In this document: positions 1 through 64,000 of the stretch, one piece after another
Numbering within the stretch: the first letter of the stretch is position 1
How the letters are laid out: the number at the start of each line of letters is the position of its first letter
Source: Nitrospirales bacterium
Lineage (GTDB): Bacteria > Nitrospirota > Nitrospiria > Nitrospirales > UBA8639
DNA length: 64,000 bases
NCBI GenBank assembly: GCA_963555755.3
Contig: OY820905.2
Span: 2,144,001-2,208,000 of the forward strand
Direction: 5' to 3'
Program-made: the position numbers and the translations under genes
Notes under the pieces: model-generated
Seen by the model: only the letters and a program-made list of their open reading frames with translations
Told to the model about the DNA's origin: nothing
Database searches by the model: none

Positions 1-1080
1 ACATAATAAGTGCACCACCTTCACGGTTGGCTAGCTGGTATATTCTCTGGCCGACCAAAGGAGGCGGTGCCCAGATGACACAACGTTATACTCAGCTGAC
101 CGAACTTGAGCGCTACCACTTGTACACGATGCGAAAGCCAAACAAACCCTTTCGAGAGATTGCGAAGGGAATGGGGCGATCCCACACCACCCTGAGTCGG
201 GAGGAAACGCGGACCACCGGCCAGCGGGGCTATCGCGACCAACAAGCCCAGCAGAAGGCGGGCCAGCGACACACGGACAAGCCCAAAGCCGTGAAGCTGA
301 CGGAGTCGGTGCTGGCGTATAGTCACGAGAAACTTCACGCCTGGTGGAGTCCAGAGCAAATATGTGGACGCGTGGGGCTCGAGCAGGGCGTCTCGTTACG
401 CCCAGAAACGATCTATCGCGTGGGGCTGAAAGACCCGCAGCAAGGCGGGCAACTCTATCGGCACGTGCGCCACCACGCCACGCCGTACCGCAAGCGCTAT
501 GGCCGCAAGGAATATCGGGGACGCATCCCGGGCCGAGTCGAGATTGCCGAGCGTCCGACCGTCGTGGACACCCGCGCACGGGTCGGCGAGTGGGACGCCG
601 ATTTAGTGATTGGCCGCGGGCATAACGGGGCCATCGTGACGCTGGCCGAGCGACGGTCTCGGCTCTATCTGGCGCTGCCGAGCGTGCGCAAAACCGCGGA
701 CTGGACCACACGGGCGATCCCCTCACTGTTAGCGGCCTTTAAGGACTGGACCCCCACCATCACCTATGACAATGGCCGAGAGTGCAACGGCCACGCCACC
801 ATTGCCAAGGCCTTGGACTGCCAGGGCTTCGTTGCTCGCCCGTACCACAGGTGGGAGCGAGGCTTACACGAGAATAGCAACGGGCGGCTCCGACAGTATT
901 TTCCCACGGAGATGCCGCTCGACACGGGGTCCACGGAAGCGGTCACTACTGCCGTGGAGGCCATGAATCATCGACCCCGGAAATGCTTGGCGTTTCAAAC
1001 GCCTTGGGACGTGTTCTCGCGACTCACTCAATCAAATATTCAATTGAAAACCTGTGGTGCACTTATGGGTTGAATTCGCC
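1..1080 (+). mobile_element. IS30-family insertion sequence (transposase ~76-1073), left end cut by the window edge
   Basis: WSPEQI, W(D)ADLVIG, TYDNG, ERGLxENxNGxLRQYFP and NHRPRKCL motifs. Inverted ends ATAAGTGCACC (6-16) and GGTGCACTTATGGGTTGAATTCGCC (1056-1080). Several conserved residues are altered. Confidence 0.9.
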
Positions 1081-1110
1081 GTTCTTTGCTGTCGAGGCAG
1101 TGACTCTTTT

Positions 1111-2859
1111 TCAACTGTTAGCACATGCGACGTGAATGCCGGACTCATCTTCGTTTTCAAAGGTAAAGAAGAAGGTTGCTCCGTCCCCTACGGCCGACTC
1201 AGCCCAAATGCGCCCATTATGCAATCGAATAATACGCTGGACCGTGGCTAATCCAATACCGAGACACGGAAATTCGCTCAACCCATGTAATCGTTGAAAG
1301 GCCATAAACAATTTATCGGCATACGCCATATCGAACCCAGTGCCATTATCATGCACAAAATACACGGGGTTACTGGTGTGCTGTGACATCCCTAATTCGA
1401 TTCGGGCGGATTCGACCTGGCTGGTAAACTTCCACGCATTCCCGAGGAGGTTTTCTAGGGCGACCCGGACTAAGGAGGTATCCCCGATTGCTCGCAACCC
1501 TTCGGCAACGGTCCACTCCACCTGTCGTTCGGGTTCGGCACTTTGAAGGTCGGTCAATACCGACTGGGCAAGGGTCGTGAGGTCGACGGCTTCCACCTCG
1601 AGTTCAGTTCGGGAAAGCCGAGCGAGATTGAGCAGGGCATCAATCTGTTTGGCCATGCGTTGGCTTGCCTCTCGCGCCCGCTGGAGGTAACGTTGGGAAG
1701 TGGGATCAAGTGTGTGCCTGGAGTCTTCCCACACCGCCTGACAGAATCCGTCAATCCCGCGCAAGGGGGCTCGAAGGTCATGGGCCACGGAGTAGCTAAA
1801 GGCTTCCAATTCTTTGTTTGAGACTTCGAGCTCAGCTTTTCCGCGCATGAGATCGGTGTTCAGGTTGCGAATGTCCTCCTCCGCCCGTTTCCGTTCGGCA
1901 ATCTCCGACATGAGGAGCGAATTGGCCTCTTCCAACTTGGCTGTTCGTTCGTGAACCCGAAGCTCTAACACATCATGGGCTTTGCGCAGTTCTTCCTCAG
2001 CCTGCTTTCGTTTCGTGATATCTTGAGCCACGCAGACGATTCCCTGAAAGTGACCTTGGTCATCCATCAGGACTGCACCAGAAAATGCCACCGGAATGGT
2101 CCGGTGATCTTTTGTCATATACGTTGACTCGAGCGCACACATCGAGCCGTCTTTTAATAACTCCTCTATGAACGTTCCTTGAATTAATTCTTCACCAAAG
2201 ATGAGACGAGTATGCTGTCCAATCAACTCCTGCTCTTCGAATCCTAACAGAGCCAGCGTGGCCTGATTAATGACCCGAATGGTCATGTCCGCGTCGATGA
2301 CCACGAGGGTATCGTTCATCGACTTGATGATATTGTCCACGTAGGCCTTTGACATGGCGACCTGATGATGAGCGTCCTCCAGTTCCTGATGGTTGTGTTC
2401 AAGCTCGGTTTGCGCGTGCTTCAACTCGTGCAAGACCTTGTCCACGGTAGCTTTTTCGCGATACAGGTCAAGAAAGACCTTCACTTTACTTTGGAGGATG
2501 TCGGGATTAACAGGTTTAAACAGGTAATCCACGGCTCCCAATTGATACCCCTTTGAGATATATTCTCCTTCTTTGTTCATCGCGGTCACAAAGATGATGG
2601 GCACATGACTGGACTGTGCATACTCTTGGATCAGTGAGACCGTTTCAAACCCATCCATCTCGGGCATCTGCACATCCATCAAAATAAGGGCAAAACGATG
2701 ACGCAGCACCTGAGACAGCGCTTGATTGCCGGACAAGCCTGTCAGGACCTCAGCGTCCAGTGGCTTTAACAACGTGGCCATGGCAAAGAGATTCTCTTGC
2801 CGATCATCAACCACGAGGATCTTTGGACGTGCTGTTACCTGATGGGATACTTCGTTCAT
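1111..2859 (-). CDS. Hybrid sensor histidine kinase (REC-coiled coil-PAS-HisKA-HATPase)
   Basis: ILVVDD..LMDVQMPEMDG receiver, PAS, FSYSVAHDLRAPLR H-box, NLLGNAWKF, DNGTGF, GIGLA. Confidence 0.92.
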   Translation of the reverse strand: MNEVSHQVTARPKILVVDDRQENLFAMATLLKPLDAEVLTGLSGNQALSQVLRHRFALILMDVQMPEMDGFETVSLIQEYAQSSHVPIIFVTAMNKEGEYISKGYQLGAVDYLFKPVNPDILQSKVKVFLDLYREKATVDKVLHELKHAQTELEHNHQELEDAHHQVAMSKAYVDNIIKSMNDTLVVIDADMTIRVINQATLALLGFEEQELIGQHTRLIFGEELIQGTFIEELLKDGSMCALESTYMTKDHRTIPVAFSGAVLMDDQGHFQGIVCVAQDITKRKQAEEELRKAHDVLELRVHERTAKLEEANSLLMSEIAERKRAEEDIRNLNTDLMRGKAELEVSNKELEAFSYSVAHDLRAPLRGIDGFCQAVWEDSRHTLDPTSQRYLQRAREASQRMAKQIDALLNLARLSRTELEVEAVDLTTLAQSVLTDLQSAEPERQVEWTVAEGLRAIGDTSLVRVALENLLGNAWKFTSQVESARIELGMSQHTSNPVYFVHDNGTGFDMAYADKLFMAFQRLHGLSEFPCLGIGLATVQRIIRLHNGRIWAESAVGDGATFFFTFENEDESGIHVACANS

Positions 2860-2929
2860 GCTCACGACCTCACCCGACGCCGCAGGACGTTGAAACCTTC
2901 CCTGAGCCTCCCGAAGGAAAGCATGCCCT

Positions 2930-3115
2930 GGGCGATGGCCAATCCGCCGAGGGACGTGCATAATTGACTCGGGGAGTCACTTGATAGACTGAAAGACCGA
3001 CCAGGTTCGACCAACAAATGATAGTCCGGTGGAGCGAGGTACAGTTTCCAGCCTGGATCGCTTCCATGGCAATGACCCGCCGCTTGATTTGACACAATAG
3101 AATCGAACACTGCAC
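2930..3115 (-). pseudogene. Frameshifted CheB-like methylesterase fragment
   Basis: YLAPPDYHLLVEPGRSFSLS and VNYARPSAD lie in different frames. Directly upstream of the REC-HK gene. Confidence 0.7.
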
Positions 3116-3164
3116 GACAACGTCTGTCTCTTCCCATCCGTCCCCCCCTCTCTACTGGCTAGTG

Positions 3165-3400
3165 CCCTAAACTTTTTTGCGAGCAGCTGTCGCAAGTGAT
3201 GTCTGTCCAAAGCCATGTCGGTGAGGAGCCGGAACAGCTTCAGATTCCATTCGTCGAGCTGTTTGAGTTGCAGAACCTCCCTGCTAGAGAACCTGCGGTC
3301 TATTCCCCGCCATCTGAGTTGTGCCCAGGAGTTTGGCTCCCAACGTAAAAGGGTGAGGTTCCAGGAGCTCAAGGCTCACTTCGGCCATCGTGTGGTTAGG
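3165..3400 (-). pseudogene. IS3-family OrfA remnant
   Basis: EVLQLKQLDEWNLKLFRLLTDMALDRHHLRQLLAKKF resembles the IS3 OrfA leucine zipper. Confidence 0.6.
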
Positions 3401-4159
3401 AGGGTTGGTTGAGGATACTCCGTAAAGAGTTCGCCACGTTCTCATCATAACCATCTTCCTGCGAACCTATGTCATTCCATTCGGGGAATAGTGAAAAAGT
3501 GTGCCCTGAGCCCTGCAACCTGGCTCAAGATAAATTCCTTCGAAGGGGGTACCAGCGGTGTTCCCTTGGGACGTCATGCGTGAAGCGTAATCGGTGAAGC
3601 GTAGGGGAAAAAGAGCATACGGTGTTTCTCCCACGGATCACGCACCCGGCCTTCCTTCGGCAAGACTCAGGACACGTTTTGAATATCCCCCTTCGTTCTT
3701 TATGGTGTATCCAGTTGGTCCGATGTGGACGATGTTGCGAGAATTTTGAGTTCTTTAACAGTTCCTTTCGGTCGTGTGTCTGAAAACACCTATCGGCTAT
3801 ATTGGCGGATTCTTGCTAGCACAAGATGCCTTTGGGCAAACAGGTATGAATAGAAAGATTATAGGGTGAACTTTTTGCGGTGAGGAGAATTCTTGGGCAA
3901 GATCACACAATACAAATGAAAACGGATGAAGGATTCATCCTCGCTTCAGATTGAAACCGGCCTCACTGTTTTTCGAGCAGCCACAGGTGCACCACATCAA
4001 AATGGCACGAGTATACGGGATCGCCTACGTCAAGCGACCCTCCCGTTGCATCACCTCGTTGAGAATTTTCTACGTTCCGTTGAGAGCCACAGCTCCTCAA
4101 TCAGGCTCTATGGGTATAGGGCTCAGTACGCGTGTTTTAGAATAGACCCCTTCACCTGC

Positions 4160-4312
4160 TGACTGGCCCGATCCTAGAAAAATGAACCGGTCAGACCCTC
4201 CGCGTAGGATACACTCCCGCATATCAGGCAGCGGAGTCTGCAGATTGACCCCACACCAGGTTCTTTGGTACTTTGCGGTCCAGTCAAACAGGCCATTTAA
4301 AATTCCTATTCC
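4160..4312 (+). mobile_element. IS91/ISCR-type oriIS end remnant
   Basis: Ends in TTTAAAATTCCTATTCC. Inverted homolog at ~11500-11660 lies downstream of an ISCR-like transposase C-terminus. Confidence 0.6.
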
Positions 4313-4506
4313 CAACGCCTGGTGAGGGAGCGGAAGGCAAATGGCAAGTGAGTAGGGTGCTGATTCGAGAAGGGTGAGACGTAGGGTATGACGGGGGCAC
4401 GAAGGGGAAGGAGTGGTCTGAGTGAATGATTGCTGAACCTCAATGAACTTCATGCCGTCAATGAAGACCGCATTGGGGCAGCCTATTTCTAGTTCGGCAC
4501 TGAGAT

Positions 4507-4947
4507 ATGACCACCCTAGAGAACACTAAACGTCTCCTTCTTCGGGCAAGCTATATCTTGCTAGGACCAACTCTTTCGTTGCTAGCCATATTATTGTTAG
4601 TGGCGCAATTCTTAGAGATGACTGGCAGAAGAGAGATTCTGCCTCTGACGTCCTTCGTTGTGCTGGTATCCTTCAGTGCCCTGGCATTCAACTGGTGCAG
4701 AACATCTTCAACATTTTCTTCTGAAGCGGCACTCGAGAGAGTATTTCGGTCTGCGGTCGAGCTATTTATCGCAAGCTTGCTCGCCCTGGTGTCGGTCGCA
4801 TTGGGGTTCATGAAGGAAGGCACCATCTGGATTCCCGCAGCCCTTGCTCTGCCTATTTTCATTCTTCACTGGATTTTCCTTGCGCTTGCGCTTCTCCTTT
4901 TTCTCCTGTCTATTTTCACTCTGATATCTCTCGCTCGACCGAAGTAG
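4507..4947 (+). CDS. Hypothetical membrane protein (~4 TM)
   Basis: 146-aa ORF with four hydrophobic stretches. Confidence 0.6.
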   Translation: MTTLENTKRLLLRASYILLGPTLSLLAILLLVAQFLEMTGRREILPLTSFVVLVSFSALAFNWCRTSSTFSSEAALERVFRSAVELFIASLLALVSVALGFMKEGTIWIPAALALPIFILHWIFLALALLLFLLSIFTLISLARPK

Positions 4948-5028
4948 ACCATCCCCCACCGCCACTTCCCACGCCCCCTCCTCCGAGATACTTGCCATCC
5001 AACTGGGGAATGTTCAAAAAAGCATGCC

Positions 5029-6869
<1,841 letters not shown>

Positions 6870-6870
<1 letters not shown>

Positions 6871-7501
6871 GTTGTCGTTTAATAGTGCCGGTGGGGTGCT
6901 GAAGTCCTTGGACCACATGACTCATCACGATGTCAGTCTGCTGTATCACGAACTCCTGCATGCGTATCTTGATTACTTGTTCAATGGGCCTGGACCGGAA
7001 GGCCTGAGCACAAACGCGAATCGAGTGCGCACGTTTGCCAATGCACAGCTTCGTTGCCACTATCGTTTTGTGCGGATCAATCCCGTGCGGCAACGACGCG
7101 ATGCCACCGAGATGCGGTTCCTATCTCAAGAAGATGCCTGGGAAGTGATCAACGAAACCTGGGCCGTGTTTATCGGCTGGCAAATCTGGACGAAATTAGA
7201 ACAGCATCGGGAAAGCCCGCGCATAGCCCCCTGGACCGAACCCTTGCTGGAAGATTGGGCGATCCGCCTGGCTGCGGCCAACACCGGTGGGGAGTTGCTG
7301 GGATATTACGAGCCAGACGATCCTGATGAACGACGAATTGCCCGCAAACGCTTTATAGCCCCCTCCCATGGGTTAACTCCCGAAAGAGCCAAACTTCTAA
7401 TCGAAGTCATATTGGAAGAGCCGAAAGACGTGATCGACGAAGGCAGCTTCGTCATCAAAGAAACCCAAGATACCTCCCAAGAAAAACTCCCGTGTAATTA
7501 G
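6870..7501 (+). pseudogene. Hypothetical protein, 5' end removed at the IS1380 junction
   Basis: Long open frame (LLYHELLHAYLDY, HExxH-like) starting at the IS junction. Confidence 0.5.
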
Positions 7502-7531
7502 ATAGGTATTGAACTTGCTATTCCTCGTAGG

Positions 7532-7950
7532 TCCCCCCTTTGGAAAAGGGGGTTAGGGGGATTTTCAAATCTTTTTCCATCTGAATACCCCGTCAGCTTG
7601 CTCCGGGTATCTTTATTAAAGCAGGGGATAAAAAGATTAAAAAAATTCCCCTCCTTTGTAAGGAGGGGCTAGGGGAGGTAGAGTCTCCCTCTGTTAGGGT
7701 TGGGGAGAAATCTTCCTCCAGCTGATCACCCAAACCTCGACAACAGCAATCCAAAGATGCTAGCGTCGAGCCAGGCAGTGGTCATTTGAATTGGCTCGAA
7801 ATAATTGAAACGCGCCTGTAGCTCAGTGGATAGAGCACTGGCCTCCGGAGCCAGGTGCCGCAGGTTCAAATCCTGCCAGGCGCGCCATTTTTATGATAAG
7901 GGTTTGTGCTAGGTCCCCCTCCTTTGTAAAGAGGGGCAAGGGGAGGTAGA
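7532..7950 (+). repeat. Three CCCCTCCTTTGTAA..GAGGGG..AGGGGAGGT-type hairpin repeats flanking tRNA-Arg
   Basis: Copies at ~7532, ~7648 and ~7916. Related copies at 36681-36900 and 36970-37013. Confidence 0.7.
7812..7887 (+). tRNA. tRNA-Arg(CCG)
   Basis: Cloverleaf GCGCCTG..CAGGCGC, anticodon loop CT-CCG-GA, GGTTCAAATCC, CCA end. Confidence 0.97.
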
Positions 7951-8051
7951 AACCCCCTGATTCAAAGAAGTAATGGATTTTGTTTTTCGTAAAAATTTTA
8001 TCGAAACACGAGATACGCTTCACGAGATACCATTAGTTTTCTCCCCTCGGT

Positions 8052-8127
8052 GGGTCGTTAGCTCAGCTGGTAGAGCAGCTGACTCTTAATCAGCGGGCCC
8101 GGGGTTCGATCCCCCGACGACCCACCA
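8052..8127 (+). tRNA. tRNA-Lys(CTT)
   Basis: GGGTCGT..ACGACCC acceptor stem, anticodon loop CT-CTT-AA, CCA end. Confidence 0.97.
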
Positions 8128-8499
8128 TCTTTTTCTACATAGTATTGTACTTCCCCCGATGTGGTGGACACATCAGAAAAGCGCCATGATCCGACAAGGG
8201 GCAAAACAGCCGGTCCAAAGGCCCAACAGAATCACCGCCACCGATGATCACATGTCTTGCATGCTCAATTCTTGAGACACGGCATACACCCACCCAGCAC
8301 AACTTCGCCTCGCATCGCTTGTTCCTCCAACTCGGATGAGGGTAAGCCATACATGATTGGCACGGTCTGTTTACTCCCACATTTGGGGCAATGAGATGGT
8401 TCTGGGTCCTCGGTCATGCCAAAAGTCTAATGGTCAAAAGGGTAACCTGTTGGCCCCTTCAGGGCACTCCGGGTAAACGACACGCATGAAGATGTCTCC

Positions 8500-9160
8500 C
8501 TATGTTCGCCATCCGTTTGGTTTCGGAACGCCGAACAGGTATCGCCGCCCTTCGCCTCGGTGCACGGCTGGCACGAAGCGCCACTCCACGTCCTGTCGAC
8601 TCGCCGCGAAGTCCTCGAACCAGGTTCGATTATCGATGTCCTCAAACCGGTCCTGAAACCCGATCAGAAAGTAACGGAAGCGGGCGAGGGCAGGCCGCCA
8701 CTCCTCCCGCAGCCCGAGGGGAGTTTCGCTGAGCGACCACGTGGCCAGGAAGACCGCATCGCCCTGCGAACCGGCCGAAGGTGATGCTTCCTCCCGGCGT
8801 TCGGAACGCGTGATCCCGAAGAGTGCGTCGGCGAGCTCGCCTTCGCCGACCTCCGCCCTCACCGACCGTAGATAGAACCGTTGCAGGGCGGAGAACTCTG
8901 GCAAGTCGTGGATATGGTAACGGCCGCGAAACCCGAGTCGCGTGACGAGTCGAGCCATGCTCCCGTATCCGCCACCGAACTCCACGATCTCGGTGCAGGC
9001 GACGATAGACCGTCCCGTGGCACTCTCAAACCGATGGAAGTGGTACGCGTGGTGGATGAGGGTGCCGCTCGTAGTGGGGTAAATATGGCTCGGCATCGGC
9101 AGACCTGCCCGATTCTCTCGGAGCGCATCTCTCCAGCGCGTCTCCCACCCGCTCGAATGG
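8500..9160 (-). pseudogene. Putative sugar O-methyltransferase, 5'-truncated, GC-rich
   Basis: IVEFGGGYGSMAR, YHIHDLPEFSALQRFYL and LATWSLSETP motifs. Abuts the IS630 end. Confidence 0.65.
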
Positions 9161-9167
9161 CGAAGCG

Positions 9168-9790
9168 CTATAGTAATTTCAATATTTAACTATAGTTCTT
9201 AATGATGCTGTCAATTGTTTCAAGTTCATGAAATTCTCTTCTTTTTTTGATGGCCGCAACGTCGTGGTCGATGGGATTGAAGTCTGGCGAATAGGGCGGC
9301 AGCAACAAGAGTGTTGCGCCGGCTTGTTCAATGAACTCTTGGGTTTTGTTGGACTTATGAAACGCGGCATTGTCCATCACCACCACATGATTCTCATTCA
9401 GCACCGGGCAGAGTGATTCTTCCAGCCATTGAGTGAAAATCTGTGTCGTACACGTACCCTCCCACAACTGAGTGGCCTGCAGGGCCCCATCTATTGGGGC
9501 CGCTAAGAAGCAGGTGCGTGGACGGGAATTCCCTGGGCGTAACCCATAAACCTGCTGCCCCCGCGATGCCCGGCCATACCGCCGGACTACTTCCGGCTCA
9601 ACGCCACTTTCATCACCATAGACAAAAGCCTTTTTCCGCCGTCGATCGCGCTCTCGAAGCCGCAAATAGGCTTTCCGTTTCATCGGATCGCGCTCCTTGT
9701 AGCCCCCAGTCTTTTTTTACGGGTGATGCCCCATTTTTTGCACGCATAGAAAATCGTGGACGGATGCGGTGCCGTCAACTCACCTAAGTT
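9168..9790 (-). mobile_element. IS630-family remnant (split transposase)
   Basis: DESG, VVMDNAAFHK and LPPYSPDFNPI motifs. Upstream-frame LRAKNGASPVKKDWGYKER region. TA-ended terminus at ~9168. Confidence 0.85.
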
Positions 9791-10039
9791 AGCGCATATG
9801 GGTATTGTCAACTTAGGGGAATTTGATCAATAAATAGGCAGTTCTTCCTATCATAACTCATTGATTGTTCAGGATTGAGATTATGGGCTCAAGGTAGAAA
9901 TGAAGCCAAGTTTAGCTTAAGTTGCGGATTCATATAATAAGTGCAATTCCTTCGGGAACATGGATGATTTCGTTCCAGCAATGTACCCCATCGTGGCACC
10001 CTGAGAAATTGCACTTATTATATGAATCCGCGCTCGCCC

Positions 10040-10180
10040 CCCCTACTCATGCCCGCTACGATCTGGACGACCGCAGCACTCGGAACCGGAACGGGCTTCG
10101 GGATGTATGTTCTCAGCACACTCGCGACCTTCATCGTCTTTCTCATCCTGGTGGCGCAGCACATGCCCTGGCTAAGTTTT
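10040..10180 (+). pseudogene. MgtC/SapB-like C-terminal fragment
   Basis: PATIWTTAALGTGTGFGMY resembles the MgtC TAATIWxxAAIG motif. Confidence 0.45.
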
Positions 10181-10249
10181 AGCGAGGACCGCCCCCATCA
10201 TGGTGACCCAATCCATGTCATCTCCTTCCTTGCTTCTGCATGTGTGGAC

Positions 10250-11416
10250 TCACTGAGGGGCGGATTGCTCGTCTTGCGCCACATGGCCTCTCATGGACTT
10301 TTCAACGATGTTGGTTTGAATTTCCCACGCAATGACGCGGGCCAGTTGGTCTGTCGAGAGCGCGCCCATGGGCAGGCCCTTTGTGTCGGGATAAAACGAA
10401 TCCTCCGGGGCGGCGATGCGATGATAATTCACCAAGATCTTTGCGGGTTGAATCGGCGTTCCGCGTTCTCCCACGAAGACGGCGTTGTCTTTCATCGCCA
10501 CACGGGTTCGCGTTGCCCAATCGCGGTCATCGATGTTGACAAAGGCCACGTTCCAGACTTTTCCATTGAGCAGACTTCTGACCGCTCGCTGGGTGTGTTC
10601 CTGGAAAAATGGCTCACGAACAATGAGTTGCAGAGCCTCGCGAACACGGATGTCATACAATCGGGTGGTTTCATCTTGGTGCGTCGGCCGCGTGAGTGTG
10701 GTTGAGCCTACTTCATAGTAGCCTTGTCCCTTGAGGCGCTGCTGATCATCCTCGGTGGTGAGGTAGGTTGCGAACAGACGTTGGAGGCTCTGGAGGCGTT
10801 CGTTTCCCGACATGGCACGAATGTCTTTGTTGGTGTTAATCGGGGCTTTCTGAAGATCTCGACGGATGCGCACCCGGTTGAACCTAGGTGCCATGGATGC
10901 TTTACTGACCACCCATTGAAACTCCCTAGCCAGCGACGGAATCAGTTTTTTAGGATGGGTGAGATGGCCCTTCTCCTCTAACATCGATGCACTGATGAGC
11001 AGTTTGACCTTGCCTTTGTGTTTTGTTCTGACCACAAGGAAAGTAAATTCTTTTCCCTCTCGGTTCACCACTCGGTGTTCAATCAAGACCTTTTGGAGTA
11101 GATCCTTGGTCAGCGCTTCATCGAAGCGTTTGTATTGAGTCCGGTGCTGTATCATTTGGCTCAATGCGTCGACGACAGTATGGATGGCCTTAAGAGCGTG
11201 CGTGTGATCAAAGTTCGCGCCTCTCGCTCCAAATTCTCCCTTCCCCCAAAATACCTGAAATGGCGCACCAGGAATCGGGTGCCCTGTTATCATGCTTCTT
11301 TCTGGAAATGTATCTCCTTCATGTGTCCTGGGGCTTCCGCTGGCCGGGGAACCAAGCATGGCCAGCCAGCCTATGGCTAACAATGCGACCCAACACCGTC
11401 CTACCCAATGCCGCAC
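10250..11416 (-). CDS. Exported hypothetical protein
   Basis: 388-aa ORF with signal peptide. Confidence 0.75.
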   Translation of the reverse strand: MRHWVGRCWVALLAIGWLAMLGSPASGSPRTHEGDTFPERSMITGHPIPGAPFQVFWGKGEFGARGANFDHTHALKAIHTVVDALSQMIQHRTQYKRFDEALTKDLLQKVLIEHRVVNREGKEFTFLVVRTKHKGKVKLLISASMLEEKGHLTHPKKLIPSLAREFQWVVSKASMAPRFNRVRIRRDLQKAPINTNKDIRAMSGNERLQSLQRLFATYLTTEDDQQRLKGQGYYEVGSTTLTRPTHQDETTRLYDIRVREALQLIVREPFFQEHTQRAVRSLLNGKVWNVAFVNIDDRDWATRTRVAMKDNAVFVGERGTPIQPAKILVNYHRIAAPEDSFYPDTKGLPMGALSTDQLARVIAWEIQTNIVEKSMRGHVAQDEQSAPQ

Positions 11417-11499
11417 ACTGGTACATTGCCCCTTGGGACTAGGGTTGCGATTTTGGAATAAAAAGAGTTGGAATCTTTGAGTTTACATCTCATTTAAAG

Positions 11500-11720
11500 G
11501 GGGAATAGGAATTTCCAAAGGCCTGTTTGACTGGACAGCACGGTACCAAATAATTCGGTGAAGGGTCAATCCGCAGACTCCGCCGTCTGATATGCCGGAG
11601 TTTATCCTGCGAGGAGGGTCTGACCGGCCCATTTTTCTAGGATCGGGCCAGCATGTCGCTCCATTGCGGTGTGTGAGTGGGGGAACTGGGCAAAGGAAGC
11701 CTGTCGGCTCGAGCACTGAA
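11500..11720 (-). mobile_element. IS91/ISCR-type oriIS end
   Basis: Minus strand ends TTGGAAATTCCTATTCC. Homologous to 4160-4312 and 13361-13445. Confidence 0.6.
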
Positions 11721-11840
11721 CCGGAATCCAGGGTGGGATGAGGCTGTCTGGGTCTGTTGAATATTTCAGGTTCAAGGCCCATAGATGCTTCAGGTAAGCC
11801 TGCTCGCACCAGTGGGAGGGAACGTTCAAAAAAGCATGCC

Positions 11841-13056
<1,216 letters not shown>

Positions 13057-13177
13057 GAGTCTTTCCGAAGGGTCTATCCAGCAAGGCCGCAGCCCTTTTG
13101 ACGCGCGGAGCGTACTCTCAGTACGTGAGCACGGCAAAATGGCGAGAACGCCGCTGGCGGCTTTTTTCAACATTCCC

Positions 13178-13290
13178 TGTCTGGAAGCATTCGTCGATGC
13201 GAGCCGGTGACCGCGGTGGAGCACGCGTGGGCACATCCAGGTGGGCGAGAATCATGACGATCACGGCGGGATCTTCAATGGCCGGGATGA
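13178..13290 (-). pseudogene. IS91/ISCR transposase C-terminal fragment
   Basis: IPAIEDPAVIVMILAHLDVPTRAPPRSPAR. Cut by a TGACCCC repeat block at ~13330-13360. Confidence 0.75.
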
Positions 13291-13454
13291 GGGTTAAGGG
13301 GCCTACACAGGGTCGAACTAAATAAGTCAATACTCATGCCTGACCCCATACTTGACCCCTACTCATTTTTCTAGGATCGGGCCAGCACGTCGCTCCATTG
13401 TGGCGTGTGAGGGTGGGAACTGGGCAAAGGGAGCGTGTCGGCTGCAAGTCACAG

Positions 13455-13919
13455 TTAAGGCGTTGTGGTGGTATCTTCACAGTGAGAATTTGAGAGACTA
13501 GTGTAATCTATTTGCCCATCGATGTTTTCTGCTATACCGTTGTAGCACACATGTGTGTGTTTCCAGCCTTTACTATTCCAACCCGCGACAGTTTTTGAAG
13601 TACCACATATAATGACTGCTCTGGCACTAGTTCCTGCCGGAAAAACATACTCCGCTGTTTCACCGGGCTTTTTATTACCTCTTCTTTTACAGATAAACAC
13701 CCTATTACCACCAGTGTTACCGCAAGGTTCACTGCCCGCACATCCCACTGCCATGAATAACACATCAAATGAAACACCATCAGGGAATCCCACGCCATCT
13801 ATCGTGTTGGTCTCAATAGTGACCTTATACTTGTTGCCACTCCCAGCGATTGAATTAGCTGGTAAAACAGAGATTGCCATCAGTGAAATTCCTAAAATCA
13901 ACATGGATTTTTTAATCAT
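13455..13919 (-). CDS. Secreted Cys-rich hypothetical protein, low GC
   Basis: AGGAGGA RBS, signal peptide MIKKSMLILG.., six Cys. Confidence 0.7.
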   Translation of the reverse strand: MIKKSMLILGISLMAISVLPANSIAGSGNKYKVTIETNTIDGVGFPDGVSFDVLFMAVGCAGSEPCGNTGGNRVFICKRRGNKKPGETAEYVFPAGTSARAVIICGTSKTVAGWNSKGWKHTHVCYNGIAENIDGQIDYTSLSNSHCEDTTTTP

Positions 13920-13945
13920 TGTCTGTCCTCCTGTATTGATTGCCC

Positions 13946-15032
13946 CTTGCTTATCCTGTTTGCCCACCAACGTACGACCTATAGTAGGGTGGCCGTAGAT
14001 ACATGAGCGCAATGATCCCAATCCCCGTTGTAAAGGCCTCGATACGTGGGGCCGGGCACCTTCATGCCGATACCCAATAGGGAAGCGAAAGCCGTCATCG
14101 GGTAAAAGGGACGGTTGAACCGGAATACGAATTCATTCAGATAGGCCGACAGGTGTTGCGTGCTGACGCTATGGTGAGTTCCCATCAGCCAAGTCTTCAG
14201 ATTCGAGAAGGCGATGTGGATCATAGGGAGGTGGATATCGGTTTTCTCGCGATCGCCATTGCGCACCATGGGCTCGTGCGCGTACCCCAATTGTGTCAGA
14301 TTGTCGTAGCCGCCCCATTCGTCGGTGCGCACCATGGCGCCCGTGACTACGCTCTCCTGCACGAACCCCGTGAGCGTTTTGGCCCCGCGGTTTGGCACGA
14401 GACACAAGCGCAACCTTCCTGCGTAAACGGCTCGGTGGGGCTTTTTGCCATCAACGCCGAGCGGCCGAGGGCGAACTTCGATGGCACCAGCAACCATCGA
14501 TTGATGGTGGACGCCACGTCCTTTGCTCTTGGTGCGCCCCCCCACCAGCGTTTCATCCACCTCGACTGGCCAATCTGCGCCAATCCGGTCGGGGTTGGGG
14601 CGAACCATGCCAGCGCGGAGCTTGTGGAGCATCTGGAATGCGGTCTCGTAGCGAGTCAGCCCAAGCTGGCGCTGAAGCTGCACCGCAGACACGCCGGGCG
14701 TTTGCGTCGTCACCAGATACGCGCCCAAAAACCACGCCTGCAAGGGCGTCCTTGTCGCATGCATGACGGTGCCAGCGGTCAGCGCCACATCACTGTGGCA
14801 ATGTCGGCATCGAATCATCCGTGGTCTCGTGACGATGCGCTGCGCCTTGCTGCTCACGCCGCACGTTGGGCACGCAAATCCGTCCGGCCACCGGATGGCC
14901 TCAAGATAGGCCGCACACGCCATTTCGCTGGGAAACATCTGTTGAAACTCAAGCAACGACTGGGGGTGGCGAATTTCCATGACGATCATACCCTACCTAT
15001 TAGCGTGAGGGTGTGTCAACCGGATAAGCAAG
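13946..15032 (-). mobile_element. IS1595-family element (transposase 13979-14989)
   Basis: Zn ribbon CPTC..CRHC, VEVDET, VRTDEW, YLNEFVFRFN. TIR CTTGCTTATCC. 8-bp TSD GATTGCCC/GTTTGCCC. Confidence 0.92.
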
Positions 15033-15119
15033 GTTTGCCCTATCTTCAACAGCGCACTTCGACCTTTTTATTGTGCCAAACCCGATGGGGTAAGTTTTCA
15101 GGCTTGGTGATTTCTCAAT

Positions 15120-15410
15120 TCCGGGCCTGGTTGGTTTGGCTTTCTCGATCCCCCGGTTTTGACCATTTTCCCTTTACCCCGAATTGCTGGTGTCACCCGT
15201 GACCGATACTTACTGTTCGGCGTACATACGCCAAGAAAACGGGTAAGATTTACTCTGGGTTTGGGCACCAGAGTCCCCAGCCTGGACCAGCTACAGGCCG
15301 CATCCATCCATTACCGAATCGCCATTCGTCCGTCCGCCGGGCCCGGGTGAGAAGGAACAAGCCGTGCGCCCCGATGACCTGGATGCAGTGCCTCAAGCGG
15401 GTGGTTTGCT
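15120..15410. pseudogene. Scrambled IS91/ISCR transposase fragments
   Basis: Minus strand LVPKPRVNLTRFLGVCTPNSKYRSRVTP. Plus strand MTWMQCLKRV. Confidence 0.7.
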
Positions 15411-15535
15411 CGGGTGTAAATATTTTTGGTCTTGCCATTTTTGAGTTCTCTTTTGCTTCAGTTTAAGCGGAAAACTTGGATTGAGAGATGCGGAGTGTAG
15501 GTATAATTAAACCTATTGTCAAGTCCAAGATCTTT

Positions 15536-15869
15536 CCCAAAATCCGCGATGGATTTTGTCAACAGGACTCCTTTGGCGAAAACCACCTGTTTCATCCACT
15601 AGAGAAGTCGCATGGTCAATGTTCTTGCTGGATCCGAGGCCGCCTCCAAGGGATTCCTTGCCGCACTGGGTGTAACCTGCTCCTTCTGGGCAAACTGCTC
15701 CTTTCATGCTTCCTCTCGCGTCTGATTCCTGCCCTGGCTTATGCCTGGGCAGCTTCCGCACAGCGCGTCCGAATCTCCGCACACACGCCCCAAAACCATT
15801 GCTGCACTTTGAGGATCACCGCGCCGGCATGCCGGACCACGTTGCCCGCCAGCTGATACCGCCGCCAAC
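15536..15869 (-). mobile_element. IS1380 3'-end remnant
   Basis: TIR CCCAAAATCCGCGATGG. Encodes ..VVRHAGAVILKVQQ..IRTRCAEAAQA*. Truncated by the GGGGTCA ladder. Confidence 0.85.
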
Positions 15870-15912
15870 GGGTTAGGGGTCAGGTTAGGGTCAGGTTAGG
15901 GGTCAGGTTAGG
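15870..15912 (+). repeat. GGTTAGG(G)GTCA tandem repeats: outer part of the HUH-element left-end ladder
   Basis: Continues in register at 22641 (GG|GGTCAAGTCAC) once the introns are removed. Confidence 0.8.
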
Positions 15913-16016
15913 GTAGAGTAGAGCACTGGTGCATACATGGAGCTGCTCTCGAACGCTTCGACGCACGCGTCTACCACGGACCATAGCAGTCAGCACTTCC
16001 CAGCGCCCCCTCATCA

Positions 16017-18010
16017 GTAGGGTCGAGGACTGGCGCGCCAACGGTAGGGTTCGGTGGCTCCTCCACCCCTTTCGGAATGGGCCTCAGTCCGACTCCCCTG
16101 GTCACGGTTCCAGTCCCCGCCACCTCAAACCCGGCGTGCTGATTTCCAGCACCGGGCTTTCCTGGATGCTTCACCTCAAGGGTTATGTGACCTATCAGCC
16201 TGGAAGGACTTTCATGCCGACCCGTTGTACCGCACTCGGTAATCTCCATATAAGCCAAGTACCGTGTAGAGCCAAACCTTACTCCACCTCTTCCAGCCAA
16301 AACCTCGACGGTGGCGCACTCGCATCATGTGCCGCCGGACCTTCCGCTCCACCCAATCCTTCACGTAGGATAAACACCGACTCGCATGCCCAATCCGGAA
16401 GTCGTTCACCCAGCCCCGTACGATCGGATTGATCATGGCGATCATCCGTCCCACCGGCTGGGATTGCCCGCGTCGGAACACTTCCTTGAGCTTCCGCAGC
16501 AACGCGGTGCGCCGCTTCACCTTCGGTATGTACTGCGGGCGCCACACTCCACGCCGCGACCGCACACGCCGAAAGTCAAAGCCCAGAAAGCCGAAGCTGC
16601 CTCCCTGACTCAGGTCCACGATTCGGCTCTTCTCCTCATTCACCTGAAGGTCTAATTGGGCCAACGCCTCTCGCAGCTTCCGCTCCGCAACCTGCGCCAG
16701 TTGTGCGTGGCGGCGATAGCCATCCACTAACACGACGAGGTCATCCGCAAACCGGACATACTCGAGATACGTATACTGGCCCTGCCGGGTTGTCTCCTTC
16801 AGCTGCTCCAGCCTCTCATCCACTTCCGTGAGATAGAGGTTGGCCAGCAGCGGGGAAATCACACCCCCTTGAGGCACCCCACGCGGGCCGGACGCCTTGA
16901 CGATGAGTTTCACCAGCCGCAGGATCGCGGGATCCTGGATGCGTCGGGCCACCTTCGCCAGCAGCCGGTCATGCCGCACCGTGTCGAAGAAGGCCGCCAG
17001 ATCCACATCAATCACTCGCGTCTTGTTCTGCACCATCGCCTGAGCCACCCGGCCAATCGCCTGATGGGCTGTCCGTTTCGGTCGATACCCATACGACCCG
17101 TCCCGAAAATCCGCCTCAAAGATCGGTTCCAGCAGGAGCTTGAGCGCTCCCTGTACCACGCGGTCCCGAATCGCGGGTATCCCTAAGACGCGGACTCGTC
17201 CACCGCCTTTCGAAATCTCCACGTGCCGGTTCCGCATCGGTCGGTAGGTCTGCGTGACCAGTTCGTCCCGTAGTCGTGCAAGAAAGGGCTCCACCCCCGT
17301 GGCCTCGATGCCAGCAAACGTCACCCCATCAATGCCGGGGGCTCCGTTGTTTTTCTTGGCCATCGAATAGGCCGCGCGTAGCGTCGCCTCTTTGCACACG
17401 TGGACGTACAAGCCCCACACCCGCCATCGCTTCTCAGCCTTCGCCTTGACGTAGAGCCGCTGTCGCAGGTCTTGCAGTGTAATGGACGCCGTTGTCATCT
17501 CGTCCCTGCCTCCCATGTTGATCACAGCCTACAGCCAGTAGGGCTCCTTTGCTCCACAGGCATGACCCTGCTTCCTCGCTCCTACGAGCCCCTCCGCCAC
17601 CCTCTCGTCTTCGGCTCACTTCCCAGAGAGCTGGTTATAGAGCCGATCTTCCTCCAGGGATTTCTCCCTGGGACGAGGAGGGCTTCTCCAGTTGCGTCGT
17701 CTGTCCTTGCTCCCGTGCTGTCGCTCTCACCCCGCCGGAGTGGCCAGGCGTCTCAGCCTTGGTTCGCCTGTCCATGCCGTCTTCGTCCTACGGACAGGGA
17801 CTCGACCTCCGAGGTTTCATACTTTCGAGGCTACCTCTGCGTTCACTTGCGTTACGGCCCGGGAACTCGCTCACCATCCTCTACGATGGCTTTGTCGATG
17901 GGCTTCAGCGTCTCGGTTTCTCTCCACGCTGCCATCCAAGCTACAGGGCTCAGGCTCTTACCCTGGTGGGCTTGCTTCCCACTGAACAGTCTCGCCTTAC
18001 CTGGACACAC
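16017..18010 (-). mobile_element. Group II intron copy A (1994 bp)
   Basis: 5' GTGTG, DV/DVI and 3' ..CGACCCTAC. Confidence 0.95.
16212..17498 (-). CDS. ltrA: Group II intron reverse transcriptase/maturase (no endonuclease domain)
   Basis: APGIDG, LGIPAIRDRVVQ, PQGGVISPLLAN, RFADD, X domain. Confidence 0.95.
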   Translation of the reverse strand: MTTASITLQDLRQRLYVKAKAEKRWRVWGLYVHVCKEATLRAAYSMAKKNNGAPGIDGVTFAGIEATGVEPFLARLRDELVTQTYRPMRNRHVEISKGGGRVRVLGIPAIRDRVVQGALKLLLEPIFEADFRDGSYGYRPKRTAHQAIGRVAQAMVQNKTRVIDVDLAAFFDTVRHDRLLAKVARRIQDPAILRLVKLIVKASGPRGVPQGGVISPLLANLYLTEVDERLEQLKETTRQGQYTYLEYVRFADDLVVLVDGYRRHAQLAQVAERKLREALAQLDLQVNEEKSRIVDLSQGGSFGFLGFDFRRVRSRRGVWRPQYIPKVKRRTALLRKLKEVFRRGQSQPVGRMIAMINPIVRGWVNDFRIGHASRCLSYVKDWVERKVRRHMMRVRHRRGFGWKRWSKVWLYTVLGLYGDYRVRYNGSA

Positions 18011-20004
18011 GTAGGGTCGAGGACTGGCGCGCCAACGGTAGGGTTCGGTGGCTCCTCCACCCCTTTCGGAATGGGCCTCAGTCCGACTCCCCTGGTCACG
18101 GTTCCAGTCCCCGCCACCTCAAACCCGGCGTGCTGATTTCCAGCACCGGGCTTTCCTGGATGCTTCACCTCAAGGGTTATGTGACCTATCAGCCTGGAAG
18201 GACTTTCATGCCGACCCGTTGTACCGCACTCGGTAATCTCCATATAAGCCAAGTACCGTGTAGAGCCAAACCTTACTCCACCTCTTCCAGCCAAAACCTC
18301 GACGGTGGCGCACTCGCATCATGTGCCGCCGGACCTTCCGCTCCACCCAATCCTTCACGTAGGATAAACACCGACTCGCATGCCCAATCCGGAAGTAGTT
18401 CACCCAGCCCCGTACGATCGGATTGATCATGGCGATCATCCGTCCCACCGGCTGGGATTGCCCGCGTCGGAACACTTCCTTGAGCTTCCGCAGCAACGCG
18501 GTGCGCCGCTTCACCTTCGGTATGTACTGCGGGCGCCACACTCCACGCCGCGACCGCACACGCCGAAAGTCAAAGCCCAGAAAGCCGAAGCTGCCTCCCT
18601 GACTCAGGTCCACGATTCGGCTCTTCTCCTCATTCACCTGAAGGTCTAATTGGGCCAACGCCTCTCGCAGCTTCCGCTCCGCGACCTGCGCCAGTTGTGC
18701 GTGGCGGCGATAGCCATCCACTAACACGACGAGGTCATCCGCAAACCGGACATACTCGAGATACGTATACTGGCCCTGCCGGGTTGTCTCCTTCAGCTGC
18801 TCCAGCCTCTCATCCACTTCCGTGAGATAGAGGTTGGCCAGCAGCGGGGAAATCACACCCCCTTGAGGCACCCCACGCGGGCCGGACGCCTTGACGATGA
18901 GTTTCACCAGCCGCAGGATCGCGGGATCCTGGATGCGTCGGGCCACCTTCGCCAGCAGCCGGTCATGCCGCACCGTGTCGAAGAAGGCCGCCAGATCCAC
19001 ATCAATCACTCGCGTCTTGTTCTGCACCATCGCCTGAGCCACCCGGCCAATCGCCTGGTGGGCTGTCCGTTTCGGTCGATACCCATACGACCCATCACGA
19101 AAATCCGCCTCAAAGATCGGTTCCAGCAGGAGCTTGAGCGCTCCCTGTACCACGCGGTCCCGAATCGCGGGTATCCCTAAGACGCGGACTCGTCCACCGC
19201 CTTTCGAAATCTCCACGTGCCGGTTCCGCATCGGTCGGTAGGTCTGCGTGACCAGTTCGTCCCGTAGTCGTGCAAGAAAGGGCTCCACCCCCGTGGCCTC
19301 GATGCCAGCAAACGTCACCCCATCAATGCCGGGGGCTCCGTTGTTTTTCTTGGCCATCGAATAGGCCGCGCGTAGCGTCGCCTCTTTGCACACGTGGACG
19401 TACAGGCCCCACACCCGCCATCGCTTCTCAGCCTTCGCCTTGACGTAGAGCCGCTGTCGCAGGTCTTGCAGTGTAATGGACGCCGTTGTCATCTCGTCCC
19501 TGCCTCCCATGTTGATCACAGCCTACAGCCAGTAGGGCTCCTTTGCTCCACAGGCATGACCCTGCTTCCTCGCTCCTACGAGCCCCTCCGCCACCCTCTC
19601 GTCTTCGGCTCACTTCCCAGAGAGCTGGTTATAGAGCCGATCTTCCTCCAGGGATTTCTCCCTGGGACGAGGAGGGCTTCTCCAGTTGCGTCGTCTGTCC
19701 TTGCTCCCGTGCTGTCGCTCTCACCCCGCCGGAGTGGCCAGGCGTCTCAGCCTTGGTTCGCCTGTCCATGCCGTCTTCGTCCTACGGACAGGGACTCGAC
19801 CTCCGAGGTTTCATACTTTCGAGGCTACCTCTGCGTTCACTTGCGTTACGGCCCGGGAACTCGCTCACCATCCTCTACGATGGCTTTGTCGATGGGCTTC
19901 AGCGTCTCGGTTTCTCTCCACGCTGCCATCCAAGCTACAGGGCTCAGGCTCTTACCCTGGTGGGCTTGCTTCCCACTGAACAGTCTCGCCTTACCTGGAC
20001 ACAC
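18011..20004 (-). mobile_element. Group II intron copy B (1994 bp)
   Basis: Abuts copies A and C with no exon base between. Confidence 0.95.
18206..19492 (-). CDS. ltrA: Group II intron RT/maturase
   Basis: Near-identical to copy A. Confidence 0.95.
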   Translation of the reverse strand: MTTASITLQDLRQRLYVKAKAEKRWRVWGLYVHVCKEATLRAAYSMAKKNNGAPGIDGVTFAGIEATGVEPFLARLRDELVTQTYRPMRNRHVEISKGGGRVRVLGIPAIRDRVVQGALKLLLEPIFEADFRDGSYGYRPKRTAHQAIGRVAQAMVQNKTRVIDVDLAAFFDTVRHDRLLAKVARRIQDPAILRLVKLIVKASGPRGVPQGGVISPLLANLYLTEVDERLEQLKETTRQGQYTYLEYVRFADDLVVLVDGYRRHAQLAQVAERKLREALAQLDLQVNEEKSRIVDLSQGGSFGFLGFDFRRVRSRRGVWRPQYIPKVKRRTALLRKLKEVFRRGQSQPVGRMIAMINPIVRGWVNYFRIGHASRCLSYVKDWVERKVRRHMMRVRHRRGFGWKRWSKVWLYTVLGLYGDYRVRYNGSA

Positions 20005-21998
20005 GTAGGGTCGAGGACTGGCGCGCCAACGGTAGGGGTCGGTGGCTCCTCCACCCCTTTCAGAGTGGGCCTCAATCCGACTCCCCTGGTCACGGTTCCA
20101 GTCCCCGCCACCTCAAACCCGGCGTGCTGATTTCCAGCACCGGGCTTTCCTGGATGCTTCACCTCAAGGGTTATGTGACCTATCAGCCTGGAAGGACTTT
20201 CATGCCGACCCGTTGTACCGCACTCGGTAATCTCCATATAAGCCAAGTACCGTGTAGAGCCAAACCTTACTCCACCTCTTCCAGCCAAAACCTCGACGGT
20301 GGCGCACTCGCATCATGTGCCGCCGGACCTTCCGCTCCACCCAATCCTTCACGTAGGATAAACACCGACTCGCATGCCCAATCCGGAAGTAGTTCACCCA
20401 GCCCCGTACGATCGGATTGATCATGGCGATCATCCGTCCCACCGGCTGGGATTGCCCGCGTCGGAACACTTCCTTGAGCTTCCGCAGCAACGCGGTGCGC
20501 CGCTTCACCTTCGGTATGTACTGCGGGCGCCACACTCCACGCCGCGACCGCACACGCCGAAAGTCAAAGCCCAGAAAGCCGAAGCTGCCTCCCTGACTCA
20601 GGTCCACGATCCGGCTCTTCTCCTCATTCACCTGAAGGTCTAATTGGGCCAACGCCTCTCGCAGCTTCCGCTCCGCAACCTGCGCCAGTCGTGCGTGGCG
20701 GCGATAGCCATCCACTAACACGACGAGGTCATCCGCAAACCGGACATACTCGAGATACGTATACTGGCCCTGCCGGGTTGTCTCCTTCAGCTGCTCCAGC
20801 CTCTCATCCACTTCCGTGAGATAGAGGTTGGCCAGCAGCGGGGAAATCACACCCCCTTGAGGCACCCCACGCGGGCCGGACGCCTTGACGATGAGTTTCA
20901 CCAGCCGCAGGATCGCGGGATCCTGGATGCGTCGGGCCACCTTCGCCAGCAGCCGGTCATGCCGCACCGTGTCGAAGAAGGCCGCCAGATCCACATCAAT
21001 CACTCGCGTCTTGTTCTGCACCATCGCCTGAGCCACCCGGCCAATCGCCTGATGGGCTGTCCGTTTCGGTCGATACCCATACGACCCGTCCCGAAAATCC
21101 GCCTCAAAGATCGGTTCCAGCAGGAGCTTGAGCGCTCCCTGTACCACGCGGTCCCGAATCGCGGGTATCCCTAAGACGCGGACTCGTCCACCGCCTTTCG
21201 AAATCTCCACGTGCCGGTTCCGCATCGGTCGGTAGGTCTGCGTGACCAGTTCGTCCCGTAGTCGTGCAAGAAAGGGCTCCACCCCCGTGGCCTCGATGCC
21301 AGCAAACGTCACCCCATCAATGCCGGGGGCTCCGTTGTTCTTCTTCGCCATCGCATAGGCCGCGCGTAGCGTCGCCTCTTTGCACACGTGGACGTACAGG
21401 CCCCACACCCGCCATCGCTTCTCAGCCTTCGCCTTGACGTAGAGCCGCTGTCGCAGGTCTTGCAGTGTAATGGACGCCGTTGTCATCTCGTCCCTGCCTC
21501 CCATGTTGATCACAGCCTACAGCCAGTAGGGCTCCTTTGCTCCACAGGCATTACCCTGCTTCCTCGCTCCTACGAGCCCCTCCGCCACCCTCTCGTCTTC
21601 GACTCACTTCCCAGAGAGCTGGTTATAGAGCCGATCTTCCTCCAGGGATTTCTCCCTGGGACGAGGAGGGCTTCTCCAGTTGCGTCGTCTGTCCTTGCTC
21701 CCGTGCTGTCGCTCTCACCCCGCCGGAGTGGCCAGGCGTCTCAGCCTTGGTTCGCCTGTCCATGCCGTCTTCGTCCTACGGACAGGGACTCGACCTCCGA
21801 GGTTTCATACTTTCGAGGCTACCTCTGCGTTCACTTGCGTTACGGCCCGGGAACTCGCTCACCATCCTCTACGATGGCTTTGTCGATGGGCTTCAGCGTC
21901 TCGGTTTCTCTCCACGCTGCCATCCAAGCTACAGGGCTCCGGCTCTTACCCTGGTGGGCTTGCTTCCCACTGAACAGTCTCGCCTTACCTGGACACAC
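20005..21998 (-). mobile_element. Group II intron copy C (1994 bp)
   Basis: 5' GTGTG follows ACGCACGGAT of the outer intron DV. Confidence 0.95.
20200..21486 (-). CDS. ltrA: Group II intron RT/maturase
   Basis: Near-identical, with a few private substitutions. Confidence 0.95.
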   Translation of the reverse strand: MTTASITLQDLRQRLYVKAKAEKRWRVWGLYVHVCKEATLRAAYAMAKKNNGAPGIDGVTFAGIEATGVEPFLARLRDELVTQTYRPMRNRHVEISKGGGRVRVLGIPAIRDRVVQGALKLLLEPIFEADFRDGSYGYRPKRTAHQAIGRVAQAMVQNKTRVIDVDLAAFFDTVRHDRLLAKVARRIQDPAILRLVKLIVKASGPRGVPQGGVISPLLANLYLTEVDERLEQLKETTRQGQYTYLEYVRFADDLVVLVDGYRRHARLAQVAERKLREALAQLDLQVNEEKSRIVDLSQGGSFGFLGFDFRRVRSRRGVWRPQYIPKVKRRTALLRKLKEVFRRGQSQPVGRMIAMINPIVRGWVNYFRIGHASRCLSYVKDWVERKVRRHMMRVRHRRGFGWKRWSKVWLYTVLGLYGDYRVRYNGSA

Positions 21999-22701
21999 AT
22001 CCGTGCGTATGGTTTTCCCATACACGGCTTTCCGATGTTCTTCTTCCAGCGGCATGCGTCTGTCATCAGGCAATAGCCACATTCAGACTTGGCCTTCTGA
22101 GATAGTTTCCTCTGTAGTGTCCTGATCGTGCTCGGGGTGGTTAGCGCAATGGCAATCCCCTGATCCTCCACTCGTCGGAAACGTGAACAAAGTAGGGTCC
22201 CTTCCCTCGGGCCGGGTTGTGTTGTCCCAGGCTCTCCAACGGTACTATGAACCCCTCCGACTCCCACGACGGCCCGCAGCGATTTCGGTATCCCTTATAC
22301 GCCTCAGTTGCTGGTTCTGCGCCAGCACCGTCGCGGGTCTCCCGTCCTGCACGGTGTCTCTTCCGCCACATGCCATCCCTGCTACCCCGGAAGATCCTGA
22401 GGGTGGGTGTTCGTTCTACTCCCTCAAACGGCGGCCTTCCCCTTCTGACCACAGGGTCGGCATCTCCAATTCGTTTACGAGGCTACATCTAGGTTCGCTT
22501 GCGCTACGGCCTGCGGCTTTGCCCATGGGAAACTTCAACCCCTGATTACTCAGACGCTGCTTCCTGGTGCTAGAAAGGTGTACGAACAACTCCTTTCGCG
22601 GGACTTCAACCCGCTAGACACACCGCCGATGACGGCATGCGGTCAAGTCACTTGCTTCATGATAAAGAAAAGGAAAAGGGGTCAGAAAAGGGGTCAGAAA
22701 A

Positions 22702-23734
22702 GGGGTCAAGTCACTTGCTTCATGATAAAAAAGTAGTTAGACTCTGGTCATGCCTCGACCTCCTCGGATGGAATACGAGCATGCGGTGTATCATGTCATG
22801 AATCGTGGCCGGGCTCGGCACCCGGTGTTTCATGATGCCCGGTACTATCGAGCCTTTCTCGACACGTTGGCCGAGCTGCATACCCGCTTCCAGGGTGTGA
22901 TTCATGCCTATTGCTTGATGGGCAATCACTATCATGTCTTGCTGGAAACTCCCAGGGCCAATCTCAGTCGCATGATGCGCCATCTTAACGGGGTGTATAC
23001 GCAACGGCATAATCGTCTCAAACGTACTGATGGCTCTTTGTTTCGAGGCCGCTATAAAGCCATTTTGGTGGAGCACGATGCCTATTTGCTCCACGTGTCC
23101 CGGTATATCCATCGAAACCCTCTTGACGGCATACGGCCGCTGGTCACGAATTTGTCTGATTATCCCTGGTCGAGCTATCCGACATATATCGGTCAAGCGA
23201 AGCCGGCACCGTGGTTGTGCCGGGAACCGACGTATCGCCTGCTTGGGCATGTGCACCGGTATCGCGGGTATGCTCGCTACGTGCTAGAGGGCAACGATAA
23301 AGAAATCGAGTATTTTTCCCAACGGGGTAATAGGGCGGCCATTATGGGAGGGCAGGAGTTCAAATCTTGGGTCTATGACGAATTACTGCCGGATCTTGAA
23401 GCGGAGGAGAAAGGGCAGGTGATCCAGCCGAGTCTTGCAATCGACACTATGATCACTGGGGTGGCCAAGGCCTATCGCACGACACCAGACCGGCTGACCA
23501 TGGTAGTGAAAGGGCCGCAAAAAGGGAATGAGGCTCGGAAACTGGCGATGTATCTGTGTCAGGAATTAGCGGATGTGAAACTTCAGGACATTGCGCCCTG
23601 CTTCCATCTGCGTCATAGCGGTTCGGTGAGTTTTATCACCCACCAGGTCAGAAAGAAGAAACGAGACGAGAAGGGATTTGCCGCTAGAATGAACGAGGTG
23701 ATTGAAAGTATTCTGAAGCAATCGACTTGACCCC
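22702..23734 (+). mobile_element. HUH Y1 (RAYT-like) transposase element copy 1 with 21-bp TIRs (ORF 22750-23730)
   Basis: YHVMNRG, HAYCLMGNHYHVLL, YIHRNP, YPWSSY, C-terminal DnaA-like HTH. TIR GGGGTCAAGTCnnTTGCTTCA (19/21). Confidence 0.9.
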
Positions 23735-24190
23735 TATTCGACCCCTATTCTTGACCCCTATTCATAGGGCGGCCATTATGGGAGGGCAGGAGTTCAAATC
23801 TTGGGTCTATGACGAATTACTGCCGGATCTTGAAGCGGAGGAGAAAGGGCAGGTGATCCAGCCGAGTCTTGCAATCGACACTATGATCACTGGGGTGGCC
23901 AAGGCCTATCGCACGACACCAGACCGGCTGACCATGGTAGTGAAAGGGCCGCAAAAAGGGAATGGGGCTCGGAAACTGGCGATGTATCTGTGTCAGGAAT
24001 TAGCGGATGTGAAACTTCAGGACATTGCGCCCTGCTTCCATCTGCGTCATAGCGGTTCGGTGAGTTTTATCACCCACCAGGTCAGAAAGAAGAAACGAGA
24101 CGAGAAGGGATTTGCCGCTAGAATGAACGAGGTGATTGAAAGTATTCTGAAGCAATCGACTTGACCCCTATTTGACTTGACCCCTATTTT
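23735..24190 (+). repeat. Right-end ladder, including a ~405-bp duplication (23764-24168) of the transposase 3' end
   Basis: Copy of 23330-23734 with short GACCCCTATT units on both sides. Confidence 0.9.
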
Positions 24191-24368
24191 ATTATGTCAT
24201 AAACAATTTGTAACGTTAATTATAGTACAAAACCTATATTGAGAAATCATTTAGCGATCAAAAAATTGATCAAAATTAATTAAAATTAGCCCTAACAAAG
24301 TGAATTTTCTTATTTTTCCGATCTCCACATTTTGTTCGATTCTTAAATAGTTTATAGTTATACCAGTT

Positions 24369-27300
24369 TTGTTGAGTGGTCATAGTAGAAGTCAGCTAAT
24401 GTTATTTTTATTAACTTTGACATCTTTAGGATTTCTTGGATTTTTGTCTTATGATGTTTTTGCTGAACCTACATTCACACTTGAGTGGGATGGAACTTCA
24501 CAACATGATAATACCGTAAATGTTGGTGACACTATTGCTTGGGAATGGATTGGTCTTCAACATAATTTAGTATGGGATGACGAAACAGGAGTTCCTCTAC
24601 CTGATCCATCGTTTGGATTTCCAGATATCGTTGATGAACCAAATACCTACGCATTTACATTTACTGAACCTGGAGAATACTATTATCACTGTACAATTCA
24701 TTCAGAGCAATCTGGTGTTGTAACTGTTCTACCGTCGCCTATCACACTTGAGTGGGATGGAACTTCACAACATGATAATACCGTAAATGTTGGTGACACT
24801 ATTGCTTGGGAATGGATTGGTCTTCAACATAATTTAGTATGGGATGACGAAACAGGAGTTCCTCTACCTGATCCATCGTTTGGATTTCCAGATATCGTTG
24901 ATGAACCAAATACCTACGCATTTACATTTACTGAACCTGGAGAATACAACTATCACTGTACAGTCCATGAAGAACAATTTGGAGTTGTAATTGTTGAATC
25001 ATCTGAAGAACCTGTACTTGCTTGGGCTGGATCTTCACAACATGATAATACCGTAAATGTTGGTGATACACTTACTTGGGAATGGGGTGGAAATAGTCAT
25101 AATTTAGTATGGGATCCAGAATCAGGAGTTCCTCTACCTGATCCATCATTTGGATTTCCAGATATTGTTAATGCTCCAAATACATACGCATTTACATTTA
25201 CTGAACCTGGACAATACTTCTATCACTGTGAAGTTCACTCACAACAATTTGGAGTTGTAACTGTTCTACCGCCAGCAAGTTGGCCAAACTGGGGAGGGGA
25301 CTTGTCTAACACAAAGAATGCCTCAACCGAATCTCAACTGTCTCCTGATAATATTGACGCTCTCATAGAAGATTGGATATACACCACTGATGGCTCTGTA
25401 GTTTCATTTGTTACTGTTCAAGGAAATGATGCATACTTTGTTAGTAGAGTAACTCCTGATGGTCAATCTTTTCCTGCAGCAGATGCAATGCTTAATTCTA
25501 TTAATCGTATAACTGGAGAACTCAATTGGGCATTCCCAATTTCAAGTTATGTTGAATCCTCATCTAATCCATCTCTTGTAAATGATGATGCTAGAGTCTC
25601 ACCTGCAATACAAGATGATATTTTAGTTGTGGGTACACAATATGCAGCAAATGGTGCAACTGTCTTTGCAGTTGACAGAAACACTGGCGATGAACTTTGG
25701 GAAACTGCAGTAGATGATCACATATATTCTATAATCACAAGCTCTCCTACAATTTATCAGGATAGAGTCTATGTTGGTGTTTCTTCTCTTGAAGAATTAT
25801 GGGCAGGAATTACCCAAGATCCGCGATGGGTTTGGTCAACAGAGGTCCTTTGGCAAAACCCACGTGTTCGCGCCATTGCTTAGTCAATGGTCTGGCTGGA
25901 TTTGAGCCACCTCCCAGAGTTGCCTGTCCTGACATGGGATCGACCAGCCTTTTGGGCAGACCACTCCCTTCCTGCTTCCTTCTTCTCTTGTGCTGTCCCC
26001 TGCCCCGGCTTAATAAGGCTGGGCAGCTTCTGCACAGCGCGTCCGAATCTCCTCACACAAGCCCCACAGCTGTTGTTGCACTTTGAGGATCACGGCACCA
26101 GCATGCCGGACCACTTTGCCCGCCACCTGATACAGCCGCCAACGCACCGTGCGCACTTGGCACTGGCTCCAGGCATAGGGCAACGCCAACAACTTGAACA
26201 ACACAAACAGGTTGTAGGCTAACACGCCAATGCGAAAGAAGACGGCATTGGCCGCGAAGGTCCCACACGGAAGCCGTTCCATGCCAAAGCCACTCTTCAG
26301 TTCTTTGATGCGATTCTCGCTGGTCTCGCCCCGCTGGTTGTACCATCGTACAATCTCCTCAGGGGTTCCATCTCGGTTCGTCGCAATCAGCGTGTAGCGC
26401 AGGCTGGGGGCCTCGGGGGCAAACAGATCCTGTTGCACGGGCCGTCGCAATACGATGAGGCGAAAGGCTTGCTTGGTCTTCGCCATACAATGTACCGTTT
26501 CAGCGAGATGGCCATCTCGGTAGGGTTGCCACTGGCTCTCAGGGATGGCGGCAATGACGGCCTGCACGGCCGTATCCTGCACGCCCCCAATCGCAAACGT
26601 CACGTTGTGCTCCTCGCACCAATTGAACAACTCCGCTTGGTACGCCGCACTATCCGCCCGCACATGAGCAATCCGTTTGCCTTTGGGCATCTGCGCCGCA
26701 CACGCCTGGGTGAATTCAAGATTGCGGGACGCCGGAGCCTCATTCCCTTCACGAAACTCCTCCCCAAGCACCAGCCCATTTTCCGCCAGGTGCCCCAGCA
26801 TCGGCAGATAGCCTCGCTCCCCCTTGTACGTCCATTTGGCTGCCTGCTTCTCCGCGACAATCTGCGTGGCATCAAGATCGAGGGTATAGTCCGTGCGCGG
26901 TTCCCGCTTCAACGCCCGCCGGATCTGCTGCTGATTGACGACGGCTAAACTTGCTAAACCATCCTTCTCCCCCATGCGTCGCAGCCAATCGCCCGTGGCA
27001 TCGGCACTGGGAACCACGGGGAGTCGCAGCACGGCCCGCAAGCCCGCATCCTCGCGAATCTGGCGCAGATCCTCCAGCGTCCGGCCCCCGCCATGCAACA
27101 TCAGCAGCAGGGGCTCGACAAATTGGGCGGGGTGATAGCCGATGCGGCTCCCGGGCGCGGGCAAGGCCGCATTGAGTTGCCGGGGCACATTCATGGCTTG
27201 GAGAAACTCCCCGAACAGCGCCAGCCCGCCATGAGCGGTGAGCTGTTCGTCGGTGGGCTCAAGCTTGAACGGAAGAACGGTTTGTGGCATCATTCGTTTC

Positions 27301-29116
27301 ACCTCGTTGGTGAGGAGTGGCTAAGGGGGTAGGCACCCGTATCTTAGCAAATCAACGAGGTTTTTTTATGCCCAAAATAAATCCATCGCGGATCTTGGGA
27401 ATTATTCCTGACTATGATTGTTGTACCTTTATTGGTAGTTTAGTGTCCCTTGATTTGAATACTGGTGATATATTGTGGAAATCTTATACTGCACCACTTT
27501 TACCTGAAGGTACACTTCCTAGTGATTGGTATTCAGGTAATGCTGTTTGGGGAAGCTCACCATCAATTGATCCATCACGAAATTCTGTATACATAGCAAC
27601 AGGTAACAACTATCAAACCCCAAATGACTTGGAAGAATGTATTGCAAATGCAGAAACATTACCTACTCCTGAAGAAGTTGAAGCTGCAAAACTGATTTGT
27701 CAAGAAGACATTGATGTTCCAGGAAATCTATTTGATGCTATAGTCTCTTATGATCTTGATACAGGAGATGTAAACTGGGCTAACAAACTATGGAGTTCAG
27801 ACTCTTGGAATGTTGCTTGCTTCTTGGGAGGTGAAAACTGTCCAGATCCATTTGCACCTGACTATGACTTTGGCCAAGCTCCTATGCTCTTTACAGTGTT
27901 TGTAGATGATGACCCAGTAGATCTAGTAGGTTCCGGTCAAAAGAGTGGAATCTTCTGGGCGCTTGATCGTGATATTGGAGAAATTGTTTGGACTGTTAAT
28001 CCTGGACCTGGAAGTACACTTGGAGGTATGCAATGGGGATCAGCAGTTGATGATCAAAGAGTTTATGGTCAAATAACAGGTACTGATGAAGCAGGACCAT
28101 ATACCATTTTTGATTTTGAAGGTACTCCAACTGTAATTACTGGTGGTTCATGGTGGGCAGTAGATGCTGCAACTGGAGAATTACTTTGGCAAACTGCAGC
28201 ACCTGATGGCAGTTTAACATGGGGACAAGTCAGCGTAGCTAATGGATTATTATTTGCTGGAACTTTGGGTAATGCTCAAGATGGTATGATGGTTATTATG
28301 GATGCTGCAACAGGTGATATCCTTTGGACAAAAGACATTGGCGGTTCTGTTTCTGCAGCTCCTACAATTGTTAATGGCCAACTAATCTGGCCAACTGGAT
28401 ATGGAGGCTTTGGCGGTTCTTACAATAATGAAATATTTGCATTTAGTTTAGAATCAATTGGAATTGATTTTGATAATGATGGATTTACTGAAGAAGAAGA
28501 TTGTGATGATAATAATCCTGAGATAAATCCAGATGCATTTGATATTCCAAATAACGGCATTGATGAAAATTGTGATGGAGTAGATGCACAAGGTGGTGGT
28601 GTGGACCTTAGTGGAGTATTAGATGCAATTGAAGATGCAAAGACTATGATACTTGATGCACTAGGATTACTTGATATAAAATTAGATCAAGTTTCTGAAA
28701 AGATTGACAACATTGATACAGGTTCTGATAGTGTAGAACGAGTTTCAGTAACTGTGAAGATGCCAGGTGTTGTAATGAAACCAGGTGAAGTGTTTGTACT
28801 ATTAGATACAACTGGTTCTGGAACTTTAGAAACAGTTCATGTTGCAGTTAATTTACCATGTTCAAAAAATAACGAGCCAAGATTCTCAGTACTGGCAGGA
28901 GTTGCAGGTGGTTCACTAGAACCAGTAATTAGCAGTTCTGATGACTTTACTGGATTTAAGGGACCAAAGAAGACCTGCACATTCCATGATACAATACTTG
29001 CAAGTGAAGTTCCAGGTGGAGAAATTACTGATGTTATTTTAATCAATGATGGAAACAAAAAATCTACTTTACCAAGATATTCAGTAGTAACCATAACTGG
29101 TACATATTCTCCTTGA
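24369..29116 (+). pseudogene. 3x cupredoxin + PQQ-type beta-propeller dehydrogenase + Asp/Cys metal-binding repeat + C-terminal domain (~1051 aa), interrupted by IS1380
   Basis: Three H..CxxH..Q blue-copper repeats, WPNWGGD, YDCCTFIGS, DYDFGQAP, GGMQWG, DxDNDGF..DCDD..NGIDENCDG. Halves rejoin in frame (LWAGI|IPDYDCC). Strongly AT-rich. Confidence 0.85.
25813..27399 (-). mobile_element. Complete IS1380-family element (transposase 26010-27302)
   Basis: Perfect TIR CCCAAGATCCGCGATGG, 5-bp TSD AATTA, LDLDAT, VRADSA, YNQRGETSENRIKELK. Confidence 0.95.
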
Positions 29117-29365
29117 TTTTATTTTTATTAATTTTACGCCTAGATAAAATTAGAGTGTCAATGTGATCTGACAAATCGCCCTCCCAGTGTCATGATTTAA
29201 GGCAAAAATTGTAAGGGTCTTGAACTAACTTGACAAGTCACCTCGAGGGCCTACATTTTTTGGTTAAAGACTCTCACATTACATTTCATTCTAAAATTAG
29301 TGTAAACTTCAGTAAAGCACCCTAGATAAATACGAGATAATTTTATTAAAAAAGGGGTCAAAAAA

Positions 29366-30398
29366 GGGGTCAAGTCACTTGCTTCATGATAAAAAAGTAG
29401 TTAGACTCTGGTCATGCCTCGACCTCCTCGGATGGAATACGAGCATGCGGTGTATCATGTCATGAATCGTGGCCGGGCTCGGCACCCGGTGTTTCATGAT
29501 GCCCGGTACTATCGAGCCTTTCTCGACACGTTGGCCGAGCTGCATACCCGCTTCCAGGGTGTGATTCATGCCTATTGCTTGATGGGCAATCACTATCATG
29601 TCTTGCTGGAAACTCCCAGGGCCAATCTCAGTCGCATGATGCGCCATCTTAACGGGGTGTATACGCAACGGCATAATCGTCTCAAACGTACTGATGGCTC
29701 TTTGTTTCGAGGCCGCTATAAAGCCATTTTGGTGGAGCACGATGCCTATTTGCTCCACGTGTCCCGGTATATCCATCGAAACCCTCTTGACGGCATACGG
29801 CCGCTGGTCACGAATTTGTCTGATTATCCCTGGTCGAGCTATCCGACATATATCGGTCAAGCGAAGCCGGCACCGTGGTTGTGCCGGGAACCGACGTATC
29901 GCCTGCTTGGGCATGTGCACCGGTATCGTGGGTATGCTCGCTACGTGCTAGAGGGCAACGATAAAGAAATCGAGTATTTTTACCAACGGGGCAATAGGGC
30001 GGCCATTATGGGAGGGCAGGAGTTCAAATCTTGGGTCTATGACGAATTACTGCCGGATCTTGAAGCGGAGGAGAAAGGGCAGGTGATCCAGCCGAGTCTT
30101 GCAATCGACACTATTATCACTGGGGTGGCCAAGGCCTATCGCACGACACCAGACCGGCTGACCATGGTAGTGAAAGGGCCGCAAAAAGGGAATGAGGCTC
30201 GGAAACTGGCGATGTATCTGTGTCAGGAATTAGCGGATGTGAAACTTCAGGACATTGCGCCCTGCTTCCATCTGCGTCATAGCGGTTCGGTGAGTTTTAT
30301 CACCCACCAGGTCAGAAAGAAGAAACGAGACGAGAAGGGATTTGCCGCTAGAATGAACGAGGTGATTGAAAGTATTCTGAAGCAATCGACTTGACCCC
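29366..30398 (+). mobile_element. HUH Y1 (RAYT-like) transposase element copy 2 (ORF 29414-30394)
   Basis: 1033 bp, near-identical to copy 1. Confidence 0.9.
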
Positions 30399-30667
30399 TA
30401 TTGCTGAAGCAATCGACTTGACCCCTATTTCCTATTTTTGACCCCTATTTCTATTTCCTATTTTGACCCCTATTTCTAGAATGAACGAGGTGATTGAAAG
30501 TATTCTGAAGCAATCGACTTGACCCCTATTTCCTATTTTGACCCCTATTTGAAGCAATCGACTTGACCCCTATTTCTATTTCCTATTTTGACCCCTATTT
30601 CTAGAATGAACGAGGTGATTGAAAGTATTCTGGAGCAATCGACTTGACCCCTATTTGACCCCTATTT
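30391..30667 (+). repeat. Ladder of 10 TGACCCCTATT-ending units of variable length
   Basis: Each unit is a copy of the preceding element-end sequence. Confidence 0.92.
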
Positions 30668-30689
30668 TGCCCCCCATACATTGCCTTTG

Positions 30690-30965
30690 CATAGCGCCAA
30701 GATAATTCACCACCGCCAGTTTCTTCACCGTCAACGTACACTCGCCTAAGTCTTCTTCGACTAAGCCTTCCACGAGATACGGCTTTCCGCCGGTTAGCAC
30801 ATGGCCGTATTTTCGAAAGGTCGCGGGAAAGAACGTGGCATCGTAGAGGCCAGTGAGGTCTTCGAAGGTGGTAAATTCCATGGGCTGGCCGTTGTTCATT
30901 TCAGCAAACTTTTCCGTTATCAACCAGACGACCATTCTGACTTGCTTGCCGGCGTAGCGGTGTAT
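30690..30965 (-). pseudogene. Diverged duplicate of the dnaE2 C-terminal OB-fold
   Basis: AGKQVRMVVWLITEKFAEMNNGQPMEFTTFEDLTGLYDATFFP matches the dnaE2 region at ~31960-32230. Confidence 0.85.
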
Positions 30966-31078
30966 CTCCGAGGGTGGACTTGACCGGTGCCTTCCAATGA
31001 ATGCCCCCCCTTTCCATGCAGCCAACGCCAATGGATAATTCTTTTTACGGCAAAAACAAAAACTGGATGGGGGGGGGG

Positions 31079-31513
31079 TTACCGGCGTATGGGAAGACGC
31101 CAATCAGCAAGAAGACGCACATGGCCAAGACGTCCAGCGCGTTTGAAATAATCTCGATCGGCAGTGACATATACTCCATCAGACTGGAGTGCCACCACAT
31201 GGTAACAACTATCATAAAACGTCACCCCTTTGATCTCTCGCATAAGCTGAAGCACCGCTTGACAGTCGTCAACTGTCAGATGAACTTCTGGAAGCTCATA
31301 GTCCAGAAGCGCACTCATCAGTTCAGCAGCAAGTTCAGGTTGTTTCAAACCTAGAACATTCCCAACTTCATAACGCCACAACGTCGGCACCTGAAGGTCA
31401 ATCGCCTCGGAAAGGAACGCCCGTTGAAGCTCAAGAGCCTTCGGAAGATCCTTCCCCTCATCTCGTTCTAGAACCCATTTCAGGATTACAGAGGCATCCG
31501 GCACTACAATCAT
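31079..31513 (-). CDS. vapC: PIN-domain (VapC-like) toxin
   Basis: VPDASVILKW, YEVGN, TFYDSCYHVVA, VTADRDY. Confidence 0.88.
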   Translation of the reverse strand: MIVVPDASVILKWVLERDEGKDLPKALELQRAFLSEAIDLQVPTLWRYEVGNVLGLKQPELAAELMSALLDYELPEVHLTVDDCQAVLQLMREIKGVTFYDSCYHVVALQSDGVYVTADRDYFKRAGRLGHVRLLADWRLPIRR

Positions 31514-31520
31514 AAGGAAG

Positions 31521-31745
31521 TCACCTTCGTCGATCTCGGCGGACCAAGGCCACAATCTCTTCACTCTTCAACTTGGCGCTTCTAGTGCGCAACTGTTGGA
31601 TTTGTTTCCTCGCGGTTTCACGTTTCCGCCGAAGCAACTCCTTACGTAAGGCCTCATTGATCACCTGACTGCGCTTTCGCGCTGGCACAAGCTTCAGCAG
31701 GTCTTCCCGCACGTCTTCATCAATGGACACATTCATCTTAGGCAT
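31521..31745 (-). CDS. RHH-type antitoxin
   Basis: Small basic protein directly upstream of the PIN gene. Confidence 0.75.
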   Translation of the reverse strand: MPKMNVSIDEDVREDLLKLVPARKRSQVINEALRKELLRRKRETARKQIQQLRTRSAKLKSEEIVALVRRDRRR

Positions 31746-31888
31746 AATCAAGGCTCCTTTCTTTAGATCCTATAATTATAGCATTAAATATGCACCTAAA
31801 AAAGACGCCTAAAAAATTAGAGAAAGGGCGTCAGGGCCCATTTTTCCTTACCCAATAGTTCATGGATTCTAGTCAGTATGGCTAGTTA

Positions 31889-34800
31889 TCAATTCTCAAG
31901 AGAGAAGAAAAGGTTCCTGACACCTTTTGCCCAAGATGGGTGCGCGGTGATGCACGTTTGTTGATTTGGACCGATAAGGGCCAACTGGTGGACGGTCAGC
32001 GTCACTTCACCGAACTCTTCTTCAAGAATGCCTTCCAAGAGGTAGGGCCGGTTGCCGGTGAGCAAATGGCCATACTTTTGAAAAACCTTCGGGAAGAACG
32101 TGGCATCGTAGAGGCCGGTGAGATCTTCGAAGGTGGTGAATTCCATGGGCTGGCCGTTGTTCGTTTCAGCAAACTTTTCCGTTATCAACCAGCCGACCAT
32201 TCTGACTTGCTTGCCGGCGTGCAAGTGCATCTCTGATGCTGAGACGAATTCATGGTCTTTAAGAACATCCTGGTATAACTCCAGGGGGTGTTTGCTGAGC
32301 GGGAAGCCGAAGAGTTCGATTTCGTCTTTGATCTTTTGGTTGCTGCTATATTCTGGTGGGATGGGTAGAGCGCGTGAGACGTGATGCGTAATGCGTGATG
32401 CGTTAGAAGATAAAAGTGAAGAGTGAGAAAAAAGAAAGAGATTGCCTTCCTTTGAATGATAGGATTTTTCTCTGGCATACAGCCGCCACAACAATCCGGG
32501 TCGTGTAACTTCTCCGGCGATGGTGTCGAAGCAGCCGGCTTTGATGAGTAGGCGTGTTTGGGCAAGTTCGGCTTTGACTCTGTCGAGAAATTCCTGCAAC
32601 GACACATAGGGGCTGTTGGTGTTTCGCTCTTCGATAATCGCTTCGATGAATTCTTTTTTCAGTCCTTTGATTTGCATGAACCCGACTCTGATCGCATGAC
32701 CATTGCCGGCATAGGCCCACTCGCTGGCGTTGATGTCCGGTAGCAGCACCGTGAGGCCCATGCGTTTTGATTCGGACAGATAGGCACTGGTCGAGTAAAA
32801 CCCGCCTTGGTTGCTGATGACCGACGCCATAAACTCAGCGGGATAATGCGCACGCAAGTAGGCCGACTTGAACGACACTTGGGCATAGGACGCCGAATGG
32901 GGTTTGCAAAAGCTGTAGCCGACAAAGCTCATGATCATGCCCCATATGGCATCGATTATCGACCTCGATACGTTCTTGGCGGTGGTGCCCCGATAGAATT
33001 GGGCTTTGTAATCCTGGAGCTGTTTCTGCTTGTGTTTTTTGCTCAGGACTTTTCGCAACTGATCCGCGTCTTCGATGGAAAAGTCGGCCAGGGCCATGGC
33101 CACTTTGGTGACGTCCTCCTGGTACACCATGATGCCATGCGTTTCATCTAACACCTCCTCGAGCAACGGATGCGGGCTGGTGTAGGGTTTGCCATGGGCG
33201 CGCTGCACAAATTCTCGCACGTACCGGTTGGCTGCCGGCCTGATGAGCGATGACACAATCACGAGGTATTCGAAAACGTCGGCGCAGGCTTTGCGTTCCG
33301 GCGGCATGCCTTTCCAGAGTCGTCTGAGTAAAAGTCGCGTGGCGGGGGATTCGACGTAGAAGCAGCCCATGGTGTCGCCGCGACAGATGAGCTCTTTGGT
33401 TGGGTCGTCGTTGATCGCATCCCAGGTGGCATAGTCGATGACATGGCCGGTGTTCTGGGCGATGGCGCGCAACGCATCTCGGATGACAGCCAGGGAGCGG
33501 TTGCCCAGGATGTCGAGCTTGACGAACCCCGCATCTTCGGTTTGGTCTTTTTCCCACTGGATGACGGGTATGCCTTTAGCCGAGATTTGGACGGGCACGT
33601 ACTTTCTGATTTCGTCGGGCACAATGACGATGCCTCCGCAATGCAACCCCAGGTTTCTGACACGCCCTTCGAGCTGCACGGCCACAGTGAAAATTTCTGG
33701 CCACGGCTTGGCCAGATGCAACGCATGGCACCAGGCGTTGATGGACCCGCTGTCGCTCAGGTGATTGAACACAGGTTGTCTCTCAAGATTGGGCATGAGC
33801 GCATTCATTTCTCCCGTGGGGATACCATACACTTTGGCCACTTCGCGTATCGCGGCCCTGAGGCCCAGCGTGTTTTGATTGGCAACCATCGCGACGCGTG
33901 TGGCACCGTACTTGGCGAACACATAATCCAGAATGCCATCGCGCTCATCCCACGCAAAGTCCACGTCGATGTCTGGCGGATCGTGCCGGCCTACATTTAA
34001 AAACCGTTCAAAAAACAAATTGTGGCGAATGGGATCCACATGCGTGATGCCGAGGCAGTACGACACGATCGACGCGGCAGCTGATCCCCTGCCGCATGTA
34101 CGCGGGGCTTGTTGTACAATTTCATCTACCACTAAGAAGCAATGCGCAAAGCTTTTGGCTTGAATGACCTGTAATTCGGCTTCGATGCGGTCTTTGACTG
34201 GTTTGGTGATTGTGCCGTAGCGCCAGGTTGCGCCATCGTACGTTTTGTCCCTGAGTAGCGTAAATGCCTGCGTATCTGAAAGTTGGCGAAAGGCTGGGAA
34301 GATGGTGTCCTTGAAATCCCAGTCGGTCTGGCACATCTCGGCAATGCGTTGCGTATTGTCGAGCGCTTCCGGGACATGGGGAAACTGCTCTGCCATGAAT
34401 GACGCCGGCGCGAACCAATTCGTTTCCGCACAGCAGTGTTCCACGGTCAACTTGGACAGCGTGGTATTCAACGCGATGGCTCTGAGCACCTTGTGCAGCG
34501 CATGTTGTGTGGGGCTGACAAACCGCACACGATTGGTCGCGACCACAGGCAACTTGAAGTCTCGACTGAATTGCAGAGACTGGTGCATCATGGCGCTGGG
34601 CGTCAGTTCTACATAGAGGTCGTGCAGCTTGCGTTTCTTCCACGACTTGAGCGCGAGTGCATCATCGGAAATGACAATCAGCCCGAAGCTATACTCAGCG
34701 ACGGCGTTGATGACATCACACGACTCTCCACTGTGCAGCAGTGACAGGAGTCGGCACAGGTTGGCATAGCCATCGGGATTTTTGATCAACAGGACGGCCC

Positions 34801-35017
34801 GTCTCACCCCCTGTCTGAGTTCTGCGCCTAGAATCGGCTTGATGTCATACTGTTTGGCTACTTCGATAAAGCGTATTGCGCCGTAGAGGCCATTGGTATC
34901 GGTCAGCGCCAATGTGTCCATCCCCTGCTGCTTGGCCGCGTGGCACAGTTGTTCAAGGGACGAGACGCCTTCCATCATGGAATACTCTGAATGTACGTGC
35001 AGATGAGTGAATGACAT
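31889..35017 (-). CDS. dnaE2: Error-prone DNA polymerase III alpha subunit
   Basis: PHP HLHVHSEYS, GRGSAAAS, PPDIDVDF, YSFCKPHS. Follows an imuB-like gene. Confidence 0.92.
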   Translation of the reverse strand: MSFTHLHVHSEYSMMEGVSSLEQLCHAAKQQGMDTLALTDTNGLYGAIRFIEVAKQYDIKPILGAELRQGVRRAVLLIKNPDGYANLCRLLSLLHSGESCDVINAVAEYSFGLIVISDDALALKSWKKRKLHDLYVELTPSAMMHQSLQFSRDFKLPVVATNRVRFVSPTQHALHKVLRAIALNTTLSKLTVEHCCAETNWFAPASFMAEQFPHVPEALDNTQRIAEMCQTDWDFKDTIFPAFRQLSDTQAFTLLRDKTYDGATWRYGTITKPVKDRIEAELQVIQAKSFAHCFLVVDEIVQQAPRTCGRGSAAASIVSYCLGITHVDPIRHNLFFERFLNVGRHDPPDIDVDFAWDERDGILDYVFAKYGATRVAMVANQNTLGLRAAIREVAKVYGIPTGEMNALMPNLERQPVFNHLSDSGSINAWCHALHLAKPWPEIFTVAVQLEGRVRNLGLHCGGIVIVPDEIRKYVPVQISAKGIPVIQWEKDQTEDAGFVKLDILGNRSLAVIRDALRAIAQNTGHVIDYATWDAINDDPTKELICRGDTMGCFYVESPATRLLLRRLWKGMPPERKACADVFEYLVIVSSLIRPAANRYVREFVQRAHGKPYTSPHPLLEEVLDETHGIMVYQEDVTKVAMALADFSIEDADQLRKVLSKKHKQKQLQDYKAQFYRGTTAKNVSRSIIDAIWGMIMSFVGYSFCKPHSASYAQVSFKSAYLRAHYPAEFMASVISNQGGFYSTSAYLSESKRMGLTVLLPDINASEWAYAGNGHAIRVGFMQIKGLKKEFIEAIIEERNTNSPYVSLQEFLDRVKAELAQTRLLIKAGCFDTIAGEVTRPGLLWRLYAREKSYHSKEGNLFLFSHSSLLSSNASRITHHVSRALPIPPEYSSNQKIKDEIELFGFPLSKHPLELYQDVLKDHEFVSASEMHLHAGKQVRMVGWLITEKFAETNNGQPMEFTTFEDLTGLYDATFFPKVFQKYGHLLTGNRPYLLEGILEEEFGEVTLTVHQLALIGPNQQTCITAHPSWAKGVRNLFFSLEN

Positions 35018-35025
35018 GCTCGCTT

Positions 35026-35378
35026 AACCTAGGTTTAACAGTTGAACTCGTTGATGGCACAGTATCGCTCCCCCTCACCCTAGCCCTCTCCCCCTCCGAG
35101 GGGGCGAGGGAATAAGATGTGGCTTCCCTATTGTCCTTTCACAACTCCACCGCCATGTTGATTAAGATAAAGATTTCTAACTTGGAGTATTCAGAATGTC
35201 AGTGAAGGTGTGTGTGCCCACCCAACCTAGATTTAGCAATTGCCCGCGTCGATGGCACAGTATCGCTCCCCCTCACCCTAACCCTCTCCCCCTCCGAGGG
35301 GGCGAGGGGATAAGATGTACCTTCCCTCTTGTCCTTCAACAACGCCAGCGTCGCGTTGATATGACGAAGATTTCTAAC
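35026..35378. repeat. Two ~155-bp direct repeats, each with a CCCCTCACCCTA..CCCTCTCCCC..GGGGCGAGGG hairpin
   Basis: 35026-35181 vs 35224-35379. Confidence 0.8.
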
Positions 35379-36573
35379 TGCTAAATCTGAACTGAATAGA
35401 TTGATGACCGAATTTGGCGCGAATGGTGTCGATGGCGACTGATAGTCTTTTGGAACGAGCAAGGCGGTTTGCTGATGAATGCTTCGACGGCATGAATGCG
35501 GCACAGGCCTCAACGAGGCTGAGTTGTTGGATTGCCGGCTGCAATTCGGCCAGCGTGACCGTAAACGCGCGGACTCTGACTCGGCGCTTGAAACAGCGTT
35601 TCAAGAGTCTGTGCAGCGTGACTGCTAACTCCCCTTCCCAGTAACTGCCTGGCAGCACTCGCTCGTTGCCTGTCACCTCTCGTTCATCACGATACTGTAA
35701 TCGAAGGGTAAGAAGCTGACAGACTTTCTGTTGTTTTCGTAATTCACAACACAGCGACTCTAATGTTTCACCCAGTAATCCGCTTAACCGCTCCACATCG
35801 ATTTCGTCTTCTTCCAGCTTCCGCGTGGCTTCCACACAGGGCTGCTTCGTCGGCGGCAGCACCGGTGTGTCATCAATACCTCTAGCCCAGGCACACACTT
35901 GCACGGCTAACGAGCCTAACACCGCTTCCAAATCAGCCAATTCAAACATCGAGAGTTGTCCAAGGGTATTGATGTTTAAATCTGCAAAGAGCGAATAGAT
36001 GAATGTGCTCTGCGTGGTTCTCAGCGGCAGTGTGCTGATGGGCAGTGGCGATAAAAACATTTGTTCGGCACCGGGCCGCACATCATAGAGTTGTAATGGC
36101 GCCACCACGGTCGAGGCCACTTCCGACACCAATTTATTGCTGGCTACTCCTGCCACGCCGATAAGATTGAATCGCTCTGCGATTTCTTCTTCGATCTTCG
36201 TGGCAGTGTCACAGGCTCTGCCGAACAAGCGCGTGGTCCCGGTGAGGTCTAAAAACACATGGCCCGGGTTGGCTAATTCCCACACGGGCGCAAAGCGACT
36301 GACGACCTGGTCAATCGTATCCGTGGCTTTTCGAATTGTTGGAGGATCTGGTGGCAGAAGTTTGAGCGCGGGACACACCCGTTTGGCGTGCCCAACCTGC
36401 ATGCCCGCATACGCACCTTCTTGCTGCGCTTCGTGCGAGGTTTCGAGCAAAACCGTCTGTGGATTTACCGACGGTGTGATTGCAATGGGTGTGTCGCGCA
36501 GAGAGGAATCTTCCAATCGTGCCAACGCCACTTGAAAAGCGGGAATGCGATAGCAAACAACGTGGCGTTGCAT
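35374..36573 (-). CDS. imuB: ImuB-like Y-family polymerase homolog
   Basis: IMS fold (FLDLTGT, GVASNKLVS) without the canonical catalytic motif. C-terminal DTIRAKFG. Confidence 0.85.
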   Translation of the reverse strand: MQRHVVCYRIPAFQVALARLEDSSLRDTPIAITPSVNPQTVLLETSHEAQQEGAYAGMQVGHAKRVCPALKLLPPDPPTIRKATDTIDQVVSRFAPVWELANPGHVFLDLTGTTRLFGRACDTATKIEEEIAERFNLIGVAGVASNKLVSEVASTVVAPLQLYDVRPGAEQMFLSPLPISTLPLRTTQSTFIYSLFADLNINTLGQLSMFELADLEAVLGSLAVQVCAWARGIDDTPVLPPTKQPCVEATRKLEEDEIDVERLSGLLGETLESLCCELRKQQKVCQLLTLRLQYRDEREVTGNERVLPGSYWEGELAVTLHRLLKRCFKRRVRVRAFTVTLAELQPAIQQLSLVEACAAFMPSKHSSANRLARSKRLSVAIDTIRAKFGHQSIQFRFSS

Positions 36574-36694
36574 AAACAGATCCTCTTCAACGTTAGAACA
36601 AGTTGTGTCAACATGTCTACCTCAGAAAAGTTTGATTTTTTTGTAATCACTACCGCCAAACATTCTACACATTCTTCAGTCCCCCTCCTTTGTA

Positions 36695-36875
36695 AGGACC
36701 TGAGAGAAAATAACTTGGGCAATATCGCGCCAAGATTTGGGTCGGATTTGGACGGAACGATTGAGAAAAATCCGAGGCATAGCACAGCTATGGTGAGGGT
36801 TTTTCGATTGAGGCCCGTTCAAAGATGGCCCGAAGATTGGATGCGAGATGTCCAAGTTATTTTCTCTCAGGTCCT
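36695..36875. mobile_element. 181-bp MITE inserted in a CCCCTCCTTTGTA|AGGAG hairpin repeat
   Basis: TIR AGGACCTGAGAGAAAATAACTTGG. Second copy at 42226-42406. Confidence 0.88.
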
Positions 36876-37038
36876 AAGGAGAGGCGGAGGGAAGGTAGAG
36901 CTTCAGGAACATCAAGACCGTTGACGCGAGGTGGTGAATACCGTTCGTATCGTCGATTATTGAAGGCCTCTACCCCACCTCACCTCCCCTCCCCTCCCCT
37001 TACAAAGGGGAGGAATTAAGACACCAAACCACCACACC

Positions 37039-37587
37039 TTACACTTTCTTACAGTACCGAATGACGCCGACGACGATGCCTTGAATGGTCAACTCATCAT
37101 CTGGGGTTACCACAATGGGCTGCATGGTCGCATTTTCCGGTCGCAATTCAATGCGCCCATCTTTTTGATAAAACGTTTTGATAGTTGCCTCACCATTGAG
37201 GAGGGCAACCACGGTTTGGCCATTTCGCGCGGTTTCTTGTCGGTGCACGATAATGACGTCGCCGGACAGAATGCCTTCATCGCGCATGGAGTCCCCCTTC
37301 ACGCGCAACGCAAAGTTGTCTCCTTGGCCAATCATATCCGCCGGCACGTCCACCACTTCCGATTGCAACACCGGTTCGATGGGAGTACCAGCCGCAACCA
37401 CTCCCGCCATCAAAACATGGGCCGGTTCCGCCAACTTGGCTAACGCCACCTCTAACATTGAAGGAATACGGCGTTGCCTGCACTCGTATCGAGCAATACT
37501 TGTCCGTGTGGTGCCCAGCGCCGTCGCAAGCTCTTCCTGCGTCATCCCCAGCGCTTTTCTCGTGGTGACCAAATTTTCAGGCTTCAT
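37039..37587 (-). CDS. LexA-like repressor with XRE-type HTH and S24 peptidase
   Basis: MTQEELATALGTTRTSIARYE HTH, VAAG cleavage site, GDSM and TIK catalytic residues. Confidence 0.88.
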   Translation of the reverse strand: MKPENLVTTRKALGMTQEELATALGTTRTSIARYECRQRRIPSMLEVALAKLAEPAHVLMAGVVAAGTPIEPVLQSEVVDVPADMIGQGDNFALRVKGDSMRDEGILSGDVIIVHRQETARNGQTVVALLNGEATIKTFYQKDGRIELRPENATMQPIVVTPDDELTIQGIVVGVIRYCKKV

Positions 37588-37604
37588 CAGGCCATTCCCC
37601 TTAA

Positions 37605-37621
37605 TGTAACCAATGGTTACA
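37605..37621. promoter_or_regulatory. Palindromic operator TGTAACC-AAT-GGTTACA in the repressor promoter
   Basis: Perfect 7-bp inverted repeat within minus-strand TTGTCA-N18-TACATT. Confidence 0.7.
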
Positions 37622-37653
37622 AAATATGACAAGCAAAGTCAACCGAAACTTTA

Positions 37654-37819
37654 AACCTAGAAACGGCAGTTGGGCGCAAAAAAGACGTGTAAGATATTGG
37701 TGTGCATGGTGAAATACAAAAAGTCGTGTCACCTCTCTGGTGATGAGACCTTTTTGTATTTTGCCAGGTGCGCCAAGGGCTTGCGCGGACTTTTGTGATC
37801 CAACTGCCGTTTCTAGGTT
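37654..37819. mobile_element. 166-bp hairpin MITE
   Basis: TIR AACCTAGAAACGGCAGTTGG. Second copy at 55429-55595. Confidence 0.88.
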
Positions 37820-37917
37820 AAATCATAGAAAATTCAATGAGTTAGAACAATCCGCTTGCTATCCACAAAGGCCGACTTTGAATCTCCGGCTACCCATCGG
37901 TATGGTGAGGGCCACCT

Positions 37918-39870
37918 ATGGCTTGCTTGCCGGCAACAATCTTTCGGCTCATCTGTACGGGAACGATCGGGGTTCTCTCCCTGTCCACTGTTCTTGCGGC
38001 AGAACACGATCCCGTCGAACAGCTTGACCCAATCGTCATCACCGCCACGGCAAGCCCGACCACGCTCTCTCAAGCACCGGCAGCGGTCACGATCATCAGC
38101 CGTGAACAGATCGCCCAGCAACACGCCAACCGACTCAGCACCGTCTTGCAACAAATCCCCGGAGTCTTTGTGGATGAAATGGGAGGGCGGGGGGGACTGA
38201 GTTCGGTCTATCTGAGAGGGGGCGATCCGAATTTCACCATGATCATGATTGATGGTATCCCTATCAACGATCCGAGCAATCAACGCGGCGGATCGGTGAA
38301 TCTCGCCACACTCACTCCAGAGCGCATTGAACGCATTGAAATCGTTCGAGGCCCGGTATCGGTCGTCTACGGGTCCGATGCCATGGCTGGAGCCATCAAT
38401 ATCATCACCCGGAAAGGCCAGACGAATCCTCACTATCAGGCAACCGTGGAGGGAGGCCAATTTGGATACGGACGAGGTGTGATCCAAGCCCGAGGGGCTA
38501 TCGATGATGTTTTGTATAGCGGCTCGTTTGCGTTCACCCGAAACGACGCGCAAGTGGAGGGCGATCAATTTCAAGGTATCACAACGGGAGGGAGCCTCGG
38601 TTGGTCTCAGGACCCGTCATTGAACGTCCAGGTCACCGGCCAATATTCCCAATCCGAGATTCGAGCGTTTCCCGAAGGCAGTGGCGGGTCCCGGCTATCC
38701 GTTTTGAGAACGACCGAACGACGCTCGGCGGATGAATTCCTTGTGGGTATCCTGCTCAACCACCAACTCGACCAAACCTGGAAGCAACAACTCTCGGCCA
38801 ATGTTTTTTATCGCCGAGAGGATGTCAATAATCCCGGTGTCATGAATTCGAGCATGACGTTTATCAATCCACCGACGATATTCACCACCGATTTTTCTCG
38901 ATACCGATTCCTTTGGACCTTGCACAAAACCCTCGCCACAGAATGGAAACTTTCAGGCGGCATCCAACTCATTCATGAAGACGGCAGCCGAGCCGGCACC
39001 CAACAACTCACGGCACTTGGCTTTCCTGCCGATCAACGCAACGATTTTGAGAAAACACGAACGACCCTGGCGGGATTCTTCGAGACCGTCTGGAGTCCCT
39101 TCTCGCACACCACTGTGACGTCGAGCCTTCGCCTTGATGACCCTCAAGGCTTTTCCCCTGAAGTCACTCCTCGGGTGGCCATCACCATTCAAGTGCTGCC
39201 GGAGACCTCGATTCGGGGAAGTTACAGCGAAGGGTTTAAACTCCCCAGCTTCAATGCACTCAGTGATCCGCTGATAGGGAACCCGTCATTGGTACCAGAG
39301 ACCAGCCGAGGAGGGGACCTGAATGTGCACCAGGAGTTGTTCCATAAAAAGATCGAACTCGATCTGACATATTTTTACAATCGCTTTTCGAATGTCATCG
39401 ATCTTGACCCCGCCCTCGCCAGGCAATTTATCTTTACCCTCGTGAACCTGAGTACGGTGGTCACCAATGGCGTCGAACTTGGCATCACCACAACTCCGTA
39501 CCCCTGGCTCCAGGCGAAAGGATTTTTCACCTATCTGAACACCGAAATTCTTGGATCGGATGATTCCCTTCGGAATAGACCAAACACATCTGGCGGATTG
39601 ATTGTCAGCATTCAGCCCATGCCCCGGTTACACATTCGAAGTCAGGTGCGAGCCGTTGGGAAACGGTTCGACCTTCAAATTCCCACATCCCAGACCGTTG
39701 TCCCAAGCTTCTATCGTGTAGACCTTGCAGCGACTCTGCGCGTGGATGACTCGTGGAAAGTTTTTGCGGCAGGCGAAAACCTCACGAATGTGAGCTACGA
39801 AGAATTTCTTGGATTCGAAGCGCCCGGCGTGTGGTTTCGATTTGGGTTGGAGTGTCAGCTTGGCGAATAA
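37918..39870 (+). CDS. TonB-dependent receptor (BtuB-like)
   Basis: TonB box DPIVITAT, plug IERIEIVRGP.SVVYGSDAMAGAINIIT, ENLTN. Confidence 0.92.
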   Translation: MACLPATIFRLICTGTIGVLSLSTVLAAEHDPVEQLDPIVITATASPTTLSQAPAAVTIISREQIAQQHANRLSTVLQQIPGVFVDEMGGRGGLSSVYLRGGDPNFTMIMIDGIPINDPSNQRGGSVNLATLTPERIERIEIVRGPVSVVYGSDAMAGAINIITRKGQTNPHYQATVEGGQFGYGRGVIQARGAIDDVLYSGSFAFTRNDAQVEGDQFQGITTGGSLGWSQDPSLNVQVTGQYSQSEIRAFPEGSGGSRLSVLRTTERRSADEFLVGILLNHQLDQTWKQQLSANVFYRREDVNNPGVMNSSMTFINPPTIFTTDFSRYRFLWTLHKTLATEWKLSGGIQLIHEDGSRAGTQQLTALGFPADQRNDFEKTRTTLAGFFETVWSPFSHTTVTSSLRLDDPQGFSPEVTPRVAITIQVLPETSIRGSYSEGFKLPSFNALSDPLIGNPSLVPETSRGGDLNVHQELFHKKIELDLTYFYNRFSNVIDLDPALARQFIFTLVNLSTVVTNGVELGITTTPYPWLQAKGFFTYLNTEILGSDDSLRNRPNTSGGLIVSIQPMPRLHIRSQVRAVGKRFDLQIPTSQTVVPSFYRVDLAATLRVDDSWKVFAAGENLTNVSYEEFLGFEAPGVWFRFGLECQLGE

Positions 39871-39985
39871 CTCTAGGGCACCTCTATTAGATTCGTGATG
39901 AGTGAAGCGTCATGCGTGCAAGAAATGTCCCTGGACCTTCCTCTTACTCTTCACCCATTACACTTCACGCATCACGGGTTACGCA

Positions 39986-41143
39986 TCACGCCTCTACCAA
40001 TTCCGGCAGCGGATCCCCGGCGGCACAAAGCTGATTGCGTCCACTTTGTTTCGCACGATATAACGCTTGATCCGCGCGTTCGATCCAATTGGCCGACGTA
40101 TCCCCCTTGAAATACTCAGCCAGCCCGATTGAGATGGTCACCGACAATTGTAAATCTTCATGCTCGATGAACGTCTGCCGAATTGCGGCCAAGAGTCGAT
40201 CACCGAGCACACGCGCACCCTCAAGGTTTACACCCTGCACGACGACGACAAACTCCTCTCCTCCATACCGAGCCACAAAATCCATTTTTCTGGGAAACGT
40301 GAGCACCGTCCGTTTCGCAATTTCGCAAATCACCGTATCCCCTGCGCGATGGCCATAGGTGTCATTGACCTTTTTGAAATGATCGATATCCAGCATCATC
40401 AGGCAGGCCGGAGAATTCGACAGAATATTCAACGCACTCATTTGTTCCAAATGCTGATCCAACGCCGCACGATTGTACAACTGCGTAAGACCATCTAACG
40501 TCATCTGCTGGCGCGTCTGACCCAGTTCTTCTTCCACTTCCTTGAGCTTCTCACCCAGCCTCTCAACCCGACGACGTTCCTCCTGGTTCCGATCCTCCAC
40601 CAGCTTGCTGAGATCCTCCGCCGCGGCTAAGACTTCCCGTTTCATATCCTCAGGGCTTTTGCTCACAACCGCGGTTTTGAGACGACCGATATGCGCCTGC
40701 ATATGTCCATCCGTCTCTTGATCCTGAAGAAAGGCCTGACTCACCGTACTGGTGAACGTCCACACGACATCGCGCAAGGCATGAAACCCTTTCACGACAT
40801 AATTTTTTTCATTCTGCCTATGGCGATTCACGAACTGATTCAGGCCACCCCAATTTCGGCGGCCATCAGGATAGTCTTCGCGAACATCCGGATCTTCTGA
40901 GGTCGTGGTTCCAAGAAGAACATGTCGGGCCCATCGTTCAAACTCTTTGGTAAAGGACTCGGCGTCGCCTTTATCAAGATCGAACGCATGCCGCCCCCAT
41001 GTCCGAAGGATTTTTGCCACCGCTTCGGCTGCGGCGTCTTGCCCTTTTGATGAAGAAGGCCCTTGAGATGCTCCCTTCTTTTTCGAAGACGAGCTCTCCT
41101 TGGACGGTTGGTCATTGCGACTCGACCACATGGTAAACATCAT
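39986..41143 (-). CDS. Diguanylate cyclase
   Basis: DGLTQLYNR, DIDHFKKVNDTYGH, RKMD I-site, RYGGEEF. Confidence 0.92.
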   Translation of the reverse strand: MMFTMWSSRNDQPSKESSSSKKKGASQGPSSSKGQDAAAEAVAKILRTWGRHAFDLDKGDAESFTKEFERWARHVLLGTTTSEDPDVREDYPDGRRNWGGLNQFVNRHRQNEKNYVVKGFHALRDVVWTFTSTVSQAFLQDQETDGHMQAHIGRLKTAVVSKSPEDMKREVLAAAEDLSKLVEDRNQEERRRVERLGEKLKEVEEELGQTRQQMTLDGLTQLYNRAALDQHLEQMSALNILSNSPACLMMLDIDHFKKVNDTYGHRAGDTVICEIAKRTVLTFPRKMDFVARYGGEEFVVVVQGVNLEGARVLGDRLLAAIRQTFIEHEDLQLSVTISIGLAEYFKGDTSANWIERADQALYRAKQSGRNQLCAAGDPLPELVEA

Positions 41144-41305
41144 TCAACTCTCTCGGGATGGGAGAAATTGTGTGTGTGTTTTGTTCATTTTCATACGTTT
41201 TTCACTCATTACCTGATTATGTTATCGGCGACATGGCTGATTTCTTTATTGAGAGGCGAGCTGTTGAAAAAACACCAAGACGGACGGGACGGGACGGGAC
41301 AAAAC

Positions 41306-42097
41306 TCAATAGTCCCAATGTACTTCGCGAAGATTGAGCTGGCCTTCGGGTAAGGCATGGGTTCGATGATTCACTACTTTGATGTCAACGGCGTCTGACA
41401 TGAGCTGAATACTTTCGCCAACCTTCGGACTTTTTCCTTGACCCACGCACAGGTCAGCCAGAGCCAATAAGCGATCGATGGTGGGATTCCCCGGTAAACC
41501 ACGCGGGAGAAAGACCTCGAATTCCTCTAACCCAAACTTGGCCAACCCACGCGTATACAACCATTGACGACCATCGGACACATGTTCGTCCTGCTGCACA
41601 TGGACATGATCTTCAATACGGAAAGAATCCAGGCGTCGGTCACTCCAATCGGATGGATTGAAATAGCGGCTAGCCGCCACATCATACGCCGTGCCCTCAG
41701 TCAACAACGTCAAGCCCCTCGCCAGCCGTGACACAAAGAGCACGACATCCTGCTTGGAATTCCCAACCGGTGACGTGGACACGATCTGCATGATCTGGGA
41801 ATGCTCCCATCCCACCTGGCTTTTCCATCGCATGGCTTCCTCTGCTGAGCGAACATGACTCACTATCGCCTGCCAGTCCACATGCCGAGCTTCAAATGTT
41901 GCATCGGAGTCGTGTTTCGGAAAACGAATGGTGAGCGGCCCCCCATAGTGCTGGTTAAACCAGGCCGCTAAAAATCCTGCTGGCGGCGGATCGCCCCCTG
42001 AAAAGCCCACGACAACACTCGGGCGTTTTTTGGGAGTAGATTTTGTTTTGCGTTTAATTTTTTTCACAGAGACCGTCTTCATTCTCTCACACCGCAT
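41306..42097 (-). CDS. Hypothetical protein
   Basis: 263-aa ORF, WLYTRGLAKFGLEEFE motif. Confidence 0.7.
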   Translation of the reverse strand: MRCERMKTVSVKKIKRKTKSTPKKRPSVVVGFSGGDPPPAGFLAAWFNQHYGGPLTIRFPKHDSDATFEARHVDWQAIVSHVRSAEEAMRWKSQVGWEHSQIMQIVSTSPVGNSKQDVVLFVSRLARGLTLLTEGTAYDVAASRYFNPSDWSDRRLDSFRIEDHVHVQQDEHVSDGRQWLYTRGLAKFGLEEFEVFLPRGLPGNPTIDRLLALADLCVGQGKSPKVGESIQLMSDAVDIKVVNHRTHALPEGQLNLREVHWDY

Positions 42098-42225
42098 CCA
42101 TTCATAGCTGCGATGAGATAGGAGATCTTACGTAATTGAAACCATTGCTGAGGTCAAGTCGTGAGATTCAAAGGAGAAAAGGAAAAAGAATGTGCCGGCT
42201 TGATCTACCCGCCGCATTCACCACT

Positions 42226-42406
42226 AGGACCTGGGAGAAACTACCTTGGACAATATCGCGCCAAGATTTGGGTCAGATTTGGACGGAACAATTGAGAAAA
42301 ACCCGAGGCATAGCACAGCTATGTTGAGGGTTTTTCGATTGAGGCCCGTTCAAAGATGAGCCGAAGATTGGATGCGAGATGTCCAAGGTAGTCTCTCTCA
42401 GGTCCT
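42226..42406. mobile_element. MITE, same family as 36695-36875
   Basis: AGGACCTG..CAGGTCCT ends. Inserted at the stop codon of the adjacent gene. Confidence 0.85.
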
Positions 42407-42785
42407 AAGTATGTTGAGGAGGCCAATCGACCTCGGCCTGACAACCGCAGTAATAACAGGCGATGCGATACCGCCCTCTTCGTCGAGGATTGGGTAACGA
42501 GGTGAACACAATGGGAACCGAATCATGAGGACACACGGGTTGGAGATGAAGGAGGTGCTCATCGATAATAGCTTCGAGTTCTGCCGTCTCCCATGGCTGC
42601 CCGAGTTCTTCAAGTCCTCGCACATGGTCTTCCCATCCACACAGGAGGCATTGCACATGATAGATCTTGACCCGGTCTTGATGGTGAGAGATCTCGACGC
42701 ATTCAACCTGACCCGGGCAAGAAGACGTCTCACAGGTAATCGGTTCATGCTGAAGGGCTTGAATGAAAGACTCAGGAACAACCAT
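42405..42785 (-). CDS. Small Cys-rich (zinc-binding-like) hypothetical protein
   Basis: CLLC, CPHD and CYYC motifs. Confidence 0.65.
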   Translation of the reverse strand: MVVPESFIQALQHEPITCETSSCPGQVECVEISHHQDRVKIYHVQCLLCGWEDHVRGLEELGQPWETAELEAIIDEHLLHLQPVCPHDSVPIVFTSLPNPRRRGRYRIACYYCGCQAEVDWPPQHT

Positions 42786-43243
42786 CTCTGAACTCCTTTA
42801 CACCAGCCTCCTATCAATGGTTTGCGTCAGAGTAGGAGGGACAAGCACAACAATAGCTAGACACTCAAAACTTCGAATCGTACATGGAGCCTATCAGATT
42901 TTGGCAACACGGTGAAGCTACCCCGCCCAATGTTGTGGCCTCACTCCCGGAAGACTCCGAAATTCGTGGAGGATAGAGCGAGATACCGTTCTAGGATGGT
43001 GTTGAAAAACTCAAATTACTTAAAAATACCTCGGAATACCACGAGGCAATACTGCCAACGACAATCCGCAGGGTATTCAAAAAGTCCCATCTAGTCCTGA
43101 GCAGAGTCGAAAAAAAAAGGCCGGATTCGTAATGGGTAATGCGTAAGGGGGAAAGAAAGTAGAAGTCAAAACGACTCTTTCGCTTCATGTATCACGCTTC
43201 ACGTTCCCAAAGAACGCCGCTGGCGGACTTTTTCAACGCCCTT

Positions 43244-43435
43244 TTAATTCCGTGACACATCAAAGGCTGCAACACCCTGCTGCTTTCGCTGAACCATGGC
43301 CAAACGCAACCCTTCATACACTTTCAGGGCGCCTTCAGACCAACTCGGGTCAAACTGGGAACCCCGAAATGCAGCTTCGGCGGCTTTCTTTTCATCATAG
43401 GTCAGTGATCGGGATTGTCCAGTTGTCACCTTCAT
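43244..43435 (-). CDS. Small hypothetical protein
   Basis: GAGGAGG RBS and upstream sigma54 promoter. Confidence 0.7.
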   Translation of the reverse strand: MKVTTGQSRSLTYDEKKAAEAAFRGSQFDPSWSEGALKVYEGLRLAMVQRKQQGVAAFDVSRN

Positions 43436-43520
43436 AGCGTTACCCTCCTCGTAAGATGTGTATGGCCGAGATCATCGTTCCAGTGATGGAAACTTGTGGC
43501 ACCGTTTAGAAAGATGATTA

Positions 43521-43760
43521 AGCAAAGGGCATGCCGGAAATGACCTGGCTAAGGAACGCAACACAACTCGACAAGATGTCAATCAGAATGCGAAAACGAA
43601 CACCGCACAAGACAAAAAATGAACCGCGTGGCCAATCCACTCCGCACAACAATTGTCAGAAAATTTGACAGGTTGAACTGAGAAATGAGGGGAGGGTAAG
43701 AATTAAAGAGGAGTTTTCAATAGGTTAGACTAATTCCGCTCAGTGTAAAAATTTTCGACA
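43521..43760 (-). promoter_or_regulatory. sigma54 promoter with two TGT-N11-ACA enhancer-like sites
   Basis: CCGGCATGCCCTTTGCT (43537-43521), TGTCAGAAAATTTGACA (43654-70), TGTAAAAATTTTCGACA (43744-60). Confidence 0.7.
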
Positions 43761-44099
43761 GTGAATCAGGCCATTGCCAAATTAAGCGTGGGCAGCACTG
43801 CAATTCGACCGACAGAGAGGGCGAGAGGCAACAATTTCGTCTCCAGCTTCCCACTGTTAAATCCCTCGACAGCTTTCGAATGGGGGGATCAAGCAGCCTT
43901 TCCCTTCACATCGTGAAGGTCTTAGCGGCAACCAGGATTATCAACACTCCACATCAAAAAAAAGGGTGTTGGAATTTTCCGCCCCCTTTCTCTAGCGCAG
44001 ACAAACCCAATTTTTTTCATGTGATTTTTTTCACATATGAACTATCAACCAACCACCCAAAAAAGGTTCTCTGAAACCGTTCCCCTAGAGGAGTGTTTC

Positions 44100-44391
44100 A
44101 CTGAATCACCTACCGCGGCGGCGTGGGCGTTGTTTTTTGGCACAGACCTCCACATTCGCATATTGGTGAGGGTAATTGAAGTTCCTTTGTTTCACGCCAA
44201 ATCCACACACGATGCACACGTGAAGCTGCTTCACGTACGAGTTGTTGCGCACCCGAATACCCCACGACGCTACCGAATTCCTTCTACCGACGCCAATTCC
44301 AGAGCCAGCCACCATGGTCCTAATGGGCTCTGGGCTGATGGGTTTGGTCGCCTGGCGTTTGCGGAAAGGACAGCCGAAAACCGACGCATAA
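44100..44391 (+). pseudogene. Decayed PEP-CTERM protein gene
   Basis: PIPEPATMVLMGSGLMGLVAWRLRK* in a frame not in the ORF track, with stops/frameshifts upstream. Confidence 0.75.
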
Positions 44392-44417
44392 TGTTCCTCC
44401 TCGATGTCTCACCTTAA

Positions 44418-44459
44418 CGGCCTCGTTCACCCAGCAGTGAACGGGGCCGCCTTCTTTTC
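44418..44459 (+). terminator. Hairpin terminator
   Basis: CGGCCTCGTTCAC..GTGAACGGGGCCG followed by CTTCTTTT. Confidence 0.55.
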
Positions 44460-44703
44460 GTCAACTGCCTCATGACCCATAACACTCCGACAGCAAGCCC
44501 CAACACCTTTCTGCTTTCGTTTCTAAGTTCAAAACCATCCTGCTTTTCTACGCAGTTCCCTTTAAGCTTTGCTGTCTCAACACCGACAAAATAACAAGAA
44601 GAGAACGGCCTGTTACCTATCCAAACCCAATCAGGAGTTTCGGAAGGTCAGGATTACTGTTCACACAAGATGCCCCGATTCAATGTCCAGGTGAAGATCT
44701 GTA

Positions 44704-47700
44704 ATGAGTACTGAGACAGACGACCAAAATACTCCATCCTCCACAAATCTTGACTCCAAAAATTTAACTAAAGAAGAAATTGCGGCTTCTGGTGAAACGT
44801 CATTGGAAGATGATTGGGCTGCAGCCTTAGCCGAGCAAAGACAGGCAGAAGCCGAGCCGCCCGTGGCGGAAGACACCACATCGGTGAGCAAAACTGAGGC
44901 GCAGCCCGAGGCTGTCTCCAAAAATTCATCCGATGAGGAGGAGCCTCCATCAACTGACGCATCGTTGGAAGATGATTGGACCGCAGTTCTTGAAGATCAG
45001 AAACAACCCCAACCCGAAGCTCAACAGGCAGAGACGGCCCCCACAGAAAATGATCCCGCTTCCGATGACTCAAGCCAAGTCGTGATGGGTTGGCCAAACA
45101 GTGGCTCGGTTCAATCTCAACAAGACCCCACACCGGCTGAGTGGAAACCGACAAGAATCACACCAGCATCAGAACACGATCAGCCGGCAGACTCCTCATC
45201 TCCTGAGGAACAACTCGCCGCGTCTGCGGCATCATCGGCTAAACCTGAACATTCCACAGTACCCGAATCCAGCAACATGCCAGAAACATCGCCACCACCA
45301 GAACTTTCCCTGGCGGCAGCCGCAGCAGAAATTTCTATTCAGGTAGTGATGGAGAGAGCCACTGACGTCTCCGAAGTCATCCAAGACGAACAGGCAAGGG
45401 AACGACTTGAGGCATCTGGCCCCGCATCCGACACAAGCCCCACACAGCCGACGACTGCATCCGCGACCTCGGACAATCTTACAGAAGCAGCGACCGCTCC
45501 AAAAACTCCAGAATGGGATCAAGGCACACACCATCCCGAGCCGCCTCCCCCTGACACAATGGCATTCGTTTAAGGAATGGGCGGCATTCGTTTAAGGATT
45601 TGGCTCATTCGTTTAAGAAACGGATTCCATGTGCTTAAGGGACTTTCAGATAGAGGCCATCGACCCTGTGGGGTTCTTGGACTGGCTGTTCTTTTTGGGT
45701 GGATGCCACGTGGACTCCGGTTTCATGGATGTTCGAGGATAGGATCGGCCCGGCCTCACCCGTTGGTAGTGACTCACAATGGACTCGAAGGCCCGTTGGA
45801 CGGCGGTCTGCATCCGAGCATGGAGCACGAGCAGATCTTCGAAGCTTCGCGCAAACACGTGAAGGCAATGTTTGAAGTTGGTCTTGAATGTCCGCCTCGC
45901 CCCGGTGCCGGTTCCAACTATGGACGATCCGGGAGGGGCCATGGGCTCAGCTGCGGGGGCTTCGGGATTGAGTGCGTGGTCCGCCCGATTGGCGAACAGC
46001 CGGTTCATGGTGATCAGGACGAAATGCGCGAAGAGCTCTTGTTTGACGCCGCGCTCGGTTTTGGCATGAAACTCCTCGATGAGGAACAGGCGCTTGCTCA
46101 CCTTGTAGAGTTCCTCGATGCCCCAACGGGCATGGTAGAGATCCATGAACTCCTGGAGCGGATACCGCTGCTGGGGGCCGACCAGGGTGGTGCCCAAGCA
46201 AAATCGGCTGCCGGCCATCTCATATTTCAGAAGCCGCAGGCTCAACGGGATGATGGCGAGATCAGGATAGACCGCCCGGATGTCTCGTTGCGTGCGTGCG
46301 GCGGGGAAGAGGGTGACCGTGGTGTCGGTGTCCGGGCCGGCAAAAAACTCTTGAATCTCCTTGAACCCGCTGTCTTGGAGACGAAACACGGCGTGGATCC
46401 CGGCGGTCCAGTGCTGATGCAGCAGGACGTAGGAGAAATAGCCTCGATCGTACACCACGACATCGTTGGGCTTCAGCACAGCCAGGTGCCGCAGGGCGCA
46501 CCGTCGCTCGTTGCCATGCGCGACGAGGTCGAAATCCCAGGGCACTTGCGACGTGAGGTGGTAGAGGCAACTCAGCAACCCTTGAGGATAGTGTGCATTG
46601 TCAGAGGGCAAGGGGTAGCCACACGCCCGCAACGCGCGGGGCAGTGTAAGCTTGGAGCCATCGACGGCAAACACCCGATGGCCCAACCAGGTGTCGTTGG
46701 AGTCGTGTGGGGCATAGGCGTCCAGAATGTTCCGGTTGACGGACTGGAAAATGGCTTCGTCCAGTTTGCGACGTGCGACACAAAAGGACGCCGGCGCGAT
46801 GCTGTGGGGTTGCGGGAGCGCGAGCGCCAGGTTGTCGCAACTGTCCCACAAGTCATCAATGGTGGTGCCGTAACTTTGGGAGTTGGTTGACGACACCAAC
46901 CGAAAGATCAACAGCATCAGGATCAGGGAATCGATCACCCGTTTCCGGACGCGCCACTGGTCATCGTACTGGGCCGCCACGTCGTGGAGGATGTGGACCA
47001 CCTGTTTCCACCAGGCGACAAACCCTTCCCCGACGGACCGTGTGCGACTGGCTCGCACGTCGTTGCGATAGCGTGTCTTCACCGTGACGGCTCGATGCCC
47101 GGCAGTCAGGCACGCGCGCCAGTCGGGTTGGAGCGGATAGAGAAAAATCTCTTTTGTCGTGGGTGGACGGTCCGACGTTGAGCCAAACCGCCCGCGCCCC
47201 TCGGTGTAGCCCACGAAGTGCCAATTGGCCGCTCGATAACAGGTCCCGGCAAACCGGGAGGGATCGATGAACGTTTCAATCAGCACCGGGCGATAACCGT
47301 AGACTTCAACCCAGTCGTCCCCGATCTGCTTGGTGGCCCGCGCCAGCACATGGCTGGCGAGATTCGGCACGTCAATCCACGGAAAGATCAAAAACCGATC
47401 ATTGCGCAACACCAATGGCAGGAGCTTCCTCCGGTGCGTCACGTCCCAGCCAATCCAGTGATCTCTGGGGGCCAGCGCCCAGGCGGCCGAGGCCGAAAAC
47501 AGCAGACAGCCCAGCGGGTACGGCTGGGCGGCCGATCTCACCAGATAGCCCAGCTGGGCCCCGATCGGGTGTTTATAGCCCAAATAATGATAGGTCTGCA
47601 GGTAGGCTTTCCAGCTCTCGCGTTCCTCTTTCGAGACCACCCGGTGCAGGGTAATTGGGGCCACGGCGGCGAGGGTGTCGGTGAGTGGCTCGGTGGGGGG

Positions 47701-49235
47701 CGGCTCGTGAAACGCAGGGATGGGGTGTCCCGGCGCGCGCTTGTGGCGCGTGGCCGGCAGAGTCACGATCCCGTGCGCTTCCAGCTCGGTCAGCAAGGTC
47801 AAACAGGAATGAATCTTGTTGTGGCCCGTCGGCGTGGTCCAGCTGAGATGCTCACAGACGGTGAGGGCCAATTCCTTCCGACTCAGGTGGGGGAACAGCT
47901 GGACGGTTTCTTGGACCTGCGCCAACTGCTTGCGGGTGAACCGCCGCCCGCTAAAGGTCGTCTTGGGTAAGGTGTCCACAGTCTTCATCGAGGATAGTCT
48001 CTCAGAAGACGGAAAAGAAGTCAAGCGAAAAAGGACACCAGGGCGACTTCGGTTCAGAAGCCCTGATCAATCAACCAGTTCCGCTGATAACAGAGAAGGC
48101 AGATTGTTCGTTCGAACCAAACCGAATGCCATTGCCCCCTGACATCCCGGCGCAGAACATTGAACACGCCCCAGATCGATTCAGGCGCCCGTTCTTTACA
48201 GGAACCGGGGGTTCGCTGTTTGGCATGTTCACGATGAATACGTTACTCACGCTCCTGACCTTCGGCGTGTATTCGTTTTGGGCTCGAATCAAAATTCGGC
48301 GATACCTCCACAGTCAAACGAAATTTGCTGGCGCTCGGCTGGCCTTTCATGGGACGGGAGGGGAACTGCTGAAGGGATGGATGAAGGCCGTGGCAGTCTT
48401 TGGTATTCCCTACTCAGCCTTAAGCTATGCGGGCATGGTACAATCCGAGGCCATGCTCCAATGGGGTGTGAACATCTTGGCGGGTCTGTTCATCTTGTGC
48501 TTCATTCCCATCGCCATCGTGGGATCACATCGCTATCGCATGAGCCGGACCTCTTGGCGTGGCATTTACTTTTCATTCCGTAACTCTGCCAAAGATTTTT
48601 TCACGCTGTATCTAAAAGGCATGCTCTTTTCGATTTTGACACTGGGGATCTATTACCCGGTTTTCGACAATGCCAAACGAGCCTTTCTCGTGTCAGGAAC
48701 ACATTTTGGCAATCGAGCGTTGGGTTTTGATGGAGAAGCCAAAGAATTAGGATCGATCTATTTCAAGGCCTTCCGGTTATTGATCCTGGGCCTCATCACG
48801 GCAGAGGCAGTCCTGTTGGCCACATCGTTCCTGGCAGGCCAGGCTAACCCGAACCAAGTCATCGATATCGTCTTTTGGACAACGATGGCCATGGTATCGA
48901 CGGTAATCCCTTTTGTCATCGGTAATTGGTTTTGGTTCCAGGCCACCAAACAACGCTATATGTGGAATCATACCACGTTTGGCCCTGCCCGCTTTCACGC
49001 GACCATGACAGGGAAAAGGTTATTCGAATTGAAACTCACCAATCTGTTCCTGTTGATCGGTACCCTCGGACTTGCCTGGCCCTGGGTCCAGACTCGGAAT
49101 CTACAGTTCCTGTATTATCACGTCGGACTCCAAGGCCCATTGAATCTTAAGCAGGTCGTTCAAGAAGCTGGCACCGCCTCGCCCATGGGTGAAGAATTGG
49201 CCGGGTTCTTTGACACAGGGTTTGATCTCGGATAA
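44704..49235 (+). pseudogene. YjgN/DUF898 membrane protein with long acidic N-terminal extension (~647 aa), split by an IS4-like element
   Basis: Halves rejoin in frame (PPPPD|IPAQ). FTGTGGSLF..LLTLLTFGVYSFWARIK, TLGIYYP, TLGLAWPW. Confidence 0.85.
45557..48134 (-). mobile_element. IS4-family element encoding a DUF4338(DruA-like)-DDE fusion (45646-48024)
   Basis: TIR CAATGGCATTCG, 10-bp TSD CCCCCTGACA. YHYLGYK..NDRFLI..NLASHVLA..ETFID..GTCYRAANW followed by AVDGS, YDRGYFS, YHARWGIEELYK. Confidence 0.9.
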
Positions 49236-49588
49236 ACCTTCTTCTCTGTCAGGCAAACCCTTGGTAACTCAGGTATTTAGGCTGAAGGCTATCACTCATT
49301 ATGCATGATTTTTAGATGATCTTGCATAATTGCCCCCTAAAACCTTCAGCCTTCGGCCTTTAGCCTATCCACCTGAGTTCAAAGCATTCATCCTATAGCT
49401 ATTTCAATTCACTTCCGCTCTCTCTGCCTATGGCCAAAGATCTATAGAGTAAATCCAAAGCTCGAATATCGAAATCCGAAACAAATTAGAATGACCAAAT
49501 TGAACCATTCGAATTTTGAATTTTGAATTTGTTTCGGATTTCGAGTTTATTGAACTTATTTGGAATAATACGAGACATTAGGTCACTC

Positions 49589-50728
49589 ATGTCGGCATCC
49601 TCAACATGGCACGGTCAATACTTCGATGGCCAGAGTCCAATCGCTCATCGCGTATCCATAGACATCACTCCGACGGGACTCAGAATTCATGGGACGCCCG
49701 ATAGACCCTGCCTCTGGCCATATACAGAAATCCATCAAACCCAAGGACACTATGAAGGAGAGGAAGTTCGGCTAGAGCGAAGGGATGATCACCACGATCT
49801 GCTAGTCGTGGCTGATGCCAAATTTTTAGTAGCCATTCATCGTCTTGCGCCCGATGAAGTCGGACATCTTCATAACCCGCACACCCGTACTCGCCGCGTC
49901 TGGCTCACCGTCGCCGCGGGACTCTTGGCCATCCCGCTCCTCTGGGTTGTGTACGCAAAAGGGGTCCCGGCCCTTGCCGGACCACTCACCAATCTCATTC
50001 CCTACTCCTGGGAAAATCATTTAGGCGAAGCCCTGATCGAAGAAATAGCTCCATCAGACGAACGGTGCACGGACTCGCGTCTTCTAGAGAAAACCAATAT
50101 TTTGGTCCAAGTCTTAGTATCCACCGTGGAACCGGTCCCATACACGTTTCGCATTGCCATTATCGACAAACCGATTCTTAATGCCCTCGCACTTCCAGGC
50201 GGATACATCGTGGTCTTTCGAGGCCTGCTCGAAAGCACAGAGACCCCGGAGGAGTTCGCTGGCGTGCTGGCTCACGAAATTCAACATGTGCTCCAACGCC
50301 ACAGCATGCGATTGCTCGTGCAAAACATGACGCTTGGCTTGATCATCGGCGCACTCACCGGAGATGTCAGCGGCATCATGGCCTTTGTGTTCGAAGGCGC
50401 GCACGTGCTGCAATCATTGTCCTACAGCCGCTCGGCAGAAGAAGAAGCCGACCGCGAAGGCATGGCCTTACTACTCGCGGCGGGGATCAATCCCAAAGGC
50501 ATGCTCAGTTTTTTTAACTATTTAAAGGAGCAACATGGCGAGAATGACCACGACCCACTATGGCGTTATCTTTCAACCCATCCGACAGCAGGCGACCGGG
50601 TTGAAACACTCCGGGCACAAGCCAAAGCCGCAAGTGAATCTGTGCATAGCCTGTTCCCACTAGACGATTGGCAACACATCACCACACTCTGCCGTGGAGA
50701 CTCTGAGAAGGAAGAAAATCCAAACTAA
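49589..50728 (+). CDS. M48-family metallopeptidase
   Basis: NALALPGG, LAHEIQH, YSRSAEEEAD, STHP. Follows YjgN. Confidence 0.9.
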   Translation: MSASSTWHGQYFDGQSPIAHRVSIDITPTGLRIHGTPDRPCLWPYTEIHQTQGHYEGEEVRLERRDDHHDLLVVADAKFLVAIHRLAPDEVGHLHNPHTRTRRVWLTVAAGLLAIPLLWVVYAKGVPALAGPLTNLIPYSWENHLGEALIEEIAPSDERCTDSRLLEKTNILVQVLVSTVEPVPYTFRIAIIDKPILNALALPGGYIVVFRGLLESTETPEEFAGVLAHEIQHVLQRHSMRLLVQNMTLGLIIGALTGDVSGIMAFVFEGAHVLQSLSYSRSAEEEADREGMALLLAAGINPKGMLSFFNYLKEQHGENDHDPLWRYLSTHPTAGDRVETLRAQAKAASESVHSLFPLDDWQHITTLCRGDSEKEENPN

Positions 50729-50745
50729 GGGCCTGTAAAAAAATT

Positions 50746-51286
50746 TACGCTACCCTTTACTTGAAAGAGTTTCCATAAAACTCAATACTCATGCCTGACC
50801 CCAATTCCTGACCCCAATTCCAATTCCTTTTGTCATTTCGACCCCAGGAGAAATCTCTTGTTCGACCACGGGCGCATGTGAAAAGGGGACAGATGTATTT
50901 TCCACGACCAAGACAGAAAATAAAAATGCCACGCAATCTCACAACTGTCGTGTCATGTCGACCCTTGGGAGCATTCTGTGGTACGGCAACGTGGGAGATT
51001 TCTCCCAGAGGTCGAAATGACATACGCTACCCTTTACTTGAAAGAGTTTGCATAAAACTCAATACTCATGCCTGACCCCAATTCCAATTCCTTTTGTCAT
51101 TTCGACCCCAGGAGAAATCTCTTGTTCGACCACGGGCGCATGTGAAAAGGGGACAGATGTATTTTCCACGACCGAGACAGAGAATAAAAGCACCACGCGA
51201 CCTCACGACTGGGGTGTCATGTCGACCCTTGGGAGCAATCTGTGATGTGGCAACGTGGGAGATTTCTCCCAGGGGTCGAAATGACA
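50746..51286. repeat. Two tandem ~270-bp units, each a TGACCCC end motif plus a TGTCATTTCGACC..GGTCGAAATGACA palindromic element
   Basis: Units start TACGCTACCCTTTACTTG at ~50746 and ~51023. Confidence 0.85.
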
Positions 51287-51421
51287 AAAGAAACAAAATG
51301 ATAAAAGGAACGCATTCCCGACATCCTTCATCGGAAATCCAGTCTTTTCCTTTTGTCATTCTGAGCCATTCGACAAGCTCAGGGCGAACGGTTTATGGCA
51401 ATGGCTTTCTGACTCGGGATA

Positions 51422-52810
51422 CTACGTGCGCAAGGAAATCACGGGATACAACACCATCAAATACACCGCACGTTTGAGACCAAAGTTATATCCGTTGATT
51501 GCGGACAGGAGATACCATCGAATGGCTTGCGAGTACTTCTGCTGCTCCTCATGAATCAATCCAATTTCATAATACGCTCGCTCTCTTCCATTGCGAGATG
51601 CTTTTTTAAACCATTCTAAGGCCTGTTCGACGTCTTTCTCCCCAGCCCATCCTCTCATATAGAACTTACCAAGGCGTTCCTGTGAATAACCATTTCCCAA
51701 CCTTGCGCCTTTGATATACCACTCTTTGGCTTTTGTATAATCTTTTGGAACGCCATTCCCCTTTTCGTATAAATAACCAACTTTCGCTATGGCTTGCTTA
51801 TAGGCTCTGTCCGCAGCGACACGATACCATTTCATCGCTGCTTGGTAATCTTGCTCAACACCTGTGCCGTATTGGAACAGACGACCCAACCGATACTGAG
51901 CCCATCGATGATCCTGCCCGGCAGCCTTTCGGTACAACGAGACTGCTTTCTCCAAATTTATCGGCCTACCCTTACCATTCTCATACATCCAGCCCAACTG
52001 AGCTTGAGCCGGTCCGTAATTGCGATTGGCAGCCAAGCGATACAATCTAAACTGACTTTTCAGGTCTCCCTCTTTTCCAAGCGCAAGGGCCAAATTGTAT
52101 TGTCCAATGGGATAGCCCTGTTCGGCTGCGCGACGATACCAGACAATCTCGGCTTTTGAATTCTTTCTCACACCATTGCCACCCCCAAACATCAACCCCA
52201 AATTATTTTGCGCCACGACATATCCCTGAACCGCGGCCTTTTCATACCAATAACGGGCTTTCCGATAATCCTTTGTGGCAGCGCTCAAATTATAATAAAT
52301 CCAAGCGAGACTACTTTGTGCGTGAGCATCCCCTGATTCCGCTTCTCTTTCAAGCGCAATCAATGTCTGAGACAAAATCTTTGTTCCCTTATCTGAATCC
52401 TTCTCGACTCCAAGCCCCTTATAGAAAGCCTTACCCAACAAAAATTGACCATAGACATCGCCCTGGCGCGCTGAAGCCCGAGTGAAATCCCAACCCTCCC
52501 GATAATCAATTTGAATCCCTAAGCCATTGTTGTACATATCTGCAACGATCGATTGCGCGCGAGGATGGCCATATTCTGCTGCCTTCGATAGCCACACCAA
52601 CGCTTCATCATAATGCTGGGGCATGTCTTGCGCCCAATAATAGCCCAGGCCTTTGGCAAAAAACTGCTCGGCGAGTGCTGGCTTTCCGGTTTCTGCCAGT
52701 ACGGGTGAAAGTCCGACAACGCATAGTTCGAGCATGAGCAGAACGACACAGATAAGGCTCGCTACTCGGAAATGCGTTATTACTGATGAGGAATACCTCT
52801 GTCGTATCAT
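51422..52810 (-). CDS. SEL1-repeat protein
   Basis: Multiple AQxxLGxMY..GxG..A..WY.KAA.QG repeats. Confidence 0.9.
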   Translation of the reverse strand: MIRQRYSSSVITHFRVASLICVVLLMLELCVVGLSPVLAETGKPALAEQFFAKGLGYYWAQDMPQHYDEALVWLSKAAEYGHPRAQSIVADMYNNGLGIQIDYREGWDFTRASARQGDVYGQFLLGKAFYKGLGVEKDSDKGTKILSQTLIALEREAESGDAHAQSSLAWIYYNLSAATKDYRKARYWYEKAAVQGYVVAQNNLGLMFGGGNGVRKNSKAEIVWYRRAAEQGYPIGQYNLALALGKEGDLKSQFRLYRLAANRNYGPAQAQLGWMYENGKGRPINLEKAVSLYRKAAGQDHRWAQYRLGRLFQYGTGVEQDYQAAMKWYRVAADRAYKQAIAKVGYLYEKGNGVPKDYTKAKEWYIKGARLGNGYSQERLGKFYMRGWAGEKDVEQALEWFKKASRNGRERAYYEIGLIHEEQQKYSQAIRWYLLSAINGYNFGLKRAVYLMVLYPVISLRT

Positions 52811-52832
52811 CGACGCACCATAGCTAAATTAT

Positions 52833-52975
52833 AGGGCACCTCTAAAAACCGTCCTTTTCCGTGATGGCGGCGTCAGCCGCGTGCTCACATCCTCATGTAT
52901 TCGCCCATACACTCCGGTTTTCCGCGCACGGCTTCCTTGCCCTCACAAAAAATGCCGGGTTTTTAGACGCGCCCT
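52833..52975. mobile_element. MITE-like element
   Basis: AGGGCACCTCTAAAAACC / GGTTTTTAGACGCGCCCT inverted ends flanked by TA. Confidence 0.7.
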
Positions 52976-53013
52976 ATATTCTGGGATCGGAAGGAAAATT
53001 TACCGAAGCACCT

Positions 53014-53613
53014 TTACGGTACTCCGAAGACCACTTCTTCTCGGTAGGATTCCTCTATAACAGAATGGGGATGAAACGATTGAACGGGTTGACCCGTCCC
53101 GAAGATTTTCGTCTTTGCCGAAATTTCGGGTTGCCAAATCTTTTTGGTGTAGACCACAACCGTCCCGGCCAGCTTGTCATGCCAGCCTTGCTTTCTCGGA
53201 TCAAACGCCGCGCGGATAAATCCCCAACACAGGGGGATCGAAGAGAGGAAATAGCCAATGTACCGTTTAACGAATTGCCACTGAGTCGGCTGCCGCCCGG
53301 TAGCGACATCCACAATTCTAGCACCTATCGCCATTTTTCCTGGCGTCGCCGCACAATAAATCCAAAACACGACGATCGCCGCTGCAGGCAACATCAAGGA
53401 GAGTAATAAGTCAATCGGGCCTTCGACGAACGCCCGCGATTCAAGATAACCCCATCCGTAGACTGCAATAAGAAACGGATAGGTCACAATGACGGTCAGA
53501 ATCGTATCAAGAAATGTAGCCCAAAGCCGCGCCCAAAATCCAACATAGGCCCCCCTGAGTTCAGGGGGCTCAACCGCTGGCCATGCCTGTGTGTACATTC
53601 GTCGTTTTCGCAC
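53014..53613 (-). CDS. RDD-family membrane protein
   Basis: GFWARLWATFLD, TPGKMAIG, KQGWHDKLAGTVVV. Confidence 0.9.
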   Translation of the reverse strand: MRKRRMYTQAWPAVEPPELRGAYVGFWARLWATFLDTILTVIVTYPFLIAVYGWGYLESRAFVEGPIDLLLSLMLPAAAIVVFWIYCAATPGKMAIGARIVDVATGRQPTQWQFVKRYIGYFLSSIPLCWGFIRAAFDPRKQGWHDKLAGTVVVYTKKIWQPEISAKTKIFGTGQPVQSFHPHSVIEESYREEVVFGVP

Positions 53614-53788
53614 AACCGATCATCTCACTCCCAAGACACTTTAATAAATGATCCTCCTCATCATGTCGGCGTAAATAAAACAACCCTTGAATAACCAACA
53701 CAGACCATTCGAGAGAAACACCAAACCAAAAAGCCCCTCCCGGATAGCAGAGGCTTCAACCTTAGAGGCCATAAGAAAATCTCAGCGT

Positions 53789-54058
53789 TTACTTTTTATG
53801 AAAACTAATATGGTCCTTATACTGGTCGACCGCGGCCTTTAATGCGGCTTTGCCACGCGGAATGTTGGCATCCAAGGTCTCCTCGATCTCTTCATCATCA
53901 ATGACCACCTCATACTTATCTTGCACATTGGTCATGACCACCCCTTTTTCAACCTGCCGAGGCAGATATATCTCCAGCCACACTTCCTTCTCAACGAGAC
54001 ACACCTCACAAAACCGATCGTACAACATTTCCAGCCGTTCAGAATCTGTTTCTTTCAT
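53789..54058 (-). CDS. Small acidic hypothetical protein
   Basis: AGGAG RBS, 89 aa. Confidence 0.7.
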   Translation of the reverse strand: MKETDSERLEMLYDRFCEVCLVEKEVWLEIYLPRQVEKGVVMTNVQDKYEVVIDDEEIEETLDANIPRGKAALKAAVDQYKDHISFHKK

Positions 54059-54535
54059 GCTTCACAACTCCTTCTAATGATATCGGACTCATTCTCTCGA
54101 ATCGTCTGCAAGACTAGAAAACATAGACATCAGTCGTCAACGGGTATGTTTCTTATTTGGATTTTGGGCCGCGAGAACATCAAGAGTACGAGATTCAAAG
54201 GAGCCAAGGGTTAAAATGGACTCAAGGAGAAGGAAGGCAAGGAGCTGAACTCGTAAATTCAACTCGCTAGCGCAACAGTGGGTTTCTTGAGAATTTATTA
54301 GATGCAGGGTTTCGCCCCTGCATCTAATAATTCTTGTCAATAATCTTGAACGTTGCCAAACGATAGATTTCTCCCAAGGGTCGAAATGACAGAAAGAAAA
54401 CCTGGATCCCCGATTAAGGATGTCGAGGATGACGGCCGGAGGAATTGATGAACTGCCTTAAACCAATAAGCCTCAACAACTCGAAACGTAAGCTGTTCAC
54501 TTCGGTGCCTGCGTTGGACGAGTAGGTTACATCAT

Positions 54536-54841
54536 TTAGGCAGGAACATAGGGAACAATCTTGAATTTTCCTGATTGCTTCCGCATCTCTGTCGCGTCAA
54601 ACCATGCTTGCATCCTCAGCAACATATCCATGTTCAATTGAAACGCCTTTTCCAATCGTAGAGCCATTTCCGGCGACAGCGCCACTTTTTCATTCACCAA
54701 TTCTGACAGCGTGGCACGGCGTACGCCCAAAACCTCGGCGGCTTTGGTGACACTTAGGCCAAGCTCATCTATCACTTCGGTCTTAATGAATGCCCCCGGA
54801 TGGGAAGGCTTCATGCCGATTTTCAAACCTTTCTTCTTCAT
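54536..54841 (-). CDS. higA: HigA antitoxin
   Basis: HPGAFIK, LSPEMALRLEKAF. Confidence 0.9.
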   Translation of the reverse strand: MKKKGLKIGMKPSHPGAFIKTEVIDELGLSVTKAAEVLGVRRATLSELVNEKVALSPEMALRLEKAFQLNMDMLLRMQAWFDATEMRKQSGKFKIVPYVPA

Positions 54842-55131
54842 CAGTGATAATCCCCCACATCTAACAAATCTAAATACCCGTCCTCCTCTTCAAAGGTAAT
54901 CCGCCAGTTGCCCGACGTGGACACACTCCATGTGTCCTTTCGATCCCCTGAGAGTTGATGCACCCGCCAACCCGGAGGCGCGGACGCTCGAAACGCGCCC
55001 ATATCATCAGCCAGAATAAGCGCGGTCAGAATATTTCGTATCCTGGTCACCAGATCGGGCCGAATACCTCTGGTCTGATTGTCTTCAATCAGGCGTTTCA
55101 AACCCCGGTGACGCACGGATCGAATAATCAT
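54841..55131 (-). CDS. higB: HigB toxin
   Basis: IRSVRHRGLKRL, HQLSGDRKDTWSV..SGNWRITF, DYH. Confidence 0.9.
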   Translation of the reverse strand: MIIRSVRHRGLKRLIEDNQTRGIRPDLVTRIRNILTALILADDMGAFRASAPPGWRVHQLSGDRKDTWSVSTSGNWRITFEEEDGYLDLLDVGDYH

Positions 55132-55142
55132 CTATTTATACT

Positions 55143-55159
55143 GTACGGTAATGCCGTAC
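55143..55159. promoter_or_regulatory. Palindrome GTACGG-N5-CCGTAC, probable HigA operator
   Basis: Just upstream of the higB start. Confidence 0.6.
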
Positions 55160-55257
55160 GCATTGCAAGCTTTTTTCTTTTTGTGGAAAATTAAAAAATA
55201 ACGCTACCACCTTTGGCTGTTCCTTCTTCATACTTTCCCTCTGTTGAGGAATTATGA

Positions 55258-56056
55258 GATGCAGGGTTTTGCCCCTGCAGACGAGGCCCTTTTGTTTCGG
55301 CCAAAAAGGGACTGTTCAAAAAGTTTCCGAGCAAGACCGCAGGCAGCAAAAAGCCCAAGGCGTACAGAAAGTAGGTTGAGGGCTTTGAACAACGAGAACG
55401 CAGCTAGGGAACTTTCAACAGTCCCTTAAACCTAGAAACGGCAGTTGGGCACAAAAAAGACGTGCAAGATATTGGTGTGCATGGTGAAATACAAAAAGTC
55501 GTGGTCACCTCGGTGGTGATGAGACATTTTTGTATTTTGCCAGGTGCGCCAAGAGCTTGCGCGGACTTTTGTGATCCAACTGCCGTTTCTAGGTTAAAGG
55601 ACCCAAAACCATTCTCGCTTATGCGCGGCCCTACAGAGAATGATCAAACCGTTCGTCAGCAAGGCCGCAGGCGCTTTGGCGCGCGCAGCGTACGCGTTAG
55701 TAGGTGAGCACGGCAAAGGGCCGAGAACGCCGCTGACGGACGGTTTGATCATTCTCTTCCGGGTCCCTCCGCCTCCGTACCGAATAAGATGGCTCGGGAA
55801 CTCGCTACGCTCAAACAGCTCTCGCCGAGAGGCCGATTCGGTACGGAGGCTCCGCCGGGCCCAACGCAAAGACCCAAGTTCGATGCAGAAAATGAAAAAA
55901 CAACCTTACATAACAATTGATTGTCATTTCGAGCAGAGCGAGAAATCTCCCCCCAGTGTCGAACGAGAGATTTCTCCCAAAGGTCGAAATGACAAAGGAG
56001 GGGCTGAAGTGACAGAGGGGAAGACCTGGATTCCTGATTATCAATGTCGGGAATGA
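55258..56056. repeat. Nest of MITE-like elements (55307-55426, 55429-55595, 55635-55757 inside an outer repeat; TGTCAT palindrome 55922-55994)
   Basis: Separate TIR pairs AGGGACTGTT, AACCTAGAAACGG and AGAGAATGATCAAACCGT. Confidence 0.8.
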
Positions 56057-56132
56057 CTGGTGGAAGCTCGTATGGGCATGTGGCTTGAATCCTGACTTCA
56101 GGACTCCAAGTCACGAGGTAAGGAAGGCGACA

Positions 56133-57725
56133 TCAGGGTTCGGGGGATTCTTTTTTCTCGCACCCATACCCACCACCCCCAGGCGTTTCTATTCGTAGAC
56201 GGTCACGAGGACGAACATTCAGTTGGGTCTTGCCAGGTAACACTTCTTCCTCCCCCTCACGAATCAAAACATTTCGTCCAGTTTTGCCAGAGACGCCTCC
56301 AGCCAGACCATACGGCTTCATCCGTCGCCGATCAGACAAAATGGTGACTTGCGCGTCATGGAGAAATTCAATTTCTCGCGTCACTCCCTCACCACCTTGA
56401 AAGGCACCTGACCCACCTGTGCCTTGGCGAAGGCCATAGTGGGTTACTCGAAAGGGATAGGCATATTCCAGGGCCTCGACTGGCGTATTGAGCGTATTCG
56501 TCATGTGAGAATGCACACCGCTGGCTCCATAATGTCCAGACCCCGCTCCCATGCCCCCGCCGAGAGTTTCATAATAGGCGAATGCACGTTGCCGTTCAGG
56601 ATCCCATCCGCCAATGGTCACATTGTTCATCGTCCCCTGGCTGGCGGCTGGAACTCGATCGGGACAGGCTTGCGCTAACGCGCCAATCAACACATCGACA
56701 ATGCGTTGTGCGGTTTCCACATTGCCCGCGGCCACTGCCGCCGGACGTGTGGCATTCACCACCGTTCCTTCAGGCGCCCGTACGGTCACAGATGCCATGC
56801 ACCCACTGTTTCCCGGAATATCCAAGCCTAATAAACAGCGCAGAACATAGGCCGTCGCCGACAAGGTAATCGCATACACCGCATTGACATTGCCTTGACA
56901 CTGTGGGGCTGACCCCTCGAAATCAACGAGAATTTCATCGCCCTGAATCGTTATCGCCACCACGATCTTGATCGGGTCGGGATCAATTCCGTCATCATCA
57001 AGATAATCTGCATAGCGATACGTCCCATCCGGCAAAGCGGCAATCAGCCGGCGAGTCATGCGCTCGCTGTAGATCAACAGGCCGTCCATCTGTGTCGTGA
57101 CAACCTCTCGGCCATATCGATCCACTAACGCTTGGAGTCGTTCGATACCCGTGCGGTTCGCCGCCAGTTGGGCATACAGATCTCCGGTTCGTTCTATGGG
57201 AGTGCGAACATTCGCGAGAAACAAGTCCCACAATGCTTGATTGCGTTGTCCCTCAGAAATGAGTTTTAGGGGAGGGATGATGATTCCTTCCTGAAAGAGT
57301 TCCTGAGACAATGGCATGGACCCCGGCGACATGCCTCCCACATCGGAATGGTGGGCGCGATTCGCGACAAAACCGAGAAGCGTCTCCCCGCCATTGACCA
57401 TAGTGAACACCGGCGACACCAGCGTGATATCAGGCAGATGCGTGCCGCCCTCAAACGGATCATTGACCATAGCCACATCACCCGGGGCGAAGGTCATCTT
57501 TTTCAGGCAGGCTTGGACGGATAACGGCATCGCGCCCAGGTGCACCGGGATATGGTCGGCCTGAGCAATGAGTTGGCCGTGCTGGTTAAACACGGCACAG
57601 GAATAATCGCATCGTTCTTTGATGTTGGGAGAAAAGGCTGATCGTCGAAGCCGAACTCCCATCTCTTCGGCCACCGACGAGAACAAGTGTTTAAAGACTT
57701 CGAGCTGAATGGCATCGTCCTTCAT
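56133..57725 (-). CDS. Hydantoinase B/5-oxoprolinase subunit
   Basis: SPNIKERCDYSCA, HIPVHLG, NDPFEGGTHLPD, HHSDVGG, TPGGGGYG. Confidence 0.93.
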   Translation of the reverse strand: MKDDAIQLEVFKHLFSSVAEEMGVRLRRSAFSPNIKERCDYSCAVFNQHGQLIAQADHIPVHLGAMPLSVQACLKKMTFAPGDVAMVNDPFEGGTHLPDITLVSPVFTMVNGGETLLGFVANRAHHSDVGGMSPGSMPLSQELFQEGIIIPPLKLISEGQRNQALWDLFLANVRTPIERTGDLYAQLAANRTGIERLQALVDRYGREVVTTQMDGLLIYSERMTRRLIAALPDGTYRYADYLDDDGIDPDPIKIVVAITIQGDEILVDFEGSAPQCQGNVNAVYAITLSATAYVLRCLLGLDIPGNSGCMASVTVRAPEGTVVNATRPAAVAAGNVETAQRIVDVLIGALAQACPDRVPAASQGTMNNVTIGGWDPERQRAFAYYETLGGGMGAGSGHYGASGVHSHMTNTLNTPVEALEYAYPFRVTHYGLRQGTGGSGAFQGGEGVTREIEFLHDAQVTILSDRRRMKPYGLAGGVSGKTGRNVLIREGEEEVLPGKTQLNVRPRDRLRIETPGGGGYGCEKKESPEP

Positions 57726-59746
57726 GAATATATCTCAATATGCAGATTGGCATACTCATCAACACGCGCGTGATCATTGATACCTAGCACGATTGTCGTG
57801 TCGTCTTGGATGATCACGGCTGGCCCGTCTATCTCATTGCCTGGGCGCAAGCGCTCTCGTGAAAAATGCGGGGCCAGGACAGGACCATCAGGTAAGACCA
57901 GCCGGTGTGTTCCAGTCACAGCATGAGATGCGTTTGCAGAAGCTTCAATTGGTAAGCGCGAGAGCGAAGGCGGTTTGGTTCGACCACTACCCTGCACCCG
58001 TAGGTTGACAATCTCAATCGGTGCATCTTCCTGCCGATACCCATATCGTTGCTGATGCTGTGCATCAAAGCTGGCCCGATACGTTTTCGAAAAGGGAACG
58101 GTTAATTCATACGATTGCCCAACATACCGAACATCGAGTTCGCTGAGTATTTCGACATCATCAGGCTTCACGCCTTGGGCCTTCAGGCCAGACCTGCTCT
58201 TCTCGATCATGGGTGCAAAGTTTCCTTGCAACTCTTCATACGAGGGCTCATCGGATCGCATGATCGTCTGTACGGCATCCACTCGAACATGGGCCGTCAA
58301 CATTCCATAGGCTGATAATGTTGACGCGGAGGAAGGAATGAGTACTCGACGAATTCCCATGCCCCTGGCCAAATCACAGGCATGGCCGCCGCCGGCCCCA
58401 CCGAACGACACCAACGCATAATCCCGGGGGTCATGTCCTCGCTCCACGGAAATCACGCGGATCGCGCGCTCCATCTGGGCATTGACAACCTGAACGATTC
58501 CCAAAACCGCGGCTTCCACCTCTGAACATTCGGCTTGTGGTTGAAGGTCAAGCTGTTCAGCCAACACCGCCATGGCCTTGGACGATGCTTCAATATCAAA
58601 TGGTAGCTGCCCTCCCAAGAGACCCGATGCCGGCAAGCGACCTAACAGCACATTCGCATCGGTGACCGTGGGAATCAGTCCCCCTCGGCCATAGCAGACT
58701 GGCCCGGGATCGGCTCCGGCACTCTCCGGGCCCACCCGAAGGGCACCCCCTTTATCCACTCGCACCAACGAACCACCACCCGCGCCGACGGTATGAATAT
58801 CAATCACGGGAACGCGAATGGGGAATCCGCCCACTTCTGCTTCCGACGTGGTTTCAATTTCACCATCGACAAGAGAGACGTCCGTGGAGGTTCCACCCAT
58901 GTCAAATGTGATGAAGCGGTCACACCCAGCCAGCTTGGCCACATGCACGGCCCCGACCACGCCTCCTGCAGGGCCAGAGAGAATCGAGTGCACCCCTTTT
59001 TGGCGTGCCTGTGTCGCCTGAATCCGTCCGCCATTGGATTGCATGATATAAAACGTGTCGGCACCCAACGTATCTTCAAGCTCGCCGAGGTATTGATCAA
59101 GCACCGGCGACACATAGGCATTCACGACCGTAGTAGACGCACGTTCGTATTCACGGAATTCGGGAAGCAATTCCTGGGAGGCCGTCACAAAAAATCCCTC
59201 CTGCCGAAAACATTGGGCCACTTCCTGCTCATGCGCAGGATTCGTGAAGGAAAAAAGAAAACTGATGGCCACCGACTGAACGTGTTGCGTATGGAGGAAA
59301 TCCACGAGGGCAGGAATCTCGTTGACATCAAGCGAGATAAGCACGTGGCCTTGATAATCAATCCGCTCCGGGATTTCGAAACACAGATCTGAGGAGACCA
59401 GGGGTTCGACTCCCCCACTGAACCAATCATAGAGGGCTCGTCGATTTTGACGGCCAAGGCGCAAGATATCTCGAAAGCCTTTCGTCGTGACGAAGGCAGT
59501 CCTGGCACCCTTTCGTTCTAACAGGGCATTGGTGGCGACGGTGGAACCATGAATGATGGTTCGTGGAAGTTCACTAGAAAGACGCTCTAGGCCTTGCAGC
59601 ACTGCTTTAGCCGGACTTGAAGGCGTTGAGAGAATTTTAAACGTGGATATCTGATTCGCTGTCTCGTCAAACAGGACAAAGTCGGTAAACGTTCCGCCAA
59701 TGTCAATCCCGATAAACAGTCGAGGTTGGAGGTTGCCTATAAACAT
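57722..59746 (-). CDS. Hydantoinase A/5-oxoprolinase subunit
   Basis: GIDIGGTFTD, HGSTVATNALLE, SGPAGG, DMGGTSTDVS, SAGADPGP. Confidence 0.93.
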   Translation of the reverse strand: MFIGNLQPRLFIGIDIGGTFTDFVLFDETANQISTFKILSTPSSPAKAVLQGLERLSSELPRTIIHGSTVATNALLERKGARTAFVTTKGFRDILRLGRQNRRALYDWFSGGVEPLVSSDLCFEIPERIDYQGHVLISLDVNEIPALVDFLHTQHVQSVAISFLFSFTNPAHEQEVAQCFRQEGFFVTASQELLPEFREYERASTTVVNAYVSPVLDQYLGELEDTLGADTFYIMQSNGGRIQATQARQKGVHSILSGPAGGVVGAVHVAKLAGCDRFITFDMGGTSTDVSLVDGEIETTSEAEVGGFPIRVPVIDIHTVGAGGGSLVRVDKGGALRVGPESAGADPGPVCYGRGGLIPTVTDANVLLGRLPASGLLGGQLPFDIEASSKAMAVLAEQLDLQPQAECSEVEAAVLGIVQVVNAQMERAIRVISVERGHDPRDYALVSFGGAGGGHACDLARGMGIRRVLIPSSASTLSAYGMLTAHVRVDAVQTIMRSDEPSYEELQGNFAPMIEKSRSGLKAQGVKPDDVEILSELDVRYVGQSYELTVPFSKTYRASFDAQHQQRYGYRQEDAPIEIVNLRVQGSGRTKPPSLSRLPIEASANASHAVTGTHRLVLPDGPVLAPHFSRERLRPGNEIDGPAVIIQDDTTIVLGINDHARVDEYANLHIEIYS

Positions 59747-59788
59747 GATTCGTTCTTCCTAACGAAATTTGCAGACAAGAGCAAGAAT

Positions 59789-60711
59789 TGTCATTTCGAC
59801 CCTTGGGAGAAATCTCGCCGTTCCTGCCACGCTTGGTAATGGATCCCAACCCCAACGAAGAGATTTCTCCTTCCACTCGAAATGACAGAAGGGGTCTGAC
59901 GCTCGCTCATCTCGAACAAACTAGCAAACTTGGGGTCCCTACCTTTTGTCATTTCGACCCCCCCTTTTGTCATTTCGACCCCCCCGTTGTCATTTCGACC
60001 CTTGGGAGAAATCTCGCTTTTCCTGCCACCCTTGGCAAGGCGGTCCGAGCCCAACGGAAAGATTTCTCCTTCCACTCGAAATGACAACAAAGAAAACACC
60101 ACTTTGTCCTTCCTTCCATGTCATTTCGACCCTTGGGAGAAATCTCGCCGCTTCCCTTCACAGATTAGGCTTCCCAATTTTGCCTAAGATCATTCCACTT
60201 TGGGTTGATCGTTATCACTAAGGAATTCTTTTTCGATCGACGCCACTTTTTGATTTCTTTTTCCCGCGCAAGTGCAGCGTGAACATCGGTTGTCTCTTCA
60301 AAGTAGACCAATTTCTTGACGTTGTATTTTTTCGTGAATCCTTCTATGACGCCATTCTGGTGCTCCCATACACGTCGTTCCAAATTATTCGTTACCCCCA
60401 CATACATCACTCGATTATTCTGAGTGGTCATCAGATATACGAAATAGGGATGGGACATTTGTTATTTCAATCTTTCTTCGTTGTCATTTCGACCCTTGGG
60501 AGAAATCTCGCTTTTCCTACCACGCTTGGCAAGGCGGTCCAAGGCCAACAGAGAGATTTCTCCTTCCACTCGAAATGACAACAAAGAAAACACCCCTTTG
60601 TCCTTCCTTCCATGTCATTTCGACCCTTGGGAGAAATCTCGCCGCTCCTACCACGCTTGGTAATGGATCCCACCCCCAACGAAGAGATTTCTCCTTCCAC
60701 TCGAAATGACA
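59789..60711. repeat. Array of TGTCATTTCGACCCTTGGGAGAAATCT..AGATTTCTCCTTCCACTCGAAATGACA palindromic units flanking the GIY-YIG gene
   Basis: Four full units plus three partial left arms. Confidence 0.9.
60165..60458 (-). CDS. Stand-alone GIY-YIG nuclease
   Basis: YFVYLM..MYVGVTNNLERRVWEH..FTKKYNVKKLVYFE..REKEIKKW..NPKWNDL. Confidence 0.93.
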   Translation of the reverse strand: MSHPYFVYLMTTQNNRVMYVGVTNNLERRVWEHQNGVIEGFTKKYNVKKLVYFEETTDVHAALAREKEIKKWRRSKKNSLVITINPKWNDLRQNWEA

Positions 60712-60751
60712 GAAGAAGAAGAAAAAAACGGTGAGCCAAAGGAAAGAGGCT

Positions 60752-62272
60752 CTACCCCTTTACGTTTCCACTTAGGGTCACCACTCGAGGCCCGCCGGGG
60801 GCATTGTCCCAGATGGTGAGTTGCGCATGGTAGGGCCTGGGTTCATCCCCAGCAAAACGAATGTGAACGGAGCAGAGTTTTCCTGTCGTGAGCGTAGTTC
60901 CCAAACAAGCCCCGTCGTTGATCGAAAACGATTGAGAATCAGGCCCTTCCAACACCACCTTCCTGATCGTAAGAGGACCTAACCCCACATTGGCAACCGT
61001 CAGGAGTTTCGCCGACGGTTCATCTCGAACGTCCTCATCAGCAAACTGGACGGCATCGGTACTGAGATTAATCGAAGGGATAGTGGCTTTGCCGCTCAGT
61101 AATATCGACACGTCATGAGAATCACTATTGGTGGTCACGACATCAGGTAAGCCATCCCCATTGAAATCCTCAACTCCGACGGAGGTCGGCGTGGCTCCCA
61201 CGGCAAAATGGCCAGCCGGCTGAAACGAGCCGTCCCCTCTCCCTAGCAAAATGGACGTGCTATTGGATGCCCGATTCGAGGCGATCAAATCCCAATGTCC
61301 ATCGCCATCGAGATCATGAATGGTTACCGCCATGGGACTAAATCCTACATCAAGTTGAGCGGGTTTAGTGTACTGCCCGGGAGCTTCTTGCAAAAGAACG
61401 TTCAAACTATCCGTAAACACACTGGCGGCAATAAGGTCAAGATTTCCGTCTCCGTCCAAATCAACCTGCATCAGGGCACTAAGCGTAAACCCGGCATCGA
61501 TGTCTTGGCTGCGTACAAACTGACCGTCTCCCTCATTGTGTAGGACGGACACGAGTCCATTCGGAGTCTGCCAACTAGGCTGGCTCCAGGTCACGGTTAA
61601 TTCAGGAAGACCATCGCCACTCAAATCGACGATTGACACACCGGTCGGAAACAACCCATGTTGATCCTGTTCTTCAAACACTTGTGCTGAGCTCAATAGT
61701 CCTTGGCCATTGTTCAACAACACTGACAGACTATACGGAGGATAATTCCCAAAGCGGCCGCTATTGGCGACCACGACATCGACATCTCCATCGCGATCCA
61801 GATCTCCCAATTTCAGAAACGTGGGTCCCTTTCCGGACGGGTAAAACATGGGATCCTGAAACAATCCATCCCCTTTTCCCAACAAGACGACAATTCCATC
61901 AGAACCCGTCTCCGCCACGATCAAATCGAGTGTGGCATCCTGGTTCAAGTCGCCTGAGGTGAGAAACATCGGACTCCGTCCCACACCAAAGGAAATGCCA
62001 GATCGAAACGTGCCATTGCCATTGCCGAATAACATCGTCACATCGTCGGAACCGTTATTTACCGTGGCCACGTCGAGCCACCCGTCGCCATTAAAATCTC
62101 CAACCGTCAAGGCCTCCGGATGTCGTCCAACATCCGCTGGAATCACGGGAGTGAGCACAAGATTTTGTGCCACGACGGGATCGGCCACAAGAATGGCTAC
62201 GCCCAACAAAAGCACTCCGCCCAGGCCTGTGCAGGGATGCCGCTTACTATTCACGTTGATTTTAGAGCCCAT
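60752..62272 (-). CDS. Secreted FG-GAP/VCBS repeat protein with C-terminal Ig-like (ASH-like) domain
   Basis: Repeated GDxNxDGxxD motifs and signal peptide. Confidence 0.88.
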   Translation of the reverse strand: MGSKINVNSKRHPCTGLGGVLLLGVAILVADPVVAQNLVLTPVIPADVGRHPEALTVGDFNGDGWLDVATVNNGSDDVTMLFGNGNGTFRSGISFGVGRSPMFLTSGDLNQDATLDLIVAETGSDGIVVLLGKGDGLFQDPMFYPSGKGPTFLKLGDLDRDGDVDVVVANSGRFGNYPPYSLSVLLNNGQGLLSSAQVFEEQDQHGLFPTGVSIVDLSGDGLPELTVTWSQPSWQTPNGLVSVLHNEGDGQFVRSQDIDAGFTLSALMQVDLDGDGNLDLIAASVFTDSLNVLLQEAPGQYTKPAQLDVGFSPMAVTIHDLDGDGHWDLIASNRASNSTSILLGRGDGSFQPAGHFAVGATPTSVGVEDFNGDGLPDVVTTNSDSHDVSILLSGKATIPSINLSTDAVQFADEDVRDEPSAKLLTVANVGLGPLTIRKVVLEGPDSQSFSINDGACLGTTLTTGKLCSVHIRFAGDEPRPYHAQLTIWDNAPGGPRVVTLSGNVKG

Positions 62273-62531
62273 GACGTTCCGTATTATCAGGAAAAACTTT
62301 GGTCATTGCGATTTCAACTTCATCCGTGGCTGACATCCCTCTGTTGCGGATATGCGCAGACCATGAGGGAGCATGTCGCAATGCATTGAACACGGCTTTG
62401 ATGATTTCAGGTTTAATGCGAGTTTCCCAATCATGCTCCCAGGCCTGCGCATCCTCATCACCCTCATATTCCTCAGGAAATTGGGCTTCCAAATGAAACC
62501 GAAGATTGAACGTTTTTTCTTCTTGATACAT
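62262..62531 (-). CDS. Hypothetical protein
   Basis: 89-aa ORF overlapping the next start. Confidence 0.65.
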   Translation of the reverse strand: MYQEEKTFNLRFHLEAQFPEEYEGDEDAQAWEHDWETRIKPEIIKAVFNALRHAPSWSAHIRNRGMSATDEVEIAMTKVFPDNTERHGL

Positions 62532-62672
62532 GCCAGAATGTCCTTTGTTATGCGACCTTTTAAGATGATCCCGCACCTTCTGACCCGACCTTCATTGTCA
62601 GATGAAGCCTCGCTCACATATACTACGGGTTTACTTGTTAGATTCAACTGCCGTGAAAAGGAGACTGAACCA

Positions 62673-62900
62673 ATGCCGTTGTATGAATACATCTGTAATG
62701 AATGTTCGCACCCATTTGAACTCATTGTCCATAGCTCCACCATCCCTGCCTGCCCTGAGTGTCAGACGCACAACATCGAAAAGCAACTCTCGGCTTTTGC
62801 CGTCAGTGGTGGGAATAGCGATTTCGGGTTTGAGGGGGGACCGGGAAGCTGTGGAACATGTGGCGACCCCAGAGGACCAGGAGCCTGTTCAATGGATTAG
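62673..62900 (+). CDS. FmdB-family zinc-ribbon protein
   Basis: MPLYEYICNEC.H.FE..CPEC..KQLSAF. Confidence 0.88.
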   Translation: MPLYEYICNECSHPFELIVHSSTIPACPECQTHNIEKQLSAFAVSGGNSDFGFEGGPGSCGTCGDPRGPGACSMD

Positions 62901-62937
62901 TAGGGCGATGCGTTATTTGACGGGTGCTAACCGCCCC

Positions 62938-63861
62938 CTACTCACGAATATCTTTCGCCCGGCGCTGGAAATATCCGGACCGAACAGCACCATACAAATC
63001 AACGGTTGATTCTTCAATCCCTTCAAATGTTTCGAGATTGAGAGACCGCTCATTCATCTTATCCTCGGCATTTATCCCAAGGTTGGGGAAAAACGGAATA
63101 ACATAATTTAAAGGATTCATCGCGATATCTCCGGCATACCCAACAGCATCACGAACCGTAAATGGCCGCATAAACGGCAGCACAAGAAAAGGACCGGATT
63201 CGAAGCCATAGACCGCCAGCGTCTGCCCTGCATCTTCAGCAGGGGGAGCTTCCGTATCAAACACATACTTCGCGACGTCAAACAGGCCGGCGACTCCGAT
63301 AGTGGAGTTGAGCAGAAACCGTTTCGTCTCAATTCCGGCACGTCCATACTTGCCCTGAAAAAGGCTGTTCAAAAATCGCGATATAAATCCCATGTTGTGA
63401 AAGACATTGGCAATGGACCCTTGAACATCAGGAGGAATAATCGCATTATAACCCTTGGCCGCGGGCTTAAGCAGATGCCGATCCATATTGTAGTTGAATT
63501 GGAACATTTCAGAATTAAACGACTCCCATGGATCTTGCACAACCGTTTGCGGTCCTTCATCAAACGGATCGTTGAACGAATCAATGGTGGAACCCTCCAC
63601 CACAGTTTCTGCCATCATCGGAATTCCATCGTCCCCCGTATAGGGAGTGCCCGAGGAATCAAAATATTGAAGATTGGAATCTAATCGAGGGCTAGGAGGT
63701 GCCGTGGGCTGGATATTCTGAGCATTGCCAACAGTATCTGTCTGAGCAAAAACCACTGGAGCCAATATCACCATTTGAATTGGGAAGGATACCCCCACCA
63801 TCAGAAGCACGACTCTCGATATAGAAAGGTGCTCCCAAAATGTCTGACGGAACGTGGCCAT
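62938..63861 (-). CDS. mlaA: MlaA/VacJ-family protein
   Basis: DPWESFN, RFLLNSTIGVAGLFDVA, EDAGQTL, GPFLVLPF, DLYGAVRSGYFQRR. Confidence 0.88.
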   Translation of the reverse strand: MATFRQTFWEHLSISRVVLLMVGVSFPIQMVILAPVVFAQTDTVGNAQNIQPTAPPSPRLDSNLQYFDSSGTPYTGDDGIPMMAETVVEGSTIDSFNDPFDEGPQTVVQDPWESFNSEMFQFNYNMDRHLLKPAAKGYNAIIPPDVQGSIANVFHNMGFISRFLNSLFQGKYGRAGIETKRFLLNSTIGVAGLFDVAKYVFDTEAPPAEDAGQTLAVYGFESGPFLVLPFMRPFTVRDAVGYAGDIAMNPLNYVIPFFPNLGINAEDKMNERSLNLETFEGIEESTVDLYGAVRSGYFQRRAKDIRE

Positions 63862-64000
63862 GAATTCCTCCCTGTACAACGAAAAAGTTGATCCATCCCG
63901 GATCGTGGCAGACTGACACCGCCGATTGACTGGTGCACTGTACCAAAAACAGAATTGTCTGGCTACTGTGTAGAATAGTAAGGGTTCGCGCAAGAATAAC

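Follow-up and report, generated by a model that had tools for sequence, protein, structure and literature searches.

Tandem insertion of a group II intron has been demonstrated in the laboratory for the IIB1 intron EcKTE56.groEL, which re-homes to its own occupied site and yielded tandem dimers in 4.2% and 22.4% of intron-positive colonies with two constructs (Gomes et al. 2025, PMC12584367). Nests of up to five introns have been described for Methanosarcina acetivorans, together with the YADD-targeting introns M.a.I5, UA.I3, P.l.I2, and B.th.I3, and were interpreted as use of a perpetual homing site (PMC4424553, PMC2504315). In the Trichodesmium twintron T.e.I7/T.e.I8, the inner intron is removed before its host in vivo (PMC4649490). 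Introns of class F (IIF) have a 5-nt loop in domain V (DV) and tend to possess a long, structured domain VI (DVI); the parts of this account that were examined do not mention DV targeting or stacking (PMC3753933). In full-text literature searches and the parts of papers examined, we found neither DV-targeting bacterial introns nor natural head-to-tail trimers, although the Calgary intron database may record DV twintrons.

The window, a 64-kb stretch of DNA analyzed as a whole, contains on its minus strand three intron copies, C (20005-21998), B (18011-20004), and A (16017-18010). Each is 1994 bp long, starts with GTGTG, ends with CCCTAC, and adjoins its neighbor with zero bases between them. 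The 60-mer that contains the head-to-tail junction CCCTAC|GTGTG at 17981-18040 recurs identically at 19975-20034 (both on the minus strand). The array splits a host intron at GCACGGAT|TGATGAG into halves of 21999-22640 and 15913-16016, flanked by the exons TTGACC|CCTAAC. As reported in the preliminary description, three RT-encoding introns thus lie in exact abutment inside an ORF-deleted intron, which the coordinates and ends confirm. The interruption of the host DV that it proposed was also found, with the refinement that the cut lies between nt 32 and 33 of 33. The DV hairpin still folds 5' of the insertion (-13.3 kcal/mol; z, -4.5), and the array separates the host DV from its DVI.

All 13 full copies of the inner intron in the genome have precise ends and at most 60 differences; they run from GTGTG to CCCTAC, in agreement with the GUGYG and AY termini of group II introns. 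Each of A, B, and C carries in domain IV an intact gene for a 428-aa RT/maturase with an FADD motif (16212-17498, 18206-19492, and 20200-21486, respectively; minus strand), and the copy C protein matched TIGR04416 with 356.7 bits (cut-off, 300). A domain search of this protein returned only RVT_1 and GIIM (PF00078, PF08388) and no endonuclease domain. Rfam model RF02003 was detected in all three copies and RF00029 in copy C alone (43.4 bits). The AGC triad and bulge of DV and the DVI hairpin are present (fold z, -4.3). A 5-nt DV loop, GAAAU in the inner and GAAAA in the outer intron, is common to classes E and F, and the long DVI of both introns (approximately 105 and 100 nt, respectively) is as expected for class F, which was reportedly defined by Simon et al. 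in 2008. On the basis of these features, the inner intron can be called class F-like only.

The host is a 746-nt ORF-deleted group II intron located in an intergenic TGACC|CC repeat. Its 5' part (21999-22640, minus strand) comprises DI to DIV and 32 of the 33 nt of DV (Rfam D1D4-6, 63 bits), and its 3' part (15913-16016, minus strand) contains the final DV base and a long DVI that ends with CTCTAC. The first 566 nt match an ORF-bearing parent. An uninterrupted ORF-bearing relative lies at G000:C1:230290-228319 and carries ACGGAT|TGATGAG uncut at G000:C1:228423; the two halves match this relative, as is characteristic of a twintron. The outer DV (21999-22030, minus strand) shows the AGC triad, an AC bulge, and the 5-nt loop, and its last six nucleotides, ACGGAT, are the IBS1 of the inner intron. 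The outer EBS1, GGUCAG (22445-22450, minus strand), is complementary to the 5' exon sequence (C/T)TGACC, and TGACC precedes all 17 5' ends across two host-type families. The 5' end itself, GCAUG, is non-canonical and deviates from GUGYG; GCATG was found at 12 of 12 family A 5' ends, all after TGACC. Placement of the 5' end at an internal GTGTG (nt 19) was rejected, since homology of all copies starts at GCATG and EBS1 matches the bases preceding it. Based on the EBS1 match and its multicopy state, the outer intron behaves like a mobile group II intron despite GCAUG. A pattern search for the 5' end of the outer family gave no match in 300 other genomes of the phylum.

The 5' exon (22641-22749, minus strand) is a tract of TGACCCC/GGGGTCA repeats beside a Y1 transposase gene, and the 3' exon (15880-15912, minus strand) consists of intergenic TGACCCC-type repeats. 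The gene, present in three genome copies, encodes a tyrosine transposase of the IS200-like/REP-associated type with a DnaA-like C-terminal HTH (22750-23730, plus strand); its NF047646 score of 62.7 bits is under the cut-off of 80. A promoter scan returned a single 9/12 match (22751-22722, minus strand), which was not counted as evidence. The most fitting view of the array is that of a selfish nest, an intron within an intron within a transposase-flank repeat, and it probably does little for the host cell.

Pairwise comparison revealed 16 differences between C and B, 14 between C and A, and 6 between B and A. Copy C, which adjoins the intact target, has a minor haplotype 3 nt off the genomic copy at G000:C1:2225398; copy B is 1 nt off the major genomic haplotype, and copy A has the major haplotype except for a patch of C type at nt 908-947. 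The preliminary description had relied on private substitutions in the copies as an argument against a simple assembly echo. This argument is mostly wrong: at 17 of the 18 variable sites, every allele recurs in other copies of the genome, and a single allele, at nt 600 of copy A, is private in a comparison with the 10 remaining full copies. The alleles of the three copies form a mosaic common to dispersed copies.

Such a mosaic could also be produced by an assembly or polishing error that mis-phased the repeats of a locus really holding one or two copies. None of the public-run contigs searched spans the whole array, and the repeat allele of the window's own left flank is absent from X1 and X2 contigs. 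However, the junction 60-mer is exact in contigs of runs X1 and X2, as is a 58-mer in X9, the three runs deriving from three studies, although one of them may be the source sample and the junction records, with 30 + 30 letters, are one below the bridging threshold. Junction depth in these runs was about one-quarter to one-half of intron depth. It corresponded to approximately 1.7 to 1.8 times the rough single-copy depth in X1 (560 versus 322) and X2 (232 versus 132), the genome having exactly two junctions. We consider an error of this kind quite improbable. That the array is no simple assembly echo is borne out by the junction in independent runs, not by private substitutions. Since X2 contains the junction with almost no depth on copy C alleles, the distinct haplotype of copy C may postdate the array.

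In sequence, the EBS1 loop of the inner intron complements the 3' strand of a canonical DV as found in other introns. In copy C, EBS1 (GUCCGU, 21783-21778, minus strand) pairs with ACGGAT at six of six positions, including one G-U pair, and pairing extends to ACGGAC and ACGGTT, whereas the junction hexamer CCCTAC offers only three of six pairs. Eleven of the 12 inner 5' junctions in the genome lie at the DV strand of other introns; the twelfth has a perfect EBS1 match within an fhs gene. EBS1 and IBS1 covary in 56 readable relatives, with no mismatch in 43, one in 11, and two in 2. Of 58 relatives, 25, from at least seven phyla, are inserted at this DV position, compared to 24 of 1,820 shifted control windows. 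The leading-strand sense is shared by all 13 sites of the inner intron and by 15 of the 17 host-type sites, and the inner orientation follows that of the host. The DV hexamer of the inner intron itself mismatches its EBS1 at three of six positions, and at least two such mismatches were counted in 16 of 17 readable DV-targeting relatives. Since the DV of non-targeting relatives is of the same kind, selection for self-avoidance does not follow from these counts. The genome still offers at least eight free DV sites whose hexamers pair with EBS1, and target saturation was therefore rejected as the cause of the stack.

Relatives in many bacteria insert at the same hairpin and sometimes stack likewise. 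Two different introns occupy one DV site in loci L106 (88% identity over 1976 nt) and L111 (90% over 102 nt), and the EBS1 loops of both copies in L106 and of the upstream copy in L111 fit the shared site. No tandem copy occurred at 80 genome loci of relatives, and a pattern search for the junction was negative in 400 other genomes of the order.

The base at position +1 in the 58 relatives is C in 40, T in 13, A in 3, and G in 2. For the inner intron, EBS3 is inferred to be G (21772 in copy C), and the delta base is U (21784), compared to C in most relatives. Among 51 readable relatives, five of five purine +1 sites are Watson-Crick partners of delta, and an A at +1 was found in 3 of the 7 introns with delta U but in none of the remaining 44 (Fisher p 0.0017, post hoc). 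This suggests recognition of a purine at +1 by delta, G1 of a resident copy included. With G as the likely EBS3, the U-G wobble by which EBS3 pairs with the resident G1 in the laboratory precedent would be absent here, and G at +1 was seen in just 2 of the 58 relatives.

The explanation that we consider probable as a whole combines DV-targeting re-homing before the resident copy, reading of +1 by delta, lagging-strand homing, allele exchange, and a default splicing ratchet. The most likely cause of stacking is re-homing ahead of the resident copy, because EBS1 cannot read the 3'|5' junction. Each insertion would leave IBS1 intact, and the sole change would be at +1, where the G of GUGUG would now stand; this base would be a mismatch for EBS3 G, but delta U could pair with it, so that the occupied site would stay usable. 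The missing endonuclease domain and the strand bias point to homing at replication forks, with reverse splicing into the template of the lagging strand, after which dispersed copies would likely swap alleles by recombination or gene conversion. Homing to the intact 5' exon site before the resident copy, as first proposed, is therefore allowed by EBS1 pairing and the laboratory precedent, but the mosaic alleles do not show three separate homings, and the order that was proposed, with A oldest and C newest, is undatable from alleles common to dispersed copies. One junction could derive from unequal recombination. A plain unequal crossover of a C-A dimer as the source of B was rejected, as B carries A-type and not C-type alleles at nt 1924-1961; such an origin would require the crossover to lie within the last 33 nt or conversion to have followed. 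A bolder formulation, which we put forward tentatively and regard as somewhat less than probable, is that a widespread class F-like lineage parasitizes the DV of other introns, recognizing pyrimidine +1 bases via EBS3 and purines via delta. The resident G1 would then always be readable, natural stacks of identical or differing introns, spliced by a ratchet, would grow at one phosphodiester bond, and the trimer would be ready for four ordered self-splicing steps.

Exact junctions would also arise without re-homing if the excised intron formed an RNA circle, from which reverse transcription made circular or concatemeric cDNA that then recombined into a resident copy. Acceptance of G at +1 is not required by this route, the class F intron Ge.ur.I1-1 makes true circles in vitro (PMC3753933), and many metagenomic junction contigs are circular permutations, approximately 1 to 2 kb long, of a single intron. 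The 88 to 90% identical stacks at one DV site in L106 and L111, with their fitting EBS1 loops, are nevertheless unexpected from self-circles and could be produced neither by these nor by an assembly echo. Reported circles can bear extra letters (PMC4649490, PMC3753933), whereas the junctions here are exact, and genomic integration of circles was not found in the parts of the circle literature examined. We consider this origin unlikely. Insertion behind the resident copy at its 3' end, with A as the newest copy, would preserve the cognate T at +1. EBS1 would, however, have to read CCCTAC, with three of six pairs here; elsewhere, all 50 readable metagenomic 3'|5' junctions show three to six mismatches with the EBS1 of the downstream copy. 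This largely refutes the idea already, and we regard it as extremely improbable.

The predicted default route, if the locus is transcribed, would be a ratchet in the order C, B, A, and host, because copy C alone has a matching IBS1. That splicing would have to run in this order, as the preliminary description stated, is too strong, since copy C could use the identical DV, and the DVI, of copy A. Nor do the data call for an obligatory four-step cascade: no spliced junction was found, the exons are intergenic, and no host gene depends on it. As the exons are non-coding, ratchet splicing is probably neither obligatory nor selected. Contigs of RNA runs X8 and X11, in which rare forms are dropped, contained no spliced joint, and X8 contained no junction record; RNA-run contigs cross two junctions unspliced. 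The array might instead exit in one step, with DI to DIII of copy C pairing with DV and DVI of copy A while everything between, B included, would serve as an oversized DIV loop, or there might be no productive splicing. Either would concern splicing only and is compatible with re-homing. DV is identical between C and A, and a cognate +1 T for EBS3 is present only at the 3' junction of A. Distant DV/DVI copies are used in vivo by C.te.I1 (PMC4024640), 'zombie' twintrons are spliced as a single unit (PMC8393795), and the junctions in RNA-run contigs are all unspliced. Co-transcriptional local folding should, on the other hand, favor copy C's own DV and DVI, and reverse splicing by C at exon|G would imply forward splicing there too; we regard the one-step or unproductive outcome as possible but doubtful.

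The new part is the natural stack, probably a chromosomal case of tandem re-homing, a process for which the published accounts that we found are from the laboratory alone. The lineage lands on the RNA element that is best conserved in other introns. The array offers a testable rule of 3' exon recognition, delta versus EBS3, and its copy-specific alleles make it a substrate that can separate ratchet from skip splicing. Intron surveys undercount such arrays, since short-read assemblies collapse them, and one published survey pipeline leaves out multi-intron sequences (PMC4028801).

Adjoining modules with predicted ratchet or one-unit excision are likewise found in the Ophiostoma ips cob I4 'trintron' and 'zombie' twintrons, but those tandem modules are organellar group I introns (PMC8393795). 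C.te.I1 resembles the possible one-step exit of the array in its use of distant DV/DVI, and the proposed role of delta in its delta-IBS3 pairing in a IIB intron; unlike the array, it repeats DV/DVI alone and serves a host function (PMC4024640). Trichodesmium T.e.I7/T.e.I8 is also a bacterial group II twintron (PMC4649490); its single inner intron lies in DI, the host gene is coding, and splicing has been demonstrated, none of which applies here. The class F introns D.a.I1, Ge.ur.I1, and Pe.th.I2 share the 5-nt DV loop, the long structured DVI, and the absence of an endonuclease domain (PMC3753933). Similarly to the Methanosarcina acetivorans and YADD introns, the inner intron homes into a conserved motif of other introns without coding exons (PMC4424553, PMC2504315). 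However, the YADD introns target RT active-site codons and are described as nested rather than head-to-tail, whereas the target here is DV and the stack has formed at one site. As in EcKTE56.groEL, each further copy lies exactly at the 5' exon|intron junction with an exact 3'|5' joint. The laboratory dimers of that intron are located at a host gene stop codon and involve an EBS3 U-G wobble (PMC12584367), in contrast to the natural trimer described here, which resides in the DV of another intron and has an EBS3 that is probably G.

The stacked array is real. On the minus strand, the halves of the host group II intron (22640-21999 and 16016-15913) lie either side of three 1994-bp inner introns, copies C (21998-20005), B (20004-18011), and A (18010-16017). 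As the preliminary description held, these copies abut head-to-tail without spacer, at joints CCCTAC|GTGTG. They differ pairwise by 16, 14, and 6 bases, and each encodes an intact 428-aa RT/maturase from which the endonuclease domain is absent. Rfam recognized 5' domains in each of the four introns, and DV-DVI in copy C. The insertion does fall inside the host domain V (DV), but between nt 32 and 33 of its 33 nt. The host triad, bulge, and loop are therefore kept together, and DV is predicted still to fold; the last DV base pair and the link from host DV to DVI are broken. No host reading frame is disrupted by the array.

The junction was compared with public sequencing runs X1, X2, and X9 and RNA run X8, representing four studies. 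Exact 60-letter matches occurred in contigs of X1 and of X2 and a 58-letter match in X9, while contigs of X8 held no junction record. The records extend 30 letters per side, one short of the bridging rule used, and none of the public-run contigs spanned the whole array. Depths of junction versus intron were 560 versus 2361 (X1), 232 versus 894 (X2), and 7 versus 13.3 (X9). Set against rough single-copy depths of 322 (X1) and 132 (X2), taken from a contig matching a paralogous repeat, and three-copy transposase depths of 966 and 371, these values suggest about two junctions per genome in X1 and X2, the same as in the source genome, depth being a rough guide. The source sample may be one of these runs. 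Substitutions private to each copy, previously cited against an assembly echo, lose that force: at 17 of the 18 variable sites, every allele also occurs among the 10 other full copies. X2 contains the junction, yet has near-zero depth on copy C alleles. The inner copies swap sequence or were mis-phased, and dating them is impossible. In X1 and X2, a 54-letter record with 4 differences from window 17994-18040 crosses the junction at depths of 681 and 1700, next to the 3' end of a related intron whose depths are 1773 and 3367. This record may derive from a sister intron that is heavily stacked in a different organism present in the samples.

The source genome contains 13 full inner-intron copies plus fragments. 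A survey of 12 independent 5' junctions placed nine in DV of the host family, two in DV fragments of another intron, and one in a formate-tetrahydrofolate ligase gene (fhs), with a perfect match to EBS1 (GUCCGU, intron nt 216-221) and the same upstream GGAAAA. The site of this fhs copy (L182, contig C1:1562261-1560268) is a DV mimic, and the gene looks like a pseudogene because the reading frame meets a stop 32 codons into the downstream exon. Relatives were collected by scanning 7 of 64 parts of a genome collection and retaining the best 80 of 595; upstream DNA was sufficient for 64 of these, and the 5' end could be resolved for 58. Within this best-80 set, the EBS1 loop of 56 readable relatives fitted the flank with no mismatch in 43, one in 11, and two in 2. 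Another intron's DV was occupied at the same position in 25 of the 58, several sharing one genome, compared with 24 of 1820 shifted control windows; these DV-sited members of the best 80 span at least 7 phyla. The DV-site label required 9 changes on a quick tree, and thus the EBS1 loop has been retargeted repeatedly. Two named plasmids (L180, L181) also carry the DV site.

On insertion, IBS1 would stay intact and the G of the intron would take the place of the +1 T. Of the six positions in the junction hexamer CCCTAC, only three pair with the inner EBS1. The lineage 3'|5' junction was found in 83 metagenomic stretches (81 once two sub-loci were removed), and the downstream copy's EBS1 mismatched it at 3-6 positions in all 50 readable ones. 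Because of this poor fit, new copies most likely enter in front of the resident copy, not behind. Many junction contigs represent a single intron in circularly permuted form and may be either collapsed arrays or circles. In L106 (88% alike) and L111 (90% alike), however, two different introns are stacked at one DV site, and L128 has a near-identical pair. Many junction contigs (L085, L086, L094, L098, L131, L144, L149, L150) hold ORF-deleted members of the lineage retaining the first 30-47 and last ~25 codons, and 3'|5' junctions are thus formed by ORF-less derivatives too. Tandem insertion at the exon|intron junction, via an EBS3 U-G wobble, has been demonstrated for a groEL intron (PMC12584367). 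Against re-homing here count the lack of a tandem copy at the loci of the best 80 of 595 relatives, the absence of the junction pattern from 400 other genomes of the order, and at least 8 free DV sites in the source genome; the second junction may be recombinational.

Among the 58 relatives (best 80 of 595), 40 have C at +1, 13 have T, 3 have A, and 2 have G, from which we infer that the inner EBS3 is G, mismatched to G1 of a resident copy. In a post hoc count on the same best-80 set, delta and +1 were readable in 51 of 58 (7 unreadable). All five purine +1 sites were Watson-Crick partners of delta, and +1 A occurred in 3 of 7 delta-U introns versus 0 of 44 others (P = 0.0017). Delta is U in the window's inner intron, whose unusual +1 bases are A (at fhs) and G (at the tandem joint). 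Delta U would pair with resident G1 where EBS3 G mismatches; we hypothesize from these small numbers that delta reads +1 purines. A delta-IBS3 pair is described for C.te.I1, a IIB intron (PMC4024640).

Only copy C has a matching IBS1 upstream, so a ratchet is the natural prediction, in which C, then B, then A, then the host would splice. Inner-first splicing is documented for a Trichodesmium twintron (PMC4649490). The cascade envisaged earlier is thus predicted but not forced, as the 5' domains of copy C could use DV and DVI of copy A in one step: DV is identical in the two, and the cognate +1 T is present at copy A's 3' junction only. RNA-run contigs contained no spliced joint and cross host|C and A|host unspliced, which is no proof for or against splicing. 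The exons are non-coding, and nothing points to selection for the cascade.

The 746-nt host is a deletion derivative of a 1972-nt intron whose RT gene (~445 aa) is ~38% identical to that of the inner intron; an uninterrupted, ORF-bearing parent copy lies at C1:230290-228319. All 7 ORF-less host copies carry the inner intron, as do 2 of the 3 full ORF-bearing ones. Haplotypes of host and inner intron do not travel together, a pattern consistent with invasion of hosts that had already homed. The host begins with GCAUG instead of GUGYG, its EBS1 GGUCAG is complementary to (C/T)TGACC, and the base after its 3' end is C in all 18 listed. Its target is the TGACCCC repeat, here flanking the Y1 transposase gene next to the array. 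Family A (12 5' ends, GCAUG; window 22640-22636, minus) and the related family B (5 ends, GUUCG) each have a non-canonical 5' end but share EBS1 GGUCAG; both use TGACC|C as insertion site, within the type of repeat that flanks Y1 transposases. Family A has epsilon' GU in place of GC, possibly compensating A3; family B is out of line with this idea. Distant relatives L052, L076, and L110 adjoin GGGGTCA repeats, the first two beginning GCGTG. A host-plus-inner twintron 59 kb from the array (C1:2226241-2222683), at a TGACC|CC site, is followed by a 489-nt inner 3' fragment and then by another host 3' end; this nest appears to have been rearranged.

A 335-bp dispersed repeat (window 15536-15870; 10 further genome copies, 76-98% alike) lies just downstream of the array, and a ~430-bp direct duplication of the Y1 transposase 3' part (23727-24190) follows its TGACCCC repeats. 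The region is IS-rich (10250-14989 and 26010-30394: IS110, IS1595, DDE_Tnp_1_4, and two Y1 transposases), and 31889-36573 encodes an error-prone-type DNA polymerase III alpha and an IMS-family gene. By GC skew, all 13 inner sites and 15 of the 17 host-type sites, which are not independent, have leading-strand sense, an orientation that fits fork-dependent homing.

Interest is specialist, chiefly in the stacking rule. Neither DV targeting nor natural trimers were found in the literature searched, the class F definition paper and the Calgary database lying outside this coverage. Inner and host introns share a 5-nt DV loop and long DVI, as described for class F (PMC3753933), and are class F-like by these features. 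The array resembles intron-targeting lineages that home into YADD codons (PMC2504315) and laboratory tandem re-homing of the groEL intron (PMC12584367). The nests of Methanosarcina have been interpreted as a perpetual homing site, with loss through recombination as the counterweight (PMC4424553), and this account fits the array well.

Follow-up and report, generated by a model that had tools for sequence, protein, structure and literature searches.

Group II introns that home into other introns are known: landing sites have been reported at the RYADD motif (PMC2504315) and in domain IV (DIV; PMC2882425, PMC4476101), and nested arrays have been described (PMC4424553). The comparisons made here draw on the accessible portions of the cited papers. 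Class F, or g2, introns (Toro and Martinez-Abarca 2013, PMC3552965; Nagy et al. 2013, PMC3753933) resemble the intron described below in their endonuclease-less (En-less) RT-maturase, FADD motif, length of ~1.99 kb, 5-nt domain V (DV) loop and long domain VI (DVI), and those portions of the two reports give no DV target. B.th.I3 of pBMB67 is not inserted in a DV and falls outside the DV-targeting clade; the name B.th.I3 denotes two different introns in PMC2504315 and PMC3552965. The RYADD homers (M.a.I5, UA.I3, P.l.I2 and the B.th.I3 of Tourasse and Kolsto; PMC2504315) are also En-less and build nests, with a conserved catalytic motif of other introns as their permanent landing place, but they aim at a protein motif, whereas the guest intron here sits in an RNA catalytic hairpin that it must also carry itself.

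Other nested systems share further features with this locus. The Methanosarcina arrays (PMC4424553) are likewise built by En-less introns, yet they are nested rather than arranged head-to-tail at one junction. In the Thermosynechococcus elongatus twintrons (Mohr et al. 2010, PMC2882425), EBS divergence has likewise led to families with new targets, insertion between families and spread of ORF-less forms; their insertion site, however, is in DIV of a closely related intron, in the space separating two start codons, whereas the hosts here belong to several distant classes. In the Trichodesmium Tr.e.I7/I8 twintron (PMC4649490) and the lycophyte cox1i1149g2 (PMC7049729) the inner intron splices first, and the idea that insertion into a host-essential site preserves the guest has been stated with them, but they represent single loci or self-insertion, unlike the DV-homing lineage described here. 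Twintrons are thus already known. Full-text literature searches and the accessible portions of PMC4028801, PMC8919778, PMC8637638, PMC7306698, PMC3245105, PMC3753933, PMC7049729 and PMC4649490 gave no description of a DV-homing lineage, DV self-avoidance or head-to-tail stacking. So far as these sources go the DV landing site appears undescribed, and older literature may hold a mention.

Results

The window, that is, the whole 64,000-nt stretch of DNA analysed, contains three head-to-tail copies of a 1994-nt group II intron on the minus strand (16017-21998), a three-copy array at one site that the first-pass annotation had not noticed. These guests sit one base before the end of the DV of a host intron, which in its interrupted form spans 15913-22640. 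The features of the locus, all on the minus strand, are as follows.

16017..18010, minus: inner intron copy 3, the 3'-most copy and the one flagged earlier; 1994 nt, ends GTGTG...CTAC; Rfam RF02003 at 17847-17984
18011..20004, minus: inner intron copy 2; 1994 nt, head-to-tail with copies 1 and 3
20005..21998, minus: inner intron copy 1, adjoining the host 5' exon; 16 site differences from copy 2 and 14 from copy 3
16212..17498, minus: RT/maturase ORF of copy 3; 428 aa from ATG, FADD motif, without endonuclease
18206-19519 and 20200-21513, minus: ORFs that contain the RT/maturase of the other two copies
16127..16159, minus: own DV of copy 3; intact, AGC triad, CCGG/CCGG lower stem, 5-nt loop
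18121-18153 and 20115-20147, minus: own DVs of the other two copies, the same element as in copy 3
21999..22030, minus: host DV up to the cut, which falls one base before the DV end; contains IBS1 and IBS2
15913..16016, minus: last host DV base (IBS3) and host DVI with the 3' end
21999..22640, minus: 5' part of the host intron; RF02005; 5' boundary approximate
17785..17801, minus: EBS1 stem-loop of copy 3; 4-bp stem and 9-nt loop, placed by exon covariation, consensus fold and stem pairs
17789-17795, minus: EBS1 proper (GUCCGUA) of copy 3; same element at 19783-19789 and 21777-21783
17818..17822, minus: EBS2 (GUAUG), pairing 5/5 with host DV positions -13 to -9; also at 19812-19816 and 21806-21810
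17727, minus: EBS3 (A), pairing with the host DV +1 T; also at 19721 and 21715

The host, with a total length of ~750 nt, derives through deletion of the ORF from an RT-carrying intron found elsewhere in the same genome (G000:C1:230290-228317), and a conserved 17-nt stretch precedes GTGTGT in its 5' part. Across the host family (the window copy at 22624-22640, minus strand, and the other copies in the genome), a conserved stretch of 16-17 nt lies before the GTRTGT start, and the family inserts at TGACC|CC, a repeat bordering the IS200-like (Y1) transposase genes at 22750-23730 and 29414-30394. These two Y1 transposase gene copies bracket an AT-rich cupredoxin/PQQ beta-propeller gene (24369-29116), which is apparently split by a DDE transposase element at ~25810-27400. 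The guest is present in all seven full-length ORF-deleted hosts of this genome (G000:C1 2357, 1381885, 1691099, 2166640, 2226040, 2543602 and 2586075), and one of the three longer, parent-type host copies is empty.

The guest has the ends GUGYG...AY, a DV with an AGC triad and a DVI with a bulged A, and its EBS1, EBS2 and EBS3 pair with the exons, as seen in covariation and per-site pairing; it is thus a group II intron with IIB-like features. Its 428-aa protein contains PF00078 and PF08388 only, corresponding to RT and maturase with no D/En region, and reads FADD in place of YADD in RT5, a part of the g2 definition (PMC3552965); among the locus proteins in our tree, 130 have FADD and 15 YADD. 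The protein is 49% identical to that of B.th.I3 of pBMB67 and groups in a clade with it (SH-aLRT 100), apart from the g1 and g3 references, B.th.I3 being the single g2 reference used. The 5-nt DV loop, alpha' in a terminal loop and long DVI agree with the features of IIF RNA (PMC3753933), alpha/alpha' having been assigned by eye from complementarity. The tree rules out class E or g3 for the guest and CL1 for the host; class C (IIC), with its short EBS1, lack of EBS2 and terminator-hairpin target, is rejected because a 7-nt EBS1 and an EBS2 covary with the exon, and a RYADD-homing twintron former is rejected because the target is DV and not the RT active-site codons. Contigs from RNA runs cover the intron and contain neither a spliced nor a circular joint, which is uninformative either way on splicing; a skip in two runs of unrecorded type, carrying the other DV allele, most plausibly represents an unoccupied host at a different locus.

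The minus strand at 17801-17785 reads GTCC-CTGTCCGTA-GGAC, as the first-pass annotation had stated. GUCCGU (17795-17790) forms five Watson-Crick pairs and one G-U pair with ACGGAU, and ACGGAT is indeed the 3' strand of the interrupted DV at 21999-22030. The annotation had placed the flagged copy directly beside this exon, which holds for copy 1 (20005-21998) and not for copy 3, which directly follows the end of copy 2. It had also proposed that the loop is EBS1, and the hairpin is the EBS1 of an En-less class F (g2-like) group II intron, as exon covariation, junction pairing far above that of shuffles and a consensus fold with the loop unpaired all indicate.

To compare this hairpin across the family, we fetched 80 genome, 79 metagenome and 6 plasmid loci; loop and 5' junction were both present in 108 (fetched loci together with the window's intron), leaving 103 after removal of duplicates. 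The 159 genome and metagenome loci are a sample of the clade, estimated at about 6200 and 21000 stretches in the two collections. The loop pairs with the upstream exon at at least five of six positions in 96 of these 103 junctions. At the 66 junctions not called DV, which carry 50 different loops, mean loop-exon pairing is 5.64/6, compared with 2.74 in 2000 shuffles (maximum 3.27). Scanning all columns over 57 non-DV junctions, we found that intron positions 216-222 covary with exon -1 to -7 and positions 189-192 with exon -9 to -12, and that intron column 284 is the best tracker of exon +1; these segments are therefore EBS1, EBS2 and EBS3, respectively, with the fifth EBS2 pair taken from sequence reading. 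Across the family, EBS1 pairing reaches exon -7, beyond the hexamer noticed initially. A consensus fold of 70 sequences forms the EBS1 hairpin and leaves EBS1 and EBS2 unpaired, and the four stem pairs are kept in 86, 84, 85 and 83 of 86 distinct hairpins; folding of the single sequence does not produce the hairpin and places the loop in another helix.

At the window site, EBS2 pairs at 5/5, EBS1 at 6/7 and EBS3 at 1/1 positions, compared with three, three and one in the intron's own DV. This own DV, which ends GCACGCCGGGTT, carries a compensated lower-stem change, so the guide hexamer finds only 3/6 pairs there, in line with the poor pairing first reported.

Across the genome, the intron has 14 5' junctions: 11 lie in the DV of other introns, 1 in a coding gene and 2 within tandems, so that 11 of 12 primary insertions are in DV (nine whole DVs and two DV 3' halves). 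For the window's intron, the earlier description as specialised on the DV of other introns is therefore apt. None of the 14 junctions lies after an own DV, although 15 intact own DVs are listed. EBS1 variants correspond to host DV variants: ACGGTT holds every one of the three copies with the loop GACCGU, and the nine primary GUCCGU copies are at ACGGAT (six), ACGGAC (one) and the mismatched ACGGTT (two). EBS3 and exon +1 mismatch at 2 of the 11 primary sites with a known 3' flank. When 21 empty DVs were scored against the main allele, 19 gave at most 10/13 pairs and two gave 12. Host DV 3' halves at G000:C1 1024304, 1251094 and 775480 are joined to an identical foreign end sequence, and two of the three are still targeted. 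Separately, a 60-nt piece of the guest intron (G000:C1:943594-943653) stops exactly at its DV end.

DV targeting is common across the clade and not universal. Distinct clade junctions fall in DV in 43 of 100 cases and outside it in 57, with L002, L024 and L041 set to DV by eye, L089 kept as non-DV and thirteen distant loci treated as outgroup and left out of these counts. The DV targeting that the first-pass annotation had suggested is thus supported for this genome and for many relatives. In the related genome G042, a host-DV pattern is present at 82 of 93 junctions and nine are tandem; 40 host DVs are empty, and there is no insertion in an own DV against 104 intact own DVs. G043 has 15 of 18 junctions in DV, with two loop variants, each at the matching DV type, and the junctions of G045 (5/5), G046 (4/4) and G041 (3/3) are all in DV; G048 has just 2 of 15 and G359 none of three examined, DV-like loops nonetheless. 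For hosts with an RT, the nearest references come from several classes, and many hosts have no upstream RT.

Several relatives have other sites. Subclade members with the loop CTTCAT (L015, L016, L022, L101, L094, L138) use one conserved non-DV motif, and the 3' flank of these sites appears to resemble the 5' region of another intron class. In a CGC-triad subclade (L043, L055, L038, L045, L135, L139, L141 and others), EBS1 varies freely, and a T-rich motif is kept ~10-13 bases upstream of the sites. At L029, the own DV is interrupted in its upper stem, downstream of the ORF, apparently by a different intron, so that DV would offer a second place of insertion. The family has also given rise to widespread ORF-less derivatives, with forms of 927 and 909 nt in G042 and of 818 nt in G048, the latter mostly at one repeated non-DV site. 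Among 40 related genomes, there was no close relative at E <= 1e-100, and viral contigs contained no real family member; a phylum-wide pattern search gave a match in 22 of 401 genomes, many at the level of a reversed-pattern control, and a second gave 2 of 151.

The guest's own DV was compared with its targets across 33 distinct DV targeters: the target pairs at 5.67/6 positions and the own DV at 3.45, the own DV being lower in 32, while in four of the 33 it still pairs at 5/6. A canonical [AC]CGG stem occurs in 1 of 119 clade loci, compared with 22 of 28 DVs of other introns; this baseline was drawn from 60 loci fetched by protein family alone, of which 32 gave no DV, with two family loci left out. 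On the g2 side, outgroup DVs are canonical in 5 of 7, the two non-canonical introns being more distant. Both trees support the clade well and have DV targeters in every basal branch; the closest outgroup rows for which data exist combine canonical DVs with targets of other kinds, which places the change of target and the change of DV on the same branch. This coincidence is one event; because the base of the clade is an open fork in the tree, ancestral DV targeting is something we infer.

These observations can be explained if the DV change is evolved self-avoidance, with members of the family in an arms race in which DV stems diversify and EBS1 loops are reprogrammed to follow, a reading that we regard as tenable but just short of probable. 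Consistent with it, the 67 distinct clade DVs contain 15 different DV hexamers, almost none canonical; in the sister group, DVs are canonical and the targets differ; and relatives have turned onto family-type DVs. A relative with the loop AACGCA (L128) is inserted in the family-type DV TGCGTT with 6/6 pairs, L028 pairs 12/12 in a family member with a different DV while its own DV is of the window intron's type, L050 and L356 pair 5/6 in DVs ending like that of the window's intron, and L163 and L114 are inserted in B.th.I3-like hosts. The altered clade DV therefore gives no safety from relatives, as L128, L028, L050 and L356 demonstrate, and these insertions fit an arms race. Against such tuning, shuffling own DVs among the DV targeters had no effect (P = 0.67 for EBS1; P = 0.28 with EBS2, three gapped rows dropped), own DVs pairing no worse than those of other family members, so there is no sign of tuning at the level of lineages. 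The altered DV is moreover found clade-wide, including in subclades that do not aim at DV, and has a single origin; the inner introns of L128, L050 and L356 lack own-DV sequence in our data, and L140 combines a canonical DV with a DV-type EBS1. Self-avoidance, as first proposed, thus holds as an outcome, in that no own-DV insertion was found in this genome or against the 104 own DVs of G042, and the permutations do not bear it out as an adaptation.

The three copies of the array are three distinct alleles, differing pairwise at 6, 14 and 16 sites; copy 2 differs from three other loci by at most one site, and copy 1 from another by at most three. A further insertion at the retained 5' exon, mismatched at +1, is likely the simpler account of such tandems. 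It requires an EBS3 mismatch, which the tandem junction indeed has, and a comparable +1 mismatch is the one seen at 2 of 11 primary sites. Recombination with circular cDNA, rolling-circle copying of a circular intron or misassembly might instead have produced the array, and we consider such an origin unlikely. Class F introns do form circles in vitro (PMC3753933), the junction has the EBS3 mismatch, and gene conversion takes place, given that some alleles are common to copies 1 and 3. The 6-16 sites that separate the copies, and the near-identity of copies 1 and 2 to other loci, argue otherwise. So do the mixed tandems of G042, all five of which consist of the pure 927-nt ORF-less type followed by the long type, the second copy having only long-type markers from base 37 on (3' end checked in one); no crossover is seen after base 36 in any of the five, and circle recombination, which would require each of them to have crossed over within the first 36 bases, is less simple. 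The tandem junction is also spanned by 28-30 bases per side in short contigs of three other runs, just under our bridging rule, which speaks weakly against misassembly. On a metagenome contig (L120), an intron 3' end runs into its own 5' end, representing either a tandem or a circular assembly.

Base pairing predicts more sites than are filled. Full EBS2 pairing together with ACGGAY occurs at 41 sites; of the 8 that lie in DV, 6 are occupied, compared with 0 of 33 others, so protein, DNA structure or post-insertion selection must supply the rest. The DV enrichment might stem from selection after insertion rather than from targeting, many matching sites being hit and copies surviving only in dispensable introns. 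These 33 empty sites favour that reading, as do the mostly non-DV copies of G048 and G359 with their DV-type EBS1 and the sole coding-gene copy, in a formate-tetrahydrofolate ligase gene, where EBS1 pairs 7/7 and EBS2 poorly. As the whole explanation it is nonetheless improbable, since EBS1, EBS2 and EBS3 all follow the particular host DV, within and between genomes, and this tracking needs repeated homing at DV; targeting and selection can operate jointly.

Discussion

In the En-less class F (g2-like) intron identified here, all three guides (EBS1, EBS2 and EBS3) match the DV 3' strand of other introns, and we are confident, if not certain, that it homes there by reverse splicing. Its targeting code is well supported; the two GUCCGU copies at mismatched ACGGTT and the two best-scoring DV sites, which are empty, stand against a homing account. 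Since the guides match a foreign DV and not the intron's own, 11 of 12 primary sites are in DV and the three-copy pile-up likely reflects re-insertion, the window's intron probably lives as a parasite of other introns.

We envisage that the guest RNA would reverse-splice into host DNA one base before the DV end, and that the RT would copy the inserted RNA, primed at replication forks as reported for other En-less introns (PMC4424553). Splicing of the host would then be possible only once the guest has spliced out. Since IBS1 and IBS2 are left intact and a +1 mismatch is apparently tolerated, an occupied site could likely be hit again, and repeated hits would build the three-copy stack, with the newest copy beside the 5' exon. 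DV targeting was probably the original habit of the clade, the change in its own DV having arisen on that same branch, and some subclades would later have shifted targets. The full picture of a cross-phylum g2 clade of born DV parasites, which rewrote their own DV stem to escape their own guide, entered a guide-versus-DV arms race and stack head-to-tail, is one we offer tentatively, as somewhat less than an even prospect.

DV is the one sequence common to nearly all group II introns, so an anti-DV guide finds targets permanently at hand wherever a genome is rich in introns; because the parasite also needs a DV, it faces a problem of self and non-self. An occupied homing site is not necessarily immune, and stacked or twintron structures of this kind are, according to the accessible portions of PMC4028801 and PMC8919778, dropped by annotation pipelines. 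Whether the most conserved segment of a ribozyme can diversify under parasite pressure is a question for which this clade provides a natural test case.
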